Part shown: one piece after another, positions 1 through 64,000 of the stretch | How the letters are laid out: every line of letters starts with the position of its first letter | How positions within the stretch are numbered: position 1 is the first letter of the stretch | Source: Candidatus Latescibacterota bacterium | GTDB taxonomy: Bacteria > Latescibacterota > UBA2968 | Direction of reading: 5' to 3' | Assembly: GCA_965116885.1 (NCBI GenBank) | Contig: OZ220741.1 | Coordinates: forward strand, 1,568,001-1,632,000 | DNA: 64,000 nt | Notes under the pieces: model-generated | The model's input: only the letters and a program-made list of their open reading frames with translations | Told to the model about the DNA's origin: nothing | The model's database searches: none | Translations under genes and position numbers: made by a program

Positions 1-1
1 C

Positions 2-745
2 GCCAGGGAACTCGTGGATCAGGGCTATACCGGTCTCAAGATGGGGGGGATTGAGCACTGCATCCGCGATATTACGGCGATACGCAATGAGGTGGGGGAT
101 GATGTCGATATTATGGTCGATTTGCACGGTATGCCGTGGATGACGACGCGCGATGCGATTTCTATGGGGCGGAGGCTTGAAGAATTTGGGGTGTTTTTTT
201 ATGAGGAACCGGTGGCGCCCGAGAACGTGGAGGCGCTTGCGCGCGTGTCCGAAGCGATTAATATCCCCCTTGCAGCCGGGGAACGGCTCGCATACATCTT
301 CGGTGCGCGGGAGCTTATTGAGCGCGAGATCGTGGATGTTATCCAGCCGGATGCCGGGCGGTTTGGGGGTCTGGCTCAGATGAAGAAGCTCGCGGGCATG
401 GCCGAGGCACACTATATCCAGTTTGCGCCTCACGATGGGTCGCTGGGGCCGGTGGGGGAGATCGCGTCTCTCCATCTGTGTGCGACGTTGCCAAATTTTT
501 TGATCTGGGAGCACCGAACGGGCGATGTTCAGGCGCGGTATGAGGTGATGGCTCCGCAACCTGAGGTGGTCGATAGTTATATCGCGATTCCCGAGGGTCC
601 GGGCTTAGGTGTTGATCTGGTGGATGAAGAGATCGAAAGATATGCGTGTGAATTACTGGGCGGGCGTTCGTCCTATGCGGAGGACAATACGTACGACAGT
701 CAGTACGTATATGCCCGGTTCCCCCGGAAACGGTGGCTGGGGTAG
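2..745 (+). CDS. mandelate racemase/muconate lactonizing enzyme family protein (5' partial)
   Basis: GLK, MVDLH, EEP, AAGE, QPD and APH motifs of the enolase superfamily; frame is open to the window start. Confidence 0.9.
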   Translation, partial: ARELVDQGYTGLKMGGIEHCIRDITAIRNEVGDDVDIMVDLHGMPWMTTRDAISMGRRLEEFGVFFYEEPVAPENVEALARVSEAINIPLAAGERLAYIFGARELIEREIVDVIQPDAGRFGGLAQMKKLAGMAEAHYIQFAPHDGSLGPVGEIASLHLCATLPNFLIWEHRTGDVQARYEVMAPQPEVVDSYIAIPEGPGLGVDLVDEEIERYACELLGGRSSYAEDNTYDSQYVYARFPRKRWLG

Positions 746-754
746 GGAATTTGC

Positions 755-1924
755 TCAAATCTCCATCACGGTCTGCGCCTGGATTCGGTCCCAATCGATT
801 TTTCGCCCGAGTCCGGGCGTTTGCGGTACGAACATGTAGCCGTCTCGTACTTCTGTCGTTTCTTCGATCAAGCCGGCAAATGCCGACGCGAGGGATCTGT
901 CTGCGCCCGTGGGCGGCCAGGATGAGACTTCCCACCAGTCGTCGTTTCGGACTGCGGCTACGACGTGGGGATTTCCCCCGTGGCAGTTTAGACCAAACAT
1001 TTCCGCGAGGTTGGCCAATTTCATTTGTCCCGTGATGCCCAGTCCTGTTTGGCGCACGATGTCGATGGCGCCGATTGACAGGTACGGCGCGGCGAGGTAG
1101 GGGTTGCCCTGGATGGATTCCAGTGCCATTACTGGAAGGTCGATTGCGTCTGACAGCCGCTTCAGGCCGTTGATGTCGAATTCCTGCAGGGGTTCTTCGA
1201 TCCAGAGATAATTCAGTTCTTCGAGTCCGCGTCCGACTACGATTGCATCTTCGACAGAGTATTGTTGTACCGGGTCGTGCATGAGTACCATGTCGTCGCC
1301 TACGAGGTCCCGGATGTCTTTGGCGAGCGCGAGGTTGGTTTCCACGCCGAGCATGGAATGGTCTTTGAAGCCTTTGTATCCTTCGTCAACAGCCCGTTGA
1401 GCGGATTTTAGGGTGTCTTCGTAGGGTATGCCGGTTTCGGTGAGGTACGCGGGAACGCGATTGCGAAATCCGCCGAGCAATTTGTGGATGGGTAATTGTG
1501 CGTGAAGGCCCGCCAGGTCCCAGAGGAGGGAGTCGATGAGGGCGAGCGGTGCGGTGGATGCCATGTGGAAATACCGCCGCGCCATCCACATTTTGTGCCA
1601 CATATACTCCCGGTCCAGCGCGTCCGTGCCTGCGATTTCCGGTTCCCACTGTACTTTGAATGTGCGCGCTGCCCATTCGAGGTCTTCCTGTGCCCAGCCT
1701 GTGGAAAAAATACCGCAGGTTTGTAGGTTTGCATCTGTGCGGATGCGAAGCAGGGTGAGGTAAGCCGGTCTTTTTGTGAGCTGAATTCCCTCGCCTTGAA
1801 AGAGCCGATGACCAAATCGCACTTTGTGCGCGCCGGGATATTCCCGCATGGTGCGCAATGGTCGCCATTCCGGGGTTACGGGTTCGCTTTTCAGGATCAG
1901 AAAGTCGATTGCTTCAATTTTCAT
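755..1924 (-). CDS. enolase superfamily (mandelate racemase-like) protein
   Basis: DSLLWDLAG...LPIHKLLGG, GFKDH, LMHDP, WIEEP motifs; GGAGG RBS. Confidence 0.85.
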   Translation of the reverse strand: MKIEAIDFLILKSEPVTPEWRPLRTMREYPGAHKVRFGHRLFQGEGIQLTKRPAYLTLLRIRTDANLQTCGIFSTGWAQEDLEWAARTFKVQWEPEIAGTDALDREYMWHKMWMARRYFHMASTAPLALIDSLLWDLAGLHAQLPIHKLLGGFRNRVPAYLTETGIPYEDTLKSAQRAVDEGYKGFKDHSMLGVETNLALAKDIRDLVGDDMVLMHDPVQQYSVEDAIVVGRGLEELNYLWIEEPLQEFDINGLKRLSDAIDLPVMALESIQGNPYLAAPYLSIGAIDIVRQTGLGITGQMKLANLAEMFGLNCHGGNPHVVAAVRNDDWWEVSSWPPTGADRSLASAFAGLIEETTEVRDGYMFVPQTPGLGRKIDWDRIQAQTVMEI

Positions 1925-1936
1925 GGCGTTATCCTC

Positions 1937-2677
1937 CTATTTTCCTACTGAGCCGAAATATACGGCAAAATGTTCGACGCCGTCGAGTTTGAGTGCCCGA
2001 TTCAATTCGTCGTCGTTGAATGCCGCACTGGTGCAGGCGCGGCAGTTTACCGCCATGGTGCCCAGGTACAGGTTCTGCCCCACATGACCGGCGTCAAGAT
2101 GGATGTAGCGATACCCCCGGTCGCCGTAGCGCCAGGTCATTCGGGTGGCTACTGTTGTCCAGATGAATGTGGCGGCACTTGTCTGGATCAGTTCGGGTTG
2201 CAAGGTGGTGTTGGCAATTTTGTCGCCTATTTCCTCTGATTGGTCGATTATCCCCAGCTTGTGTCCCATGGCCAGATACCGGTATAACCCGCGGTCCAAT
2301 CCTTCCACGTTATTTACTACGATATAGGTTTCAAATGCGTGGCGCGCACCCGCCGATGGTACGGTGCGAAATGTTTCGCCTTGATCAAATTCTTTTACGC
2401 CCTGCGTTGCCCAGAGTAAGTAGGTCAGGGTATCCAGTGTGATGGGTTCGTCGAAGAATACGCGTTCGCTCTTGCGCTCGTCTATGGCTCGGCGCAGGTC
2501 GATTTGCGTTGTTTCGATCTGCGCGGGTTCGGGTAGATCTATTGTTTCGCCCTGGTAATGCAATTCGGGCATGGGTGGTGGTTCTCTGCGCGCTTGCCCG
2601 GTTGGACCCAGATTTTTAAACTGTGTGCGCCGCATGAATTCCGGTCCCGCTTGCGGTCGTCGTTTGCGTTTTGCCAT
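1937..2677 (-). CDS. SagB/ThcOx family nitroreductase-like dehydrogenase
   Basis: RKSER, RTVPSAGARHAFETY, RYGDRGYRYIHLDAGHVGQNLYL. Confidence 0.9.
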   Translation of the reverse strand: MAKRKRRPQAGPEFMRRTQFKNLGPTGQARREPPPMPELHYQGETIDLPEPAQIETTQIDLRRAIDERKSERVFFDEPITLDTLTYLLWATQGVKEFDQGETFRTVPSAGARHAFETYIVVNNVEGLDRGLYRYLAMGHKLGIIDQSEEIGDKIANTTLQPELIQTSAATFIWTTVATRMTWRYGDRGYRYIHLDAGHVGQNLYLGTMAVNCRACTSAAFNDDELNRALKLDGVEHFAVYFGSVGK

Positions 2678-4270
2678 TTAATTTTCCTCTTTGATTTGTG
2701 CGCCTATGGCTTCTACGGCTTCTATGCCCAGGCGGTCTTCGAGTTGTTTTAAGTACAGACTGCGCGGAACTACTTTTTGTCCGTGCGATTCCCAGTATCC
2801 ATCTTCGCGTTTGTACCGACCGTTTCGTTTCTCGCCGATGCAGCCGATGGCGTAATTTTGCGATGTTGGGGGTTTTTGTAAGATAAAGCTCTCTGCCTCG
2901 CAATTCCACAATACTTTTTGCGCGCCCGCCCAACCGTGACCGGTGCCCGAACTTTGCCGGTCCTGTACGTTGATGGCGTTGCCGTTTACGATTATGTTGT
3001 CAAATAGGGTGCAGACAGACCAGCGGTGATGGGGGCCGGTGTCGGAGTGCGCGATGTCTGCTACGCAATCCACGAATGCATTTGGTCCCGGTACGCGTGC
3101 GTGTAGTACATAATCGTGACGACCTCGGCGGGTATAACACCGTTGTACGAGGGATAATTGTCCGTGGATGGGGAAGGAGTAGCGCCGCGATCCGGTGATT
3201 TTTGATACGGGGTCGAGACACTGGCTATCCTGTACGGTCATCCATTTTGCCTGGTTGCCAATGGTTACACACGCATATCCAAAGTGAACCGAGGTGATGT
3301 CGCGCGCCCAGGCATTTTGTACATAGGAGAATACGACGAAGTTCCAGGCGTGGTCTTCGTCGATGTATTCGTTTTTTCGCCGGGGATCTTTTTTGCGGTT
3401 GTCGTATTCCGATACACCGCGCAAGTTTTCAATGCCGACCTGTTCAATGCGCCCGGGATATTCGTATTTGTAAATCGATCCGCCGCCGTATTCGCGTTCT
3501 ATCGCGTTGCCCATTGGCGCGTCGATTGTTATTTGATTGCCTTCTATGGCAGTTATGGTGCGGTCAAAGTGGAAGTCGTAAGAGCCGGGTTTCCATTGCC
3601 GAACGTCGGGGTGTCTCATTTCGATGCGGTCCATACCTATGGTCGCGATCCACTTTGCGGTGCTGGGGCGATGTACGATGATGTTATCGCCGACTGCAAA
3701 ATTCGAAGCATCTTCTATAGAAAATATTTTTTCGCCTACTGGGACGTAATTATCTACAATTGTCTGTCGCGTGTTTTCTATTTCTCGCGGTCTGCGTCCC
3801 CGGCCTTTAAATTCGATTAATGTGCGCTGTCCTTTCCCCGTTGCGATCAATACTGTGCCGTTTTCACCCGTGCCCTCACCGCGGAGCACGATGCCACTTG
3901 CCCGAATATGCAGGGTTCCGCTAATTCGATATTGTCCGCGTTCGAGTAATAAGGTGCCGCGAAATCCATTGGCGTCCGGTGTGCGCGCAGATACGTCGTC
4001 AATTGCCGCTTGTAATCGCGCTGTGTCGTCTCCTTCAGCCTGGGGTTGAACGGTTAATACGACGGGTACATCTGGCAGTGCCACACCACCACCCATGTAC
4101 CCGCAGTGCGAGAAGTCCGGGATTATATTGCCCTTTTCATCCGGTACATAGACCAGTCGTCCGTCAGGTCCCGGATATACCAATTTGCTGTGGTTTCCTT
4201 CTGCCCACGCGGTTGTGGTGCAGGAGAGAAATACGCACAGTACGACGATAAAGCTCAGTATATCAATCAT
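2678..4270 (-). CDS. secreted beta-helix polysaccharide-lyase-like protein
   Basis: Signal peptide (AWA), PDFSHCGYMGGG, GDDTARLQAAID, SGIVLRGEG pectate-lyase-like N-terminus. Confidence 0.7.
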   Translation of the reverse strand: MIDILSFIVVLCVFLSCTTTAWAEGNHSKLVYPGPDGRLVYVPDEKGNIIPDFSHCGYMGGGVALPDVPVVLTVQPQAEGDDTARLQAAIDDVSARTPDANGFRGTLLLERGQYRISGTLHIRASGIVLRGEGTGENGTVLIATGKGQRTLIEFKGRGRRPREIENTRQTIVDNYVPVGEKIFSIEDASNFAVGDNIIVHRPSTAKWIATIGMDRIEMRHPDVRQWKPGSYDFHFDRTITAIEGNQITIDAPMGNAIEREYGGGSIYKYEYPGRIEQVGIENLRGVSEYDNRKKDPRRKNEYIDEDHAWNFVVFSYVQNAWARDITSVHFGYACVTIGNQAKWMTVQDSQCLDPVSKITGSRRYSFPIHGQLSLVQRCYTRRGRHDYVLHARVPGPNAFVDCVADIAHSDTGPHHRWSVCTLFDNIIVNGNAINVQDRQSSGTGHGWAGAQKVLWNCEAESFILQKPPTSQNYAIGCIGEKRNGRYKREDGYWESHGQKVVPRSLYLKQLEDRLGIEAVEAIGAQIKEEN

Positions 4271-4280
4271 AAGATCTCCT

Positions 4281-4736
4281 TTACACGATGTCCTCGTATC
4301 GCGGTAGTGTGTCTATGAAGCGATAGGCGTTGTTTTTTCGATCAATTGCACAGCAATAATGTTGCAGGCCATTTGTTGCGATGAGGTAGGTGGCCTGTAC
4401 GACTGTATTGTATCGCCCAATCTGGTCAAAGACCTGTTGGGTGATTTTTACTTCGGGGGCTTTGCATTCTGCCATTAACAGTGCTTTTCCTTTTACGTCA
4501 TATACGAGTACATCGGCGCGACACTGCATGCCCTGAAATACAAATCCGGTTTCGATTGCGGTGCGTCCCTGCGGATAGCCCAGTCCTTTGATCAAATATC
4601 GCACAAGATTCTGTCGCACCCATTCTTCGGGGGTTAATACCACGTATTTTTGACGGAGGGAGTCTAAGATCATTTCGCTTCCGTCGCGGTTTGCGATGTC
4701 AAATGTGGATGAGGTTGGGAAATTTAGTTTTTGCAT
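4281..4736 (-). CDS. stand-alone type I restriction enzyme HsdR N-terminal domain protein
   Basis: TPEEWVRQ, RAD...ECK...Q..RYN...TNG motifs. Confidence 0.85.
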   Translation of the reverse strand: MQKLNFPTSSTFDIANRDGSEMILDSLRQKYVVLTPEEWVRQNLVRYLIKGLGYPQGRTAIETGFVFQGMQCRADVLVYDVKGKALLMAECKAPEVKITQQVFDQIGRYNTVVQATYLIATNGLQHYCCAIDRKNNAYRFIDTLPRYEDIV

Positions 4737-4758
4737 GGTGTTATCTTATCGTATAAGC

Positions 4759-4833
4759 GGGCGGGCACAGGGGCACCGCCCCTACAAAAACCCGATAACA
4801 TATCATCGTAGGGGACGGCCCCTGTGCCGTCCC
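4759..4833. repeat. pair of GTAG-family REP palindromes
   Basis: GGGCGGGCACAGGGGCACCGCCCCTAC (4759-4785) and GTAGGGGACGGCCCCTGTGCCGTCCC (4808-4833); related copies at 15139-15207 and 35131-35157. Confidence 0.8.
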
Positions 4834-4854
4834 GAATGACCATAGAAAATCCCT

Positions 4855-6126
4855 CTATTCCCTCAATGCCACGACGGGCGCGAGTGAGGCGGCTTTGCGG
4901 GCGGGCAAGAGCGCGAATATAAAGCACAATCCCACGGATGCGATAGATATGTATGCAAAATCAATGGCGAGCATTTTTACGGGTAATGCCTGGATGATGT
5001 AAATTTGACCGGGGAGTTTGATCCATTCAAAGGTTTGTTGCGACCAGCACAGGAGATAGCCAATCGCATTGCCCAAAACGACGCCTGTAAGGCCAACGCC
5101 CAGGCCCTTGAGTGTGAAGATTTTGCCAATTGCACGCGGTGTTGCGCCCATTGCTTTTAATATGCCGATGTCGCGCTGTCTGTCGCCTACTGTCATGGTC
5201 AAGATGCTGACGATGTTGAAACCGGCTACCATTACAATGAGACACAGTACCAGAGAGCTAAACCATTTTTCCAGACGGATGGATGCATACAGGTTGCGGT
5301 GGGTGTCCATCCAGGTTATGACATCAAAATCTGTTCCTGCGGGAAGGGTGGATGCGATACGGTGTGCTTCATAAGGTTCGGCGAGCCGAATCTGGATGCC
5401 CGAGATTTGGTCGCGCCATCCCAGGTCGCGTTGTGCCGCTTCGAGCGGTACAAATGCGAGTGCAGAGTCGAGTTCGTCCAGGCCCGTGTGAAAGATGGCG
5501 GTTACTTTGTAGGGCCACAATTGCGGTTGTTGTCCCATTAAGACTTCTTTGGGTACCAATCCCAGCATGATTTCGGTGCCGACTACTGCGCCGAGCCGGT
5601 CTGCGAGTACGCGGCCAATGGCCGTGCCATACACTTTGGCGCGTCTGGTGGCGGGCGTGATTTGATCGGGGTCGGGAGGTTGAATATTCAGATCGAGGTC
5701 TCCTGCCCATAAATACGCATTGAGGTCTGTAATTTTTGCCAATTGTGCGGCGTCTATTCCCCGCACGGCCACGCCAGCCTGGATCATTTCGCCGCCAGGG
5801 GGTCGCCGAAGCGCGAATCCCTCAGTCGCTATAAAAGGTGCTGCTGCGCGTACAGCGGTCTGTTTTTTTATGTATTCGATTTGTTCTGCGTTGGGCGACA
5901 TGGGCTGTGCATGGGGTTTTTGCACGATGACATGCGGGCTTACACTCAACAGGCTGTCCCACAACAATGCCGAAAATCCATTAAAGACGGATAGGACAAT
6001 GACGAGAGCGGCAACGCCAATGGTTACGCCTGCAATAGCAATGGCAGCGGTTAACGATATCTGGCGTTGCTGGCGCATGGCGCGCATGAGTCGCCGCGCG
6101 ATGAAGTATTCGTAGGTATTACTCAT
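4855..6126 (-). CDS. LolC/E family lipoprotein-releasing ABC permease
   Basis: IVLSVFNGF, FNIVSILTM, DIGILKAMGAT, MacB/FtsX-type topology. Confidence 0.9.
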   Translation of the reverse strand: MSNTYEYFIARRLMRAMRQQRQISLTAAIAIAGVTIGVAALVIVLSVFNGFSALLWDSLLSVSPHVIVQKPHAQPMSPNAEQIEYIKKQTAVRAAAPFIATEGFALRRPPGGEMIQAGVAVRGIDAAQLAKITDLNAYLWAGDLDLNIQPPDPDQITPATRRAKVYGTAIGRVLADRLGAVVGTEIMLGLVPKEVLMGQQPQLWPYKVTAIFHTGLDELDSALAFVPLEAAQRDLGWRDQISGIQIRLAEPYEAHRIASTLPAGTDFDVITWMDTHRNLYASIRLEKWFSSLVLCLIVMVAGFNIVSILTMTVGDRQRDIGILKAMGATPRAIGKIFTLKGLGVGLTGVVLGNAIGYLLCWSQQTFEWIKLPGQIYIIQALPVKMLAIDFAYISIASVGLCFIFALLPARKAASLAPVVALRE

Positions 6127-7348
6127 ATCTAATAGCTTCTATGGGGTCCAGTTTTGCCGCTCGTTTTGCGGGCCAGCGGGCAAATACGAGGCATAGCAAT
6201 AATGCCAGTGCCGAGATCATCGCGAAGTCCAGTATATTTATGGTTACGGGTAGGGCGTTGATAAAATAAATATCGCCGGAAAGCGATATGGGTGCATAGA
6301 CCTTTTGTATCCAGCACAGGCCCCCGCCCAATATATTGCCCAATAATACACCACTCGCTCCGATTATTAGACCTTCTCGGGAAAAAATTTGGGCGATGCT
6401 TTTGGGTGCTGCCCCCATTGCTTTCAAGATGCCAATTTCGCGTCTGCGCTCATTCACGGCCATGGTTAGTATGCTGATGATGTTGAATCCCGCGACGACT
6501 ACGATCAGGCTCAAGACCACGAAGCTCGCCCATTTTTGCAACTGGATCCACGCGTACAGATTGCCCTGTGCATACATCCACGATGTGGGGAACATATCGG
6601 CATGCGTTTCCGCCAATGTCTCTCGCAATTCAACGCTGACGCGATCGGCCTCAAATGCATTGACGAGGCGCACTTGAATGCCCGTTGCCAGGTCGCCCCA
6701 TTGTAAGTCCCGTTGTGCAGCCGAGAGGGATACGTAGATTAGTGAGGCGTCAAATTCGTAAAATCCCGTTTCAAAAATGCCGGTTATCACATATTGTCGA
6801 AGGGGGGGTATGTTGGTGAGGTCTTTGGGGGCGGCCAGCAGGCGAATTTTTGATCCTGTGGAGGCACCCAATTTTTCGGCGAGTGTTTTGCCTATCACGA
6901 TTCCAAAGGTGTTGCCTTCTATGCGGGTTAATTCCATTTTCCCTTCGGTTATGTGATGGACGATGTCGCTGCTTTTCACAATGCCATCTACGCCCCGCAC
7001 TAAGACACCCGATGTGACAGTGCCCACATCTTTGACCCTGTTCAGTACATAACCTTCTGTTTCTATGACGGGGTTGGCTCCGACTACTTCGGGATGTTTT
7101 TCGAGCAATTGGATGATGGGGGCGTAATTTTCTATGCGTTCGCTGTACGGGCGCCGCACGGTTATATGGGGATTTATGCCCACCTGGCGGTCAAAGATCA
7201 TGTCTGCATAGCCATTCATTACCGATAGAGTGATGACGAGTGCCCCAACTCCCAGTCCGACGCCTATGATGGCAATGATTGTGGTTAATCCCATGCGACG
7301 ACCAACGCTGAAGAGGTGTCGTCTAATTATGGTCCATTCATATCCCAT
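6119..7348 (-). CDS. LolC/E family lipoprotein-releasing ABC permease (paralog)
   Basis: LSVMNGY, FNIISILTM, EIGILKAMGA; start taken at MGYEW by analogy with the paralog. Confidence 0.9.
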   Translation of the reverse strand: MGYEWTIIRRHLFSVGRRMGLTTIIAIIGVGLGVGALVITLSVMNGYADMIFDRQVGINPHITVRRPYSERIENYAPIIQLLEKHPEVVGANPVIETEGYVLNRVKDVGTVTSGVLVRGVDGIVKSSDIVHHITEGKMELTRIEGNTFGIVIGKTLAEKLGASTGSKIRLLAAPKDLTNIPPLRQYVITGIFETGFYEFDASLIYVSLSAAQRDLQWGDLATGIQVRLVNAFEADRVSVELRETLAETHADMFPTSWMYAQGNLYAWIQLQKWASFVVLSLIVVVAGFNIISILTMAVNERRREIGILKAMGAAPKSIAQIFSREGLIIGASGVLLGNILGGGLCWIQKVYAPISLSGDIYFINALPVTINILDFAMISALALLLCLVFARWPAKRAAKLDPIEAIRYE

Positions 7349-7437
7349 ATCCCAGCCTTTATACAAAAAATCCCGATTCAGAAACACACCGGTGTTTAGA
7401 ATCAGGATTTTTGTGTTGTGATGTTCAGGTTGCAGTT

Positions 7438-8187
7438 TCACAAGTTGTTTTTTTCCAGCGAACTGAGCCTGTCTCTCAACCGAGCCGCTTGTTCATATCG
7501 TTCTTCGACAATGGCTTTTTGGAGTTTTTGCACCAGTTTTTGTTGCAAAGTGATTGGGCGATCGCGTTCTATTTCTTCAGCCCATGCGGAGAGGGCTTCG
7601 ATCTCTTCGTCTGCTTCAACGCCAGAATTTGCCACGCATGTTTGAATTTTGTCGATTCCTTCTTCAATGTGGTTCAGAGCACCGGCATAATCGTCTTTTT
7701 GCAAACAAATTTCACCCCGCGCACGGGTGTGAATCATGAGTACATAAGGCCGATAGTGTTCAAATATTTTTCGATCCTCTTCTTCTTCGGCATAAGCCCG
7801 CACGAGATCCAGAAGTGCCAGATTGTGGGCGGTGTCGCGCACGACTGATTCAAAATCGCCCAGGCGCATCAAACAGACATAGCGATGATAAAATAATAGT
7901 CCCTCTTGGCTCAATTCGATGCACGCATCTCTGTCGAGATAAAAATTCTCATCTGTACCAGAATGCGTGTGTTCGGCTTCGAGTTGATCTAAATAGTAGT
8001 CCAGCAATGAAAAATGGCCGTTCGGACACGTTCCGTCAGGTCTATCGTTCATTTCCATCTGCATTAAGCCCAGATCCAGACGTACTTGCAATTTTTCCCG
8101 TCCGTCCAGGCCCCGAATTTTGCGTACACAAATATCAGTGGGGTCAAAATCCCAGTTAGATAAAAATGGGCTGAGGTCGTGTTTCAT
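7438..8187 (-). CDS. UvrB/UvrC motif-containing protein
   Basis: C-terminal LQKAIVEERYEQAARLRD UVR motif; N-terminal LQVRLDLGLMQME..RPDG. Confidence 0.75.
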   Translation of the reverse strand: MKHDLSPFLSNWDFDPTDICVRKIRGLDGREKLQVRLDLGLMQMEMNDRPDGTCPNGHFSLLDYYLDQLEAEHTHSGTDENFYLDRDACIELSQEGLLFYHRYVCLMRLGDFESVVRDTAHNLALLDLVRAYAEEEEDRKIFEHYRPYVLMIHTRARGEICLQKDDYAGALNHIEEGIDKIQTCVANSGVEADEEIEALSAWAEEIERDRPITLQQKLVQKLQKAIVEERYEQAARLRDRLSSLEKNNL

Positions 8188-8344
8188 TATTTTTCCTTTT
8201 TTTAGTCAGTCTGTAAATGTCGGAGAAATATGAAGAAAACCCCACTAAAAGTCAACCCGTTTGCAAGGACTACGGTACTTGACAATTACATCTGGCGGGC
8301 GTTATTTTGGGGCGTTCATCACAGAGGGAAGGCTCTGAATAGAT

Positions 8345-9310
8345 ATGTCTAAATCTGACAATGAAGGTACTGTTATCCGCCACCACCTCGGCCATTATGT
8401 CGTCCAGACTGCCGATCGCGTGGTGATGTGCGCGCTTTCGACTCGTTTGAGGAAACAGCTCGAATATCCCGAAGCTGCGCCGGGTTCGCGCCGCCGCCGC
8501 GTGCAGTCAGTGAGACGGGTTCGCGTGATTGATCCGGTTGCGGTTGGAGACCGCGTGGTTTTTTCTGAGGGTGCCGATAATAGGGGTATGATCCGCGAGG
8601 TGTGTCCCCGCAGTAATAAGGTTTCTCGGCGTGCGTCTGGCGGGTCTCATAGAGAGCAACTCTTAGCTGCGAATGTCGATCAGGTTGTCCCCATTATTTC
8701 TGCGGATGAGCCTGCTCCAGACTGGCATTTGCTGGATCGCATGATAGGTATTGCAGAGTGGCAGCAGATACCGGTGTCGCTGTGTCTCAATAAACTCGAT
8801 CTCACCGATGAGACCTGGGCAGATCGGGTTATGCGTTCTTATAAGGCAATGGGATATCCGGCGGTTTATACCAGTATTATTTCCGATGCGGGTAAAGAGG
8901 CGTTTTACGATCTTTTGCGCGGAAAAGTTACCCTTTTTATGGGGGCTTCTGGCGTTGGGAAGTCGAGTTTGCTCAATTGGTTGCAACCGGGATTGCAATT
9001 GCGTACGGGACCTGTTAGCAAAGCTACGGGCGAGGGGATACATACGACAACCCATACGGAATTGGTCGCGCTCGATAAGGGGGGATTTGTCGGGGATATG
9101 CCCGGTGTTCGAGAGTTTTATCTGTACGATATAATGCCCGAAGATATTCCCGTTCTTTTTCGAGATTTTCAACCCTTTCTCGGGGGTTGTCGGTTTCGCG
9201 ATTGCGCGCATGTCCACGAACCCAATTGCGCGGTGAGGATGGGTGTGAATGATGGCGATATCGCGCTTCAACGCTATGAGAGCTATCTGAGGTTGCGAGA
9301 GAGGCCGTGA
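8345..9310 (+). CDS. rsgA: ribosome small subunit-dependent GTPase A
   Basis: NKLD, GASGVGKSS, HTTT, DMPG, C-terminal CRFRDCAHVHEPNC zinc finger. Confidence 0.95.
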   Translation: MSKSDNEGTVIRHHLGHYVVQTADRVVMCALSTRLRKQLEYPEAAPGSRRRRVQSVRRVRVIDPVAVGDRVVFSEGADNRGMIREVCPRSNKVSRRASGGSHREQLLAANVDQVVPIISADEPAPDWHLLDRMIGIAEWQQIPVSLCLNKLDLTDETWADRVMRSYKAMGYPAVYTSIISDAGKEAFYDLLRGKVTLFMGASGVGKSSLLNWLQPGLQLRTGPVSKATGEGIHTTTHTELVALDKGGFVGDMPGVREFYLYDIMPEDIPVLFRDFQPFLGGCRFRDCAHVHEPNCAVRMGVNDGDIALQRYESYLRLRERP

Positions 9311-9314
9311 GTAT

Positions 9315-10256
9315 TTAAAAAACCCGCGTTAGAAATAGAGATAAAAACGCTTCGGCATTGACGTGCATCGCGCAATCCACAGGTTCTCCAAGACGATAGG
9401 GTGGGGGTAGGCCGCGGCGGTCTGTGACGACCTGGCCCAGGGTGAGGTCGCCCGATGTTTCTATGTCGATGTACAGGGTTTCTGAGCGCAGGAGTTCGGG
9501 TGTGATGGCCGCGCCTACGGCGAGGGGGTCGTGCAGGTACACGATTGGCGCGCGTCCGAGTTGTCGGTAGAGTGCGAATACGTTCTGTACGGCATCGACG
9601 ACGAATTGAGATGCGACTGTTTTCAGGGGGGCGATCTGGTTTTCGATATCCGATCCGGATAATACGACCTGACGCGTTGCATCTAATGGTACGATCAGAA
9701 GTGCTGCGCCGGAATGGATGACTGTGTGTGCAGCGTGGGGGTCGGCGTAAAAGTTGAATTCTGCTACGGGTGTTGAGTTGCCGGTTTCTGCAATGGCGCC
9801 GCCCATTACGATGACCTGTTTGGCTTTTTGGAGTATGCCCGGTTGGCGCTGTTCTGCCAGTGCCAGATTTGTCAGGGGTCCGACGGCTATTATTGTGATT
9901 TCGCCCGGTTGGTCGGATAGGGTTTGCACGAGGAAGTCAACCGCATTGCCACGCACGTCCAGGGCGGGTTCTGGCAATATGGCTTGTCCCATGCCGCTTT
10001 CGCCATGGACTTCAGTGGCAAATACGGGGTCGCGTTTTAAGGGCTGGTCCGCACCCGCATAGACGGGTATTTCTGTGCGTTCCAATAGTTGCAATAGTCC
10101 TTGTGCGTTGCGCGTGCCGGTGTTGAGAGGGACGTTGCCGCTTACTGTGCAGATGCCCATTACATTGAGTTCCGGAGAGCCCAATGCCAGCATGATGGCC
10201 AGCGCGTCATCCACGCCGGGGTCGGTGTCTAAGATTACAGGTTGTGTGGTCGCCAT
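9315..10256 (-). CDS. inosine/uridine-preferring nucleoside hydrolase
   Basis: DTDPGVDD, VHGESG, GPLTN, AEFNFYADP, LHDP. Confidence 0.95.
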   Translation of the reverse strand: MATTQPVILDTDPGVDDALAIMLALGSPELNVMGICTVSGNVPLNTGTRNAQGLLQLLERTEIPVYAGADQPLKRDPVFATEVHGESGMGQAILPEPALDVRGNAVDFLVQTLSDQPGEITIIAVGPLTNLALAEQRQPGILQKAKQVIVMGGAIAETGNSTPVAEFNFYADPHAAHTVIHSGAALLIVPLDATRQVVLSGSDIENQIAPLKTVASQFVVDAVQNVFALYRQLGRAPIVYLHDPLAVGAAITPELLRSETLYIDIETSGDLTLGQVVTDRRGLPPPYRLGEPVDCAMHVNAEAFLSLFLTRVF

Positions 10257-10260
10257 ATTG

Positions 10261-11775
10261 CTAAATCCCATACAACGGTTCGTACTTTGCCCTCAGATGC
10301 CGCATTAAGGGTTCATGGCTCAGGGGTTTTCCGGTTACGACTTCGATGAGTTCATTTGCGCGGTAGCGCTGACCTTGCGAGTAGATTTTTTCGGTTAGCC
10401 AGTTTTTCAAGGGGTCGAATACGCCTTCGGCAAATTGTGCATTCAGGTCGCCCACGTCCTGGCGCGCTTGTTCAAAGAATTGCGCGGCGTACAGATTGCC
10501 CAGAGAGTATGTTGGAAAGTACCCTATCCCTCCGCCGCTCCAGTGTATGTCTTGCAAACACCCCAGAGCATCGTCCGGGGGTGTTAGTCCCAGATATTTT
10601 TCAAATGTTTCGTTCCAGACGCCAGGGATATCTTCGGCTTTTAACTCGCCATCGATCAGTGCTTGTTCGAGTTCAAAGCGCAACATGATGTGCAAATTGT
10701 ACGTGGCTTCGTCGGCTTCTACGCGAATATATGAGGGGGCGACGGCGTTGACTGCCGCGTAGAAGTCGCGTTCGGATACATCGCTTAGTGCGTCTGGAAA
10801 TGCGGCTTGCACTTTGGGGTAGAAGTGTGCCCAAAATGCCTCACTGCGGCCGACGAAGTTTTCCCACATGCGCGATTGTGATTCGTGGATGCCCAGGGAT
10901 ATGGATGATCCCATTGGGGTTCCGTAATGTTCGTCGTTTAATCCCTGGTCGTATATGCCGTGGCCCGCTTCGTGCATGATGCTGAAAAAGGATTCGGAAA
11001 AGAAGTGTGTGTTATAACGCGTGGTCAGGCGGGTGTCGCCCGGTCCAATGCCGCTGCAAAATGGGTGGGTGGTGATGTCTAAGCGCCCGTGGTCAAAGTT
11101 GAAGCCGATTTGCGCGGCTGCGGTTTTTCCAAATGCTTCTTGCTGGTCTATGGGGTATGTGCGCGTGAGGATGTTTTCATCGGGTTTTTTGCCGGATTCG
11201 GCGATTGCGCCTACGAGTTCGACGAGTTCGTCGCGCAAGCCCGAGAAGACCCGGGTCAGGTTTTCAGTGGTTTCGCCGGGTTCATAGTCGTCTAATAGCG
11301 TGTCGTAAGATGTTTCGCCGGTGTTTAGCGCATTTACTTGTTGGTGTTTTAGATCAAGGATCTTTGTGAGATGGGGTTGGAACAGGGCGTAGTCCGATTT
11401 TTCGCGTGCTTCTCGCCATACTTGTTGCGAGATGGTGGCTACGCGGGCGAGTTCTTCGACGAGGGATCGGGGCAGTTTGATAGCCCGATCGTAGTCCCGG
11501 CGAAGTTCTCGTATGTTGACTGCGGCTTCGGAACGGGGGTCGGAGATCAGGTCGCTGTTTTCTATTTCAGAGAGCCAGTCGCCGATTTGAGGGGCGGTTG
11601 CGCGTTCGTGTATCATGCCCGTGAGCAATGCGAGTTGTTCGGCGCGATGCCCAGCTCCGCCTTTGGGCATGTAGGTCTGTTTGTCCCAACCCAATACACC
11701 GGCACAGGATCCCAGGAGGGAGATTTGTTTTATTTCTGCAATCAATTTCTGATATGTGGATTTGACATCGGCCAT
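10261..11775 (-). CDS. carboxypeptidase M32
   Basis: HPF, HEAGH, HESQS, IRVEADE, GCLQDIHW, YFPTY. Confidence 0.95.
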   Translation of the reverse strand: MADVKSTYQKLIAEIKQISLLGSCAGVLGWDKQTYMPKGGAGHRAEQLALLTGMIHERATAPQIGDWLSEIENSDLISDPRSEAAVNIRELRRDYDRAIKLPRSLVEELARVATISQQVWREAREKSDYALFQPHLTKILDLKHQQVNALNTGETSYDTLLDDYEPGETTENLTRVFSGLRDELVELVGAIAESGKKPDENILTRTYPIDQQEAFGKTAAAQIGFNFDHGRLDITTHPFCSGIGPGDTRLTTRYNTHFFSESFFSIMHEAGHGIYDQGLNDEHYGTPMGSSISLGIHESQSRMWENFVGRSEAFWAHFYPKVQAAFPDALSDVSERDFYAAVNAVAPSYIRVEADEATYNLHIMLRFELEQALIDGELKAEDIPGVWNETFEKYLGLTPPDDALGCLQDIHWSGGGIGYFPTYSLGNLYAAQFFEQARQDVGDLNAQFAEGVFDPLKNWLTEKIYSQGQRYRANELIEVVTGKPLSHEPLMRHLRAKYEPLYGI

Positions 11776-11801
11776 TTTTGCTCCTCGTTTGTCATTTGAC
11801 T

Positions 11802-11833
11802 GTCATCGCGGCATGATTGTAGCCGTGATCCAG
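11802..11833. repeat. REP-like hairpin GTCATCGCGGC-N-GCCG(C/T)GATCCAG
   Basis: Related copies at 41089-41129 and 44158-44197. Confidence 0.7.
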
Positions 11834-12044
11834 ATGATGGTTTTTCAATGCGACGCATGCACAGCAAAATCTACGTGCCTTCCATGCACCCGTCAAGCGC
11901 AAATACGGTTCTTCAAGTATCCGTCGCACTTCTGGTCTCAAAAGCCGGAAAGTCTGAACACACAATCAGAAAAGCACTTGAAAGAAGACGCAATTCTGAG
12001 TATGCTTTGTGGAAACTGGTCAGAGTAAACAATGTGAGGACTTT

Positions 12045-12797
12045 ATGGCACGCGATATTATCCAGAATCTTGTCGATGCGTTTTCAACAGAACCCGTGTG
12101 TGTGGCTGATGCGCTGTCGGATGGGCGGTTTTTTTTGGATGAGAAATACGATGCGCTGTCCCGGCGGCTCGGCGATCTGTTCTGGTTGCCTGTGTCACAT
12201 GCTTATGTCGTGTTCTGTTATGCGTATAGCGCGTTGTTCGGGATTCCCGATTTTACGCGTGAAGCCCTGATGCGCCAGCCCGATCGGTTTTCGCAAAAGC
12301 GTTTGGCGCTGACGATTCGCTCGACGAGTGGTTTTGTACTCGATGGTTTTGGCTATGACCGTCGCACGGAGCGGTATCGCAAAGATATTTATTGGCCCGG
12401 TCCGGTTATTCGCAGTGTGCATGTGGAGAGTCCCAGGCACAATAAGGCGCGGATTTCCAATCTGGCAATGGCGTATTTTGGGTATCATCTCATCCGCGCG
12501 GCAGAGTGGCTTTCTGTACATCGCGAGAATACGGATTTTGCCAGAGAACGTCGGCGGCACTATGATTTTGTTGGTGACTTTTTCCGCACGGCTGATTATC
12601 CTTTCCCTGTGGGTCGCCGCGACGCGAGGGAATTTTCGAGGCAGGTCGATGGGTTGCTGGCTGGGGATGACTGTGCGGATTGCTGGCATAACATCCGCCA
12701 CGCAGCAAGAGATCTGGACGTAGGTCTCGATCTCGATGATCTCGCGTCTTTTTTGCCGAAACGCACGGGTGTATTTTTTAGGCAAGCGGTTTTTTAA
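12045..12797 (+). CDS. hypothetical protein, possibly MpaB/rubber-oxygenase-like (globin fold)
   Basis: GAGGA RBS; KRLALT, IRSVH, ISNLAMAY, ERRRHY pattern loosely resembles the MpaB/Lcp family. Confidence 0.45.
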   Translation: MARDIIQNLVDAFSTEPVCVADALSDGRFFLDEKYDALSRRLGDLFWLPVSHAYVVFCYAYSALFGIPDFTREALMRQPDRFSQKRLALTIRSTSGFVLDGFGYDRRTERYRKDIYWPGPVIRSVHVESPRHNKARISNLAMAYFGYHLIRAAEWLSVHRENTDFARERRRHYDFVGDFFRTADYPFPVGRRDAREFSRQVDGLLAGDDCADCWHNIRHAARDLDVGLDLDDLASFLPKRTGVFFRQAVF

Positions 12798-12888
12798 TTC
12801 GTTATAATATAGGAGGCATGATATGTCGAAGAGCCTCTTTCACAAGGTCGCTCATTCGCTTTTCACTCTTTTCAAAAGGAGACGTCAC

Positions 12889-13128
12889 ATGGCCCGGGTA
12901 GAAATTGAATATTGTGCAGCTTGAGGCTATGAAACACAATCCGTCGGGATGACGGATCAAATTGTCAATGCATTTAAGCAGGATATCGAAGCTATTACCC
13001 TGATTCCGTCCAGCGGTGGTCGCTTTGAGGTTACGGTTGATGGCGAACTGGTGTTCTCCAAACTCAAGGAGAAACGCTTTCCGGAATACGAGGAAATTCA
13101 ACCGCATATTCAAAGTCGAATTTCGTGA
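12889..13128 (+). CDS. Rdx/SelW/SelT family selenoprotein (CxxU)
   Basis: AGGAG RBS; MARVEIEYCAA-U(TGA 12922-12924)-GY...LIPSSGGRFEVTVDGELVFSK...RFPE; SECIS-like hairpin downstream. Confidence 0.92.
12939..12957 (+). promoter_or_regulatory. bacterial SECIS-like hairpin
   Basis: ATCCGTC-GGGAT-GACGGAT perfect 7-bp stem; G-rich loop starts 21 nt after the UGA. Confidence 0.8.
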
Positions 13129-13149
13129 ATTGGGGATGCTGGAAATAAG

Positions 13150-13176
13150 TGAGCCGGGGTAAAAAACTCCGGCTCA
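13150..13176. terminator. hairpin after the selenoprotein gene
   Basis: TGAGCCGGGGT-AAAAA-ACTCCGGCTCA inverted repeat. Confidence 0.55.
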
Positions 13177-13223
13177 AACTCAGGCGATTAAGGGAAAAAA
13201 GACTGCCGCGGACATTCTAAGCG

Positions 13224-13565
13224 ATGATCACAACAAAGGTTGCGATTATGGAAACAGCCATTCGGGAAATGACGCGCAGAATTATTGAACAATTCAATCC
13301 CATAAAGATCGTTCTTTTTGGGTCTCATGCGCGAGGGACTGCTGTTTCGGACAGTGATATTGATCTTTTGGTTATCAAAAAAATAGAAGGCTCCAAACGC
13401 AAGGAGCGAGTCGCTATAGGCATTGCCCTTCACGATATCCATGTACCAAAGGATATTATTGTTGCCTCGCCCGAAGAGGTTGCAAAATTCGGAAACACTG
13501 TAGGCACAGTATTATATCCCGCCCTGAAAGAAGGCAAAGTACTATATGAAAAAACCCTCGTCTGA
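13224..13565 (+). CDS. minimal nucleotidyltransferase (MNT antitoxin)
   Basis: LFGSHARG...SDIDLLV. Confidence 0.9.
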   Translation: MITTKVAIMETAIREMTRRIIEQFNPIKIVLFGSHARGTAVSDSDIDLLVIKKIEGSKRKERVAIGIALHDIHVPKDIIVASPEEVAKFGNTVGTVLYPALKEGKVLYEKTLV

Positions 13566-13965
13566 AACTATAGTACTGGTCAAAGAATGGATATTCTATG
13601 CCGAAGAGGATTTCAGAAATGCAGAGCATACACTGACTATGACGGAGGATTGTCCCTTCAGTACGGTCTGTTTTCACGCTCAGCAAGTTGTAGAAAAATA
13701 TATCAAAGCTTTTTTGACATTGCGTACAATCCCGTTTGCCCGAACCCACGATATCGAAAATCTTATTCATCAACTCCCAGAAGATATTCAGATTCCATTA
13801 TCTATTGAGGAACAACGTCTGCTCACTGATTATGCAACGGTCAGTCGTTATCCCGGCGAATGGGAACCGATTGATCGCTGTGACGCAAAATCAGCAGTCG
13901 CACTTGCAAAAAAAGTCCGCGAAATGATTCGCCCGCTTTTTCCGTCTAAAACGTTAGAATCTTGA
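13546..13965 (+). CDS. HEPN domain protein (MNT-HEPN toxin-antitoxin partner)
   Basis: [20 protein letters not shown]; overlaps the MNT gene. Confidence 0.9.
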
Positions 13966-14032
13966 TCTATTTTTTATTTTTTTAGGAAACCCATTCCCAA
14001 ACCTTTTTAGCGATTTAATCACGGAGGCTTTT

Positions 14033-15070
14033 ATGAGCGATCTCAATGTCGGCATTGTTGGACTCGGCTGGGTAGCTGGGGCACATATTGATACGTTTAA
14101 GGCGGTCAACGGTGCAAATGTCACGGCGATATGTTCTCGTCGGGATCACAACGAAGATGATCTTGCGGCACAATACGGCACGCCTTTGAAGGCGTATAAG
14201 AATTACGATGATATGATCGCAGATCCCGATATTCATATTATCGATATTTGCACGCCACACAAATTTCACGCCGATCAGGCGGTTGCGGCTGCCGAGGCGG
14301 GCAAGCACCTGCTTATCGAAAAACCTATATGTCTGTCTTATGAGGACCTCAAACGGGTGCGCGATGCGATTGTAGCAGCCGGGGTGCAATCCTGTGTTTG
14401 TTTTGAGTGTCGCTTTAGCGCGCACTTTTCTATGATCCGCTCGATTATTGACGAGGGGTTGCTCGGCGAGTTGCACTATGGCGAGGTTGATTACTACCAC
14501 GGGATTGGTCCCTGGTATGGTCAATTTGAATGGAATGTGAAGAAGGATTTTGCCGGGTCGAGTTTGCTCACTGCGGGATGTCACGCTCTGGATGCGTGTC
14601 TATTCTTTATGGATGGCGATGTGGAGGAGGTGACCAGCCTGGCTACGAGATCGAAATCCGATATTTTTGAACCTTATGAATACGATACGACCACGGTTTC
14701 TCTTCTCAAATTTGCCAATGGGAATGCGGCAAAGGTGACTTCGTGTGTCGATTGCTTGCAGCCCTATTATTTTCATATTCATCTCGTGGGTTCCGAAGGT
14801 AGTTTGCTGGACAATCGGATCTATTCGCACAAGTTGCACGGCATGAGCAAAGAGAGGTGGAGTACGCTGGAGACGTCGCTGATTGACTCTGGGGATGTGG
14901 CAGATCATCCCTATGAGCCGCAGTTCCAGGCGTTTGTAGATGGTATCAATGCGAATGAGCCGATGCCGCGCACGAATTTTGATATTGCTTTTGAGACCCA
15001 TCGCGTCAATTTTGCCGCCGATCTTTCGGCGTCGGAGGGACGCACGGTCCAGCTTTCGGAATTTGACTGA
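14033..15070 (+). CDS. Gfo/Idh/MocA family oxidoreductase
   Basis: [21 protein letters not shown]. Confidence 0.92.
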
Positions 15071-15090
15071 GGGGACGATGATTACGACAG

Positions 15091-15126
15091 AAACCCACTC
15101 GCGAGGATGGCGGGTGGGTTTTTTTT
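15091..15126 (+). terminator. intrinsic terminator
   Basis: AACCCACTCGC-N7-GCGGGTGGGTT followed by a T-run. Confidence 0.8.
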
Positions 15127-15138
15127 ATGCCATCTGAC

Positions 15139-15207
15139 GGACGGGCACGGGGGCACCGCCCCTACGGTTAATCATTCAGGTGTAGGGGACGGCCCCTGTG
15201 CCGTCCC
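15139..15207. repeat. pair of GTAG-family REP palindromes
   Basis: Same two units and arrangement as 4759-4833. Confidence 0.8.
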
Positions 15208-15975
15208 GATGTGTTGAATTTGATACAGGAGGATGCCGGTTGCGACTGCAATGTTGAGCGATTCGACCGGGGCGGCCATGGGTATGGTGACGGTGTGATC
15301 GGATAGGGCGAGGAGGGCGGGGTCAATGCCAAAGGCTTCGTTGCCGAGGAGGAGGGCAACGGGTTTTTGGGGTTGGAGTTTGTGGAAGGAGATGCCGCTG
15401 GTGTGTGCTGCGATGATCTGGATGTTGCGCTGGCGGAGTTGGTGTAACAGGGCGGGTCCGTCCTGGAGGGGGAAGACGGGCATGCGAAAGATGGCACCCA
15501 TGGTGGCGCGCACGACTTTGGGGTTATAGACTTCGACCGATCCGCGAGTGAGAAAGATGCCTTTGCATCCGGCGGCTTCGGCTGTTCGCATGATGACGCC
15601 CAGGTTGCCGGGGTCGGAGACGCGGTCGAGGATGAGGAATGGGCCGTTGGTGTTGAGGACGGTTTTGCGATCATAGGTCGGCATTGATACCACGCCGAGT
15701 ACGCCTTGCGGTGTGTCTGTGTCTGACATGTGTTTGAAGGCGCGCCAGTCGGTTTGCTGAATGGGGATGCGCTGTGCAAGGGTCGCCTGGTAGAGGTTTT
15801 CGAGGCGTGTGTTGCGGGCGATGCTTTCGCGGCAGAAGATGAGTTGTTCGAGGGTGTCGCTGCTTTTGAGTGCTTCTTCGCAGAGACGGATGCCCTCTAT
15901 GAGATATTTTTGTTCTGCCTGACGCATTTTGCGGCGTTTCAGGTTCAGAATTTTTTTGGCGTTTTTGATGGCCAT
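15172..15975 (-). CDS. TrmH/SpoU family RNA methyltransferase
   Basis: DPGNLGVIMRTAEAAG, GNEAFG, IPM...ESLNIAVA. Confidence 0.93.
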   Translation of the reverse strand: MAIKNAKKILNLKRRKMRQAEQKYLIEGIRLCEEALKSSDTLEQLIFCRESIARNTRLENLYQATLAQRIPIQQTDWRAFKHMSDTDTPQGVLGVVSMPTYDRKTVLNTNGPFLILDRVSDPGNLGVIMRTAEAAGCKGIFLTRGSVEVYNPKVVRATMGAIFRMPVFPLQDGPALLHQLRQRNIQIIAAHTSGISFHKLQPQKPVALLLGNEAFGIDPALLALSDHTVTIPMAAPVESLNIAVATGILLYQIQHIGTAQGPSPTPE

Positions 15976-15979
15976 GGGG

Positions 15980-16129
15980 CTATGGGGTGTTGTCTTTGGT
16001 GATGGCGGCGCGCAGTTCGCGCAGTTCTTCCCATATTGCTTTTTCGCGTTTGGACAGGCTCAAAAAGTAGAGCAAGATGGCGACCCATATTATGATGTAC
16101 GCCGCAGTCATGTATTCGAGGTGTTGCAT
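15980..16129 (-). CDS. ccmD: CcmD family heme exporter protein
   Basis: 49 aa, AAYIIIW single TM then charged tail, GGAGG RBS, follows ccmC. Confidence 0.8.
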   Translation of the reverse strand: MQHLEYMTAAYIIIWVAILLYFLSLSKREKAIWEELRELRAAITKDNTP

Positions 16130-16234
16130 AAATGCCTCCGTGACGAATAGACGAATAGACGAATCCCGCCCTGCCACCCAAAGTCGTTACGAGCTTCGAT
16201 GACAGGTATAAGAAAGTAAAAAAAAAGTTTATTT

Positions 16235-16924
16235 TCAATCCCGAATTTCAGCTTTGAGTGATTCGAGTTCGTCTCGTGCCTTTGCAAGTGATACGCGCTT
16301 GAAGAGCAGGGCGAAAAAGAGCGCGAAGAAGGTGATGACGCAAAAGAAAAAAGCGATTTTCATGTCGGGCGGCAGGCTGATTTCTTCGCCGCGCACCACT
16401 TCGGGGTGGTGCGTGCGCCACAGTTTGGTGGCGTAGTGGATGAAGGGTACGTTGAGGAAGCCGATTATGCCGAGGACTGCGCGAAAGCGCGCACTTTGAA
16501 CCGGATCTTCGAGGTAGGCGCGCAACATGTGATACGCCGCGAGAATGAGCCAGAGTATGAGTGTGAGTGTGAGTTGCGCATCCCAGACCCACCACGCGCC
16601 CCAGATGGGTTTTGCCCAGATCGCACCTGTGATTAAGACCAGGGTGCCAAAGAGCAGGCTTACTTCGGCTGAACACGCCGCCCATAAGTCGCAGTTTTTG
16701 TCGCGTTTCCAGAGATAGAAGATGCTGAAGACAAAGCAGAGAAAGCTGCCCAAGAACATTGAGAAAGCAGATGGGACGTGGTAGTAGAAGATTTTTTGTG
16801 CCAGTCCCATTTCTTTTTCTATTCCGGCGTAAACGAATACCAGATAGGGTGCGATGGATAGACAGATGAGCGCAAGAATACCGAAGACAAATGGAAGGAT
16901 GTAGGGTTTTTGGGGCATTGTCAA
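16235..16924 (-). CDS. ccmC: heme exporter protein C
   Basis: IFYYHVPSA, WAKPIWGAWWVWD (WWD domain), RTHHP. Confidence 0.93.
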   Translation of the reverse strand: MTMPQKPYILPFVFGILALICLSIAPYLVFVYAGIEKEMGLAQKIFYYHVPSAFSMFLGSFLCFVFSIFYLWKRDKNCDLWAACSAEVSLLFGTLVLITGAIWAKPIWGAWWVWDAQLTLTLILWLILAAYHMLRAYLEDPVQSARFRAVLGIIGFLNVPFIHYATKLWRTHHPEVVRGEEISLPPDMKIAFFFCVITFFALFFALLFKRVSLAKARDELESLKAEIRD

Positions 16925-17598
16925 TCCTCCAGAACATATTCAAATAAGAGCAGGCAGGCAGCGATGTAGAGTGTGACAAAAGCACCGCTGAGGACGAGCC
17001 AGTCTGTGATTTCACTGCCTTCGAGAACTGCGCGAAAGGATTCGATGGCTGCGAGAAGTGCCGGGATGAATATGGGCAGTGTGAGCAGGGGTAAGAAGGC
17101 CTCTCGCAATCGGGTGTTGAGCGACATGGCAGAGAAGAGGGTGCCAATGGCTGCAAGACCGAGGGTGCCCAGCAAGATAGGCAGGATTAGACGCGGGAGT
17201 GCCTGTGCGATTTCCAGGTTGAGAAAGATGACAATGATGGGCAAGATGAGCGCCTGGAGTATGAGCATGGTGAGGGTGTTGCCCAGCATTTTGCCCAAAA
17301 AGATCGCACCCGGGTCTGCAGGTGTGAGGCGCAATCCCATCAGGCAGTCGTTTTGTGTTTCAATGGCATAAGATCGACTGAGGCCCAGCAGTCCTGCAAA
17401 AGCTGTGGCGATCCAGAAGATGCCGGGGGCGACGGTTTTTATGATTGGGGATCCAGGTTCATATATAAAATTGAAGATGATGACGATTAGCAATGCGAAA
17501 AAGGCCATGGCACTGAGGCGTTCTCTGGTGCGCCATTCGGTTTTGAGATCTTTTTGAAGAATGGCGAGGGTTTGTGTGAAGAAAAGAGGCATTTTCAA
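16921..17598 (-). CDS. ccmB: heme exporter protein B
   Basis: KDLKTEWR, multiple TMs, LPLLTLPIFIP; alternative ATG at 17592. Confidence 0.92.
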   Translation of the reverse strand: MKMPLFFTQTLAILQKDLKTEWRTRERLSAMAFFALLIVIIFNFIYEPGSPIIKTVAPGIFWIATAFAGLLGLSRSYAIETQNDCLMGLRLTPADPGAIFLGKMLGNTLTMLILQALILPIIVIFLNLEIAQALPRLILPILLGTLGLAAIGTLFSAMSLNTRLREAFLPLLTLPIFIPALLAAIESFRAVLEGSEITDWLVLSGAFVTLYIAACLLLFEYVLED

Positions 17599-18305
17599 AG
17601 GGTGATTTTGGTTTCGTAGAGGGTTTGCAATTCGGATTCACCGATGTCTTTTGTCGATGCTTCGTGTACTAATTGGCCTTGGAAGAGGATGCCAAAGCGG
17701 TCTGCGAGTGCGAGACCCCGCGCGAGGTCGTGTGTGACCAGGAAGATGGTGCGTCCTTCTGCTTTGAGGGTGGTGATCATGTTGGATAATACCGACTGAG
17801 CCGATGTGTCGAGGCCAGTGAAGGGTTCGTCGAGCAAGAGGGTCGATGGGTGGTGCAAGATGGCCCGGGCTATGGCCAGTCTCTGCTTCATGCCCCGGGA
17901 AAATTTGTGTATCCGATCGCGCTGGCGATCTTTCAGGCCAACGGCGAGGAGGACTTCTTCAATGCGGGTATTGAGATTTTGAAGGCCGTACATGCGTCCG
18001 TAAAATGAGAGGTTTTCTCGCGCTGTGAGGTCGTCGTAGAGCATGGTTTGATGCGAGATGAAGCCGATGTTTTTGCGTATTTCATGCGGATTGCGCCGGA
18101 TGTTTATACCGCTGACCCAGATGTCGCCCGATGATGGTTTTGATAGTGTGGCGATGAGGCGCAACAGGGTTGTTTTGCCCGCTCCGTTTGGGCCAAAGAG
18201 TGCAAAAACACATCCCGTTGATACGGTGAGGTTTATGTCTTGCAGGGCCGTGATATGACCAAAACGGCGGGTTGTGTTCTGTATGTCAATGGCCGATGTG
18301 TTCAT
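17595..18305 (-). CDS. ccmA: heme ABC exporter ATP-binding protein
   Basis: GPNGAGKT, FSRGMKQR, LLLDEP; upstream of ccmBC. Confidence 0.9.
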   Translation of the reverse strand: MNTSAIDIQNTTRRFGHITALQDINLTVSTGCVFALFGPNGAGKTTLLRLIATLSKPSSGDIWVSGINIRRNPHEIRKNIGFISHQTMLYDDLTARENLSFYGRMYGLQNLNTRIEEVLLAVGLKDRQRDRIHKFSRGMKQRLAIARAILHHPSTLLLDEPFTGLDTSAQSVLSNMITTLKAEGRTIFLVTHDLARGLALADRFGILFQGQLVHEASTKDIGESELQTLYETKITL

Positions 18306-19336
18306 TAGTTGCTATCTGATAGATCAATGACTTCGGCTTTGAGGGCATTGCGCCTGTTTTTGTAATCGTCTTCTGAGAGGTTGCCGCTTTCATATCGCTC
18401 GTCGAGGTCGGCGATTTGTTCGAGCAGTATTGTGCGCCGGTTGGGCGTTGTTTTGAGCGAGCGCATGTAGATGACGAGGATTGCGACGACGACCACACTG
18501 GCAGCAGCGATCCATATTGGGGTTTGTAAATTGGATGCGGTCTCGGCTGATGAGAGTTTGATGTCAATTTGTGTGCCGGGCGCGAGTTGTTCGGCGCCAA
18601 AGCGCTGAAAGACATGATCGCCCAGGGTTATGCCGCCGAGGTCTCGAAGTACTGTTGTGGAGATGGGGGTATCGGCTGGCTGGACGAACAAGTCCATGCC
18701 CGCGGTGGGATAGGTGATGCGTTGTGCGATGCGGTTGGACGGGGGTATGGCAAATGTGAAGAAGGTCTGGCTATTTCCCGGGATGATGGGGCGCGGGTCA
18801 ACGAGCAATGTGCCGTGCAGGTGTACGCCTTGCGGTGCGCGGATAAAGTCGGTTACGCCGTCGGGCAGGGGTATTTCCAGGCCGTGACCGTGGTCGCCGC
18901 CCGTGAGGTAGGTGCGGTCGCCGTGGTTGTGTACGATGAAGATGTATGTGACTGTGCCAGCCTGGGCGTCGAGGAGGATGTGGTGTGAGGATAGGGATAT
19001 GGCGGTGTCGGATTCCGTGGTTTCAAATACGGGGATGTCAACGGTGTCGCCCGCAGGTGCCGGGTTGCCGGGATAGTCAATGCCGTTGTATCGGGCGAAT
19101 AGCATGGGCGGTGGTTCGGCGCCCGGGTCTGAGGGAACGTCGAGGATGAATTGGCCTTTGCTGTCGGTGGTGTCGCGCATTACGGTGACGTCTCCAGTCT
19201 CATGGAGGATGTACGAGACTTCGACATCGGGTTCGGGACGGTTGAGGGTCTGGTTGATGACGCGACCCGTAAGCGCGAAGGTAGGGGTGGAGATAAGAAG
19301 TGTGAGGAATGCGATGAGGGATATAAATAGTTGCAT
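18305..19336 (-). CDS. ccm-associated exported protein (carboxypeptidase-regulatory-like domain, C-terminal TM and helical tail)
   Basis: Signal peptide, LTGRVIN..TTDSKGQF beta-sandwich, C-terminal TM, IADLDERYESG.LSEDDY tail. Confidence 0.7.
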   Translation of the reverse strand: MQLFISLIAFLTLLISTPTFALTGRVINQTLNRPEPDVEVSYILHETGDVTVMRDTTDSKGQFILDVPSDPGAEPPPMLFARYNGIDYPGNPAPAGDTVDIPVFETTESDTAISLSSHHILLDAQAGTVTYIFIVHNHGDRTYLTGGDHGHGLEIPLPDGVTDFIRAPQGVHLHGTLLVDPRPIIPGNSQTFFTFAIPPSNRIAQRITYPTAGMDLFVQPADTPISTTVLRDLGGITLGDHVFQRFGAEQLAPGTQIDIKLSSAETASNLQTPIWIAAASVVVVAILVIYMRSLKTTPNRRTILLEQIADLDERYESGNLSEDDYKNRRNALKAEVIDLSDSN

Positions 19337-19355
19337 TTTGTTCTCGCGTTTCAAG

Positions 19356-19613
19356 TCACGCATCTAACATGCGCTGAAATGCCTCGAGATTGGGCACCTG
19401 TATCGCCGCACGGAGCAACTGCTTGAGGCGTTGCAAATCGTCTATGGCGGCAATGCGGTCAGATATGGGATGCGCTTCGCTCAGGTCAAATCGAATCTCC
19501 AACACTTCGAGGATAGCTTCGATCGTGCTTTTTCTTTCCCCTTGCTCAATACCTTCCTCTCTGCCCTCTCGCTTAAAGTATTGAATAAGGGATGATTCGC
19601 GGATCAGATCCAT
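19356..19613 (-). CDS. putative nested in-frame small protein (RpnS-like antitoxin), 85 aa
   Basis: AAGGAGG-GTCTC-ATG inside the rpn gene, just before the C-terminal domain. Confidence 0.65.
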   Translation of the reverse strand: MDLIRESSLIQYFKREGREEGIEQGERKSTIEAILEVLEIRFDLSEAHPISDRIAAIDDLQRLKQLLRAAIQVPNLEAFQRMLDA

Positions 19614-20252
19614 GAGACCCTCCTTCATAATGATTTCAGAAACAGTTTCAGGCGCGTAAACCAACTCGCTTAAGGTCGCCATGCATGCCAGATAATTGGC
19701 CTTGCGCGTCCGTTCTATGCGGCTCGTCTGAGCCGTGTGAATACACCGATTTAACCACGCTTCTGAGGCCATCCCCTCAGGTGGTTTCATCAATGGCGTG
19801 AAAGGAATCAGACCCGAATGCCCCGTATTTAGGATGCGTTGGCCTTCTATTTCGATCAGCCGAATCACATTGTACTGAATCACCACGCGATAGCCAAGCT
19901 GGGCTTGCTCGTAGAATCCAGGATCGCGCCGACCCGCATTGGGACGCAGGTAGATGACATTGGAATAGATCGGCAGACCGTGATGCTCAATGGCGCGTCC
20001 GATATAGCCAGCCATGCGGCGCGGCATAGGCGGATTGGTGCTGTCGGTGGTTTGAAACTCGTTATGTACCAACGCCTCTTCGTCGCCGATTCTCACGCGG
20101 ATGAAGCTATCGGCCTGTCGGGCTTCAACCGTGAGTTGCTCCGTGTCAATGACTTCAATTACCTCGATGTCGTCTCGTGCGAGGGCAAAATGTGCGAAGT
20201 GGTCGGGATAGTGTTGAATGAGGTATTTGGAGATGGTGTCAATATCTGCCAT
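19356..20252 (-). CDS. Rpn/YhgA-like PD-(D/E)XK nuclease
   Basis: RQADSF..HNEFQT...MPRRMAGY, VIYL, C-terminal EGREEGIEQG repeats. Confidence 0.85.
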   Translation of the reverse strand: MADIDTISKYLIQHYPDHFAHFALARDDIEVIEVIDTEQLTVEARQADSFIRVRIGDEEALVHNEFQTTDSTNPPMPRRMAGYIGRAIEHHGLPIYSNVIYLRPNAGRRDPGFYEQAQLGYRVVIQYNVIRLIEIEGQRILNTGHSGLIPFTPLMKPPEGMASEAWLNRCIHTAQTSRIERTRKANYLACMATLSELVYAPETVSEIIMKEGLMDLIRESSLIQYFKREGREEGIEQGERKSTIEAILEVLEIRFDLSEAHPISDRIAAIDDLQRLKQLLRAAIQVPNLEAFQRMLDA

Positions 20253-20555
20253 AAGAGATGCCCCGGATCTGAAGGTTAGCGTCTTTTTGGAATACACGCA
20301 ACTGTCAGAATCCAAAGCAAATATCAGGCCAATGTCACAGCATCGCACGACAAATGGTATGGACAGTACTTAAATACCCTTATTTATGTCTTCAATATGC
20401 TGTATTGTGCCCTTTTTTACAACCTGAATTTGTGGATTGCCTGTTTGGTGCAGAACAATATCGTGTACATTTTGAGCGATGAATGGGCGGTTATGTGAAA
20501 GATATGTGTCGCTTGACCAGGTGGCCGCGGTGGTTCTTGCGTAATCCATAACTTC

Positions 20556-20604
20556 TGGCAAATAACAAAGGCTACGTCTTTGGAGGCGTAGCCTTTTCTT
20601 ATTC
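20556..20604. repeat. 49-bp terminator-containing direct repeat, copy 1
   Basis: TGGCAAATAACAAAGGCTACG..CGTAGCCTTTTCTTATTC; 4 mismatches vs 22042-22090. Confidence 0.85.
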
Positions 20605-20654
20605 TCTGCTTCTGCACTATCCTATATTGTCTCCTAAATCAAAACACCCGACAG

Positions 20655-20876
20655 CTACCTCCGATCATCTCCTTTCTCCGTGTTTTCACTGCTGCCATTT
20701 TCACCACCACTCGGTTCGGAACCGTGTTGAGGATCTTGTGACGGGGACGGCATTGGTGGTGGAGATGGTATCGGAGCCACATTTATGGGGCGAGGCGGAC
20801 GTGATAACGGCCTATGATGTTCATCATTATGTTGCTGTACGGCTCTAACAACTCTGGTTTTGTTATTCTGCTCCAT
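20655..20876 (-). CDS. small Pro/Ser/Gly-rich disordered hypothetical protein
   Basis: AGGAG RBS, 73 aa. Confidence 0.45.
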   Translation of the reverse strand: MEQNNKTRVVRAVQQHNDEHHRPLSRPPRPINVAPIPSPPPMPSPSQDPQHGSEPSGGENGSSENTEKGDDRR

Positions 20877-20970
20877 ATTGTCTCTCCTGTGATGATCCCA
20901 TTCTTTTGTTACGCGGTGCCCCTAAACCCTTTGAAACAACATTGATTTGTGCATCATTTGTGCATATATT

Positions 20971-21027
20971 CGTCCCGCAACGCGTCGGGAAAGGAGAATA
21001 TATGAGCAAAAAAGAACATCATTTTGA
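20971..21027 (+). pseudogene. brnT: BrnT toxin C-terminal remnant
   Basis: Reads RPATRRERRIYE..., the BrnT C-terminal motif, overlapping the brnA start; the rest of the gene is absent. Confidence 0.7.
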
Positions 21028-21262
21028 GACCGCCCAACAAGGCCCTGTCGTTCAGCCACCACCCGGCAAGACGCGCATCACTATTCGCCTTGACACAGAC
21101 ATTCTGAATTGGTTTAAGAAACAGGTTCATGAAGCAGGGGGCGGAAATTATCAGACGCTTGTGAATCAGGCGCTCAGAGAACACATTCAGGCTAACAATG
21201 GCGCATTGGAACAAACACTACGCAAAGTCATTCGTGAAGAACTCGGTTCACACGCAGTCTAA
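21002..21262 (+). CDS. brnA: BrnA antitoxin family (ribbon-helix-helix)
   Basis: KTRITIRLDTDILNWFK...GGNYQTLVNQALR; AAGGAG RBS. Confidence 0.88.
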   Translation: MSKKEHHFETAQQGPVVQPPPGKTRITIRLDTDILNWFKKQVHEAGGGNYQTLVNQALREHIQANNGALEQTLRKVIREELGSHAV

Positions 21263-21359
21263 CAAATTTGCATCCCAAAAACATTTGACAATGTATAAAA
21301 TCTCGGGCTTGCCAATGGGGTGTACGTAATTCTAAAAATGAACCAAAACGAGGCCCAGT

Positions 21360-21665
21360 ATGTCATCTACAAAACGGGATTTCGAGGGTGTCCGGAAACA
21401 TCCCCATATCATCACAAATAATCAGATTTTGGGCGGAGAGCCAATTATCAAAAATACGCGCACACCTGTTCGGGCGATTATTGAAGTCTGGCGTTTGGGC
21501 ACACACCCCGAAAATATTCCAAACCACCTTCCACATTTGTCTTTGAGACAAGTTTTTGATGCCCTGAACTATTACAACGACCATCAAGAGGAAATAGAAA
21601 AATATATTGAAGAAAATCGCATTCCCAACAGATTGATCGATCCCCTGGCACACGCAACACAATGA
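21360..21665 (+). CDS. DUF433 domain antitoxin
   Basis: ILGGEPIIKNTRTPV...PHLSLRQVFDALNYY. Confidence 0.9.
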   Translation: MSSTKRDFEGVRKHPHIITNNQILGGEPIIKNTRTPVRAIIEVWRLGTHPENIPNHLPHLSLRQVFDALNYYNDHQEEIEKYIEENRIPNRLIDPLAHATQ

Positions 21666-22006
21666 GTTTATTTATTGAATTATATCTCGATGAAGATGTC
21701 GATATCCTGATAGCAGATTTACTCAAAGCTCATGACTTTTCTGCACTTACAACGAGAGATGCAGACCAGCTTCAGAATCGCGATGCAGATCAATTGGCTT
21801 ATGCAACCAGACAACAGAGGGCATTTCTTACTCATAATCGCGTTCACTCCGAGATTCTTGCCAGGTCATATTTTGAAAAAAATAAAACACATTGGGGGAT
21901 AATTATTGCGGTTCGTCGTTCACCTTACGAAATTGTGCAACGACTTTTGGGTATCTTAAATCGCGTTACAGCAGAGGAAATGATAAATCAGATCCGATAT
22001 ATCTGA
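21662..22006 (+). CDS. DUF5615 PIN-like toxin
   Basis: LYLDEDV, D..QLAYA, LTHN, HWGII; ATGA overlap with the DUF433 gene. Confidence 0.88.
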   Translation: MSLFIELYLDEDVDILIADLLKAHDFSALTTRDADQLQNRDADQLAYATRQQRAFLTHNRVHSEILARSYFEKNKTHWGIIIAVRRSPYEIVQRLLGILNRVTAEEMINQIRYI

Positions 22007-22041
22007 TATATATCGGCCGTGATGCTCAATCGCCTGTCCGA

Positions 22042-22090
22042 TGGCAAACAACAAAGGCTACGTCTTTCAAAGCGTAGCCTTTTCTTATTC
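22042..22090. repeat. 49-bp terminator-containing direct repeat, copy 2
   Basis: Near-identical to 20556-20604; bidirectional hairpin between convergent genes. Confidence 0.85.
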
Positions 22091-22104
22091 CCTATCTTGA
22101 AATC

Positions 22105-22740
22105 TTATGATCCAACATCATGTTCATCAGATTTATACCACGTAGGGCGATTACTCGCATCCCCTTCTGAAATCCATCGAAAGAGACCGTTATTCCATGT
22201 TTGTATCTCTTGGACTTGCGGATTCCAACACCACATAATTTCACCAAAATTGCGATCTCGGTTGTATTTATACAAAAAGTCTATGACATCTTCCTTGTCT
22301 CCAACAACGAGAAACCTACGAAGGCGATAGGGTCTATCACGATCTCCTTTGCAACCGCCTATATAGGCATTATTCCCACTAAGAAGTTGTTGAGCACGAA
22401 GATCGGTTTCGGTCATGGGTTCTCCGCCATCAGAAATATTCTCATCATCCGAAACAGATTTGTCTTGACTCGTATTTTCAAGACTTTCACCACAATAACG
22501 ACATTTAATCGCTTCAGCTTTAACAAGTTCAGCGCAGAAAGGACACTTTTTCATGTCACCTGTGTTAATGGCTCTCTTATCTACTTCAGTCTGATCTTCA
22601 GGAACAACCAAAGCTAAAACAATTCCGAGAGGTCCACATAGAGAGACAATAATGAACCAACCACAACCGCTTCGACCCTTATTTGAAGCTATAACAGCAC
22701 CGATTATCCCGCAAATAATCCATATAAAGAAAAATTCCAC
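22105..22740 (-). CDS. membrane protein with zinc ribbon
   Basis: Two N-terminal TMs (IASNKGRSG.GWF), KKCPFCAE...KCRYCG. Confidence 0.8.
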   Translation of the reverse strand: MEFFFIWIICGIIGAVIASNKGRSGCGWFIIVSLCGPLGIVLALVVPEDQTEVDKRAINTGDMKKCPFCAELVKAEAIKCRYCGESLENTSQDKSVSDDENISDGGEPMTETDLRAQQLLSGNNAYIGGCKGDRDRPYRLRRFLVVGDKEDVIDFLYKYNRDRNFGEIMWCWNPQVQEIQTWNNGLFRWISEGDASNRPTWYKSDEHDVGS

Positions 22741-22874
22741 ATAAAACCTCTAAAGCTATTTGTCCTTAAATGACCTCAACCAAAAAAGAACGCCGCGATT
22801 TCGCAGTTGAAAATTTGTCGTTCCAACTGCTCAACGTATGCTTTTATCCGCCGTCCCTTGTATCTCCTGATTTT

Positions 22875-24383
22875 TCAAATTTTGATTAGTTTATCGCGCC
22901 ATTTGGAATTCTCATAGTTTTTCAGACATTTGGTAATCAATGCTGCTTCTGGATAATTGCTGAGTATTTCGAGGGGTTTTTCTATATCCTCTTGATAAAA
23001 AGATTCTTTAGGTTCTGAGTCTTTTAATTTTTCATGTAAAAATTTTATCAGTTCGTCTTTCTCTTTATGTTTTGACAGAATGCACATTATCTTATTAAGT
23101 CGCCTAATTTTGAGACGGAACTTGTAATCGTCATCCAAAAAACACTCCAATAAAGCACCTCTCAACATGTCGTCAGGCCAAGCGTTAGGTTCTCCAATCC
23201 ACTGATCAAGAAAATCTACAGCGTCGCGTGCGTAGAGTGAGTCTGAGTTTCCCTCAGCGGTTTGCAAAATATTACGACCAAGTTTTCCGGCTTGATCAGC
23301 GTCCAAGTTTCCTAAGTTTTTCTCTCCATTTTGCATTATTAGTTGCATTGCTGAATTTTGGGTGTAAAAATGAAGAGACTCCAGAGCTTTTATAATCCGA
23401 TCGAAGCAGGTAGATGTTTTCAAACCCGACGCTATCAACGTTTCCATTCCACTTTTCTCAATAGCCTCTTGAAATCTGTCTTTCTGTCTATCGTTAAGCA
23501 CATTATCGTCGTACAGATACTCCAAATCATTTAGACCAGATGGTCTAATATTTGAGTTATCTATTAGGTGCGAGACGATACTATCTTGAGCACGCTGCCC
23601 AATTTCTTTGAATAATCCCGGGTGTTTTGCAAGTATTAAGCACAAAATTTGCGGATATTGTATAACGAGATTATGCCACTTATCAGCACTGTAAATGCTA
23701 CAACCTACAAGTTCTAAAAATTTGCGGAGAAACCAAGTCGCCCTGTCCGTAAATAATTTGAGACTCCAGTCGTCGGCGTCAGGCTCAACTTGTTTGATGT
23801 ACTGTTCTACAAGATAACCGTAAACATTTTTATCGAGCTTTGGTGTAATGTCTTCTGCCTGTTTGCTGACAGCGGGTTCGTAATTGTCGAGAAAGGTGGG
23901 GTTTTCCATCAGATTCTTGATCAACCAGGATACATAACCCTCTTTCAAAGTGGTAGGTTTGGATAGCACATTCTCGACTACTGTGCAGGCAGCATGTATG
24001 ACTTCTTCCACAGTGGGAGCTTCTTCATAAGGATGCCCGAAGATACAACGCATTTTATAGATATGTTCTAATTTTTCGTACGCGACATCAGATACGAAGC
24101 CATATTTTTCAGCTTCAGAGAGAATCATTTTATCGATACTCTGATGATTTTCTTCTTTATTTTTCAATTTACCAACAATTTTTCCAGCATTGTGGTCTCT
24201 GGTAGCAGCTTCTTGAAATTTACGTTTTAGAGATTCCAAACACGAAAGCCATAATAGAATGTAGGCTCCTCTTAATGCTCCAACTTGTGCAGATTTAACG
24301 GCCTCGTCAAAGAGCGGTTTATCTTCATCCTCAAGTACTCTGTTTTGATATTCAGATAAATCTGTCCCGTTCTCGTTATGCAT
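22875..24383 (-). CDS. HEPN-like domain protein with helical C-terminus
   Basis: FDEA...GALRGAYILLW first helices and R-x4-H motif (RCIFGH); AT-rich; GAGGAG RBS. Confidence 0.65.
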   Translation of the reverse strand: MHNENGTDLSEYQNRVLEDEDKPLFDEAVKSAQVGALRGAYILLWLSCLESLKRKFQEAATRDHNAGKIVGKLKNKEENHQSIDKMILSEAEKYGFVSDVAYEKLEHIYKMRCIFGHPYEEAPTVEEVIHAACTVVENVLSKPTTLKEGYVSWLIKNLMENPTFLDNYEPAVSKQAEDITPKLDKNVYGYLVEQYIKQVEPDADDWSLKLFTDRATWFLRKFLELVGCSIYSADKWHNLVIQYPQILCLILAKHPGLFKEIGQRAQDSIVSHLIDNSNIRPSGLNDLEYLYDDNVLNDRQKDRFQEAIEKSGMETLIASGLKTSTCFDRIIKALESLHFYTQNSAMQLIMQNGEKNLGNLDADQAGKLGRNILQTAEGNSDSLYARDAVDFLDQWIGEPNAWPDDMLRGALLECFLDDDYKFRLKIRRLNKIMCILSKHKEKDELIKFLHEKLKDSEPKESFYQEDIEKPLEILSNYPEAALITKCLKNYENSKWRDKLIKI

Positions 24384-24401
24384 TTAGCTCCTCTGCCTTT
24401 C

Positions 24402-24428
24402 ATCTGCGTCTATCTGCGTCATCTGCGG
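24402..24428. repeat. short ATCTGCG tandem repeat x3 at the island edge
   Basis: ATCTGCGTC-T-ATCTGCGTC-ATCTGCGG. Confidence 0.7.
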
Positions 24429-24438
24429 ATAGTGTTCA

Positions 24439-24813
24439 TCAGCGTTTTTTTCTGGTGCGGCGAATGGCGGCGATTTCTTTTTCTATCTGGTCGGAGATCC
24501 CTTGCGGTTTGGGGGCGGGACGGTCTGTGCGTTCAGCGGCTTTGTCGAGGGATTTGATGAGTTCTACTGCCTGTGCGGTATAGCGGGCGCGGGTTTGTCG
24601 GTAGTCGTCTTCTTCGACTTTTCCCATGCGATGGTCAAAGTCGAGTTCGCGGATGGCTTCATAGACCATGTCGCGCTGTTCGATCAGTTCGCGGCGGCGC
24701 GCTTCTCTGCGGGAGATCTGGTTGATGGTGTTGGCGTCGCGGGGGTCAAATAGGGGTGTGAATACAAAGAGCAAGATGCCCGCTGCGATGAGGATAAAAG
24801 CGGCAATGGTCAT
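24439..24813 (-). CDS. ccm-associated membrane protein (CcmI N-terminus-like)
   Basis: N-terminal TM ending in PL, IRELDFDHRMGKVEEDDY. Confidence 0.7.
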   Translation of the reverse strand: MTIAAFILIAAGILLFVFTPLFDPRDANTINQISRREARRRELIEQRDMVYEAIRELDFDHRMGKVEEDDYRQTRARYTAQAVELIKSLDKAAERTDRPAPKPQGISDQIEKEIAAIRRTRKKR

Positions 24814-25271
24814 TACTCGCGCTCCTTGAGGTCGCTTTCGAGGCGGTCGAGGTACGGGTCATCGCGCGCGGGTTGTGCTGCTGGTGTGGCGGGACTTTTT
24901 GTTTTTGACCAGGCGCGGAGTACGCTGCGTACGGCGAAGAATCCGATGAGAAGAACGAGAGGCGGCATAAGCCAGGCTGTGAGGTTGAAGCCTTTGGCTG
25001 GCGGTTTGGAGAGGATTTCCAGGCCAAATTCACTGATATAAGCATCGACAATGGCCTGCGGCGTTTGACCGTCGGCCAGCATTTTTTTGATGCGTTCGTG
25101 CTGTTGCTGTGCATATCCGCAGATGCATTCGTCCAGTGGTCTGCGCGGGCAGTCGCCGCACAGGCAGGCGAGTTCTTTGCCGACTTCTTTGATCTGCTCC
25201 CGGGTCACTTCGGCACGGGCGGGGATTGCGAAGAGGAGAAAAAATATTGGGATCAGGAGTGTGGGCTTCAT
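24813..25271 (-). CDS. ccmH: cytochrome c biogenesis protein CcmH
   Basis: LACLCGDC...C-x-C, FG..IL..PP..GFN..AW..P; ATGA overlap with ccmF. Confidence 0.88.
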   Translation of the reverse strand: MKPTLLIPIFFLLFAIPARAEVTREQIKEVGKELACLCGDCPRRPLDECICGYAQQQHERIKKMLADGQTPQAIVDAYISEFGLEILSKPPAKGFNLTAWLMPPLVLLIGFFAVRSVLRAWSKTKSPATPAAQPARDDPYLDRLESDLKERE

Positions 25272-27253
25272 GCCATCGCCTCCCGCATTTGCAATGCCTG
25301 TTTTTCGCGCTTGTCGGGCCACATGACGACGATGGTGCCGATTGTGATGATCCACGCGCCTATCCAGACCCACATGACGAGGGGGTTGATGTACAGGTGA
25401 AAGAGGGCGACTTCTTCGCCGTCTCGCATGTCAACGCCCTGGTAGAGTGCGTAGAGGTCTTCTCGCAAGTTGGATCGAATGGCGACTTCTGTGGTGCTTT
25501 GTTGATCTTGTCGCTTGTGATAGACCTTCTGGTGGGGCCACATGGTGCCCAATCGCTGTCCGTGTTTATAGACGCCGAGCTGGGCGACGATGTCCCAGGT
25601 GAGTGGATTGGTGGATTCGGTAATGCCTTCATACGTGAGGGTGTAGGGTCCGATGTCGGTGGATTCCATGTATTTAAGTTCGACCTGGGAATCTTTGTTG
25701 AACGCATTGCCGGTGAATCCGATGAAGAGCAGGACCACGCCAAAGTGGATGATATAACCGCCGTATCGGCGGCGATTTCGCCGGGTGAGATTGACGATGG
25801 CGCGGAGATAGGATTCGCCAGAGCTACTGCCGCGCGCCCGTGCGCCGCGGTGAAATTCGGTGATGATTGTGCCTGTGACAAAGCCGCAGAAGATGAAGGA
25901 TATGATGGCGTAGATATCGCGTACGCCGAGGGCAATGGCGACGATGCCGCAGATCAGCCCCAGGATGCTTGATCCCGTGAAGTGTTTTCTCAGACTTTTG
26001 CCCGAGGTGCGCCGCCAGGCGAGCAGCGGACCTATGCCCGTGAGTACGAGCAGGAGCAGGCCAATGGGTACCATGACGGTGTTGAAGTAGGGCGGCCCTA
26101 CGGTGATTTTGTCGCCGGTAACGGCTTCGGAGATCACGGGAAACATGACGCCCCAGAAGACGGCGAATGTGGCGGTGAGGAAGAGCAGATTGTTGAGCAA
26201 AAAACCACCTTCGCGGGAGATGGGAGATTCGTATTGGGTTCTGGTTTTGAGCAGGTCCAGGCGCGAGACGAGGAGGAGGCTTGAGAAGATGACGATCAGG
26301 ACGACGAGGACGCCAAACCAGGGACCTATGGGGGACTGGGCAAACGCGTGTACGGAGGATACGACGCCACTTCGGGTTAGGAAGGTGCCGTAGATGCACA
26401 GGGTGTAGGTGGCGATGATGAGGACCATGTTCCAGATTTTGAGCATGCCTTTTTTTTCCTGGATCATGACGGAGTGCAAGAAGGCCGTGCCGGTCAGCCA
26501 GGGTAAGAGGGCGGCGTTTTCGACCGGGTCCCAGCCCCAGTATCCGCCCCAGCCGAGGACGACATAAGCCCATTTGCCGCCGAGGAGTTGGCCCGTGCCC
26601 AGGAAGAACCAGGCGAGGAGGGTCCAGCGGCGGGTGGTGCGAATCCATTCTTCGTCAATTTGTCTGGATAAGAGGGCGGCCATTGCAAAGGCAAAGGGTA
26701 CGGTAAAGCCGACGTAGCCGTGATAGAGCATGGGGGGGTGGATGGCCATGACGGGATGGACGAGCAAGGGGTTCATGCCGGTTCCATCGGGCAGGGCGCG
26801 CGGCATGGTGACAAATGGATTTTCGTGGATGCAGATGAGCGCGAGGAAGAAGGCCAGCGTGAAGGACATGATGGCTGTGGCATAAGAGGCGAGGGGTCCG
26901 CGAAAGGCGCGGGTTTTGATGACGGCAAAGAATATGAATCCGGATAGGATCAATGCCCAGAGCAGGAGCGATCCCTGCATGCCGGACCAGACGGCTGTGA
27001 ATTTGTAACCGGTGGGCAGGTCGCGGCTGGAGTGGGTGGCGATGTAGTAGATGTCGAAGCGGTCTGTGAGGAAGAGCACTTCGAGAATGGCCATGGCAGA
27101 GAGGCAGAGTAAAAAACCCGTGAGGACCGCGCGTTCTGTGCTCAGGATGAGGCCCATTCGCCGGGTTTTGGCAGCCAAAATTGCGGCGATGACCGCATAA
27201 GCCGAGGTGAATAGGGCGAGGTAAAGGAGAAAGTTACCGAGTTGTGGGAGCAT
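25268..27253 (-). CDS. ccmF: heme lyase CcmF/NrfE
   Basis: HPPMLY, WAY..LGWGGYWGWDPVENA, SVHAFA. Confidence 0.96.
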   Translation of the reverse strand: MLPQLGNFLLYLALFTSAYAVIAAILAAKTRRMGLILSTERAVLTGFLLCLSAMAILEVLFLTDRFDIYYIATHSSRDLPTGYKFTAVWSGMQGSLLLWALILSGFIFFAVIKTRAFRGPLASYATAIMSFTLAFFLALICIHENPFVTMPRALPDGTGMNPLLVHPVMAIHPPMLYHGYVGFTVPFAFAMAALLSRQIDEEWIRTTRRWTLLAWFFLGTGQLLGGKWAYVVLGWGGYWGWDPVENAALLPWLTGTAFLHSVMIQEKKGMLKIWNMVLIIATYTLCIYGTFLTRSGVVSSVHAFAQSPIGPWFGVLVVLIVIFSSLLLVSRLDLLKTRTQYESPISREGGFLLNNLLFLTATFAVFWGVMFPVISEAVTGDKITVGPPYFNTVMVPIGLLLLVLTGIGPLLAWRRTSGKSLRKHFTGSSILGLICGIVAIALGVRDIYAIISFIFCGFVTGTIITEFHRGARARGSSSGESYLRAIVNLTRRNRRRYGGYIIHFGVVLLFIGFTGNAFNKDSQVELKYMESTDIGPYTLTYEGITESTNPLTWDIVAQLGVYKHGQRLGTMWPHQKVYHKRQDQQSTTEVAIRSNLREDLYALYQGVDMRDGEEVALFHLYINPLVMWVWIGAWIITIGTIVVMWPDKREKQALQMREAMA

Positions 27254-27268
27254 GTGTTTGGGTCTCGT

Positions 27269-27706
27269 TTATTCGTATGACGCTTTGATTTCTTCGTAGC
27301 TCTGGCTTTCGTATTTGGAGGGGCATTTGGCGAGCATGTCGTCGGCTATGAAGATGCCGTTGGGTCCGATTTTGCCTTCGAGTACGACGTCGGCTTCTTC
27401 TCGGAAGGTGTCGGGTACGACGCCGCTGTATCGGATGGTGCGTTTGCTGGCAGAGGGGTCCTGGTCGATGAGGTCAGAGATTTCAAATTCGACGGTGCGG
27501 TTGCCGTCGCGGGAGATGATGGAGCCAGGGATGACTTTGCCGGCGAGTTTGAAGCGGGTATTGGCAAATTCGGTTTCGCGCGCTTCCAGTTCGGAGACGG
27601 TGAGGTAGTACAGCGACATTTTTTCAGAGCTGTACACGACCAGAGTGAGCAAGCTGGCGACAATGACGGCAAATCCGGCGATGAATTTTATTTTTTTGGT
27701 GGTCAT
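27269..27706 (-). CDS. ccmE: heme chaperone CcmE (CxxxY variant)
   Basis: YSGVVPDTFRE, LAKCPSKY. Confidence 0.93.
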   Translation of the reverse strand: MTTKKIKFIAGFAVIVASLLTLVVYSSEKMSLYYLTVSELEARETEFANTRFKLAGKVIPGSIISRDGNRTVEFEISDLIDQDPSASKRTIRYSGVVPDTFREEADVVLEGKIGPNGIFIADDMLAKCPSKYESQSYEEIKASYE

Positions 27707-27781
27707 TTCATCCTCTGCGCTTTTTGGCTACCAATGGGGTCTCAGAAAATTAAAGATAGATAAGTCCCCCTAAATTAACAA

Positions 27782-28648
27782 CTATTTTAAGCCCAATTGT
27801 GCGCGGTAGGCGATGTCTTCAACTTTGTTTTTGTTCCAGTAGTCGATCATTGTAGCATGCGTTTTGCGCGCTGTGGTCGTGGTCCAGCGGCCCCGGCGTT
27901 GCGTGGATTCTTCCCAGCCGAGGATGGCGTGGGGATAGTTTTTTTCAAAGGTTATGGCGAGTTTGCGGCCGATAGAGGTGTAGGTGAGGGTGTAAACCGA
28001 GGTCTCGTCGTCTGTGGTGAGTTTTGCATTGGCGGTCTGGACATCTGGGAGGGTGTGTGTCAGGCGCTGGAATAGCATGCCGGGGATGATCTGGATTTCA
28101 CCTGTGGGCAAGCGCTCGGGTGCCAGTCGGATGCGCGTCCAGATTTCGTCTTCGAGGATGGCGCTGGGCAATGTGAGGTCGCGGTCGCCATCGCTTTGAA
28201 AATAAGATCGCAGTGTGGCTTTGTATTTGCCGTCGCGATGGTTTATCTGGGCAAAGGTGTGTCCGCACCATTCCTGAGCTGTGCTGGTGACTTTGAGCGT
28301 GCGTGTTTGGTCGGGGGCTACGGGTGTGAATACAGAGGTCATGATGGAGTAGGGATAGAGGCCCGTTGTGAATTGGCGCATGGCGTTGAGTTTGAGTACG
28401 GAGGTGCTCGGCCCGTCGCCGCGTTCGTGCTTTACGTGTTTGTCTGTGAGAAAGTTCTCGGTTACGAAGATGAGTACGGCGTCGCCGTCATAAACACCGC
28501 GATATTGCGCCTGTTTGAGTTCATAGCGGGTGATTTCCGCGAGTCCGGCGTACCATTGTTTTTTGAATGCGTCATCCCAGGGTTTTACTTCTGCATGGGT
28601 CGGGGCGATGAAGATGATGGTGAAAAATATGGTGATTAAGTGTCGCAT
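27782..28648 (-). CDS. conserved exported hypothetical protein
   Basis: Signal peptide; WYAGLAEITRYEL.Q, VLKLN, QEWCG. Confidence 0.7.
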   Translation of the reverse strand: MRHLITIFFTIIFIAPTHAEVKPWDDAFKKQWYAGLAEITRYELKQAQYRGVYDGDAVLIFVTENFLTDKHVKHERGDGPSTSVLKLNAMRQFTTGLYPYSIMTSVFTPVAPDQTRTLKVTSTAQEWCGHTFAQINHRDGKYKATLRSYFQSDGDRDLTLPSAILEDEIWTRIRLAPERLPTGEIQIIPGMLFQRLTHTLPDVQTANAKLTTDDETSVYTLTYTSIGRKLAITFEKNYPHAILGWEESTQRRGRWTTTTARKTHATMIDYWNKNKVEDIAYRAQLGLK

Positions 28649-28747
28649 GGCGTGCTCCTGTTGAGGGAAACGGGTGGCGCTACGTGGTGTAAGTTGTATA
28701 TTGGTACAGATGTTAAGCAGGCATGAATATAACTATGGAGTGATAAT

Positions 28748-30244
28748 ATGCGACCGAATTTTTTGATTTTTTGCGTGGATCAGATGCAGGCGTATTGCAT
28801 GGGTTGCAGTGGGCATCCGGATGTGCAGACCCCCAATCTGGATCGTTTGGCGGGAGATGGGGTTTTGTTTCGCCGCAATTATTGCTCGCATCCGGTGTGC
28901 CAGCCGTCGCGGGCTTCTTTGATTACCGGGTTGACGCCTTCGCAACACGGGTTGATACAAAATGGCATGAGTTTGTCCGAAGAGATGCCGACTGTGACCG
29001 GGGCGTTGTCCGAGGCGGGGTATCGCACGCATGCGGCGGGCAAGTTGCATTTGCAGCCTTTTTCGGGCGGTGATTCCTGGGAGAACCGATATCGGTGGTA
29101 CAGCGGTGAGGTGACCCATTTGCCCGAGGGGTATTACGGTTTTGGCGAGACGGATTATGTGGGTGGGCATGTGAATTACGTTTGTGGGGATTATCGAAAT
29201 TGGTTAGAAGGAGAATATCCGGATGTCGCGCAAAAGGATCATCCGGAAGACGGTCCTTCAACATGTGTTCCCTATGCTCAGTTTTCGGCGTATCAGAATT
29301 TTGGCTACCAGACCTGGAAGATTGATCAAATTCCGGCTGAGTTGCATTACAATCACTGGATTGCAGATCGCACGATGGCTTTTATAGATGGTTTGGACGC
29401 GGGTGAAAATTTTTTTGCGTGGTGTTCTTTTCCAGATCCGCACCATCCTTTTGTGGCTTGCAAGCCGTATAGTGAAATGTATGATCCCGGGGCTTTAACC
29501 CTGCCGGAGACGTTTGTTGTTGACGAAGATCCAGATTCTGATAGTTTGCTGCGGAGGGTTGGTCCCGCCTGGTTTGATGGCGATGAGGCGGATTTGCGGC
29601 AGGTGATGGCGCAGACTTATGGCATGACTTCGCATATTGATGATAATGTGGGTCGCGCGATTGATTTTTTGCAGGCGAAGGGTTTGTACGATCATACGGT
29701 TATTGCGTTTATCGCAGATCACGGCGAGTATCTGGGGTCACACCATTTATGGCATAAGACGCCCTATCAGTGGGAGGAGTTGCTGCGCGTGCCGTATATT
29801 TGGCGGGTGCCTGGGGGACAGACGGGTGTTTGCGATGATGTTGTGAGTAATCTGGATCTTGTGCCTACTGTGCTGGATTATGCGGGGATAGATCAAGTTT
29901 CTATGCGTTTTCGACGCGAGGATTGGGCTGTTGAGGGTTTTGAGTTGCCCGGGCGTTCGTTGAGAGGTTCTATTAATGATGGCGCGGATATGTCCGACCG
30001 CGCGGCTTTGGTGGAGATGGGGTCCATGCGGACGTTGATTACGGAGCACTATAAAATTGTGGTGGATGCCTCGGGCATTGGGCATAATGTGCTGGTGGAT
30101 CTGGAAAATGATCCACGCGAGAAAGTAAATTTGTGGGATCGTTCGGAGGCGCGGGATGTGAAAGCGGATCTTTTGACGCGTTTGATGCGGGAGTGTATTC
30201 GCTGTACGCGTGTGGATAATCCCAAAATTACACCTGGTGCATGA
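28748..30244 (+). CDS. sulfatase
   Basis: CQPSRA FGly motif, GKLH, PHHP, DHG. Confidence 0.93.
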   Translation: MRPNFLIFCVDQMQAYCMGCSGHPDVQTPNLDRLAGDGVLFRRNYCSHPVCQPSRASLITGLTPSQHGLIQNGMSLSEEMPTVTGALSEAGYRTHAAGKLHLQPFSGGDSWENRYRWYSGEVTHLPEGYYGFGETDYVGGHVNYVCGDYRNWLEGEYPDVAQKDHPEDGPSTCVPYAQFSAYQNFGYQTWKIDQIPAELHYNHWIADRTMAFIDGLDAGENFFAWCSFPDPHHPFVACKPYSEMYDPGALTLPETFVVDEDPDSDSLLRRVGPAWFDGDEADLRQVMAQTYGMTSHIDDNVGRAIDFLQAKGLYDHTVIAFIADHGEYLGSHHLWHKTPYQWEELLRVPYIWRVPGGQTGVCDDVVSNLDLVPTVLDYAGIDQVSMRFRREDWAVEGFELPGRSLRGSINDGADMSDRAALVEMGSMRTLITEHYKIVVDASGIGHNVLVDLENDPREKVNLWDRSEARDVKADLLTRLMRECIRCTRVDNPKITPGA

Positions 30245-30275
30245 TATCGGGTATTTTTCAAATAGAGGAGATGCT

Positions 30276-31682
30276 ATGGCTAACAAACCAAATGTTATTG
30301 TCTTTTTTACAGATCAACAGCGCTGGGATTGCATGGCAGCGCATGGTAATCCATTGGGGATTACGCCGAATCTGGATCGCGCGGCTCAGCACGGGACGCA
30401 TGTGTACAATAGTTTTACGTGTCAGCCTGTGTGCGGTCCGGCGCGTTCGTGTTTGCAGACGGGGATGTACGCGAGTGAGACGGGGGTGTATCGCAATGGG
30501 ATTGGGCTGAATCCGGATCACAAGACGCTTGCGCAGTGTTTTAATGATGCGGGTTATCACACGGGGTATATTGGGAAGTGGCATCTGGCGACGACTGGGC
30601 GCGGTTTTGTGCCGGAAGAAGCGCGCGGTGGATACCAGTTCTGGCTCGCGGCAAATGCGCTGGAGGGGACGTCTGATACGTATGATTGCGTTGTTTATGA
30701 CAATGATAATCAGGAGGTGAAGTTGCCCGGTTATCGGGTCGATGCGCTGACGGATGCGGCGATTCGGTATGTGGATGAACATCAGAGCGATCCCTTTTAT
30801 CTGTTTATTTCTTTTTTGGAACCGCATCACCAGAATCATCTGGACGATTATCCGCCGCCAGATGGGTATCGCGAGATGTATGCGGGACGATGGACACCGC
30901 CCGATCTGGCGGGATTGCCCACGCATCCTTCAGCCGAGGGCGAGTATCCCGGCGCGGTTCCCACGGGGGGGAGTACGCAGCAGCATTTGGGTGGGTACTG
31001 GGGTATGATCAAGCGTTTGGATGAGGCTTATGGGCGTTTGCTCGATTCCCTGAAGAGTTTGGGGCTGTTAGAGGATACGATTGTGCTGTTCACTTCTGAT
31101 CACGCCTGCCATTTCCGCACCCGCAATAAGGAATACAAGCGTTCGTGTCACGAGAGTTCTATCCGCACGCCAACGGTGTTGACGGGTGGCCCGTTTACAG
31201 GAGGGGGCACGTTGGGCGAGTTGGTGAGTCTGGTGGATTTGCCGCCGACGCTGTTGGATGGTGCCGGGTTGGAGATTCCCGATCAGATGTCGGGGCGTTC
31301 CGTGCTTCCCATTTTGGGCGGTGGTGGGAAATCACTTGCAGATCCCTGGCCGGATGATGTGTTCGTGCAGATTTCAGAGAGCGGTATTGGTCGCGCTGTT
31401 CGCACAAAGCGATGGAAGTACGCGGTCCAAAGCGATGCGGTGCCGCCCGGTGCAGAGGGTGCGAGAAGTTATGAGGAGGCGTATCTCTACGATCTGGAGG
31501 CAGATCCGTACGAGTTGCGCAATTTGATTGGCTATGAAAGCCACCGTCCGGTTGCAGACCGAATGAAGGCGCGGTTGCTCGGCTATATTCGAGATGTTGA
31601 AGGGTATGTTCCCGAAATTGTCGATGCGAAAGAACGACAAGGTGGTCAACGGCGGGTGTCTGATGTCGAGGTTGAGATGTGA
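30276..31682 (+). CDS. sulfatase
   Basis: CGPARS FGly motif, GKWH, EPHHQN, SDH; GAGGAG RBS. Confidence 0.93.
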   Translation: MANKPNVIVFFTDQQRWDCMAAHGNPLGITPNLDRAAQHGTHVYNSFTCQPVCGPARSCLQTGMYASETGVYRNGIGLNPDHKTLAQCFNDAGYHTGYIGKWHLATTGRGFVPEEARGGYQFWLAANALEGTSDTYDCVVYDNDNQEVKLPGYRVDALTDAAIRYVDEHQSDPFYLFISFLEPHHQNHLDDYPPPDGYREMYAGRWTPPDLAGLPTHPSAEGEYPGAVPTGGSTQQHLGGYWGMIKRLDEAYGRLLDSLKSLGLLEDTIVLFTSDHACHFRTRNKEYKRSCHESSIRTPTVLTGGPFTGGGTLGELVSLVDLPPTLLDGAGLEIPDQMSGRSVLPILGGGGKSLADPWPDDVFVQISESGIGRAVRTKRWKYAVQSDAVPPGAEGARSYEEAYLYDLEADPYELRNLIGYESHRPVADRMKARLLGYIRDVEGYVPEIVDAKERQGGQRRVSDVEVEM

Positions 31683-31687
31683 AAGGC

Positions 31688-31768
31688 ACCCCTCCCCCGG
31701 CCCCTCCCCGATACGGGGAGGGGAGACCTGGTTCCCCCTTCCTCGTAGGAAGGGGGTTAGGGGGTAGG
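31688..31768. repeat. CCCCTC-type nested palindromic REP-like element
   Basis: Two hairpins (CCCCTCCCCG/CGGGGAGGGG; CCCCCTTCCT/AGGAAGGGGG) inside complementary ends. Confidence 0.65.
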
Positions 31769-31796
31769 TCCTATATGTATCAGGAGGCGATGAGAG

Positions 31797-32816
31797 ATGT
31801 ACATTCAAGATCAGGTTCATTACGATAATTTGGACGACGATATTTTGAGTTTTTACAGAGCGATTAGCGTGGATTCGATTCACCTCGAGTTGCGGGGCGG
31901 TAGGCCGTCTGCAAAATCGGCGAAGCGCAGTGGCACGGGTGTGGCGAATACGGCGCTGGCACAGCGGATTTACGCAGGAGAGGATTGTACGGAGGAATTT
32001 GAAAAGGCGCGGGAGTTGGTGGAATCCCATGGTATGAAGTTGAATAATATTTTTATGCCGTGCTGGGAGGAGATTGCGCTGGCAATGGAGGATCGAGATG
32101 AGAAGATCGGTTTCTGGTGTCAGATGCTGGAGTCGCTGGGTAGGGCGGGGATTCCGTGTTTGGGCTGGAATTTCAAGCCGATGGGGAATTTTCGGACGCC
32201 TTCCGATACGGGTCGCGGTGGGGTGAGATATAGTACGTTTGATTATGACTATTTTAGTCAGAATCGTCCAGAGCAATTCGATCCGCCTGTTTCCGAGGAG
32301 ACGATGTGGGCAAATATGGAGGCTTTTTTGCAGGCGGTGATTCCCGTTTCAGAAAAGGCGGGGGTGCGTATGGCGCTGCATCCGGATGATCCGCCGATTC
32401 CAGAGCCTCTGGGCGGTATTGCACAGATTTGTTCTTCGCTGGAGCAGTTCAGGCGCACGCTTTTTGAGATTGCGCCGGGCGCGCACAATGGGATGTTATT
32501 TTGCCAGGGGTGTATGACGGAGTTGCTGGGTGAGGGTGTTTATGATGCGATTGCCGAGATGGCTTCGAATAATAAAATTGTGTGGGTGCATTTCCGCAAT
32601 GTACGGGGCCAGTTGCCGCGGTTTGCGGAAGTTTTTATGGATGAAGGCGATATCGATATGAAGCGCGCGATGGCGGTTTATCGCGATAATGGGTTCAATG
32701 GGCCGTATATGATGGACCATACGCCGAGTTTTGCCCATTCTGCATATACGCGATTGCACGGGAAGGCGTATGCGATTGGGTATATTCGCGCGTTGATCGA
32801 TGATGTTTATGGGTGA
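31797..32816 (+). CDS. uxuA: mannonate dehydratase family
   Basis: RMALHPDDPP, FCQG, VHFRNV, DHTP, AYAIGYI. Confidence 0.8.
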   Translation: MYIQDQVHYDNLDDDILSFYRAISVDSIHLELRGGRPSAKSAKRSGTGVANTALAQRIYAGEDCTEEFEKARELVESHGMKLNNIFMPCWEEIALAMEDRDEKIGFWCQMLESLGRAGIPCLGWNFKPMGNFRTPSDTGRGGVRYSTFDYDYFSQNRPEQFDPPVSEETMWANMEAFLQAVIPVSEKAGVRMALHPDDPPIPEPLGGIAQICSSLEQFRRTLFEIAPGAHNGMLFCQGCMTELLGEGVYDAIAEMASNNKIVWVHFRNVRGQLPRFAEVFMDEGDIDMKRAMAVYRDNGFNGPYMMDHTPSFAHSAYTRLHGKAYAIGYIRALIDDVYG

Positions 32817-32848
32817 CTGCGGGCGATTTTTTGATCAAAGGATGATCT

Positions 32849-35125
32849 ATGTTTGGATTTTTGAAGCGGTATATGCACTGGTTGCACACGCGGTGGCCTT
32901 CGGGCACGGTGGAGAAGTTGCCCGAGATGAATGAGGATGGGTCAACGGCGGTGCCCGGGCTTTATATTGTGGGGGATTTGACGGGGATTCCGCTGTTGAA
33001 GTTTTCGTCGGATACGGGGGCGCGGGCAGTGCAGACGATTGCGGATGATGCGGGGTTTGAGAGGCGGACGAATAGGGATGGGGTGCGCGATCTGGTGATT
33101 ATCGGTGGGGGGGTGTCGGGTATGGCGGCGGGTATTGAGGCGAGAAATCGGGGATTGGATTTTGTGCTGTTGGAGGCGTCAGAGCGGTTTTCTACGGTGG
33201 TGAATTTTCCGAAGGCGAAGCCGATTTACACGTATCCGACGGATATGGTTCCGGCAGGTGATTTGCAGTTTTCAGATCGGGCAGATGTGAAGGAGCGGTT
33301 GTTGGATGAGTTGGAGGAGCGGACCGCGGATATCGAGCCGGTGTTTGCGCGGGCGGAGTGCGTGCAGCGGGAGGGGGATGTGTTGCGGGTGGTGATTCCC
33401 GAGGGTGAGGATTTGCTGGCGCACCGGGTGATTGTGGCGATTGGGCGGTCGGGCAATTTTAGAAAGTTAAATGTGCGGGGCGAAGATCTGGATAAGGTGA
33501 TGAACCGGTTGCACGATCCCAAGGATTATGCGGATCAGGATGTGCTGGTGGTGGGTGGTGGTGATAGTGCGCTGGAGACGGCGATTGCAATTGCCGAGTC
33601 TGGTGGGCGGGTGACGCTGTCGTATCGGCGCGCGGAATTGAGCCGTCCCAAGCCCGAGAATGTGGAGAAGATTGAGGTGCTTTCTGGTGGGGAACACTTG
33701 CGAATGGCGCTGGCGAGTGAGGTGAAGGCGATTGGTGAGGATGAGGTGGTGCTTTCGACGGGTGAGGGTGATGAGGCAATGCCCAATGATGCGGTGTTTT
33801 CCATGATTGGGCGCGAGGCGCCGCTGGATTTTTTCAGGCGTTCAGGTGTGCCGATTAGAGGGGAATGGCGCGTGGGTACGTGGGTGTCTTTTGCGCTGGT
33901 TATGCTGGCGTGTGTGTTTGTGTATCACTGGAAGACGGGTGCGGGGATTCCGATTTACGAGTGGTTTAAGGGGGCAGAGCTGTTTCCGTTTAATTTGACG
34001 CCTGCAGAGGATAAGTCGGGTCTTTTCGGGACGGTGTGGACGTCGATGACGCAGCCGGGTTTTTATTATTCGCTGGCTTATTGTGCGTGTGTGGTGGGGT
34101 TTGGGATTCGCAGGATTAATCGACGGCAGACGCCTTATGTGACGGTGCAGACGGTGACGCTGATGGTTATTCAGTGTGTGCCCCTGTTTTTGTTGCCGTA
34201 CATTTTTTTGCCGTGGCTGGGGCACAATGGGTGGTTTTCCGATGGTGCTTTTTTAAAGCCTGTGGCGGATGCGTTGTTCCCGGCGACAGAGTGGGACGCT
34301 CACGGGCGGGAGTACTGGCGGAGTTTGGGTTTTATTCTGGCGTGGCCACTGTTTTTCTGGAATGTGTTTACGAGCCAGCCGCTGGGGTGGTGGTTGGGTA
34401 TCAGTCTGGTGCAGACTTTTGTGGTGATTCCTCTGATTATCTGGCGCTGGGGCAAGGGGGCTTATTGCGGGTGGATTTGTTCGTGCGGGGCACTGGCAGA
34501 GACGATGGGGGATATGCACCGGCAGAAGATGCCACACGGTCCTGTTTGGAATCGGATGAATATGGTGGGGCAGGTGATTTTGGTTCTGGCTTTTGTGCTT
34601 TTGGCGTTGCGGATTGCGGGCTGGTTGTTGCCTTATGATCACTGGGTGAATGCGGGATATATGGGTCTGTTTATGGGGAAGGATGTGAATTGGGGCGGTC
34701 TGATATTTCCGCTGACGTTTTTGAATTATCAGTGGTTTGTGGATTTGTTTTTGGCGGGTATTATTGGGGTGGGTTTTTACTGGCATTTTAGCGGGCGGAT
34801 GTGGTGCAGGTTTGCGTGCCCCCTCGCTGCGCTGATGCATGTCTATGCGCGGTTTTCGCGGTTTCGGATTTTTGCAGATAAGAAGAAGTGTATTTCGTGT
34901 AGTGTGTGTACGTCGGTGTGCCATCAGGGTATCGATGTGATGAATTTTGCGAATAAGGGTTTGCCTATGGAGGATCCGGAGTGCGTGCGGTGTTCGGCCT
35001 GTGTGCAGAGTTGTCCGACGGGTGTGTTGTCGTTTGGGCAGATCGATCCTGCGACGGGTGGAGTCGCCAGGATAGATGGACTGGCGGCGTCGCGAGTGGT
35101 GATGGCAGAGGAGGGGGAAGTGTGA
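32849..35125 (+). CDS. FAD/NAD(P)-dependent oxidoreductase fused to a NapH-like membrane 4Fe-4S domain
   Basis: GLYIVGD, GGGVSG, GGGDSA; TMs; CGWICSCG, CRFACP; two CxxCxxCxxxC ferredoxin motifs. Confidence 0.85.
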   Translation: MFGFLKRYMHWLHTRWPSGTVEKLPEMNEDGSTAVPGLYIVGDLTGIPLLKFSSDTGARAVQTIADDAGFERRTNRDGVRDLVIIGGGVSGMAAGIEARNRGLDFVLLEASERFSTVVNFPKAKPIYTYPTDMVPAGDLQFSDRADVKERLLDELEERTADIEPVFARAECVQREGDVLRVVIPEGEDLLAHRVIVAIGRSGNFRKLNVRGEDLDKVMNRLHDPKDYADQDVLVVGGGDSALETAIAIAESGGRVTLSYRRAELSRPKPENVEKIEVLSGGEHLRMALASEVKAIGEDEVVLSTGEGDEAMPNDAVFSMIGREAPLDFFRRSGVPIRGEWRVGTWVSFALVMLACVFVYHWKTGAGIPIYEWFKGAELFPFNLTPAEDKSGLFGTVWTSMTQPGFYYSLAYCACVVGFGIRRINRRQTPYVTVQTVTLMVIQCVPLFLLPYIFLPWLGHNGWFSDGAFLKPVADALFPATEWDAHGREYWRSLGFILAWPLFFWNVFTSQPLGWWLGISLVQTFVVIPLIIWRWGKGAYCGWICSCGALAETMGDMHRQKMPHGPVWNRMNMVGQVILVLAFVLLALRIAGWLLPYDHWVNAGYMGLFMGKDVNWGGLIFPLTFLNYQWFVDLFLAGIIGVGFYWHFSGRMWCRFACPLAALMHVYARFSRFRIFADKKKCISCSVCTSVCHQGIDVMNFANKGLPMEDPECVRCSACVQSCPTGVLSFGQIDPATGGVARIDGLAASRVVMAEEGEV

Positions 35126-35130
35126 AATAC

Positions 35131-35157
35131 GTAGGGGCGGTGCCCCCGTGCCCGCCC
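35131..35157. repeat. single GTAG-family REP
   Basis: GTAGGGGCGGTGCCCCCGTGCCCGCCC. Confidence 0.75.
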
Positions 35158-35235
35158 GTTTGTTATTTTGGTTAATATAGAGCCGGGGTTAATTTTAACA
35201 GGACTCTGTAGAGAGTTCAATTACAGGAGGGTATA

Positions 35236-35904
35236 ATGTTGAGCGTCATACGTTTGTTGTGTTTGGGGCTGGTGTCATCGCTTGTGATGGCGGATACGGG
35301 TTTTGCCGAGAAGTACCAGATTGATCGATCGCATTCGTCGGTCGGGTTTTCGATTCGGCACTTTGTGAGCCGCACGGCGGGCAGATTTAATCAGTTTAGT
35401 GGCACGATTGATTACGATCCTGCCGCGCCCGAGAAGATGATGATTGAAACGACGATTCAGGCGCGGAGTATTGATACGGGGAATGAGCGCCGCGATGGTC
35501 ATTTGCGCGGTGCAGATTTCTTTGAGGTGGAGACTTATCCGACGATTGCGTTTAAGAGTACGTCGGCTGTGAAGGAAGGGGAAAAAATTCTGGTGACGGG
35601 CGATTTGACGATGCACGGCGTGACGAAGAGTATTACGATGCCGGTGACGGTGCTCGGCATTGGTACGCATCCGCAGCGCGGCACACCTCTGGCTGGTTTT
35701 GAGACCGAATTGACGCTGTTGTGTTCGGATTTTGGCGTGAATAGCTGGGCGAATTTTGCCAATGTGCTGGGGGATGAGGTGCGCGTGAATATCACGATTG
35801 AAGCGGGTCCGCCGAGACAGGCTCGGGGTCAGCAGGGTCGTCGCGGTGGCGGCCGTGGTGGTGAAGGTGGTCGTGGTGGTGGCCGCGGCGGTGGCGGGAA
35901 TTGA
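35236..35904 (+). CDS. YceI family protein with RGG-rich tail
   Basis: ID..HS.VGF.IRH, SIDTG..RRD.HLR..DFF, GDLTMHGVTK. Confidence 0.92.
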   Translation: MLSVIRLLCLGLVSSLVMADTGFAEKYQIDRSHSSVGFSIRHFVSRTAGRFNQFSGTIDYDPAAPEKMMIETTIQARSIDTGNERRDGHLRGADFFEVETYPTIAFKSTSAVKEGEKILVTGDLTMHGVTKSITMPVTVLGIGTHPQRGTPLAGFETELTLLCSDFGVNSWANFANVLGDEVRVNITIEAGPPRQARGQQGRRGGGRGGEGGRGGGRGGGGN

Positions 35905-35922
35905 GTTGCGTAGATTAAAAAT

Positions 35923-35959
35923 TAAAAAAATCCCATCCTGTATTCAGGGTGGGATTTTT
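35923..35959. terminator. bidirectional terminator, direct-repeat copy 1
   Basis: AAAAATCCCATCCTG-N4-CAGGGTGGGATTTTT; duplicated at 37739-37775. Confidence 0.85.
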
Positions 35960-35992
35960 GTTTTGATTTCTCCATAGATGAGGTGCTAACGA

Positions 35993-36637
35993 TCATTGGG
36001 TGATGGTCAGGATCCAGTCGCGGATCAGGTCCAGGACTTCCGGCGAGATGGTTTCTTCGATTACACCGTACTCGCCAATTAGTCCTGTTTTTGCATGTTG
36101 AAACAGGTGGTTGAGGCCCGGTAGGCGGTGAATTGTGACGTTGCTGTTGTTCTCCAGCGCCGCGGCAATGGCGACGAGGTTTTGCCCGGCATCGACCTGG
36201 GTGTCCAATTCGCCGTTTAATGCGAGTACGGGAACGGAAATTTTTTCGAGTGCAGGGCGAGGGTCGTAAGCGAGCAAGTAGCGCATTCCAGGACTGATCG
36301 CTTGTTCAACCGCCATTCTCACCCGGGTTTCGTCCTGTTGTGCGCGGGGAACACCGTTGGTCTCGAATTGATGTCGTACGACTTCCTCGACCTTCTGACG
36401 CAATTCGGCTATGGCGTTGTCGGCAAAATCTGATGCTGTGGGGGGGTGCGGATGCGCTGTGGATCCACCGACGCCGGGGTCGTCAACCCGGAGTACGGCG
36501 ATGCCGGCTCGTGTCAGATGGTCGGCGATTATCAGGAAGGGTTTGTGACCGAATATTTCGCTGTCGCGGTTCTGCGGTCCGCTGCCCGAGATGAGTAATA
36601 CTGCTGGAAAGGGGCCTGTGCCCGAGGGGATGGTCAA
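35993..36637 (-). pseudogene. alpha/beta hydrolase remnant (N-terminal and internal deletion)
   Basis: ISGSGPQNRD, LRVDDPGVGGS, PVLALNGELD.QV and LNHLFQ present; GHSEG nucleophile region absent. Confidence 0.75.
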
Positions 36638-36647
36638 TTCGAATCCA

Positions 36648-37625
36648 TCACCGCGTTGGGCTACTCAACATGATGCTGGTTCTGTCGTCTTTCCATCTAA
36701 GGCCTAATCGTGTATCTTCGGCCTGCTTCCAAGTGATATAGTTAGACGGATCCCTGCTATATGGCCTACCTGCTCCATACTTCAGATTGAATTCATCTTT
36801 GAACATCTGAAAGGCTTTTTTGTCTGGATCTTCTGCGATGCGATATGAGGCCCTACGCAACCTGTACGTGCCCACCTCATCTCGATAGAACGTATAAGAA
36901 AGATCAATATTCAAACCAGATAATGTGCCTGCATATCTCAAAGCCTTGTATTGGAAGTAGGAATCCGTCATTGTGCCTCTGCGTCCTGGAAGCAGTTTCC
37001 AATCTTCCGCTTTTTTTAATTCTTCCACTGTCATGCCCCAATGTACATTGTGCATTTGGAGCTTTTCTGTACCAGCAAAATTGGCGATGAGTTCGGTCGG
37101 TTTTGGCAATTCGGGAAGCTCTATTTCGACTTTTTCTCCCTTGATGGCCTTTTCAAGCATGCCAGATGAGAGTTCTGTTGGATGGAACGACGCGGCGATT
37201 ATGCCCTTTTGGTCGATCACAAATGTCCGTGGGATGCTCCTGATACCATAAGCTTTGAAGACTGACCGATCCGTGTCCAGTCCAATCCACGATTTCATTT
37301 CTTTCTTTTTTAGAAATGGTGCAACCACGTCTTCACCTTCATGGGTTACGGAAATAAATTGCACCGGCTTATCGCGAAATTCTTCGTTTAACTGGTTCAG
37401 ATGTGGGATTGCTGCCACACAGGGAGCGCACCATGTTGCCCAAAATTCCAGGACGACAACGTTGCCCTGTAATGCCGATAGACTTTTTTCACCTTCTGGT
37501 GCTTGTAGAAATTTTTCAATTCCCAATTCCGGCGCAGCCTGTCCAATCAGGCTCTCCTGCGCTATGACACTTGTAGCAAATATCTGAACAATGATTGCGA
37601 TTTTTAGTAGATGAGAGCGATACAT
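36648..37625 (-). CDS. exported TlpA-family thiol-disulfide oxidoreductase with C-terminal extension
   Basis: Signal peptide, EFWATWCAPC, IP.TFVID; AGGAG RBS. Confidence 0.88.
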   Translation of the reverse strand: MYRSHLLKIAIIVQIFATSVIAQESLIGQAAPELGIEKFLQAPEGEKSLSALQGNVVVLEFWATWCAPCVAAIPHLNQLNEEFRDKPVQFISVTHEGEDVVAPFLKKKEMKSWIGLDTDRSVFKAYGIRSIPRTFVIDQKGIIAASFHPTELSSGMLEKAIKGEKVEIELPELPKPTELIANFAGTEKLQMHNVHWGMTVEELKKAEDWKLLPGRRGTMTDSYFQYKALRYAGTLSGLNIDLSYTFYRDEVGTYRLRRASYRIAEDPDKKAFQMFKDEFNLKYGAGRPYSRDPSNYITWKQAEDTRLGLRWKDDRTSIMLSSPTR

Positions 37626-37738
37626 GGGGAGTCTCCTTTTCAAAATTTTGGGGAATAACACACACTCAACACTCACCAGTTCCAAAAAAATATAGGGAAT
37701 TAGATACTAAAAAGCGATAGGCTATTTGCTGGTAGAAA

Positions 37739-37775
37739 TAAAAAAATCCCATCCTGAGTTCAGGGTGGGATTTTT
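37739..37775. terminator. bidirectional terminator, direct-repeat copy 2
   Basis: 35/37 identical to 35923-35959; differences only in the loop. Confidence 0.85.
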
Positions 37776-37799
37776 TCCTTTGTCTCACAATCTTGTGTC

Positions 37800-39269
37800 T
37801 CACATCTCAGTGATTGTAACTCTTTTTTTGAATGTGTCGAGGTCAATTTTTTGGCTGGCGTAGGCGTCAATGTCGCGTTTGGCAACGCGGAAGAGGATGC
37901 GGTTGCGGTCAGGATGTTTACTAATCCCAGATGTTTTGTCTTTGTTAGTGTAGAAGATTTTGAAGTTGCTACCGCCGATGAGGTTGGTGTGAACGATGAT
38001 GGATTCCTCGGGTGATAAGCCGCGCAGGGTGGGACCATAGTCGGCGAGGGTTTCTATGATCGCGGTTTTGAATGCGTCGAGTCCGTCGCCTTGATCGGAT
38101 TCTTGTTTGTACCAATCGTTCCCAAATAGATTACCCTTTTGTGAGACGAGAAAGAGTGCGCCTATGTCTTTTTGGTAGAAGCCTATGCTTTTGGTGTCAC
38201 TCAAAAAGTGAAGATCCGTATTCTTTTTGAGAACATTGGACAAAATATCGGCCATGATGTCGATTGTTTTGTCGCGTGGGGGCTGCGGTTCATGCTCGCG
38301 AAAGGTGATTCGATCATAGAAGGTTTGTTCGTCAATTTTGCCACGGTTGTATGCTTCAATGTCGCGTTTGGTGACCGTGGCTTGAAAGAAGGTGCCATTG
38401 GAATTGGTAATTTTGAACATTATGTTTTTGGAAATTTCCTCCATCTGTGTTTTCATTCTCTCTATCTGTTTTTCGAACATTACGTTTTTAGAGATTTCTT
38501 CTATTTGTGTTTTGATTTTCTCCATTAATTTTTTGTGGGTTTCGTACGTTTTCTTCAAAGTTGCTATTTGTTTTTTAGAATTTTCCTCCATCAGTTTTTT
38601 CTGAATTTCCTCCATCTTTTTTTGGTGAGTTTCGTACGTTTTTTTTAAAGCCTCCATTTGTTTGTTAGAGTGTGAAAAACTAAAACTGTGGAAGTCGCGT
38701 TCTGCTGATTGCAAGAGAATGGTTACGCGATCATCATCTTTGAGTTGTCCAATAGCATTCCCATAAATGCTTAAAAATTCAGTGAGTTGTTTTTTTATGG
38801 CTTCATTTTGACTTTGAGAGGTATCTGGTCGTTTTTCGACCATAAAAAATTCAAAGATTTCTTCCTCTTCATTTTCACTGCTTTTGTCGTCTCTATTCTT
38901 CTGTATATGAAGAACTTCAGACTCGTCTAAAAAGTCCCATCGACTCTTAGCATTGTTTCTACTCTTCTGTATTTGCCAAACATCCTTGTCGGATATAGCA
39001 ATGTCAACATTTTCGGCACCAGTCGCATGCACTCGGACCTCGTATTTGTGGATCCCGCCGCTGGCGATGAGCAAGACGCCGTGATTTTTGATGTAAAGAC
39101 CGGTTGTGGAAACTTTTTTTTCGTCAAAAAATTGGTCGAGTATGCTTTCCTGAATGGAGAGGTCGCGTTTCATGCGTTTCCAGTCCATGTCGGCGAGGGC
39201 CGAAGTGCAAAAGGCAAAGAGAGCTATTCCCGTAAAGAGGAGGGTTTGCGCGGTTTTTATATGTCTCAT
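37800..39269 (-). CDS. exported hypothetical protein with coiled-coil internal duplications
   Basis: Signal peptide (ALA); repeated LKKTYETH and EEISKN.MF; AAGGAG RBS. Confidence 0.7.
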   Translation of the reverse strand: MRHIKTAQTLLFTGIALFAFCTSALADMDWKRMKRDLSIQESILDQFFDEKKVSTTGLYIKNHGVLLIASGGIHKYEVRVHATGAENVDIAISDKDVWQIQKSRNNAKSRWDFLDESEVLHIQKNRDDKSSENEEEEIFEFFMVEKRPDTSQSQNEAIKKQLTEFLSIYGNAIGQLKDDDRVTILLQSAERDFHSFSFSHSNKQMEALKKTYETHQKKMEEIQKKLMEENSKKQIATLKKTYETHKKLMEKIKTQIEEISKNVMFEKQIERMKTQMEEISKNIMFKITNSNGTFFQATVTKRDIEAYNRGKIDEQTFYDRITFREHEPQPPRDKTIDIMADILSNVLKKNTDLHFLSDTKSIGFYQKDIGALFLVSQKGNLFGNDWYKQESDQGDGLDAFKTAIIETLADYGPTLRGLSPEESIIVHTNLIGGSNFKIFYTNKDKTSGISKHPDRNRILFRVAKRDIDAYASQKIDLDTFKKRVTITEM

Positions 39270-39283
39270 TTTGATTTCTCCTT

Positions 39284-39640
39284 TTAGCGTTGTACAGGCG
39301 TGGGATGGGGCGAGATAAATATAGTATTTATATTCTCATTGGGTCTTAAAAGCAGGTCGCTTGTGGTGTAGATGGCTTTGTCAGCCGGGCGGAGAAGCAG
39401 GTCGCGGGCGTTGGGGTTATGGCGTTCTGAGATAAGAATTCTCACGCGCACGGAATCAGAGATTATTTTGGCTATGGAATCGAGTTGTGTGATATGGGGC
39501 ACTGATATTGTATCGGGTTGCGCGATCTTTATCCGTGTGTCCGATGATAGCGTTTTGTCAGATGCGTGAATATTCCAGACGAGGAATAGCAAGATCGGTG
39601 CTGTCATCAGTGCTGTGAGTTTTCCGATTTCGCGCTTCAT
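39284..39640 (-). CDS. small exported/membrane hypothetical protein
   Basis: N-terminal hydrophobic segment; ATGA overlap in the operon. Confidence 0.55.
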   Translation of the reverse strand: MKREIGKLTALMTAPILLFLVWNIHASDKTLSSDTRIKIAQPDTISVPHITQLDSIAKIISDSVRVRILISERHNPNARDLLLRPADKAIYTTSDLLLRPNENINTIFISPHPTPVQR

Positions 39641-40392
39641 GGGGTTTTTCCTCTTGTGGGTATCGTGCGGTATGGTCCGTTTTGCACAGGTATCTCGTGA
39701 ACTTCAACTGCGTTGTCATAGAGGATGTTTTTAACAGGAGCTATCTGTCGCAAGATGTGGTCGTAGCGGGTTTCCTGTGTGTTGTAGAGGATCTGTAGCC
39801 CGCGGTCAATGCGCAGGAGGTCCTGTTGGCGCTGGGTTTCGAGTTCGCTTACGAGGCGGATGAATGTGTTGTTGATTTCATCGCGTTGCTGGTTTTGCGC
39901 TGCGTGGACGAGGCGATTGGTGTAGTCAATCATGTTTTGTTGGTGGATGATAAATTCGCCGAGGGTGATGGGGGCGTTTAATGTGGAGACTTCAGAGGTG
40001 TCGGTGATGGCGGTTTGTTCAGGCTGGTCGCTGGATCGCAGGCTAATAGAGGTGTGGAATGCGCCGTCTCGTATGGCAAATTCGATGTTGAGAAAGGTGA
40101 AGATGAGGATTGCGGCGATGGCTACGCCTGCAGTTGCCCAGGTTTTGGGGTATCGCGTGGGGAGCAGGTTTTGCCAGAGGGGTTGGCGTTCTTGTACGAA
40201 GACGAGGTCCAGGTTGGGTTTTTCGTCGCCCCAGGCATTGAGGATGCGGGATGTGCTGCCCAGTTTTTCAAGGGTTTGGCTGCATGATGGGCAGGTTTCG
40301 ATGTGTACTTTGAGGCGTTCACGCGCTTCTGGACGGATGTCTTCGTCGTAGAGATAGGCGATGAGTTGTTCGCGGGTGATGTCACAGTTCAT
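39637..40392 (-). CDS. zinc-finger (HC2) anti-sigma factor
   Basis: MNC...HIETCPSC then TM; overlaps the sigma gene. Confidence 0.85.
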   Translation of the reverse strand: MNCDITREQLIAYLYDEDIRPEARERLKVHIETCPSCSQTLEKLGSTSRILNAWGDEKPNLDLVFVQERQPLWQNLLPTRYPKTWATAGVAIAAILIFTFLNIEFAIRDGAFHTSISLRSSDQPEQTAITDTSEVSTLNAPITLGEFIIHQQNMIDYTNRLVHAAQNQQRDEINNTFIRLVSELETQRQQDLLRIDRGLQILYNTQETRYDHILRQIAPVKNILYDNAVEVHEIPVQNGPYRTIPTRGKTP

Positions 40393-40942
40393 AACGCACC
40401 ATGTCCTCGCTGATGTGCCAGCGGTCAAAAATTTTTTTGAGGGCAGAGAGGCCGTAATACATTCTGGATTTGACCGTGTTGATGGGCACTTTGAGTGTTT
40501 CGGCAATTTCGGTGAATTTTAGTCCCTGATATTCTTTCATGATGATGACGACGCGCTGTTCTTCGGGCAAGTTTTGCAGTGCGCGGTTGAGGAGATCCCG
40601 AACGCTTTGTTCGTGAACTATCGCGTCTGGGGGGTTTGTTGTGTCTGCAATAGGGGTGTCGAGTGTGTCGAGGGAGACGAGGCTGCGACGGCGGCCAGCG
40701 TCCCGGCAGGCGTTGAGCGCGATTTGATAGATCCACGAGGTAAATTTGTCGGGGTCGCGCAGGCGCCGCATGTTTTTGTACGCGCGGATAAAGGTTTGCT
40801 GGCACAGGTCGCGTGCGTCGTCTCGATTGCCCACATAGCGCAGGACGAAGTTGTAGATCGGACACTCCCAGCGTTTGACCAGGGTGTTAAAGGCCGCGAT
40901 TTGCCCGGCTCGGAACTGGGCAATCAATTCCGCATCATTCAT
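40382..40942 (-). CDS. ECF sigma-70 factor
   Basis: DARDLCQQTFIRAY, FTSWIYQIALN, EIAETL.VPINTVKSR. Confidence 0.93.
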   Translation of the reverse strand: MNDAELIAQFRAGQIAAFNTLVKRWECPIYNFVLRYVGNRDDARDLCQQTFIRAYKNMRRLRDPDKFTSWIYQIALNACRDAGRRRSLVSLDTLDTPIADTTNPPDAIVHEQSVRDLLNRALQNLPEEQRVVIIMKEYQGLKFTEIAETLKVPINTVKSRMYYGLSALKKIFDRWHISEDMVRYEL

Positions 40943-40988
40943 TAAATGAGAGACCGTGTTGGAGGTTCTGTGTGGTATTCATCTTTCA

Positions 40989-41016
40989 AGACGTTTGGTT
41001 AAGGGAAAAAGTTTTA
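40989..41016 (-). promoter_or_regulatory. putative ECF autoregulatory promoter
   Basis: AAAC-N17-CGTC on the minus strand upstream of the sigma gene. Confidence 0.5.
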
Positions 41017-41088
41017 ATGGTTGTTAAAATTTTTCATATTTTAAAGAAAAGTGTGTCATTGCGTTGAGGTGTTGTAGGGGTGGCTCCC

Positions 41089-41129
41089 GTCATCGCGGCA
41101 TGGTGTTGAGCCGCGATCCAGAAGGTTTT
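41089..41129. repeat. REP-like hairpin copy
   Basis: GTCATCGCGGC..GCCGCGATCCAGAAGGTTTT. Confidence 0.75.
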
Positions 41130-41175
41130 GTTTGTCATTACACTAGCAATCCAGAAAGTTTCACAGAGGTATTAT

Positions 41176-44145
41176 ATGCAAATTCTAATTCTATTCATAG
41201 CTTTTGCGAGCACAGCGAGTTTTGCGGGCGCCAGTGAATTGAAGAACTATTTGTTCGATATGGGTGCTGCAGATTCAAAGGTGGCATCGGGCTATACGCG
41301 GGTGACGCCAGATGATGTCTATACAGCCGAGCGCGGGTATGGGTTTACCACGCGGGTTTCGGGCGCGATTGAAGTCGCGGAGGCGTTTTCCTGGTTTGGC
41401 ACATTGTTGACGGATGGTGTTGGTGGGCGTCATGGGCGTCGGGACTATGCGCGAGAGGGGCTGGTGTTTCGGGTGGATGTGCCAGCGGGGTATTATATGG
41501 CTGAGATCGGCGTGCCCGATGGTCCGGATGCGCGGTCGCTACAGGTTTATGTGAATGGCGTTTTTGCAGCGCGCACGCAGGATAGCCCGATGCGTCAGAG
41601 AGGGTGGGATCAAACGCCGCCGGAATTGTTGCGTTTTCCGGTGTCTGTGTCGGGAGATTCTGTGCTGATTCGCGTTGAGGGTGTGGGCAGTGGCCAGCTC
41701 TATGAGTCGCAGCGGGTGGGGCTGATGTCCGTGGCGTTGCGCCCCAGCTATCCCCATTTGTTTCAACGGGTGGGTGGTCGTTTAGAGGCGGTTGATCCCG
41801 TTTTTGCATTAGAACCCGATTTGCAACAGGGGATTGCCCGGTATGATCGCGGGGATTTTGAGGGTGCTGCGTCGGCTTTTCGAAAGGCGGATGTTGCACC
41901 CTTAGTGAAAGCTGAGCTTTTGTTGTCGATAGCAGGCCATGTGTCTTGTCCGAATCACCGAGATTTAATAGAGGAGGCGCTGGATTTATTAAAAAGAGAT
42001 ACTGATGTTCGCTCTCAAAATCGCGTGCGGGATGTTTTGACTTATTTAGAGGGTCTGGACCGGGTTGAAGCGCGCAATTGGAGTTGGGCGAGAGGAAAGT
42101 TTGGGATGGGTCAGAGTGCCCGCCTGTGGTATGCTCAAGTGCATCTTCGATTGGTTGCGAGCGATCCCGGAGATCCCCTGCGGTTTCGGGCGTTGTACGC
42201 TCTGGGTCAGGTGTATTTCGGGTATTTTATGGAGTTGCATGATGTGCGTTTTGTCGAGGCGTCGGATGAAATTTTTTTGCAGATTCGAGAGGCATTTCCA
42301 GAAGATCAGATGATTCGCATGTATTTGGGCGAGCGTTTCGCTTATGACGATCCCAGATATACCGAAGGCGCAGAAGATGCGCCGGTCTGGGCGGCCAAAC
42401 AGCGCGAAGCGCTCAAGCGGTTGCTCGATGTGATTCATTACTGGACGGATGAGCGGCAGGCTGAGAATGGCGAGATGGGTGGGCATTACGAAGATGATTG
42501 CGAGATGTTTCGGCATTGGCAGCCCGCTCTTTTTGCGGCAGATGATGTCCGCGCGATCAGAGCAATACGGCGTATGGCCGATGGGGTTTGGGATAGCGAT
42601 TTGATTGCGGATGGATATAGCAAGCGCGCGTATGACGTGGAGCATTCTTCAGAGTTGATTTCCGATACGCATCCGATTCTTCTGGCGGCGGAATACGGGA
42701 ATCCGGAGTATGTAGAACGCGCGATGGCAACGGCGCGGGTGATGCGCGATGTGTGGGTGGGTAAGACCGGGCAGGGCAATTTGCATTTTAGGTCAATGCG
42801 TATTGGGGCGTATGATGTGGATGAACGAGTGCCGTATAATGTGGATGTGCCTTATAATGCGCGGGCGGTGAAACCTATTCGCTGGTTGGCCTGGTACAAT
42901 CGACATCCAGAGGCTGTGCGTTTGATTTCGGAGTGGGGGAAAAGCTGGATTGATGCGATTGCGCGAGAGGCAGATGGAAAGCCCGCGGGGGTGATTCCGG
43001 CGGCGATTACGTTTCCAGAGAATAAGCTGAGCGGTCCGGGGGATACGTGGTATGATACGGGGATGGGGTGGCTTTATTCTTTTCCGAGCGCTTCGGGGAT
43101 GATTTACGATCATCTTTTGGCTGTTTGGTGGATTACGGGGGATGAGGTTTTTTTGCAGCCGCACCGCGATGGGCTGGCAATTCTGGAAAATCTGGATGAT
43201 TTACCGGCAGATGCCGAGGTGGGGTCTCGCGCCTGGGCTTTGCGCGAGGTGCTGAGTCCGCAACGCTTTTCGAGCTATCGGTTGCTTACGGGTGATGCGC
43301 GATACGATGCGCTGTTTCGAGAGGGTGGGTCAAGTTATTTGCGCTGGCGATTGACGGGAGATGTGTCGTATCTAATTTCGGGGTGTGAGAATAGTATTAA
43401 TAGTATGCGGATTAACCGCCCGTTTTTGACTTCAGAAGTTTATTTTACGGATCGCGTGTTTGTTCGCGGGGCTGAGCATTTGCTGGCGATGTACACAGGT
43501 GATGTGACCCGGGCAGGCGATTTTCCGAGTTTTGCGGTGACCTGGAAGAATACGGGTGCTGATTTTGCTGCGCTGGTGACAGAGAGTAGCGATAGGGCGC
43601 TTAGTGTGTTGGTTTATAATTTTGAGGCCGAGGAGAAAATCGTGGGTATGCGTCTGTGGCGTTTGAAGGATGGGGTTTATTCGGTTGTCGGCAAAGGGAT
43701 GGGGCACGCAGATGTTTTTCGGCGGGATGGGGTGCGTGTCCGACGGGGAACAGAGGTTGCGATTGATTTGCTCCCACGGCAGTTGATGCGGATTTCGATT
43801 GATCTTACAGGTGAGGTTCAAGAGGTGGCTGAGTATTTGACAGATGCTGGTATTTCCAGGCGCGATGTGGTGGTGGATGGCGATCGGGTGCGGGTTACGG
43901 TGCATAATATTGGCACTGTAGATGTTGAAAATTTGACGGTTGTTCTGTACGATGGTGAGAAGGCTCTGGGGCGCAGGGTAATTCAGAATTTGGAAGCACC
44001 TCTGGATTTGTTGCCGAGAACAAAGCAGGTCGCGTTTTCCATTGGTTCTGATATGCCGGATTCCATTACTGTGGTTCTGGATCCGGAGGAGAAGTTGGAA
44101 GAGATTACGCGGGTGAATAATCGGGTGACTGTGGCTGTGAAATAG
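41176..44145 (+). CDS. large secreted protein: carbohydrate-binding-like N-terminus, alpha-helical core, C-terminal CARDB-like domain
   Basis: Signal peptide; FDMG...GYTRV...YTAERGYG; VTVHNIG...VVLDPEEKLEEITRVNN. Confidence 0.7.
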   Translation: MQILILFIAFASTASFAGASELKNYLFDMGAADSKVASGYTRVTPDDVYTAERGYGFTTRVSGAIEVAEAFSWFGTLLTDGVGGRHGRRDYAREGLVFRVDVPAGYYMAEIGVPDGPDARSLQVYVNGVFAARTQDSPMRQRGWDQTPPELLRFPVSVSGDSVLIRVEGVGSGQLYESQRVGLMSVALRPSYPHLFQRVGGRLEAVDPVFALEPDLQQGIARYDRGDFEGAASAFRKADVAPLVKAELLLSIAGHVSCPNHRDLIEEALDLLKRDTDVRSQNRVRDVLTYLEGLDRVEARNWSWARGKFGMGQSARLWYAQVHLRLVASDPGDPLRFRALYALGQVYFGYFMELHDVRFVEASDEIFLQIREAFPEDQMIRMYLGERFAYDDPRYTEGAEDAPVWAAKQREALKRLLDVIHYWTDERQAENGEMGGHYEDDCEMFRHWQPALFAADDVRAIRAIRRMADGVWDSDLIADGYSKRAYDVEHSSELISDTHPILLAAEYGNPEYVERAMATARVMRDVWVGKTGQGNLHFRSMRIGAYDVDERVPYNVDVPYNARAVKPIRWLAWYNRHPEAVRLISEWGKSWIDAIAREADGKPAGVIPAAITFPENKLSGPGDTWYDTGMGWLYSFPSASGMIYDHLLAVWWITGDEVFLQPHRDGLAILENLDDLPADAEVGSRAWALREVLSPQRFSSYRLLTGDARYDALFREGGSSYLRWRLTGDVSYLISGCENSINSMRINRPFLTSEVYFTDRVFVRGAEHLLAMYTGDVTRAGDFPSFAVTWKNTGADFAALVTESSDRALSVLVYNFEAEEKIVGMRLWRLKDGVYSVVGKGMGHADVFRRDGVRVRRGTEVAIDLLPRQLMRISIDLTGEVQEVAEYLTDAGISRRDVVVDGDRVRVTVHNIGTVDVENLTVVLYDGEKALGRRVIQNLEAPLDLLPRTKQVAFSIGSDMPDSITVVLDPEEKLEEITRVNNRVTVAVK

Positions 44146-44157
44146 AAGGTCTTGGTT

Positions 44158-44197
44158 GTCATCGCGGCAATGTTTAAGCCGCGATCCAGAAGGTTTT
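44158..44197. repeat. REP-like hairpin copy
   Basis: Same orientation as 41089-41129. Confidence 0.75.
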
Positions 44198-44230
44198 TGC
44201 CGTTGGTTTTGTTTGTTATCGCATGGAGAA

Positions 44231-44923
44231 ATGATGTCTTCAAGCGAGTTTGAGTTTTTCGGTTTTGCCCACATCGCTGCGATGGGCGTGATTATCGCTG
44301 TGCCGATTGTTTTGACGCTTGTTGTCAAGCGGGTCGATTCGACGAAGACGACCCAGGCGATTTGCTATGGATTTGCGGGGGTGATCGCGGTCAATGAGGT
44401 GCTGAATTGGAGCCATCGCATAGCGACGGTTGGGGTGCATGAGTTCGTGCGGGAGTATATGCCGTTGCATGTGTGTGGGATTACTGTTTTTGCGGTTGTG
44501 GTTACGCTCATTTTCCGGCGGCAGACGGCTTATGAGATTGCCTATTTCTGGGGGCTTGTGGGCGCGACGAATGCGGTTGTGACGCCTCAACTCGAGTTCG
44601 GCTATCCGCAGTATCGCTTTTTTCAATATTTTATCGCGCATGGCGGTATTGTGGCTGCTGCGCTGTTCGCCACATGGGGCCTGGATATGAGACCTACAGG
44701 CAGGTCGGTTTTGCGCGTTTTTGTTTTGCTGAATGTTCTGGCGATTGTTTTGGTCGGGGTCAATCTGATGCTGGGGAGCAATTATATGTTTCTCTGCCAG
44801 CCGCCTGATACACAATCGCCTTTTTTCTTTTTCCCCTGGCCGTGGTATCTCCTGTTCCTCGATGGCGTAGCACTGGTGTTATTTTACGTGCTTTTTATTC
44901 CTTTCTTGAGGAGAAAGGCATAA
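44231..44923 (+). CDS. TIGR02206/YwaF (TMEM164-like) membrane protein
   Basis: FGFAH, MPLHVC, YFIAHG, NYMFL, PWPWY. Confidence 0.85.
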   Translation: MMSSSEFEFFGFAHIAAMGVIIAVPIVLTLVVKRVDSTKTTQAICYGFAGVIAVNEVLNWSHRIATVGVHEFVREYMPLHVCGITVFAVVVTLIFRRQTAYEIAYFWGLVGATNAVVTPQLEFGYPQYRFFQYFIAHGGIVAAALFATWGLDMRPTGRSVLRVFVLLNVLAIVLVGVNLMLGSNYMFLCQPPDTQSPFFFFPWPWYLLFLDGVALVLFYVLFIPFLRRKA

Positions 44924-44948
44924 AGGCCGATCCGTTGTCGATATACAA

Positions 44949-44978
44949 AAAGCCACGCTCAACTTTGAGCATGGCTTT
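44949..44978. terminator. bidirectional terminator
   Basis: AAAGCCACGCTCAA-CT-TTGAGCATGGCTTT. Confidence 0.7.
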
Positions 44979-44987
44979 AGAACAAGA

Positions 44988-45047
44988 CTATTCCCCGCTA
45001 AATTTGCCAGGATGCTTCACTCGTAAAAACTCCGGATACAGGCGCAT
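44988..45047 (-). pseudogene. probable PIN/VapC toxin stub (19 aa)
   Basis: MRLY... starts 2 nt after the antitoxin stop, resembling the MRLYLD start of PIN toxins, then loses similarity. Confidence 0.45.
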
Positions 45048-45049
45048 GA

Positions 45050-45298
45050 TCAATCATTCCAACTATCGCGTTCAGCTTTTAAATACGTATCTACTTGCTC
45101 GCGCACTGGAGGTGTATGACCACGGGCATTTTGTTTTTTATGAATGTCTGAAAGCACATCGCGCACAGGACGTTTTGAGACTTTTTCCAAAGATTTGACG
45201 ACAACATGTACCTTGCCTTTTGGTATTGGAATGTCCCTATTCAATGTTACTGTGCGGCCATCAATTAGTGTTCCGGTTGCTGTATATGTATCGTTCAT
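45050..45298 (-). CDS. putative VapB-like antitoxin
   Basis: 82 aa, G.L.DG.TV.L beta N-terminus, C-terminal ERDSW; GAGG RBS. Confidence 0.65.
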   Translation of the reverse strand: MNDTYTATGTLIDGRTVTLNRDIPIPKGKVHVVVKSLEKVSKRPVRDVLSDIHKKQNARGHTPPVREQVDTYLKAERDSWND

Positions 45299-45379
45299 AG
45301 CATTCGTTCCTCACCATGTAATCCAAAGTACATATCAACGATTTGGAATATACCCAAAGTTATGCTGAAATGCAATTCA

Positions 45380-48300
45380 ATGCAATACGCAAAATATCTG
45401 ATTCTTCTGATACTTGTGGGCGCGAGTGCGTGTTTTGCGGCGACGCCTTTTACGCCTCGTCATCCAGATCCTGTGCATGAGTCCTGGCGCTGGCGATCTT
45501 TTTCGGAATTGAAGGGGCAGGAGGTGTCGTGTTTGGCTCAGGATGGGGATGGCAATTTTTTATTTGGGACGGATGATGGTATTTATCGCTACGATGGGAT
45601 AAGTTGGCATCTCTTTCCGTTTGATGAGGGGATGGTTGGGGCGCAGATTAACGCGCTTTATACCTCTCGGGATGGAAGTGTTTATGTGGGGTCTGACCGG
45701 GGTATTAGTCGTTTCGAGAATGGGATATGGGAACGGGTTTTTCCATCTGAGGGAGGATGGAATACCTATAATTTTATGGAGGCACGAGACGGGAGCCTGT
45801 GGGCGGGTACGGAATGGGGTGCGCTCAGGTTGATGGTGGATGGGACAAGGTTGTATGTGGCTGCGGAAGATACAACAGGTGTTCGGGAGATGGTATCAGA
45901 TGCCGTAACTTTTGTTGCGGTTCCTTTTTCCGGGCAGAGGTTGATGGTTTATGATGTGTGTGAAGATTCCAACGGAGCGGTCTGGTTTGGGATGTACGAT
46001 GGCGATTTGATTCGGTTTGATTTTGCGTCGGGTTTTCAGCGTTTTAGTGAGGATGATGGGATTGATCAGGGTAAGTATCCGAGGATGTGTGTGACAAAGG
46101 ATGGCGTTGTTTGGGTAGTGTATGGCGATGAGAGCCAGCGCGTCAACCGGTTTGATGGCGAGAAGTGGGAGGCTCTCGAAGTTGGTGATCTGGGTCGCGA
46201 TCACCATTATACGTCTATTCTGGAAAGTCGAGATGGGACGCTCTGGATCGGCGGTAGTCGCTTGATTGCTTATAGGAATGGTATGTGGCGCGTTTATGAT
46301 TCGAAAGATATTGTGTCATTGCCTTTGCACCGTATGGAACTTTTCGAAGCGGCGGATGGCGCGCTCTGGATTATTGAAAGAGAACAGGAAGCTGCGCGTC
46401 TGGATCTGAGTGAGAATTACTTTCAGACTTATGACGGTCTTATTTTTCAGTGTGAGGCCGATGGGGCGCAGTGGTTTATCTCGGAAGATAACGGTGTTAT
46501 GCGTCGTGATGGGCAAGGGTGGACGCGGTTTGGTGTGGCGGACGGCTTGATGGATATGCCGAGTAAGCTGATTGTGACCCGAGATGGCGCGTTGTGGGCT
46601 GCGGGTAGTCACGAGCGTGTCGCCGCTACAGCGCGGTTGGATGGTTCTGAATGGGTTATGGAACGCCATCCTCAGCTTTCATGGCGTGTTGATCCGCGCG
46701 GGGTTTATGAGGCTTTTGACGGCACTTTGTGGTTTGCCGCGGCTGCGGATTGGTGGTTATATGATGGCTTTCTCGGTGGGGTGGTGGTTTTTGATGGGGC
46801 GAGTTGGATACATCATATTCCTCCGATGATGACGCGCTATGCTTATGGGATCGGGCAGAGTTCTGATGGTGTCTTGTGGTTTGGTGGGCGACTGTTCGGT
46901 TTTGACGGGATGCGGGAGGTGCAATTCACAGGCCCGGAGGAACTGACGAATGATTTTATCGATGCTGTCTATACTCAGGGGAACCTGTGGTTGGGGTCCC
47001 GAACTTATGGGGTGTTTCGGTATGATGGGACGGCGTGGCAGCAGTTCGATTATGGCGATGGGCTGGCGCATAATGAGGTGAGAAGTATTTTCCAGGATCG
47101 GGATGGCGCGGTTTGGGTGGGGACAGCAGAGGGTGTTAGCCGGTTTGATGGGCGCACATGGTTGCCACGGGCTTTACCTTCTGGACTTCCGCGCACAGAG
47201 TTTTATGATCCGATTCTCCAGTCTGGAGACGGGGCATTCTGGCTCAATTCTGTATCTGATGTAGATGCCTGGCTCAGACGGTCGGAACCACAGCGAGATG
47301 CAATATCTTATACTCTGCGTACGATCCGATATGTGCCAGAGACGGATCCACCTGAAACCCTGATGACCATTGTTCAGGAAGAGGTCTCTCAGGGCGGAAA
47401 GATAACTTTCGCGTGGACAGGGATAGACGCCTGGCGAAGTACGTTGCGCGAAGATTTGCAATACGCCCATCGTTTGGATGGCGGGGAGTGGTCGCCTTAT
47501 GGTGGGGATACGATCCTATCCTTTGAGGGGCTGGATGTAGGGACGCATACGGTTGAGGTTAAAGCGCGCGATCTGGCGTTTAACGAAGACCCTGTACCGT
47601 CGCTGGTGCAATTCAATGTTGTTCCGCTGGTGTGGCGCCGTCTGTGGTTTATTAGCCTGATTCTGGGGTTTGTGATCCTTACGGGTTATCTGATTTCACG
47701 GATTATTGTCAGGGATCGGAGGCTGCAGAAAGCGAATGAAGATCTTGCATCTGCGAACGAGACGCAACTCCTGCAGTCCGCGCGTCTGGTGTCGCTGGGG
47801 CAGATGGTTGCTGGTGTGGCGCACGAGCTTAATCAGCCGCTGACCGCTGTCGAGACAACTGCTGGGGATATTTCCCTGCGATTGATGGAGGGTATGCCGC
47901 TTGAGACGGACGAGTTGAGGAAGATGATGGAGGATGTTCGAGGTGTGGTCAATCGGATGGCGGGTACTGTTGATCATTTGCGCGTGTTTTCGCGCGATGT
48001 GTCCGAGGAGCCGCGCCAGGCGATGGATGTGAATGAGGTGATACAGAGTAGCTTGAAGTTGATGGGTTCGCAGCTTGAAAGGTACGGGATTGATCTGGTT
48101 CTGGATCTTTCTGGCGCGCTCCCAAAGGTCTGGGGACATTTGCATCCGCTCGAGCAGGTTGTTCTCAATTTGCTGTCAAATGCCCGGGATGCAGTGGATG
48201 AGCGAGCCGAGATGGAGGGGGTGGGGTATGATAAGCAGGTCCGGGTCCGAACGCGGGGTGAGAACGATGCGGTTGTTGTCGAGGTGGAGGATAATGGGGT

Positions 48301-48514
48301 TGGAATGGATGAGGCGATCCAGCAACGTCTTTTTGAGCCTTTTTTTTCGACTAAGGATGCCGACCGGGGTACGGGTTTGGGGTTGTCGATTATTTTTGCC
48401 ATTGTTCACAATCACGATGGAGAGATTACTGTGGAGAGTGAACAGGGCGTAGGCACGACGTTCAGGGTGATGTTGCCGGCGGTGGAGAGGGGCCTGCCCC
48501 CAGTTCCCCCCTAA
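45380..48514 (+). CDS. sensor histidine kinase with beta-propeller and Y_Y_Y-like extracellular region
   Basis: Repeated D.DG.LW.G propeller blades, TM, AHELNQPL H-box, NARDA, DNGVG, GTGLGL. Confidence 0.92.
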   Translation: MQYAKYLILLILVGASACFAATPFTPRHPDPVHESWRWRSFSELKGQEVSCLAQDGDGNFLFGTDDGIYRYDGISWHLFPFDEGMVGAQINALYTSRDGSVYVGSDRGISRFENGIWERVFPSEGGWNTYNFMEARDGSLWAGTEWGALRLMVDGTRLYVAAEDTTGVREMVSDAVTFVAVPFSGQRLMVYDVCEDSNGAVWFGMYDGDLIRFDFASGFQRFSEDDGIDQGKYPRMCVTKDGVVWVVYGDESQRVNRFDGEKWEALEVGDLGRDHHYTSILESRDGTLWIGGSRLIAYRNGMWRVYDSKDIVSLPLHRMELFEAADGALWIIEREQEAARLDLSENYFQTYDGLIFQCEADGAQWFISEDNGVMRRDGQGWTRFGVADGLMDMPSKLIVTRDGALWAAGSHERVAATARLDGSEWVMERHPQLSWRVDPRGVYEAFDGTLWFAAAADWWLYDGFLGGVVVFDGASWIHHIPPMMTRYAYGIGQSSDGVLWFGGRLFGFDGMREVQFTGPEELTNDFIDAVYTQGNLWLGSRTYGVFRYDGTAWQQFDYGDGLAHNEVRSIFQDRDGAVWVGTAEGVSRFDGRTWLPRALPSGLPRTEFYDPILQSGDGAFWLNSVSDVDAWLRRSEPQRDAISYTLRTIRYVPETDPPETLMTIVQEEVSQGGKITFAWTGIDAWRSTLREDLQYAHRLDGGEWSPYGGDTILSFEGLDVGTHTVEVKARDLAFNEDPVPSLVQFNVVPLVWRRLWFISLILGFVILTGYLISRIIVRDRRLQKANEDLASANETQLLQSARLVSLGQMVAGVAHELNQPLTAVETTAGDISLRLMEGMPLETDELRKMMEDVRGVVNRMAGTVDHLRVFSRDVSEEPRQAMDVNEVIQSSLKLMGSQLERYGIDLVLDLSGALPKVWGHLHPLEQVVLNLLSNARDAVDERAEMEGVGYDKQVRVRTRGENDAVVVEVEDNGVGMDEAIQQRLFEPFFSTKDADRGTGLGLSIIFAIVHNHDGEITVESEQGVGTTFRVMLPAVERGLPPVPP

Positions 48515-50081
48515 AGGAACGGAATATGTCTCGTTCTTGCTCACCTACCGCGGGCTTCGATGCGCCAAAGCTCACATTAACCCCTCTGCTTTGAAGTGCT
48601 GGAATGTGTGTGTTGATTGATGTAGCATTTAACGGGTTATTTCTCACATAAACCCAATCCCCACTACCCAATCCCGTATTTGCGACCAGGGGCGTGAGGT
48701 CCGATATGCTGTTGTTGTAAAGAGACAGCTTTTCCAGACGGTTCAATCCTGAAAGGGATGTGATGTCCGATATGCTGTTGCTTTCAAGATCCAGCAATTT
48801 TAGACTATTCAATCCTGAAAGGGATGTGATGTCCGATATGCTGTTGCTGGAAAGAAACAGCCCTTCCAGACGGTTCAATCTCGAAAGGAGTGTGATGTCC
48901 GATACGCTGTTGCTTTCGAGAAACAGCCCTTCCAGATTGGTCAATCTTGAAAGGGGTGTGATGTCCGATATGCTGTTATTGGAAAGATACAGCCATTCCA
49001 GACGGTTCAATCCCAGAAGGGGTGTGATGTCCGATATGCTGTTGCTGGAAAGAGCCAGCCATTCCAGACGGTTCAATCTCGAAAGGGGTGTGATGTCCGA
49101 TATGCTGTTGTTGTAAAGAGACAGCTTTGTCAGGTTAATTGCAAACTCAAGTCCAGTCAGATCGCGAATATTATTGTTTGGTGCCTCAAGGCTCGTTAAG
49201 GCCACCAGGTCACCTCTGGTGATCGGAGTACCCTCCGCCTTGTTGAGACTATTCTCGATAACAGCGAGTAGATTCTCATCCGGAATGGCAACGATTGTTG
49301 CAACACCGCCAGAGGAAGATGCCTCTTTACCAAAGCTGTTGATAAAGATCAGAAAATCGGGAAACCCTATCTCGCTATTGCCATCCAGATCATACCTGGC
49401 GTCGTACGTCCCATCGCCACGACTTGTATCGAAGTGAGTTACAAACAGCAAAAAATCGGAAATATTAACCACACCATTCCCATTAAAATCACCCGTTAGC
49501 ACACTCGATGTCCCGATATCTGCCGATTTTGCAAAACTGATCACGAACCTGATTGGATCTTCTGGCGGAACGAGATGAGAAAGCGGACTCAGTGCCAGGT
49601 CTCTTACAGATTCGGGTAATGACGCCAATAATTCATCTAAGAGAAGCGGGCGTATAATATGCAGTGAATCCGCCGTAGCCGTGTACGTATAATTGAGTGG
49701 ATCTTCATTTTCGCGTGTTACGATGAGTTCATGGGTATCGGACATGACGGTGTAATTGCCTGTGTATTGGCTCGTATCGTGTACAGTGACCGTAAGCAGA
49801 ACCCATAATAACGCAGAGACATTGGCCACTGTCTTGTAGTTCGCTTGAATACTGCCATCTGAATCCAAAATCAGTGTGCCGTTGATCTCGCCTTCCACTG
49901 TAAGAGGCTTTACAGCTTCCACGAGCGCGGCCGGGACATAAGCGTTCAGTTCGACCTTGTGGGCTACCCAAGAACCGGTGAGATCCCCACCCTGAGGCCT
50001 GGGGGGTTCTGATAGAACACCCGCGTCTGCCTGCCCAAATGTTATGAGTGTCATCACGAGTAGAACACAGTTTCGCTGCAT
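48462..50081 (-). CDS. secreted dockerin/EF-hand plus internalin-type leucine-rich repeat protein
   Basis: Signal peptide; GDFNGNG..DF / YDLDGN..DF; 22-aa LRRs (L.L..NSISDITPL). Confidence 0.88.
   Translation of the reverse strand: MQRNCVLLVMTLITFGQADAGVLSEPPRPQGGDLTGSWVAHKVELNAYVPAALVEAVKPLTVEGEINGTLILDSDGSIQANYKTVANVSALLWVLLTVTVHDTSQYTGNYTVMSDTHELIVTRENEDPLNYTYTATADSLHIIRPLLLDELLASLPESVRDLALSPLSHLVPPEDPIRFVISFAKSADIGTSSVLTGDFNGNGVVNISDFLLFVTHFDTSRGDGTYDARYDLDGNSEIGFPDFLIFINSFGKEASSSGGVATIVAIPDENLLAVIENSLNKAEGTPITRGDLVALTSLEAPNNNIRDLTGLEFAINLTKLSLYNNSISDITPLSRLNRLEWLALSSNSISDITPLLGLNRLEWLYLSNNSISDITPLSRLTNLEGLFLESNSVSDITLLSRLNRLEGLFLSSNSISDITSLSGLNSLKLLDLESNSISDITSLSGLNRLEKLSLYNNSISDLTPLVANTGLGSGDWVYVRNNPLNATSINTHIPALQSRGVNVSFGASKPAVGEQERDIFRSFRGELGAGPSPPPATSP
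48690..49150 (-). repeat. about 7 x 66-bp coding tandem repeat (LRR)
   Basis: GTCCGATA(T/C)GCTGTT recurs every 66 bp. Confidence 0.9.
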
Positions 50082-50222
50082 CTTAAACCGCCATTTTTTG
50101 ATCGCGGTACCAAAAAGTGACCTGTTCATTTTTCCTAATGCATGATCACTTTCCAAATTTACACAATTTTTTGCCGTCCCGTCAACTGTTTGAATATACC
50201 TCGCTGTACAAAGTTAAGATCG

Positions 50223-51749
50223 TTAGTTGTTCCTGGATGATTCAGCATAGGACACATACGCCGATCGCACGATTTCTTCGGACAGTTTGCCGCGGATGGC
50301 ATAATTGCGGCGACGTGCCCAGTATCTCGCCCACCGTTCGTCGCTGGCTATCCAATTATCCCAATAGAAGACGCCATTTACTATACCAGGATACTGCGCC
50401 ATGGTGTTGATTAATGCCTTGTAGATGTTGGCCTGCGTTTCTCGCCCGTCATCCAGCCCATTGTGGTTAGAGTCGGTAAATACGAATCGCCGGTTTTGCG
50501 CTGATGCATCACCTGGCCGTTCGGGTGTTTCAACCACATCCATAGCGCCGTATTCGGTAAATACAATGGGCCGGTCGGGGTTTGTGTTCGCAAGCGGAAT
50601 AAGCTGGTTTTGGAATATCTGCCTGTAACGCACCTGGAAACTTTCGACGCTCAGTACTGTTGACGGACGCGCGTCTGTCAGTGGAAACCACGCACTGATG
50701 CCTATGAGGTCGAGATCGAGGTCTGCCCATAGATGACCTGCGCCCGATCCCGGTCCGTAAAAGTGGGATGCTGCGAGTACGTCGTAGTGCATGTCATAGG
50801 TTAGCAGGCCACTGTACACGGCGCGCACACTTTCTACCATTGATCTGAGTTCTCGACCAAAATCATTGGTCATATAGCCTCCTGAACGCGTGCGAAAGAG
50901 CCGGTCAGTCTCCGTGCCCAATGAGTATAAACGCACGCCTTCGGCCTCTGCTATTCTGGCAAAATGTACCGCCTGTTGCGTATAGGTCGCCCAAAATTCG
51001 GCGACAAAACGCCGGTGATCCGGATGATCTGGACGCCAGGGCCAGTGTTGGGGGAGTATCACCCCATAGACATTCGAATTATCTGGCGGAACGCCGCGAG
51101 GTGCCGGGTCTCCGAGTTGCCACCTGCGTACCGGGCGTGCAGCGGTTTCTGCCTCATAGGCTTCGAATGCCAGGGTTAGATATACGTCTATTCCGTGATT
51201 TCTAAATTCTCGGATCAATTGTCTGAGTGCTTCATTTGAAAAAGTGCGAATATCTACATTTGATGCGTACACGCGTTCGACTGTGCTGTCCATGCTGTCG
51301 TCGTAATGCAGCGCGACGGAAAGGCCGATCCAGTTTACATGCAGGCTCTTTAGCCATTCGATATAGTCCATAGGTATGAGCGTTCCGATCCTTCCAGCGG
51401 CTTCCCATCTATCTACGACATCGCCAGTATCTCCCCAATTGCCCGCAGCATGAATGGCGCGTAGCGGAAATTTTATTATCGTGTCTATCGTCTGGGGCAC
51501 TGTTTTGCCAAAGTCGCTGGCAAAGATCAGAAAGTCTGAAAATGCAATCGCGCCATCGCCATCCAGGTCGAATCGGTCTTCATACGTCTCATCACCACGA
51601 CTTGTCCCGAAGTGTTCGACAAATAGCAAAAAGTCTGGAAGATCCACAACGCCGTTTCCGTCAAAGTCGGGGAGAGGGGTGTGTGATGCGTGCGCCCAGG
51701 TCCATAGACAGCTTGCCATGACTACAAGCGCGATACACAAACGCTTCAT
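50223..51749 (-). CDS. secreted dockerin/EF-hand plus GH113-like TIM-barrel glycoside hydrolase
   Basis: PDFDGNG..DF / FDLDGDG..DF; LGTE, LTY, GISAWFPL, PIVFTEYG, GVFYW. Confidence 0.75.
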   Translation of the reverse strand: MKRLCIALVVMASCLWTWAHASHTPLPDFDGNGVVDLPDFLLFVEHFGTSRGDETYEDRFDLDGDGAIAFSDFLIFASDFGKTVPQTIDTIIKFPLRAIHAAGNWGDTGDVVDRWEAAGRIGTLIPMDYIEWLKSLHVNWIGLSVALHYDDSMDSTVERVYASNVDIRTFSNEALRQLIREFRNHGIDVYLTLAFEAYEAETAARPVRRWQLGDPAPRGVPPDNSNVYGVILPQHWPWRPDHPDHRRFVAEFWATYTQQAVHFARIAEAEGVRLYSLGTETDRLFRTRSGGYMTNDFGRELRSMVESVRAVYSGLLTYDMHYDVLAASHFYGPGSGAGHLWADLDLDLIGISAWFPLTDARPSTVLSVESFQVRYRQIFQNQLIPLANTNPDRPIVFTEYGAMDVVETPERPGDASAQNRRFVFTDSNHNGLDDGRETQANIYKALINTMAQYPGIVNGVFYWDNWIASDERWARYWARRRNYAIRGKLSEEIVRSAYVSYAESSRNN

Positions 51750-51830
51750 GCTGCGCCTTTCTGTGCATTGTTAAAAAGAACACGCGCCCAAAATATATTT
51801 TCAAGGGCGATAGGCAAGCGTATTTGACCT

Positions 51831-51888
51831 GTTCTATTGAGAAAAATCCAATGATTTAGAAATGGCCGTTGGGCTTTTTGTGTGGTTT
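51831..51888. repeat. degenerate terminator-containing direct repeat, copy 1
   Basis: GGCCGTTGGGCTTTTTGTGTGGTTT plus a decayed left arm; homologous to 54154-54212. Confidence 0.75.
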
Positions 51889-51962
51889 ATTCTCATTCTA
51901 TGTGCGGTATTGTATGCCATATCTCAATGTTAGAGAACGATTCATACTATTTTTCAGTTTTA

Positions 51963-52020
51963 CAACAGTTTTGTTGACATTTATATTTTTACAACAGTTT
52001 TGTTTACAACAATCTTGTTG
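51963..52020. promoter_or_regulatory. three CAAC-N6-GTTG operator-like palindromes overlapping TTGACA
   Basis: 51963-51976, 51992-52005 (one mismatch), 52007-52020. Confidence 0.65.
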
Positions 52021-52046
52021 AATATTAAAAAAGAAAGAGAGGTCCC

Positions 52047-52356
52047 ATGAAATCATTCACCGGCCCCCCGGTCATCGGTGACAACTTTTTTGATCGCGAT
52101 CGCGAGTTGCAGATATTGGAAAGGCGGGTCCGTGACGGCAACCACATATTGCTGACAGGACAGCGGCGCATGGGAAAGACCAGTATAGCCCGAGAACTCG
52201 GGCGACGGCTTGAGGACAAGGGGTTGGGACCGCGATACCAGTGTAGAGTGTTTTCAACCGCGTCTGCTGAAGGACTGGTGGGCGTCGCGTTTCCGCAATC
52301 ACATATCTCTCGAAAAGCGCCGTTCTGAAGACGAATCACCGGGAGACGTACCATGA
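52047..52356 (+). pseudogene. P-loop ATPase (partner gene) collapsed by internal deletion/frameshift
   Basis: N-terminus FFDRDREL...GQRRMGKTS; another frame gives FQPRLLKDWWASRF...* whose TGA overlaps the next ATG. Confidence 0.8.
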
Positions 52357-54152
52357 ACGAATTATACAACATGTCGATCCGGAAGTTCAATCCGGGGACG
52401 CTCCAATCAGACGAGGAAGTGATTGAGCAGTTTGTGGTCAGGAAACGCGAACTCGATATCGCGCTTGAGGTGCTGCGCGGTAATATCGATTCACCATCGT
52501 GTCAGCATGTTCTGGTCGTTGCGCCTCGCGGTCTGGGAAAGACCATGCTCCTCGCGCGGATCGCGGCGGAGTTGAATACGGATGCCGAATTCTCCGAGTG
52601 TCTTTTGCCGGTTCGGTTTATGGAAGAGAGTCATGAGATATTCAATATCGCTGATTTTTGGCTCGAAACCTTGTTCCATCTTGCACGGGAAGGTGCCAGG
52701 CACGATCCCGTGCTCGCACGGGGACTGCGAGAGACATACGCCGACCTGGCTGATCGCTGGCTCGAGAAGGAACTCGCGAATCGCGTCCTTGCTGCTGTCC
52801 TGGACGCGGCGGATCGGCTGGGCAAGAAACTCGTTCTCATGGTCGAAAACCTGCAGACGCTCTACGAAGACGTAGATGAAGATTTCGGCTGGCAGCTACG
52901 CGGCACATTGCAAACGGAGCCTCAGATTATGTTGCTCACCACCGCTACGAGTCGTTTCAAAGGGCTGGACGACGCGGAGCAGCCGTTCTTTGAGCAGTTT
53001 CGAATACTGGATCTGGAACCTTTGAATACCGAAGAATGCCGTCGTTTGTGGCAGATCGTCAGCGACGACGAGGTGAGTGATCGCGAGATCAGGCCGCTTG
53101 AGATCCTGACTGGTGGGAATCCCCGTCTCCTGGTCATCATTGCCGAGTTCGCGCAGCATCAGTCATTGAGTCAGTTGATGGAAGAGCTTGTGACGCTGAT
53201 TGACGAGCATACCGAGTATTTCCGCGGTCACCTGGAGGTCTTGCCTAAGAGCGAACGCCGCGTGTACCTTTCGGTGATTGACCTTTGGCAGCCGTCGAGC
53301 GCGGGCGAGATTGCGGTGCGGGCGCGCATGGATGTTCGATACGTATCGACCATGCTCGGACGACTCGTCAACCGGGGTGCGGTCACTTTTAAGGGTACTG
53401 GTAGGAAGCGTCAGTACGAAGCCGTAGAACGCCTCTACAGCATCTATTACAAACTGAGACGCGAACGCGACGATAGGGCTTTGGTAGAAAACCTGATCAA
53501 TTTCATGGTAGCTTTCTACGGTATAGGAGAACTATACCAGATGTCCAGCAAGCTGATTTCGGAGACGACGATTATTCGCGAGGAAAATGACACTGAAGGG
53601 GAAATTGCAGCCTACAATGAGGTGATCAAGTGCTTTAGCGACCAACAGATAAATGTAGCCATCGCGTTGAGCTACAAGGGAATGAGAGAAGCCGAGATGG
53701 GGCGTGCAGCAGCAGCTTTACAAACCTGCAAAGAACTCGAACAAAGACTCGATACCTTGCCCAAAGACGGAAAAGCTTGGATTAGATGGCGAGCAATGGG
53801 TGTGCGGGCACTGGCACTGATGGTAAAGAAAAAGCGTCGGGCCGCCATGGATGCATTTCGCTCCGCGTATGCCGCGTTTCTTCCCAACAACGAAATCACC
53901 CTGCACGAGATGCAAAGAATTGTCCCCGGGTTGATAGCAAACGGTGCCCCGGAGCGAGATCTCATCGAGATCCTGTCCAGCGACAAGGAGAAAGCGGACG
54001 CGTTGGTGCCCCTCATTGTTGCCCTGCGAGAGCGTACCGGCGAGGTGGTTCGCGCACCTGTGGAAGTCCTTGAGGTCGCGAAGGATATTAACAAGAATAT
54101 TGACGCCGAAATGGCGAATTGCGATGGGGAACTGGCAGGTTTACATATCTGA
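52353..54152 (+). CDS. STAND-like AAA ATPase-wHTH-TPR protein (short allele)
   Basis: APRGLGKT Walker A, LVLMVEN Walker B, GGNPR, wHTH (EIAVRARM...LGRLVNRG), one TPR-like unit. Confidence 0.85.
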   Translation: MNELYNMSIRKFNPGTLQSDEEVIEQFVVRKRELDIALEVLRGNIDSPSCQHVLVVAPRGLGKTMLLARIAAELNTDAEFSECLLPVRFMEESHEIFNIADFWLETLFHLAREGARHDPVLARGLRETYADLADRWLEKELANRVLAAVLDAADRLGKKLVLMVENLQTLYEDVDEDFGWQLRGTLQTEPQIMLLTTATSRFKGLDDAEQPFFEQFRILDLEPLNTEECRRLWQIVSDDEVSDREIRPLEILTGGNPRLLVIIAEFAQHQSLSQLMEELVTLIDEHTEYFRGHLEVLPKSERRVYLSVIDLWQPSSAGEIAVRARMDVRYVSTMLGRLVNRGAVTFKGTGRKRQYEAVERLYSIYYKLRRERDDRALVENLINFMVAFYGIGELYQMSSKLISETTIIREENDTEGEIAAYNEVIKCFSDQQINVAIALSYKGMREAEMGRAAAALQTCKELEQRLDTLPKDGKAWIRWRAMGVRALALMVKKKRRAAMDAFRSAYAAFLPNNEITLHEMQRIVPGLIANGAPERDLIEILSSDKEKADALVPLIVALRERTGEVVRAPVEVLEVAKDINKNIDAEMANCDGELAGLHI

Positions 54153-54153
54153 A

Positions 54154-54212
54154 GTTCTTATAGGAAAAGCCCAACGGTTTGGAGAAGGCCGTTGGGCTTT
54201 TTTGTGTGGTTT
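54154..54212. terminator. bidirectional terminator, direct-repeat copy 2
   Basis: AAAAGCCCAACGG..CCGTTGGGCTTTTTT. Confidence 0.8.
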
Positions 54213-54259
54213 TCTCTGGCTTCCGCCAGGGTCAAGGCCGATTTAAAACTCATTTTTCC

Positions 54260-54349
54260 CTACGTTCCATGTTCCATTGATAGGAGCGTTCCGACTCTTT
54301 GTAAAACCGCATCGCCGCGCTGTGGAACGCACTCGTCTGGCTTCACCAT
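54260..54349 (-). pseudogene. mazF: MazF toxin with large in-frame internal deletion (29 aa)
   Basis: MVKPDECVPQRGDAV joined directly to LQRVGTLLS; overlaps the mazE stop. Confidence 0.8.
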
Positions 54350-54585
54350 ATTTCACCGCCTACAGCAGGTCCAGTATCTATTTCACCGTGTAAGTTGTGC
54401 TCGGTCACCTGGGATAGAAGGTCGTCCAATTTCAAGTCAGATGGCTTTACAGGTTCAATGACCAATTCCTTACCACGCAGCGATAATTCGACCGGCGAAT
54501 TGGGTTCAAGCCCGATCTGGACAGCGAGTGGTTTGGGAATACGCAGGGCCAAACTATTGCCCCATTTCTGCACACGGGTTTCCAT
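54343..54585 (-). CDS. mazE: AbrB/MazE family antitoxin
   Basis: VQKWGNSLALRIP...LDDLL..VT..NLHGE.D.G..VG.E.W; GAGGAG RBS. Confidence 0.93.
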   Translation of the reverse strand: METRVQKWGNSLALRIPKPLAVQIGLEPNSPVELSLRGKELVIEPVKPSDLKLDDLLSQVTEHNLHGEIDTGPAVGGEIW

Positions 54586-54743
54586 ATCTTCCTCCTCTAA
54601 ATAGTAGATACATTGAGACTTAGAACTTATCAAGGCCAATTTTGCATCCCTCACGAAGTGGCAATACAATACGCGATATTGCATGTCATATCCCATTGGT
54701 AGAGAATGACTTATATCGACTTCGCACTTTTGTCCACAATTTG

Positions 54744-54835
54744 GTTGACAAAAACTTTTGGAATATTATTTTGTCAACTGTTTAGTTGACAAAAACTTTT
54801 GGAATATTATTTCGTCAACTGTTTAGTTGACAAAA
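54744..54835. repeat. 41-bp tandem duplication in a promoter, with CAAC-N6-GTTG palindromes and TTGACA
   Basis: GTTGAC at 54744, 54785, 54826; TTGTCAAC-TGTTTA-GTTGACAA. Confidence 0.85.
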
Positions 54836-54862
54836 ATTTAATGAATCATCAGGAGACGCGTA

Positions 54863-57322
54863 ATGAACAATTGTGATCGACCAATCCGCAAGTTCAATCC
54901 GGGGACGTTTCAGTCCGACGAGGAGGTGATTGAGCAGTTCGCGGTGAGGAAACACGAACTCGATACGGTGCTTGGGGTGCTGCGTAGGAATATCGGTTCA
55001 CCATCGTGTCAGCACGTTCTGGTGGTCGCGCCTCGGGGTCGGGGAAAGACGATGTTGCTCGCGCGCGTTTCGGCGGAACTGAATACTGACGAGGAACTCT
55101 TCAGGTGTTTTTTGCCGGTTCGGTTTATGGAGGAGAGTCACGAGATATTCGATCTCGCGGATTTTTGGCTGGAGACTTTGTTTTATCTTGCGCAGGAGAG
55201 TGTCAGATACGATTCCGCGCTCGCACAGGAGTTGCGAGAGGCGCACGCCGATCTGACCGATCACTGGGACGAGGCATCGCTCGCGGATCGCGCCCGTAAT
55301 ACTGTTCTGGACGCGGCGGATGGGTTGGGTAAAAAGCTCGTTCTTATGGTGGAAAATCTGCAGGCACTCTGCGAAGATGTGGATGACGATTTTGGCTGGC
55401 AGTTGCGCGGCGCGTTGGAATCCGAGCCTCGGATCGTGTTGCTCGCTACTGCGACGAGTCGCTTTGAGGGGTTGGAAAATGCAGCGGAGCCGTTTTTTGA
55501 GTTGTTCCGAATTGTCGATTTGGAACCGCTGAGCACTGAGGACTGCTGCCGTCTGTGGGAGGTGGTCAGTGGCGATGTGGTGACTGAGCGCGAGATCAGG
55601 CCGCTCGAGATCCTGACCGGTGGCAATCCCCGTCTTCTAATCATGGTTGCCGAGTTCGCGCAGCACAGGTCGTTGCGCCAGTTGATGGAAGAACTGGTGA
55701 CGCTGATTGACGAGCATACCGAGTATTTTCGCGGTTATCTGGAGGCTTTGCCCAGGAGCGAGCGTCGCGTGTATCTCGCGTTGATTGATTTTTGGCGACC
55801 ATCGAGTACGAGCGAGATCGCGGCACGGGCGCGTATGGGGGTTCGGCCCGTATCGACTATGCTCGGTCGGCTTGTCAGTCGGGGTGCGGTCGTCGTGGAG
55901 GGGACTGGCAGGAAGCGATTGTACGCCGCAGGGGAACCTCTCTATAGCATCTATTACAAGCTGCGGCGCGAGCGCGACGAGGCGACAGGTATGAGGCGTC
56001 TGATCCATTTCATGATGGCGTTTTACGGGATAGGCAAGTTGTACCAGATGTCTGGTCGGCTGAGTTTGGAGGCGGCAGAGTCAAAGGTTATTCGCGAGGG
56101 TATTGAGCGTGCGCTCGCCGAACAACCGGATGTTGAGGACAGTTTTTTACGCGTGGCAGGGTCGGCTGTCGAATATATATCGGATAAAGCGACGGCAAAT
56201 GCGCCATTCACAGCGGAACTGCGTTTAAAAGAGGAGATCCGAACGGCGCTCGATGAGAAAGAATTTGAAAGGGTTATCGAGATTGGTGACCATTTTATCG
56301 CTTCAGGAGGCGTGGATGTATCTCTGATGCCAGAGTCTCTGCTTGCCTACATCTTGCATATGAGGGCTATTGCTTATGAAAAATTGGAGAATTTCCAGGG
56401 GGTGGTCGCGGTTTGCGATGAGATGGTTGAGCGTTTCGACGACGCGAGCGACCATACACTTCAGGCGCGGATGGCTCGCGTATTGATCCACGGGGCAAGA
56501 GCGCGATATGAACTCGGAGAGTTGGGGTTGGTGATGTCGGCATATGAGGAGGTGATTGAGCGTTTTGGTGCCAGCGACGCGCCCGATTTCCAGTTTCCGG
56601 TCGCTCTGGCGCTGTTAAAAAAGGGAGATTTGCAAGTTCAACAGAGAGAGTTGGGGCTGGCGGTGTCTGTATATGAAGAGGTGATTGCCCGCTTTGGCGC
56701 CAGCGATGCATCGGGGATTCAGGTTTTGGTCGCCTGGGCGTTGTCCCAAAAGGGAGATTTGCAAGTTCAGCTAAGAGAGTTGGATTTGGCGATGTCAGCG
56801 TATGAAGAGGTGATCGAGCGTTTTGGTGCCAGCGATGTGCCAGCGATCCGGGTTCTGATCGCCTGGGCATTATCCCAAAAGGGTATGATACAAATTAAGG
56901 TGGAGCGTATGAAAGAAGCTATGCTCATAAGTGAAGAGCTTGAGGGAAGACTCGGTGCGTTGGCTGACGATGAGAAGGTGGTGTTTGTATGGCGAGCAAG
57001 GTATGTCCAGGCTTTGGCATTGCTGCTCAGGAACAGACTACGGATGGCTATGGATGTATTTCAGTCGGCGTATGCGGTGTTCTTACCTGACAACGAGACG
57101 ATGATGTATGAGATGCTACAACTCGTGCCCGATTTGATCGCAAACGGTGCCTCGGAGCCTGATCTTGTCGATATTCTCCTGTCCAGGGGGAAATCCGATG
57201 CGTTGGAACCGCTTATTGTTGCCTTACGACAGCGTTCCGGCGAGGTGGTTCGCGCGCCTGTGGAGGTTCTTGAGGTGGCGAGGGATATTAACAAGCGTAT
57301 TGAGTTTTTTCTAAATGCATGA
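54863..57322 (+). CDS. STAND-like AAA ATPase-wHTH-TPR protein (long allele)
   Basis: Close paralog of 52353-54152; APRGRGKT, GGNPR, three 43-aa repeats at 129-bp period. Confidence 0.88.
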   Translation: MNNCDRPIRKFNPGTFQSDEEVIEQFAVRKHELDTVLGVLRRNIGSPSCQHVLVVAPRGRGKTMLLARVSAELNTDEELFRCFLPVRFMEESHEIFDLADFWLETLFYLAQESVRYDSALAQELREAHADLTDHWDEASLADRARNTVLDAADGLGKKLVLMVENLQALCEDVDDDFGWQLRGALESEPRIVLLATATSRFEGLENAAEPFFELFRIVDLEPLSTEDCCRLWEVVSGDVVTEREIRPLEILTGGNPRLLIMVAEFAQHRSLRQLMEELVTLIDEHTEYFRGYLEALPRSERRVYLALIDFWRPSSTSEIAARARMGVRPVSTMLGRLVSRGAVVVEGTGRKRLYAAGEPLYSIYYKLRRERDEATGMRRLIHFMMAFYGIGKLYQMSGRLSLEAAESKVIREGIERALAEQPDVEDSFLRVAGSAVEYISDKATANAPFTAELRLKEEIRTALDEKEFERVIEIGDHFIASGGVDVSLMPESLLAYILHMRAIAYEKLENFQGVVAVCDEMVERFDDASDHTLQARMARVLIHGARARYELGELGLVMSAYEEVIERFGASDAPDFQFPVALALLKKGDLQVQQRELGLAVSVYEEVIARFGASDASGIQVLVAWALSQKGDLQVQLRELDLAMSAYEEVIERFGASDVPAIRVLIAWALSQKGMIQIKVERMKEAMLISEELEGRLGALADDEKVVFVWRARYVQALALLLRNRLRMAMDVFQSAYAVFLPDNETMMYEMLQLVPDLIANGASEPDLVDILLSRGKSDALEPLIVALRQRSGEVVRAPVEVLEVARDINKRIEFFLNA

Positions 57323-57391
57323 AAACATTAAAATTTAAAAAACATAATATGAATACGCGATCTTGCTTTTTGCCAATCCCGTTTTATTTTT

Positions 57392-58576
57392 TTAAAATGT
57401 GTCTCCCAATATGCGAATGAATAATGTGCCGCTAAATCGCACTTGTGCGCGTTTCAGTATTTCGATTTTTTGTTTTTTTTCTGTAAGTTCTTGTTCCATT
57501 CGCCTCAATTTAAGATAGTGAATTGGCGGATAAGTCCTTTTTGAGATTTCCAGTTTTTCACAAATTCTCAATATTTCCTCCGATAGATTTTTTTCGCGTT
57601 CTGATAAGTTTTGAAGGATGGGCTGAAGTCGAGAGATGTTCTCTTTTTGGGCAAATTGAAATTTCAATGACCGGGGGGCGATGGTGATGGCATTGGGGGT
57701 TTCGCGTCCGGGAGAGAATGTATCAGATGATTTGAGCTGTCCAGATACAAGACTGTTTTCGGGGATCTGATTTACCAGTTGCTCATAGGTTTCGTCTTTT
57801 AACTGGCGTATCTGTATTTTTACGGGGCGATCTGTTTCTCGCACGCGCACTTTGTCTGGTAAGATGGCGCCGTGCTCTCCGCATGTTTGAACCCGTCCGT
57901 TGACTATGATCCAGAACATGGCGGGTTTGGCGTCGAGGATTACACCTTCTCCGCGTACGTGCTCCCGCGTGTGTCGCCAGCGTCCTTCAAAGGTTAAGAT
58001 GGTTTCTGTGTCGGCTCTGCGATAATTTGCGTATGCAGCAGAGGGGGTGGCCATGAGGTATCTGAATGATTGCCAGATGCCTCCCATGTGCAATATGGGC
58101 AGAAATATCAGGAGCATAAGCAAAAGTCCGATTAACAGACAACCTTCTCCCGTAGATCCAGTTTTGATTCTGTATTTTGCGTTGCCGGGAAAGACACAGG
58201 GCGCTGAATAGGGATAAAACAGGGGTACACCGCTTTTGGTGGCGCAATCGGCGATTATATGGCTCATATAGCCCAGGATTAGGGCCGTGTAACACGGAAT
58301 TTGCCAGATGAGCAAGGGCCAGATCATAACCGATAGGGTGAGCAGGCAGAGCAACGAGTGTGTGATGGTGCGGTGTCCCCATTGCTTCTCGATGGGGATG
58401 GAGGCAAATGGGAGCACGCGACCGATATAACTGCGTGGGGAATCTATATCCGGGAGCACGCTGCCTATGATGGTGCCTGCGATAGCGGGGAGGTTGTGGT
58501 GAAGGGGCATGGAGAAGAAGGAAAAGGATCCCGCTACGGTGAGTAGTCCAAATGCAATATGTGTGGGAGCTGTCAT
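57392..58576 (-). CDS. YdjM/DUF457-type membrane metal-dependent hydrolase with C-terminal extension
   Basis: MTAPTH, GSVLPDID, GHRTITHS, GYMSHIIAD..T.SGV. Confidence 0.85.
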   Translation of the reverse strand: MTAPTHIAFGLLTVAGSFSFFSMPLHHNLPAIAGTIIGSVLPDIDSPRSYIGRVLPFASIPIEKQWGHRTITHSLLCLLTLSVMIWPLLIWQIPCYTALILGYMSHIIADCATKSGVPLFYPYSAPCVFPGNAKYRIKTGSTGEGCLLIGLLLMLLIFLPILHMGGIWQSFRYLMATPSAAYANYRRADTETILTFEGRWRHTREHVRGEGVILDAKPAMFWIIVNGRVQTCGEHGAILPDKVRVRETDRPVKIQIRQLKDETYEQLVNQIPENSLVSGQLKSSDTFSPGRETPNAITIAPRSLKFQFAQKENISRLQPILQNLSEREKNLSEEILRICEKLEISKRTYPPIHYLKLRRMEQELTEKKQKIEILKRAQVRFSGTLFIRILGDTF

Positions 58577-58641
58577 CGTTTGAACCTGTACTTGAAGAAG
58601 CGAATGCCTGCGATTTTTTGTTTTGATGATTGGTGCATCAT
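58573..58641 (-). CDS. 22-aa basic small ORF or gene stub
   Basis: GAGGG RBS, MMHQSSKQKIAGIRFFKYRFKR*, ATGA overlap with the next gene. Confidence 0.3.
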   Translation of the reverse strand: MMHQSSKQKIAGIRFFKYRFKR

Positions 58642-58680
58642 GAGAAATACCCTCTTGTGCAGGTTGGTGTTGCAGTGTTT

Positions 58681-59475
58681 TCAAGATTGATTTTTCCCGT
58701 TTGAACGCGCATCGCGTTTTGTGGTGGTCACATCGACGAGGGTGCCGGGGCGGACATATTTTCCCGCATTTAAAAAGAGACCCGTTACTTTGCACGTCCC
58801 GCTTTGTGGATCGATGATGGGGCTGATCCCGATAATGCGACCGGACAGGGCGCGTTTTCCGCCGGCAGTTGGCACGGCAGACAGCGGCATATTTATCTGG
58901 ATCGCGTTCAGCTTGTCTTCGGGCACAAACAGATGTACCTGAAGATCCCTGGGGTCGATGATCCGCGCGACCTCGGTGTAAGCCAGTATCCAGTCGCCCG
59001 GCTTTACATTGACCTCGACCACCATCCCGTTCTGGGGTGCGATGATTGTGGTTTTGTCCAGTTCTATGCGCGTGGTGACCCAGTTGCAGTGCGCGACCTC
59101 GGCATCAAAGCGGACATTTTCAAGCTGTTGGTCACTGATCAGCTTCTTTTTATGCAACACTTCCCATCGCGCTTGCAAGGTCTGAGCTTTCTTCAGTGCA
59201 ATTCGGGCCGCGGTTTCCTTCAGGCGCAGATCTCGGCGGGTTAATACCATGAGGGTATCCCCTTTGACGACCAGATCTCCCTCATCAAAGTTGACGTGCT
59301 GTATCCGCGCATTCAGGCCAGCATAGACGGTCGCCGACCGCGCAGGTACTAAAGGTGCCCGCAATATGAGTTCTTCTGCGCCAGCTCTTGTGGCAATGAG
59401 GATGAGGAACAGACCGCAGAGAAACAAAGCGTTGTGTCCTATAAGGCGAAGAGTTGCAAATGACTGGTGAACCAT
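58681..59475 (-). CDS. efflux RND/ABC periplasmic adaptor (MFP) subunit
   Basis: EGDLV.KGD.L lipoyl half-motifs, IIAPQNG.V, ISPIIDPQSGT, RPG; AGGAGG RBS. Confidence 0.85.
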   Translation of the reverse strand: MVHQSFATLRLIGHNALFLCGLFLILIATRAGAEELILRAPLVPARSATVYAGLNARIQHVNFDEGDLVVKGDTLMVLTRRDLRLKETAARIALKKAQTLQARWEVLHKKKLISDQQLENVRFDAEVAHCNWVTTRIELDKTTIIAPQNGMVVEVNVKPGDWILAYTEVARIIDPRDLQVHLFVPEDKLNAIQINMPLSAVPTAGGKRALSGRIIGISPIIDPQSGTCKVTGLFLNAGKYVRPGTLVDVTTTKRDARSNGKNQS

Positions 59476-59528
59476 GAGAAACGCCCTCCTGTGTGGGTTG
59501 GGATTGAAACTTCGTGCCCTTCATATAG

Positions 59529-59545
59529 CGCAAATACCGTGCCAA
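59529..59545 (-). promoter_or_regulatory. sigma-54 promoter (-24/-12)
   Basis: TTGGCACGGTATTTGC = TGGCAC-N5-TTGC with exact spacing. Confidence 0.85.
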
Positions 59546-59621
59546 AGTTTTCAAAAATCCCATAACTACTTGCAGGAGAGCGTGTTTTTAAAAAATGCCG
59601 CGAAAAGGACATGTGGGAAAC

Positions 59622-59658
59622 TGTTTCATATGACACAGTAAGTGTTTCATTTGAAACA
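59622..59658. promoter_or_regulatory. tandem enhancer-like palindromes (bEBP upstream activating sites)
   Basis: TGTTTCATATGACACA and TGTTTCATTTGAAACA, 21 bp apart. Confidence 0.7.
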
Positions 59659-59684
59659 GGGGAATTACAGAGGAGAGTACACAA

Positions 59685-59713
59685 AAAATGCCCTGAAGAA
59701 CACAGGGCATTTT
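59685..59713. terminator. terminator downstream of pyrK
   Basis: AAAATGCCCTG-N7-CAGGGCATTTT. Confidence 0.75.
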
Positions 59714-59827
59714 GGAGGGTGATTATTGTAGGCATTCTTCAATTGCCTACAAGGCAGGTCTTAGAGTTTGATCACGGCAATGAGAATGCCCGTTATACAG
59801 CAAAAAGTCAATGGACTATGCCCGCTT

Positions 59828-60628
59828 TCACCACACAATTTCGTGGGCGTTGAGGACGGGTCCTTCGAGGCAGACGCAGCGATAGCGGCGGTCTTCGGTG
59901 GGGTAGGTTTTGTATTCGACTACGCATCCGACACAGGCGCCAAAACCGCAGGCCATGTGGTTTTCGAGGGAGGCAAAGCAGGGGGTGTTTAATTCGGCGG
60001 CGATATGGGCGACGCGCGCCATCATGGGATGGGGACCACAGGTGAGGATGGTGGTGTGGTTTGGGAGGGTGTGCTCGGCAATGAGTTCGGTGACAAAGCC
60101 GCGGTGTCCTGTGCTGCCGTCATCAGTGGCGATGTGGAGGGGTAGGTCGGCGGGTAAGAGCGCAGACATGTCGGGCAGGCGCGCGGCATTTGCTGCGCCC
60201 ATGAGGTAGATCATGTCGGGACGGCGGTCGGGGTGTTCCCACGCCAAAAATGCGAGGGGAACGAGGCCGACGCCACCGGCGACGAGGAGGATGCGTTTGG
60301 ATTTTGGAGGGTCGAAAGGACGACCCAGTGGTCCGCTGACGTCAAATTGGTCGCCGCATTGGGCATGGGATAAGCGCTCGGTGCCGGGTCCGATTACGTC
60401 GTAGATGAGGTCGAGCCACCCAGCTTTGCGATCTGCGCGCAATACGCTGAAGGGACGGCGGAGATATGGGGAGAGATTAGGATCAGTCAGGATTTGCAGG
60501 AATTGCGCGGGGCGAGAGGTGGTCGCGAGCCGGGGCGCATGCAGGCGCATGAGATATACGCCCTGTGCAATGGGATCATTTTTTTGTACAGTGGCAGGTT
60601 CGGAGATGAAGTTTGGGATTTCGGGCAT
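59828..60628 (-). CDS. pyrK: dihydroorotate dehydrogenase electron transfer subunit
   Basis: LRRPFS, GPLG, AGGVG, TDDGS, CGP, MACGFGACVGC, C.EGPV. Confidence 0.9.
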   Translation of the reverse strand: MPEIPNFISEPATVQKNDPIAQGVYLMRLHAPRLATTSRPAQFLQILTDPNLSPYLRRPFSVLRADRKAGWLDLIYDVIGPGTERLSHAQCGDQFDVSGPLGRPFDPPKSKRILLVAGGVGLVPLAFLAWEHPDRRPDMIYLMGAANAARLPDMSALLPADLPLHIATDDGSTGHRGFVTELIAEHTLPNHTTILTCGPHPMMARVAHIAAELNTPCFASLENHMACGFGACVGCVVEYKTYPTEDRRYRCVCLEGPVLNAHEIVW

Positions 60629-60631
60629 TAT

Positions 60632-62725
60632 CTACTCTGGTGGTTCAAAATAGATGGATATGTTTATCCACATGTCGCGCGGCACGTCTTCGTGTATTCC
60701 AGGTTCAAAGGTGTATTGCTGTACGGCTTTTACTGCGGCGCTGTGAAATAATTCGGGTCCCGAGGTTACATGGACTTCGCCCACGCTGCCGTTTTTTAAG
60801 ATCAGCAAGCGCAGGATGACTGTGGTGGGTTTGCCATCGGCTCTGGCTTCTTCGGGGTATTCGGGCTCGATTTCTTCTACGACCTGAGGTTCTTCATCGG
60901 CATCTACGGCTTCCATGATACCGCCTCCGATAATGACATCGGGTTTGAAGGCGGGTTTTGGGGGAGGTGTTTTTTGTGTTCTAAGCTCTGATATATCAGT
61001 ATCTGTTATATCAGACCGCGTTGTGTCGGGCTGGGTATCCGACGGTTGCGTTTGGGTGGAATCTGCTGGCTCAGGCGGGGGGTCGAGAAATTTGCCCTTG
61101 AGTTTGTCGGTTGCAATTTTGCCGTATTGTGTCAGGGGATATCGCTCCTGCACTTGTTCGTAAATGGTTTTTGCCTGTTCGCGTTGGTCCAGATCGTTTT
61201 CATAGGTCCAGGCGAGGGCAAAAAGTGCCTGTGGCGCAAAGAGGCTGTTGGGATATTCGTCGGCTATTTGTCGATAGATGGGTGCAATATCCTGTGCGGG
61301 TGTGCCTTCCTGGATGCGTTTTTCAGCTTCGAGAAATCGCGTTTCAGCCTGGGCATCATCGTCGCGATTTTGATTGAGGCGCGTCCTGGCTTCAATGGTA
61401 TAAGGCGTGTTGGGATGTCGGTCGAGGAGCAGTTGGAATTGTTCGCGCGCTGCGGGTTCATTTTTCAGGCTGTCGGCATAAATAAGCCCGATGGCATAAT
61501 GCGCTTTGGGTGCGAGATCAGAACTGTCGGATAGGGTCAATACGCGCTGATAAATACTCAGGGCCGAATCGGGTTCGCCGAGATTAAAGAGGTATAGTTC
61601 AGCGAGATCAAAAAGCGGTCCCAATGCTTTTTGTGGGTCTTCGGCTTTTTCGATCTGACTTTGATAGCGTTCGAGTGCTACGAGGTCTTTTTGCCGTTGC
61701 AAAGCGAGTTTGCCCTCGTCTGAACTTCTATCTTCGCGAACGGCTTTTTCAAATAGTTCTTTGGCTTTTTCCAGGTTTTTACGCGATTTTTGTTCGATGA
61801 GGCCCAGGCGATAAAAAGCTTCTGCGCTGTATTCGCTACGGGGATATTTTTTTCCGACATCACTGTAAATTTCTTCCGCAGTTTCAACTTGATCTTTCAG
61901 TTGGTATATAAGCGCCTGTTTGAGGCGGATTTCGGCTTCGTAAATGCGAAGCCGTTTGATTTTTAATATTTTTTTATAGGTGTCCAATGCCTCGTCGTAT
62001 TTCTGCTGGCGCTCGAGGGTTTCGCCAATTTTGACGCGGGTTTCAAAATTTGTTCTGGTATCGGGTTTTGATTTTAGCACGTTTTTGTAGGCTTCAAGTG
62101 CTTCATCGTATCGGTTTAATTCGAGGAGGTTATTGCCCACGCCTTGCCAGGCCCGCGCGCGCAATTTGTGCTTTTTGTCGAGTGTTTCGAGTAGTGTCTT
62201 ATAGGATATAATCGCGTCTTCTCTATTGCCCTGCGAGGCCTCCATTTCCGCGAGTGCCAAATTTGATAGGCCGTACAACTCCGGATCGGTTTTTTTGTCG
62301 AAAAGAGAAAATGTAGTCCGCGCTTCATTGGTGCGATTCATTGCCCAGAGTGCGAGGCCCTGCCAGTAGCGCGTTTCGGGGATTAGTTCACTTTGTGGGA
62401 AGAGTTTTTGCAGTTCCTGAAATTTGGTCAGTGCTTCGGCGTAGTCTGCGCGCCAATAAGACGCTTTGCCGATGAGTAGCAGACTGTCGTCGAACCATTT
62501 GCTATCGGGAAAGTATTTGAGCACGATGGATGCTTTGACAATGGCCCGCTGGTAGAGCGCGCGATAGGTCGCAGGCGTTATTCGGCTGCCGGGATTTTCG
62601 GATTCGACGCGTTTTAGTTCGGCAATATTGTAATGTTGTTTGGCATTGTAAAAAGTGTTGTAGTACACACTTTTGCAAGCCAGACAGAGGAAGCAGATGG
62701 ACGCGATGTAGATGAGACGAGACAT
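60632..62725 (-). CDS. TPR lipoprotein with C-terminal TonB domain
   Basis: Lipobox-like CLAC, YYNTFYNA, many TPRs, Pro-rich linker, PEYPEEA...F.PG TonB C-terminus. Confidence 0.8.
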   Translation of the reverse strand: MSRLIYIASICFLCLACKSVYYNTFYNAKQHYNIAELKRVESENPGSRITPATYRALYQRAIVKASIVLKYFPDSKWFDDSLLLIGKASYWRADYAEALTKFQELQKLFPQSELIPETRYWQGLALWAMNRTNEARTTFSLFDKKTDPELYGLSNLALAEMEASQGNREDAIISYKTLLETLDKKHKLRARAWQGVGNNLLELNRYDEALEAYKNVLKSKPDTRTNFETRVKIGETLERQQKYDEALDTYKKILKIKRLRIYEAEIRLKQALIYQLKDQVETAEEIYSDVGKKYPRSEYSAEAFYRLGLIEQKSRKNLEKAKELFEKAVREDRSSDEGKLALQRQKDLVALERYQSQIEKAEDPQKALGPLFDLAELYLFNLGEPDSALSIYQRVLTLSDSSDLAPKAHYAIGLIYADSLKNEPAAREQFQLLLDRHPNTPYTIEARTRLNQNRDDDAQAETRFLEAEKRIQEGTPAQDIAPIYRQIADEYPNSLFAPQALFALAWTYENDLDQREQAKTIYEQVQERYPLTQYGKIATDKLKGKFLDPPPEPADSTQTQPSDTQPDTTRSDITDTDISELRTQKTPPPKPAFKPDVIIGGGIMEAVDADEEPQVVEEIEPEYPEEARADGKPTTVILRLLILKNGSVGEVHVTSGPELFHSAAVKAVQQYTFEPGIHEDVPRDMWINISIYFEPPE

Positions 62726-62730
62726 GGGAT

Positions 62731-63999
62731 TTAAGAAGTATGAAAGTCCTGGAGTGAACGGATGCGAATTGCGCTGTTGTTTTTGAGCGATTGGATGCCG
62801 GCAACAGCCGCCGCCGCGCCCGATAAGGTGGTTGTGTAGGGCAGGCCGTATTGAACGGCGGCCTTGCGAATTTCGGGGTCGGCGGCTTGAGATTGTTCTC
62901 CTGCGGGCGTGTTGATCATGAGAGAAATTTCGCCGTTTTTGATGGCGTCGAGGATATTTGGGCGCCCTTCCTGAATTTTGAAGATCAGGTTGCAGGCTAT
63001 GTTGTGGTTTTGGAGAAAGGCGCGAGTGCCTCGGGTGGCAATCAGGCGAAAATTCATGTCAGATAGTTGTTGGGCAATCGGTATAAGTCCTTCTTTGTCG
63101 TGGTCGTTGACGCTCAAAAATACGGTTCCGTCCTGGGGCAGGCGCACGCCTGCACCGAGTTGCGCTTTTTGAAAGCTGAGGCCAAAGTCGGTATCTATGC
63201 CCATGACTTCGCCCGTGGATTTCATTTCGGGACCGAGTACGGTGTCAACGCCGGGAAATTTGTTGAAGGGCAAGACTGCTTCTTTGACGGCAATGTGGTT
63301 GATGGGCACTTCTCGGGTAAACCCCTGTTCTTTGAGTGTGCGTCCGACCATTGCGCGGACAGCGACTTTTGCCAGGGGCACGCCGATGGCTTTGCTGACA
63401 AAGGGCACTGTGCGCGATGCTCTCGGGTTGACTTCTATAATAAATACGTCTTCGCCTTGAATGGCAAACTGAATGTTCATGAGGCCAACTACGTTGAGTG
63501 CTCTGGCCAGGGCGCGCGTGTGGCTTCGCAGCTCATTGAGGTTGGTGTCGGAGATCTGATATGGGGGCAAGACACAGGCGCTATCGCCAGAGTGAACGCC
63601 CGCGCTTTCGATGTGTTGCATGATGCCGCCGATGACGACTGCTGTTGGGTCTGCTACGGCATCGACATCAAATTCGTGTGCGTCTTCTAAGAACCGGTCG
63701 ATGAGGATGGGCCGTTCAGGAGAGGCTTCTATTGCATTGCGCATATAGGCGATGAGGGCTTCGCGGTCATATACGATTGCCATTGCGCGGCCTCCGAGTA
63801 CGTAAGAGGGACGCACGAGGACTGGATATCCGATTTGTTCGGCTATGGCGATTGCTTCGTCGGTGCTTACTGCGGTGCCGTTTTCGGGTTGTCGTATGCC
63901 CAGTTCTTTGATGAGTGCGCCAAAGCGCTTGCGGTCTTCGGCCAGGTCGATTGCGTCGGGCGATGTGCCGGCGATGTTGAGGCCCCCGCGTTCGAGGTC
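62731..63999 (-). CDS. carB: carbamoyl-phosphate synthase large subunit (C-terminal part; runs off the window)
   Basis: GYPVLVRPSYVLGG, AGVHSGDS, EVNPRASRT, GPEMKSTGE, MGS domain. Confidence 0.97.
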   Translation of the reverse strand, partial: DLERGGLNIAGTSPDAIDLAEDRKRFGALIKELGIRQPENGTAVSTDEAIAIAEQIGYPVLVRPSYVLGGRAMAIVYDREALIAYMRNAIEASPERPILIDRFLEDAHEFDVDAVADPTAVVIGGIMQHIESAGVHSGDSACVLPPYQISDTNLNELRSHTRALARALNVVGLMNIQFAIQGEDVFIIEVNPRASRTVPFVSKAIGVPLAKVAVRAMVGRTLKEQGFTREVPINHIAVKEAVLPFNKFPGVDTVLGPEMKSTGEVMGIDTDFGLSFQKAQLGAGVRLPQDGTVFLSVNDHDKEGLIPIAQQLSDMNFRLIATRGTRAFLQNHNIACNLIFKIQEGRPNILDAIKNGEISLMINTPAGEQSQAADPEIRKAAVQYGLPYTTTLSGAAAAVAGIQSLKNNSAIRIRSLQDFHTS

Positions 64000-64000
64000 G

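Follow-up and report, generated by a model that had tools for sequence, protein, structure and literature searches.

Several described proteins resemble one or the other gene, A or B, of the cassette considered here. In Avs proteins, the effector part is a nuclease, a protease, SIR2 or some other domain. The MalT/LAL-type regulators, built of AAA_16, a MalT-type TPR part and a LuxR helix-turn-helix, follow a switch logic controlled by ATP and ligand, and we know of no AAA+ partner gene coupled to MalT. DNA binding does not follow from the presence of a winged helix in a STAND core, since the solved STAND structures show it clamping the nucleotide. Furthermore, neither a function nor a B-type partner is known to us for the ATPases PAB2304 (2qen) and SSO1545 (2fna). 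Finally, the published account of PH0952 from Pyrococcus horikoshii (6mfv) includes the proposal that this protein acts as a ligand-switched regulator (PMC6468293).

The window analysed here, a 64-kb stretch of Latescibacterota DNA, contains two units of an unnamed two-gene system common to many bacterial phyla. The system is a self-contained, horizontally mobile cassette with the layout operator/promoter, gene A, gene B, terminator. Its elements in the window are listed below; the first two lie outside the interval covered by the initial annotation.

51804..51893, + strand: remnant of a further B-type gene, comprising last codons, 3′ flank and terminator (direct repeats D9, D14, D16)
51951..52030, + strand: unit-1 promoter and operator array (repeats D4, D6; motif scan)
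52047..52356, + strand: gene A pseudogene, two pieces in different frames (ORF list, alignment to L005 A)
52353..54152, + strand: B1, 599 aa, STAND-like ATPase with winged helix-turn-helix (wHTH), shortened TPR sensor and C-terminal cap (ORF, Pfam, alignments, tree)
54163..54212, + strand: intrinsic terminator after B1, an 18-pair stem and then a T run (stem and T run)
54263..54349, − strand: mazF remnant (comparison with L001 MazF)
54343..54585, − strand: mazE antitoxin gene, intact, 80 aa (Pfam, NCBIfam)
54728..54850, + strand: unit-2 operator array, three 41-nt repeats (repeats D4, I1, I2; motif scan)
54838..54862, + strand: B2 leader with ribosome-binding site (alignment to A–B junctions)
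54863..57322, + strand: B2, 819 aa, intact STAND-like ATPase-wHTH-TPR-cap protein (ORF, Pfam, model, dN/dS, tree)
56517..56903, + strand: three tandem 129-nt (43-aa) TPR-like repeats in B2 (direct repeats D2, D5; helix pairs in the model)

The comparison set comprised 77 related loci from 10 named phyla, with 84 B genes. Only the A and B clusters recur together in these loci: B is found in 75 and A in 68, and the next cluster in 13. An intact A of ~414 aa ends just upstream of 55 of the 84 B genes, 11 have A fragments, and 18 have no A, the last figure including L073, which was wrongly scored as A-less. At 38 of the 55 intact junctions, the A stop codon lies inside ATGA, GTGA or TTGA. Judged by these junctions, A and B are a conserved, translationally coupled pair, just as the initial annotation had it. 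The mobility of the cassette is seen in the A tree, where phyla are interleaved (18 label changes are needed against a minimum of 9) and where, for example, one Latescibacterota A is sister to a Bryobacterales A with 99% support. Moreover, the cassette is present, absent or shifted among near-identical Latescibacterota genomes, and several paralogs can occur on one contig.

Unit 1 of the window is a decaying cassette copy that has no working A+B pair. The 5′ piece of its A (to about 52228) holds the P-loop RRMGKTS on a stub ORF of 93 aa (52047-52328), and the 3′ piece (from about 52252) encodes the LLKDWW tail in another frame (52210-52356), stopping in an ATGA that overlaps the B1 start. Compared with the intact A of the related locus L005, ~960 bp are gone, L005 positions 4239-5196 having shrunk to about 23 nt; both the motifs and the collapse of A had been recognised at the outset. 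The reading frame of B1 is open, with ~700 bp (about 217 aa of the sensor) absent in frame relative to L005 B1, its closest relative (92% identity across the N-terminal 400 columns). Both B1 and B2 are real ORFs, as initially described, with the correction that B1 itself carries an internal deletion. A remnant of yet another B-type gene is placed upstream of the unit-1 promoter, where 51804-51824 repeats the end of the B2 coding sequence (57281-57301) and 51831-51893 repeats 54154-54217, just past the B1 stop.

The decay also extends to the adjoining mazF, which has lost its middle and retains only residues 1-15 and 103-119 of L001 MazF. The supposed mazEF gene pair is therefore whole only in its mazE part (Pfam MazE_antitoxin, 44.2 bits against a cut-off of 24.7, together with an NCBIfam MazE match). 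This component of a type II toxin–antitoxin system lies between the two units, outside the cassette. In L001 and L003 this position is occupied by an intact mazEF, the L001 mazF matching PemK_toxin; among the closely related loci L001-L006, mazEF is absent or on the other side of A-B1. Because it is absent or displaced there and broken in the window, mazEF is incidental and no part of the cassette, contrary to what its interposed position had suggested.

B2 alone is intact in the window, and it belongs to an A-less lineage. About 24 nt of its leader align with the A 3′ end at the A–B junctions of other loci, so that, as first noted, only the last codons of A are left in unit 2. The two paralogs, 73% identical across the first 405 aa and 53% across the last 172 aa, arose by lineage-specific duplication. 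B2 is an ortholog of a Latescibacterota-wide B lineage that lacks an adjacent A, and it is syntenic and vertically kept within one Latescibacterota lineage. With a dN/dS of B2 orthologs of 0.16-0.26 overall and 0.22-0.28 in the TPR part, this clade is under purifying selection, so B is kept alone. No substitution-level diversifying selection in the sensor was seen in these dN/dS values, which counts against a role in genetic conflict. The earlier description of the system as diversifying therefore holds for sensor length (513-1269 aa across the family, with recurrent in-frame loss) and for the turnover of repeats and indels, but not for substitutions.

Intact A is an AAA+ ATPase whose Walker B is canonical (DE) and whose C-terminal part is a winged helix, the Walker motifs of both A and B having been taken from invariant alignment columns. 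In Pfam, the A stub gives weak AAA_16/ATPase_2 matches, and A scores 26.7-26.9 bits against PF01637 ‘ATPase_2’, under the cut-off of 33.2. The best fold matches of the A model (pLDDT 83) are 2qen (E 3e-11) and 2fna (E 1e-10), with a TM of 0.61 when scored by query and of 0.70/0.69 when scored by target, followed by Orc1/Cdc6 and RuvB; 2qen is also the only PDB profile match of A at the default cut-off of 0.001 (9e-5). By this model, A is a small, DNA-clamp-like ATPase with the fold of archaeal PF01637 ATPases and Orc1/Cdc6.

B comprises a P-loop domain with hhhhEN as its Walker B in place of hhhhDD/DE, a helical domain carrying GGNPR, a winged helix, a variable solenoid built from 43-residue TPR-like repeats and a family-specific helical C-terminal cap. 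All the parts initially ascribed to B are present in both B1 and B2, namely Walker A (PRGxGKT), GGNPR, a TrmB/MarR-like wHTH at about residues 298-360, the TPR-like repeats and the C-terminal RAPVEVLEVA.DI segment. In more distant homologs, the winged helix of a Sphingobium protein matches TrmB (29.7 bits against a Pfam cut-off of 25.6) and a Moraxella plasmid protein matches NACHT (30.2 against 26.7). In fold, the B2 model best matches the STAND-TPR protein 6mfv (Foldseek, E 1.7e-7), and then Orc1, Avs3, SAMD9 and Apaf-1. The model thus supports the NLR/STAND-like architecture that had been proposed for B, although the low TM to 6mfv (0.29/0.36) and the pTM of 0.47 count against the assignment. 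Also in line with the first description, no effector domain was found in B by Pfam, PADLOC, NCBIfam and further domain searches.

The large TPR-like solenoids could also mean that B is a eukaryote-like TPR protein of host-associated bacteria that contacts host proteins, with A as its chaperone, and the LRR and dockerin repeat proteins of the window and related loci would fit such a role. We consider this very improbable: a cytoplasmic sensor is what the nucleotide switch, the winged helix and the operator-controlled promoter indicate, the N-terminus of B is a conserved ATPase lead-in peptide with no obvious export signal, and homologs reside on plasmids of free-living and food-spoilage bacteria.

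A dedicated operator, also predicted initially, precedes each unit. Every 41-nt repeat of the unit-2 array holds an imperfect palindrome TTTTGTCAAC-N6-GTTGACAAAA, with promoter-like hexamers TTGACA-16-TATTTT at 54745-54772; in unit 1, palindromic sites start at 51963 and 52007, and the hexamers TTTACA-17-TATATT are at 51959-51987. CAAC-N6-GTTG occurs at four sites in the window (51963, 52007, 54775, 54816), all within the two promoters and all overlapping promoter-like hexamers. Across the loci, 125 such sites fall in the −250..+40 windows and 47 in all the remaining locus sequence, which gives a density of 5.67 per kb at the cassette promoter versus 0.036 per kb elsewhere, an about 150-fold enrichment. 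Of 76 loci, 58 have the motif ahead of the cassette, or 67 after allowing for miscalled ORF starts or second units; the exact core was not found in 9 of the 76 even after start correction, and this counts against our main reading. The operator is thus confirmed, and it accompanies the cassette from phylum to phylum. Plasmids of Agrobacterium and Sphingobium carry A-less B homologs (39-40% identity) that are likewise preceded by operator-like palindromes, which points to B, not A, as the common binder.

The operator repeats, two to four in number, each with an inverted repeat and located beside the gene, resemble iterons or origin boxes. Taken with the Orc1/Cdc6/RuvB-like fold of A and its winged helix, they recall a selfish maintenance or addiction module of mobile DNA, in which A would act on such repeats in the replication, partition or exclusion of an integrated element and B would regulate the module. 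Plasmid-borne copies, and copies that have relaxase, integrase and transposase genes as neighbours, agree with this, as do solo operator pairs at a site where a sister genome carries the cassette. Nevertheless, such a module is improbable, because the cassette has only two genes and no conserved recombinase, replicase or partition partner, most copies sit on the chromosome between unrelated genes, and A-less B copies are kept under purifying selection. In addition, the repeats immediately precede the start codon and overlap with a promoter-like site, an arrangement that autoregulation predicts.

According to the mechanism we propose, the winged helix of B would bind the palindromic CAAC-N6-GTTG array overlapping its own promoter and repress the cassette, although its nucleotide-clamping role in solved STANDs counts against this step. 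A ligand, most likely a protein, on the TPR solenoid would, together with ATP, switch B into an oligomer. A, presumably made in a fixed ratio with B through the stop/start overlap, may serve as a hydrolysis-competent AAA+ partner that assembles with B on DNA or resets it there. The output would then be exerted at the level of DNA or transcription rather than by enzymatic killing.

A module that lacks an effector and has no conserved target but itself could equally be a regulator or an immune sensor. B may be an ordinary STAND-class transcription factor that, like MalT or the predicted regulator PH0952, responds to signals: its TPR part would detect a metabolite or protein, and B would control genes elsewhere in the genome, with A as a co-regulator or anti-activator and with no immune or conflict role. 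This is a serious rival, although less likely than a role in conflict or defence. A conserved palindromic operator overlapping the promoter, the TrmB/MarR-type winged helix, the lack of an effector domain, purifying selection on the whole of B2 and its syntenic, vertical inheritance all speak for such a regulator. So does the position of many cassettes between ordinary housekeeping genes (ComFC-like/PdxA, DNA polymerase I, XdhC), which at the same time counts against the conflict reading. On the other hand, the cassette itself is the only conserved operator target seen, and no partner operon is conserved; the cassette moves among phyla, and close genomes differ in having it, lacking it or keeping a decayed copy; sensor length is highly unstable; several paralogs may share a contig; some copies are plasmid-borne beside anti-phage systems; and B, unlike MalT and PH0952, has no LuxR- or ArsR-type DNA-binding effector domain.

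The flanks of the cassette include a relaxase with a coupling protein, integrases, transposases, PIN, HipA, HigB, type I R-M with AbiC, and NYN. On plasmids, distant A+B pairs of Moraxella and Clostridium and an A-less B of Sphingobium adjoin Qat, Pycsar, AbiE, methylase, GIY-YIG nuclease and integrase genes. LRR and dockerin repeat proteins are also encoded in the window and related loci. No relatives of the cassette were found in a phage collection, so this search does not hint at a phage partner, which counts against the conflict reading. In our view, the cassette most likely serves to sense invading genetic elements, in conflict or defence; its architecture, its mobility and some of its neighbours weakly suggest an immune role. 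Tentatively, at a little short of even, we regard A and B as an NLR-like sensor pair that lacks an effector, regulates itself and moves horizontally, with a probable function in genetic conflict or defence.

In keeping with the initial impression of an unnamed system, A and B give merely weak matches, far under cut-off, in PADLOC 2023 and NCBIfam 2026, and Pfam assigns them generic domains. No PADLOC model, those for Avs or NLR proteins included, matches beyond P-loop-level noise, which also counts against the conflict reading. A literature search found no paper describing the A+B pair, and the B family was not found in those supplements of the 2026 census of 589 STAND clades (PMC13581612) that were covered. 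Like Avs/AVAST and bNACHT proteins, B joins a STAND core to a large TPR-like sensor, and Avs3 is among its fold matches, but the effector domain of Avs has no counterpart found in B. B shares AAA_16 matches with MalT/LAL-type regulators, and PF17874 TPR_MalT appears in the precomputed Pfam lists of many B relatives, whereas the LuxR-type domain was not found in B. PAB2304 and SSO1545 share with A the AAA+ core and C-terminal winged helix at an identity of only 16%. Orc1/Cdc6 proteins also resemble A in this fold (2qby TM 0.51) and the cassette in having repeated inverted-repeat boxes beside the gene, but there is no sequence-level relation or replicon context, and the cassette boxes overlap a promoter. 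PH0952, with no sequence-level match to B in the PDB search, has the same order of P-loop core, helical domain, winged helix, arm and TPR sensor, while the family-specific C-terminal cap and the partner gene A are B's own.

The variable stretch of the window lies between two minus-strand genes and holds two units, one consisting of an operator, a broken gene A and B1 (unit 1), the other of an operator and B2 alone (unit 2). When intact, A is an AAA+ ATPase of about 414 residues, and B, encoded directly 3′ of it, is a large STAND/NLR-like protein with an ATPase core, a winged helix and a TPR-like solenoid, the sensor. A, B and the operator are referred to below as the cassette. The features of the stretch are as follows.

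Features of the variable stretch and its flanks
50223–51749, minus strand, GH113/dockerin gene, one flank of the stretch
52047–52328, plus strand, gene A, a 93-aa ORF with a P-loop
52353–54152, plus strand, B1, 599 aa
54163–54212, plus strand, strong terminator
54343–54585, minus strand, mazE
54863–57322, plus strand, B2, 819 aa
57392–58795, minus strand, YdjM-like membrane hydrolase gene, other flank of the stretch

The tail of A (LLKDWW...GDVP) is found in a second frame and ends in ATGA over the B1 start. Unit 1 retains an A that abuts B under an operator array, with A itself broken, and unit 2 has the operator and B only. Over the first 405 residues, B1 and B2 share 73% identity, and over the last 172 they share 53%; B2 has about 230 extra repeat residues between the two aligned parts. 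No Rfam family matched 51000–58000. Next to the cassettes, two minus-strand dockerin genes occupy 48462–51749, one with leucine-rich repeats (LRR) and the other with the GH113-like domain; similar LRR genes adjoin cassettes in five related loci (L023, L025, L029, L037, L039). Elsewhere in the window, the G+C content of 20001–24000 is 0.40–0.45 versus about 0.52, and its ORFs (22105–22740 and 22875–24383) have weak or no Pfam matches; this region may be a foreign island.

The pairing of A with B extends far beyond this genome. A scan with one genome per species matched 319 stretches, of which 303 were confirmed as relatives, and the best 80 of these 303 were kept, making 77 loci from Latescibacterota (26), Pseudomonadota (15), Acidobacteriota (14), Binatota and Gemmatimonadota (3 each), Nitrospirota, Nitrospinota, Thermodesulfobacteriota and Rhodothermota (2 each), Spirochaetota (1) and genomes with no phylum assigned (7). 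When crude gene calls were clustered, only B (75 loci) and A (68 loci) recurred widely; the third most frequent family (13 loci) reflects the synteny of close genomes, and neither a third conserved gene nor an effector was found in the neighbourhood of the 77 loci. An intact A (at least 380 aa) ends just upstream of 55 of the 84 B genes, a fragmentary or split A accompanies 11, and A was scored absent for 18, wrongly in the case of L073, whose 412-aa A abuts B. The A stop codon lies within ATGA in 31 of the 55 pairs, within GTGA in four and within TTGA in three, and in 50 of them it is located 17–56 nt 5′ of the conserved IRKFNPG codons of B. A and B are therefore conserved neighbours, and the possibility that they are not, raised in the initial annotation as grounds for discarding the system, does not apply.

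Both families are large and practically nameless. Among the 8000 candidates scored in the protein collection, 2998 clusters at 90% identity are relatives of B2 (E ≤ 0.001). Hardly any of them has a name, and where there is one it reads "tetratricopeptide repeat protein". The search with A gave 1541 clusters at E ≤ 1e-20, none of them named, and the mean column identity of A is 74% across 36 sequences from many phyla. No fused A–B proteins were found among longer proteins, which is weak evidence, and a search of 50,697 phage records found no relative of A or of the B core.

The cassette promoters share a distinctive operator. Two 29-nt repeats precede A and three 41-nt repeats precede B2, each carrying an imperfect palindrome of the type TGTCAAC-N6-GTTGACA. 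The core CAAC-N6-GTTG occurs in the 64-kb window in four copies only, all of them in the two cassette promoters, where they overlap promoter-like hexamers. Across the loci, at least one core is present within −250 to +40 of the first cassette gene in 58 of 76 cases, with 125 cores in these intervals versus 47 in the rest of the loci (5.67 versus 0.036 per kb), and the sites are frequently paired, 15 nt apart. Of the 18 loci that lack a match, nine do have a site, which either precedes the true start of A within an ORF called too long or lies before a second B; with this correction, 67 of the 76 loci have the operator. The operator, proposed earlier as a dedicated element, indeed belongs to the cassette. 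Operator-like palindromes are also found 5′ of A-less B homologs (39–40% identity) on Agrobacterium and Sphingobium plasmids, and different upstream palindromes precede the far more distant pairs of Moraxella and Clostridium. Because the operator is kept where A is absent, B is more likely than A to be the protein that binds it, as judged from the distribution of the sites. The winged helix of the Sphingobium homolog matches Pfam TrmB with 29.7 bits (cut-off 25.6).

Solo operators have been noticed in two loci, L037 (15216–15244, a pair 15 nt apart) and L029 (14916–14929), between an LRR gene and a secreted FlgD-Ig-type gene, 4–5 kb from the A–B cassette of the same locus. L025, a sister locus, has the cassette itself at this position. 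Relocation of the cassette seems to have left these solo sites as a scar or to have used them for docking.

By its predicted fold, A resembles the Orc1/Cdc6 and PF01637 groups of AAA+ proteins. Its model (pLDDT 83, pTM 0.80) is closest in fold to the archaeal Walker-type ATPases 2qen (E 3e-11) and 2fna (E 1e-10), with a TM of 0.61 when normalised by query and of 0.70/0.69 by target. Next come Orc1/Cdc6 and then RuvB; for Orc1/Cdc6, AAA+/winged-helix proteins that initiate replication by binding origin boxes, the TM of 0.44–0.51 denotes fold similarity only. By sequence profile, 2qen (9e-5) is the only PDB entry found at the default cut-off of 0.001, and the PF01637 (ATPase_2) scores of 24.5–26.9 bits stay under the gathering cut-off of 33.2. 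Invariant columns include canonical Walker A (GQRRMGKTS) and Walker B (LLVIDELP) motifs, and the protein ends in a winged helix followed by the LLKDWW tail. A search of the ESM Atlas with A returned only generic "ATP-binding protein" clusters. Close paralogy of A and the B core is not claimed: their profile–profile alignment covers 49 columns at the P-loop lead-in with a probability of 66%. A complex prediction with alignments for A (424 aa) and B (513 aa) of L066 scored 0.00 twice; run with controls absent, it counts neither way.

In B, the P-loop core has an invariant Walker A (PRGxGKT) and a Walker B (VLMVEN) whose second acidic residue is Asn. Since Asn replaces the usual acidic residue, B may bind ATP yet hydrolyse it slowly. 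The definition of STAND proteins includes a helical domain bearing a GxP motif and, after it, a winged helix. Both are present in B, where GGNPR is invariant (G253, G254, P256, R257), helices precede the winged helix in the model, and TrmB and MarR matches coincide with the modelled winged-helix segment. The B2 model (pLDDT 78, pTM 0.47) comprises the P-loop core, a poorly modelled lid, a winged helix at 298–357, an all-helical solenoid of 20+15-residue helix pairs with a 43-aa period, and four or five capping helices at the end; in the gene, three 129-nt repeat units are located at 56517–56903. Pfam matches of the window proteins A and B are generic only: AAA_16, AAA_22 and ATPase_2, a weak TrmB-type winged helix near residues 298–360, and several TPR families, with AAA_16 scoring 40.5 bits for B1 and 32.7 bits for B2, just above the cut-off of 32.6. 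Neither A nor B yielded an effector domain, at the protein ends or elsewhere: Pfam, NCBIfam and PADLOC reveal only ATPase, wHTH and TPR parts. Thus, the NLR-like architecture assumed at the outset holds for the P-loop core, the GxP and winged-helix module and the repeat sensor, but not for the effector domain, whose lack had itself been correctly noted. B is STAND-like but lacks an effector, and it combines a TPR-like sensor with a cap at the C-terminus that is private to the family.

The best PDB fold match of B2 is 6mfv, the STAND-TPR protein PH0952 (E 1.7e-7, with a low TM of 0.29/0.36), followed by Orc1, 2qen/2fna, Avs3, SAMD9 and Apaf-1. According to PMC6468293, PH0952 is predicted to be a transcription factor and has an N-terminal ArsR-like effector domain, whereas B has no such domain. 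The LuxR-type C-terminal DNA-binding domain that defines MalT/LAL regulators was likewise not found in B1, B2, the B1 of L001 or the C-terminal profile. That the cassette encodes a plain STAND-type regulator is rather unlikely, although this reading ranks second, behind a role in conflict or defence.

The cap, a family-specific helical module, is formed by the last ~110 residues of B. Its profile, searched against 1.84 billion representatives, matched 709 clusters at 50% identity (E ≤ 0.001), of which 84 reach E ≤ 1e-30. Of the 150 matching proteins listed, by far the most have the cap at their C-terminal end or close to it. In 20 cap proteins scanned, it occurs only behind TPRs, in the company of TPR-type repeats, AAA_16/AAA_22, TrmB and DUF7342 and nothing else. 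Searched by sequence against the PDB, the cap gave only noise (best E 0.008, a ribosomal protein); it matches no Pfam family, with weak TPR matches in nine of 40 members, and every ESM Atlas match scores under 0.9.

The history of the locus can be read from six close Latescibacterota loci (L001–L006), which are syntenic with the window at 85–95% DNA identity, with the stretch between the flanking genes being variable.

Gene arrangement between the flanking genes in the close loci
L001: A-B1-mazEF-B2
L002: A-B1-B2
L005: mazE-A-B1-B2
L003 and L006: mazEF-B2
L004: B2 only

Relative to these loci, the window A has an internal deletion of ~960 bp, and B1 has lost, in frame, ~700 bp of the sensor. 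An intact mazEF pair is not present: mazE is whole, and mazF has its middle deleted, with only residues 1–15 and 103–119 left. The inclusion of mazEF in the unit did not survive the comparison, as its presence and position vary across the related loci and it is broken here. The three internal deletions (52229–52251 in A, 53564–53585 in B1 and 54305–54313 in mazF) fall within 2.3 kb, each time with both gene ends retained. Upstream of the unit-1 promoter, 51804–51893 is a copy of the last B codons with their 3′ flank and terminator, which hints at either an earlier tandem array or recombination between the ends of cassettes.

The B-core tree gathers the B2-type genes into one clade of Latescibacterota (15 rows, support 99). 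The A-linked B1-type genes of this phylum are its sister group, and a 28-row clade (support 96) encloses both. Because the two groups are sisters, B2 is the product of a lineage-specific duplication with a single loss of A. The B2 leader fits this, as 24 nt of it still match the 3′ end of A; the earlier view that A has collapsed in unit 1 and that only its last codons remain at B2 is confirmed. Unit 1 is decaying, while B2 is intact. For nine pairs of B2 orthologs, dN/dS is 0.16–0.26 overall, 0.25–0.52 in the arm and 0.22–0.28 in the TPR part, with no positive selection in the sensor seen in these comparisons. Since the B2 orthologs are under purifying selection, B is kept alone, acting by itself or with A made elsewhere. 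The family had been called diversifying. This is true of its turnover of repeats and indels, with B lengths between 513 and 1269 aa, but not of its substitutions.

Loss of the sensor goes further in other loci. In L066 (7986–9527, 513 aa) and L035 (8001–9551, 516 aa), the whole sensor has been lost in frame, a more extreme state than that of the window B1, so that the ATPase–wHTH core is fused directly to the cap with no TPR; in L066, A is still intact beside the sensor-less B.

The cassette moves between phyla, duplicates and decays. Phyla are interleaved in the A tree, which needs 18 label changes (minimum 9); Latescibacterota requires at least five changes forced by well-supported branches, and L066, from this phylum, pairs with L031 from Bryobacterales with 99% support. 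Many interleaved loci are on multi-megabase contigs, which argues against binning error, although the bin/paralog caveat remains. The two nearest genes on each side were scanned in 40 loci (L017–L056; 148 proteins, two long ones being left out for their size). They include housekeeping genes (PdxA, XdhC, ComFC-like, DNA polymerase I) and genes of mobile elements or conflict (TrwC relaxase with a coupling protein, two tyrosine integrases, an rve integrase, three DDE transposases, PIN, HipA with HTH, HigB, HsdM/S with AbiC, a DNA methylase, NYN). Such mixed flanks are only suggestive of a mobile or conflict context. A 150-aa DUF7689 protein (ORF of ~450 nt) is encoded directly 5′ of A in four loci from Latescibacterota and Gemmatimonadota (L021, L034, L037, L039), following a very long ORF in L021 and L034.

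On plasmids, adjacent overlapping A-like and B-like genes (19–25% identity) occur in Moraxella osloensis (three plasmids) and Clostridium estertheticum (one plasmid). Two of these distant pairs, at 5752–9034 of L080 (Moraxella osloensis pNP7-2) and 5785–9835 of L081 (Clostridium estertheticum pCF003-70), have their own upstream palindromes. Neighbouring genes encode QatD, a QueC-like protein, a kinase and a methylase in Moraxella, and DUF3800, a GIY-YIG nuclease and an integrase in Clostridium. The A-less B genes of Agrobacterium and Sphingobium are likewise plasmid-borne, next to two cyclase-domain genes and a ThiF-family gene in the former, and a Pycsar cyclase with its effector and AbiEi/AbiEii in the latter. 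Both (L078, 4084–10195, and L079, 1043–5413) adjoin adenylate/guanylate-cyclase-domain genes, by chance or through a functional link, either of which may apply. Maintenance of mobile DNA as the function of the cassette appears improbable to us.

What has been established is a two-gene cassette with its own operator and terminator, in which A and B are coupled. A role in conflict or defence is the likeliest reading, at somewhat less than an even chance. In such a role, B would bind the operator and repress the cassette, the TPR-like sensor would bind a protein ligand, and A would serve as the hydrolysing partner of B, the whole sensing invading genetic elements. That it should be a host-interaction factor instead is very hard to credit. 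Among bacterial NLR-like proteins, most of those studied include an enzyme for killing the cell or cutting DNA. A bolder version of the defence role, which we offer as speculation that is rather unlikely to be right in full, is an undescribed effector-less NLR-like immunity, in which a DNA-bound STAND sensor B and an Orc1/Cdc6-like A form a self-repressed pair exchanged among at least ten phyla. Here, the fast-changing solenoid of 43-residue repeats would sense an invader protein, and the output would be exerted directly on DNA or transcription with no killing enzyme. The sensor-less B proteins (L066, L035 and the window B1) would be natural constitutive or decoy variants, and exchange of the cassette by recombination would have left the solo operators and terminator scars as its marks.

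As an immune sensor, the cassette would reveal a mode of output that is new for prokaryotic NLRs, together with a sensor/helper pair made by nature; as a regulator, it would stand for a class of ATP-switched transcription factors that is widespread and mobile but has gone unrecognised. As distant A+B pairs are found on plasmids of culturable Moraxella and Clostridium, the question can be tested at the bench in usable models.

The suggestion that the system is unnamed is in line with all libraries consulted, where matches are generic or at noise level. PADLOC-DB v2 (2023), applied to the window proteins, the intact proteins of L001, L063 and L073 and the plasmid homologs, yielded only P-loop-level matches (e.g., mad8 and PDC-S01, E 2e-4 or weaker) and no model for the plasmid homologs of A or B, and NCBIfam (2026) gave nothing past P-loop-level noise for the window A and B. 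A full-text literature search found no published description of the A–B pair. Six contig names and six WP accessions are absent from the available supplements of a 2026 STAND census (PMC13581612), which list cluster representatives only, and PMC12839542 is not relevant to the pair. STAND/NLR-like ATPases with TPR sensors are already known; three things are without a match in the libraries and papers searched, namely a large family lacking an effector, an AAA+ partner that always comes with it as a rule of the family, and an operator borne by the cassette itself and kept from phylum to phylum.
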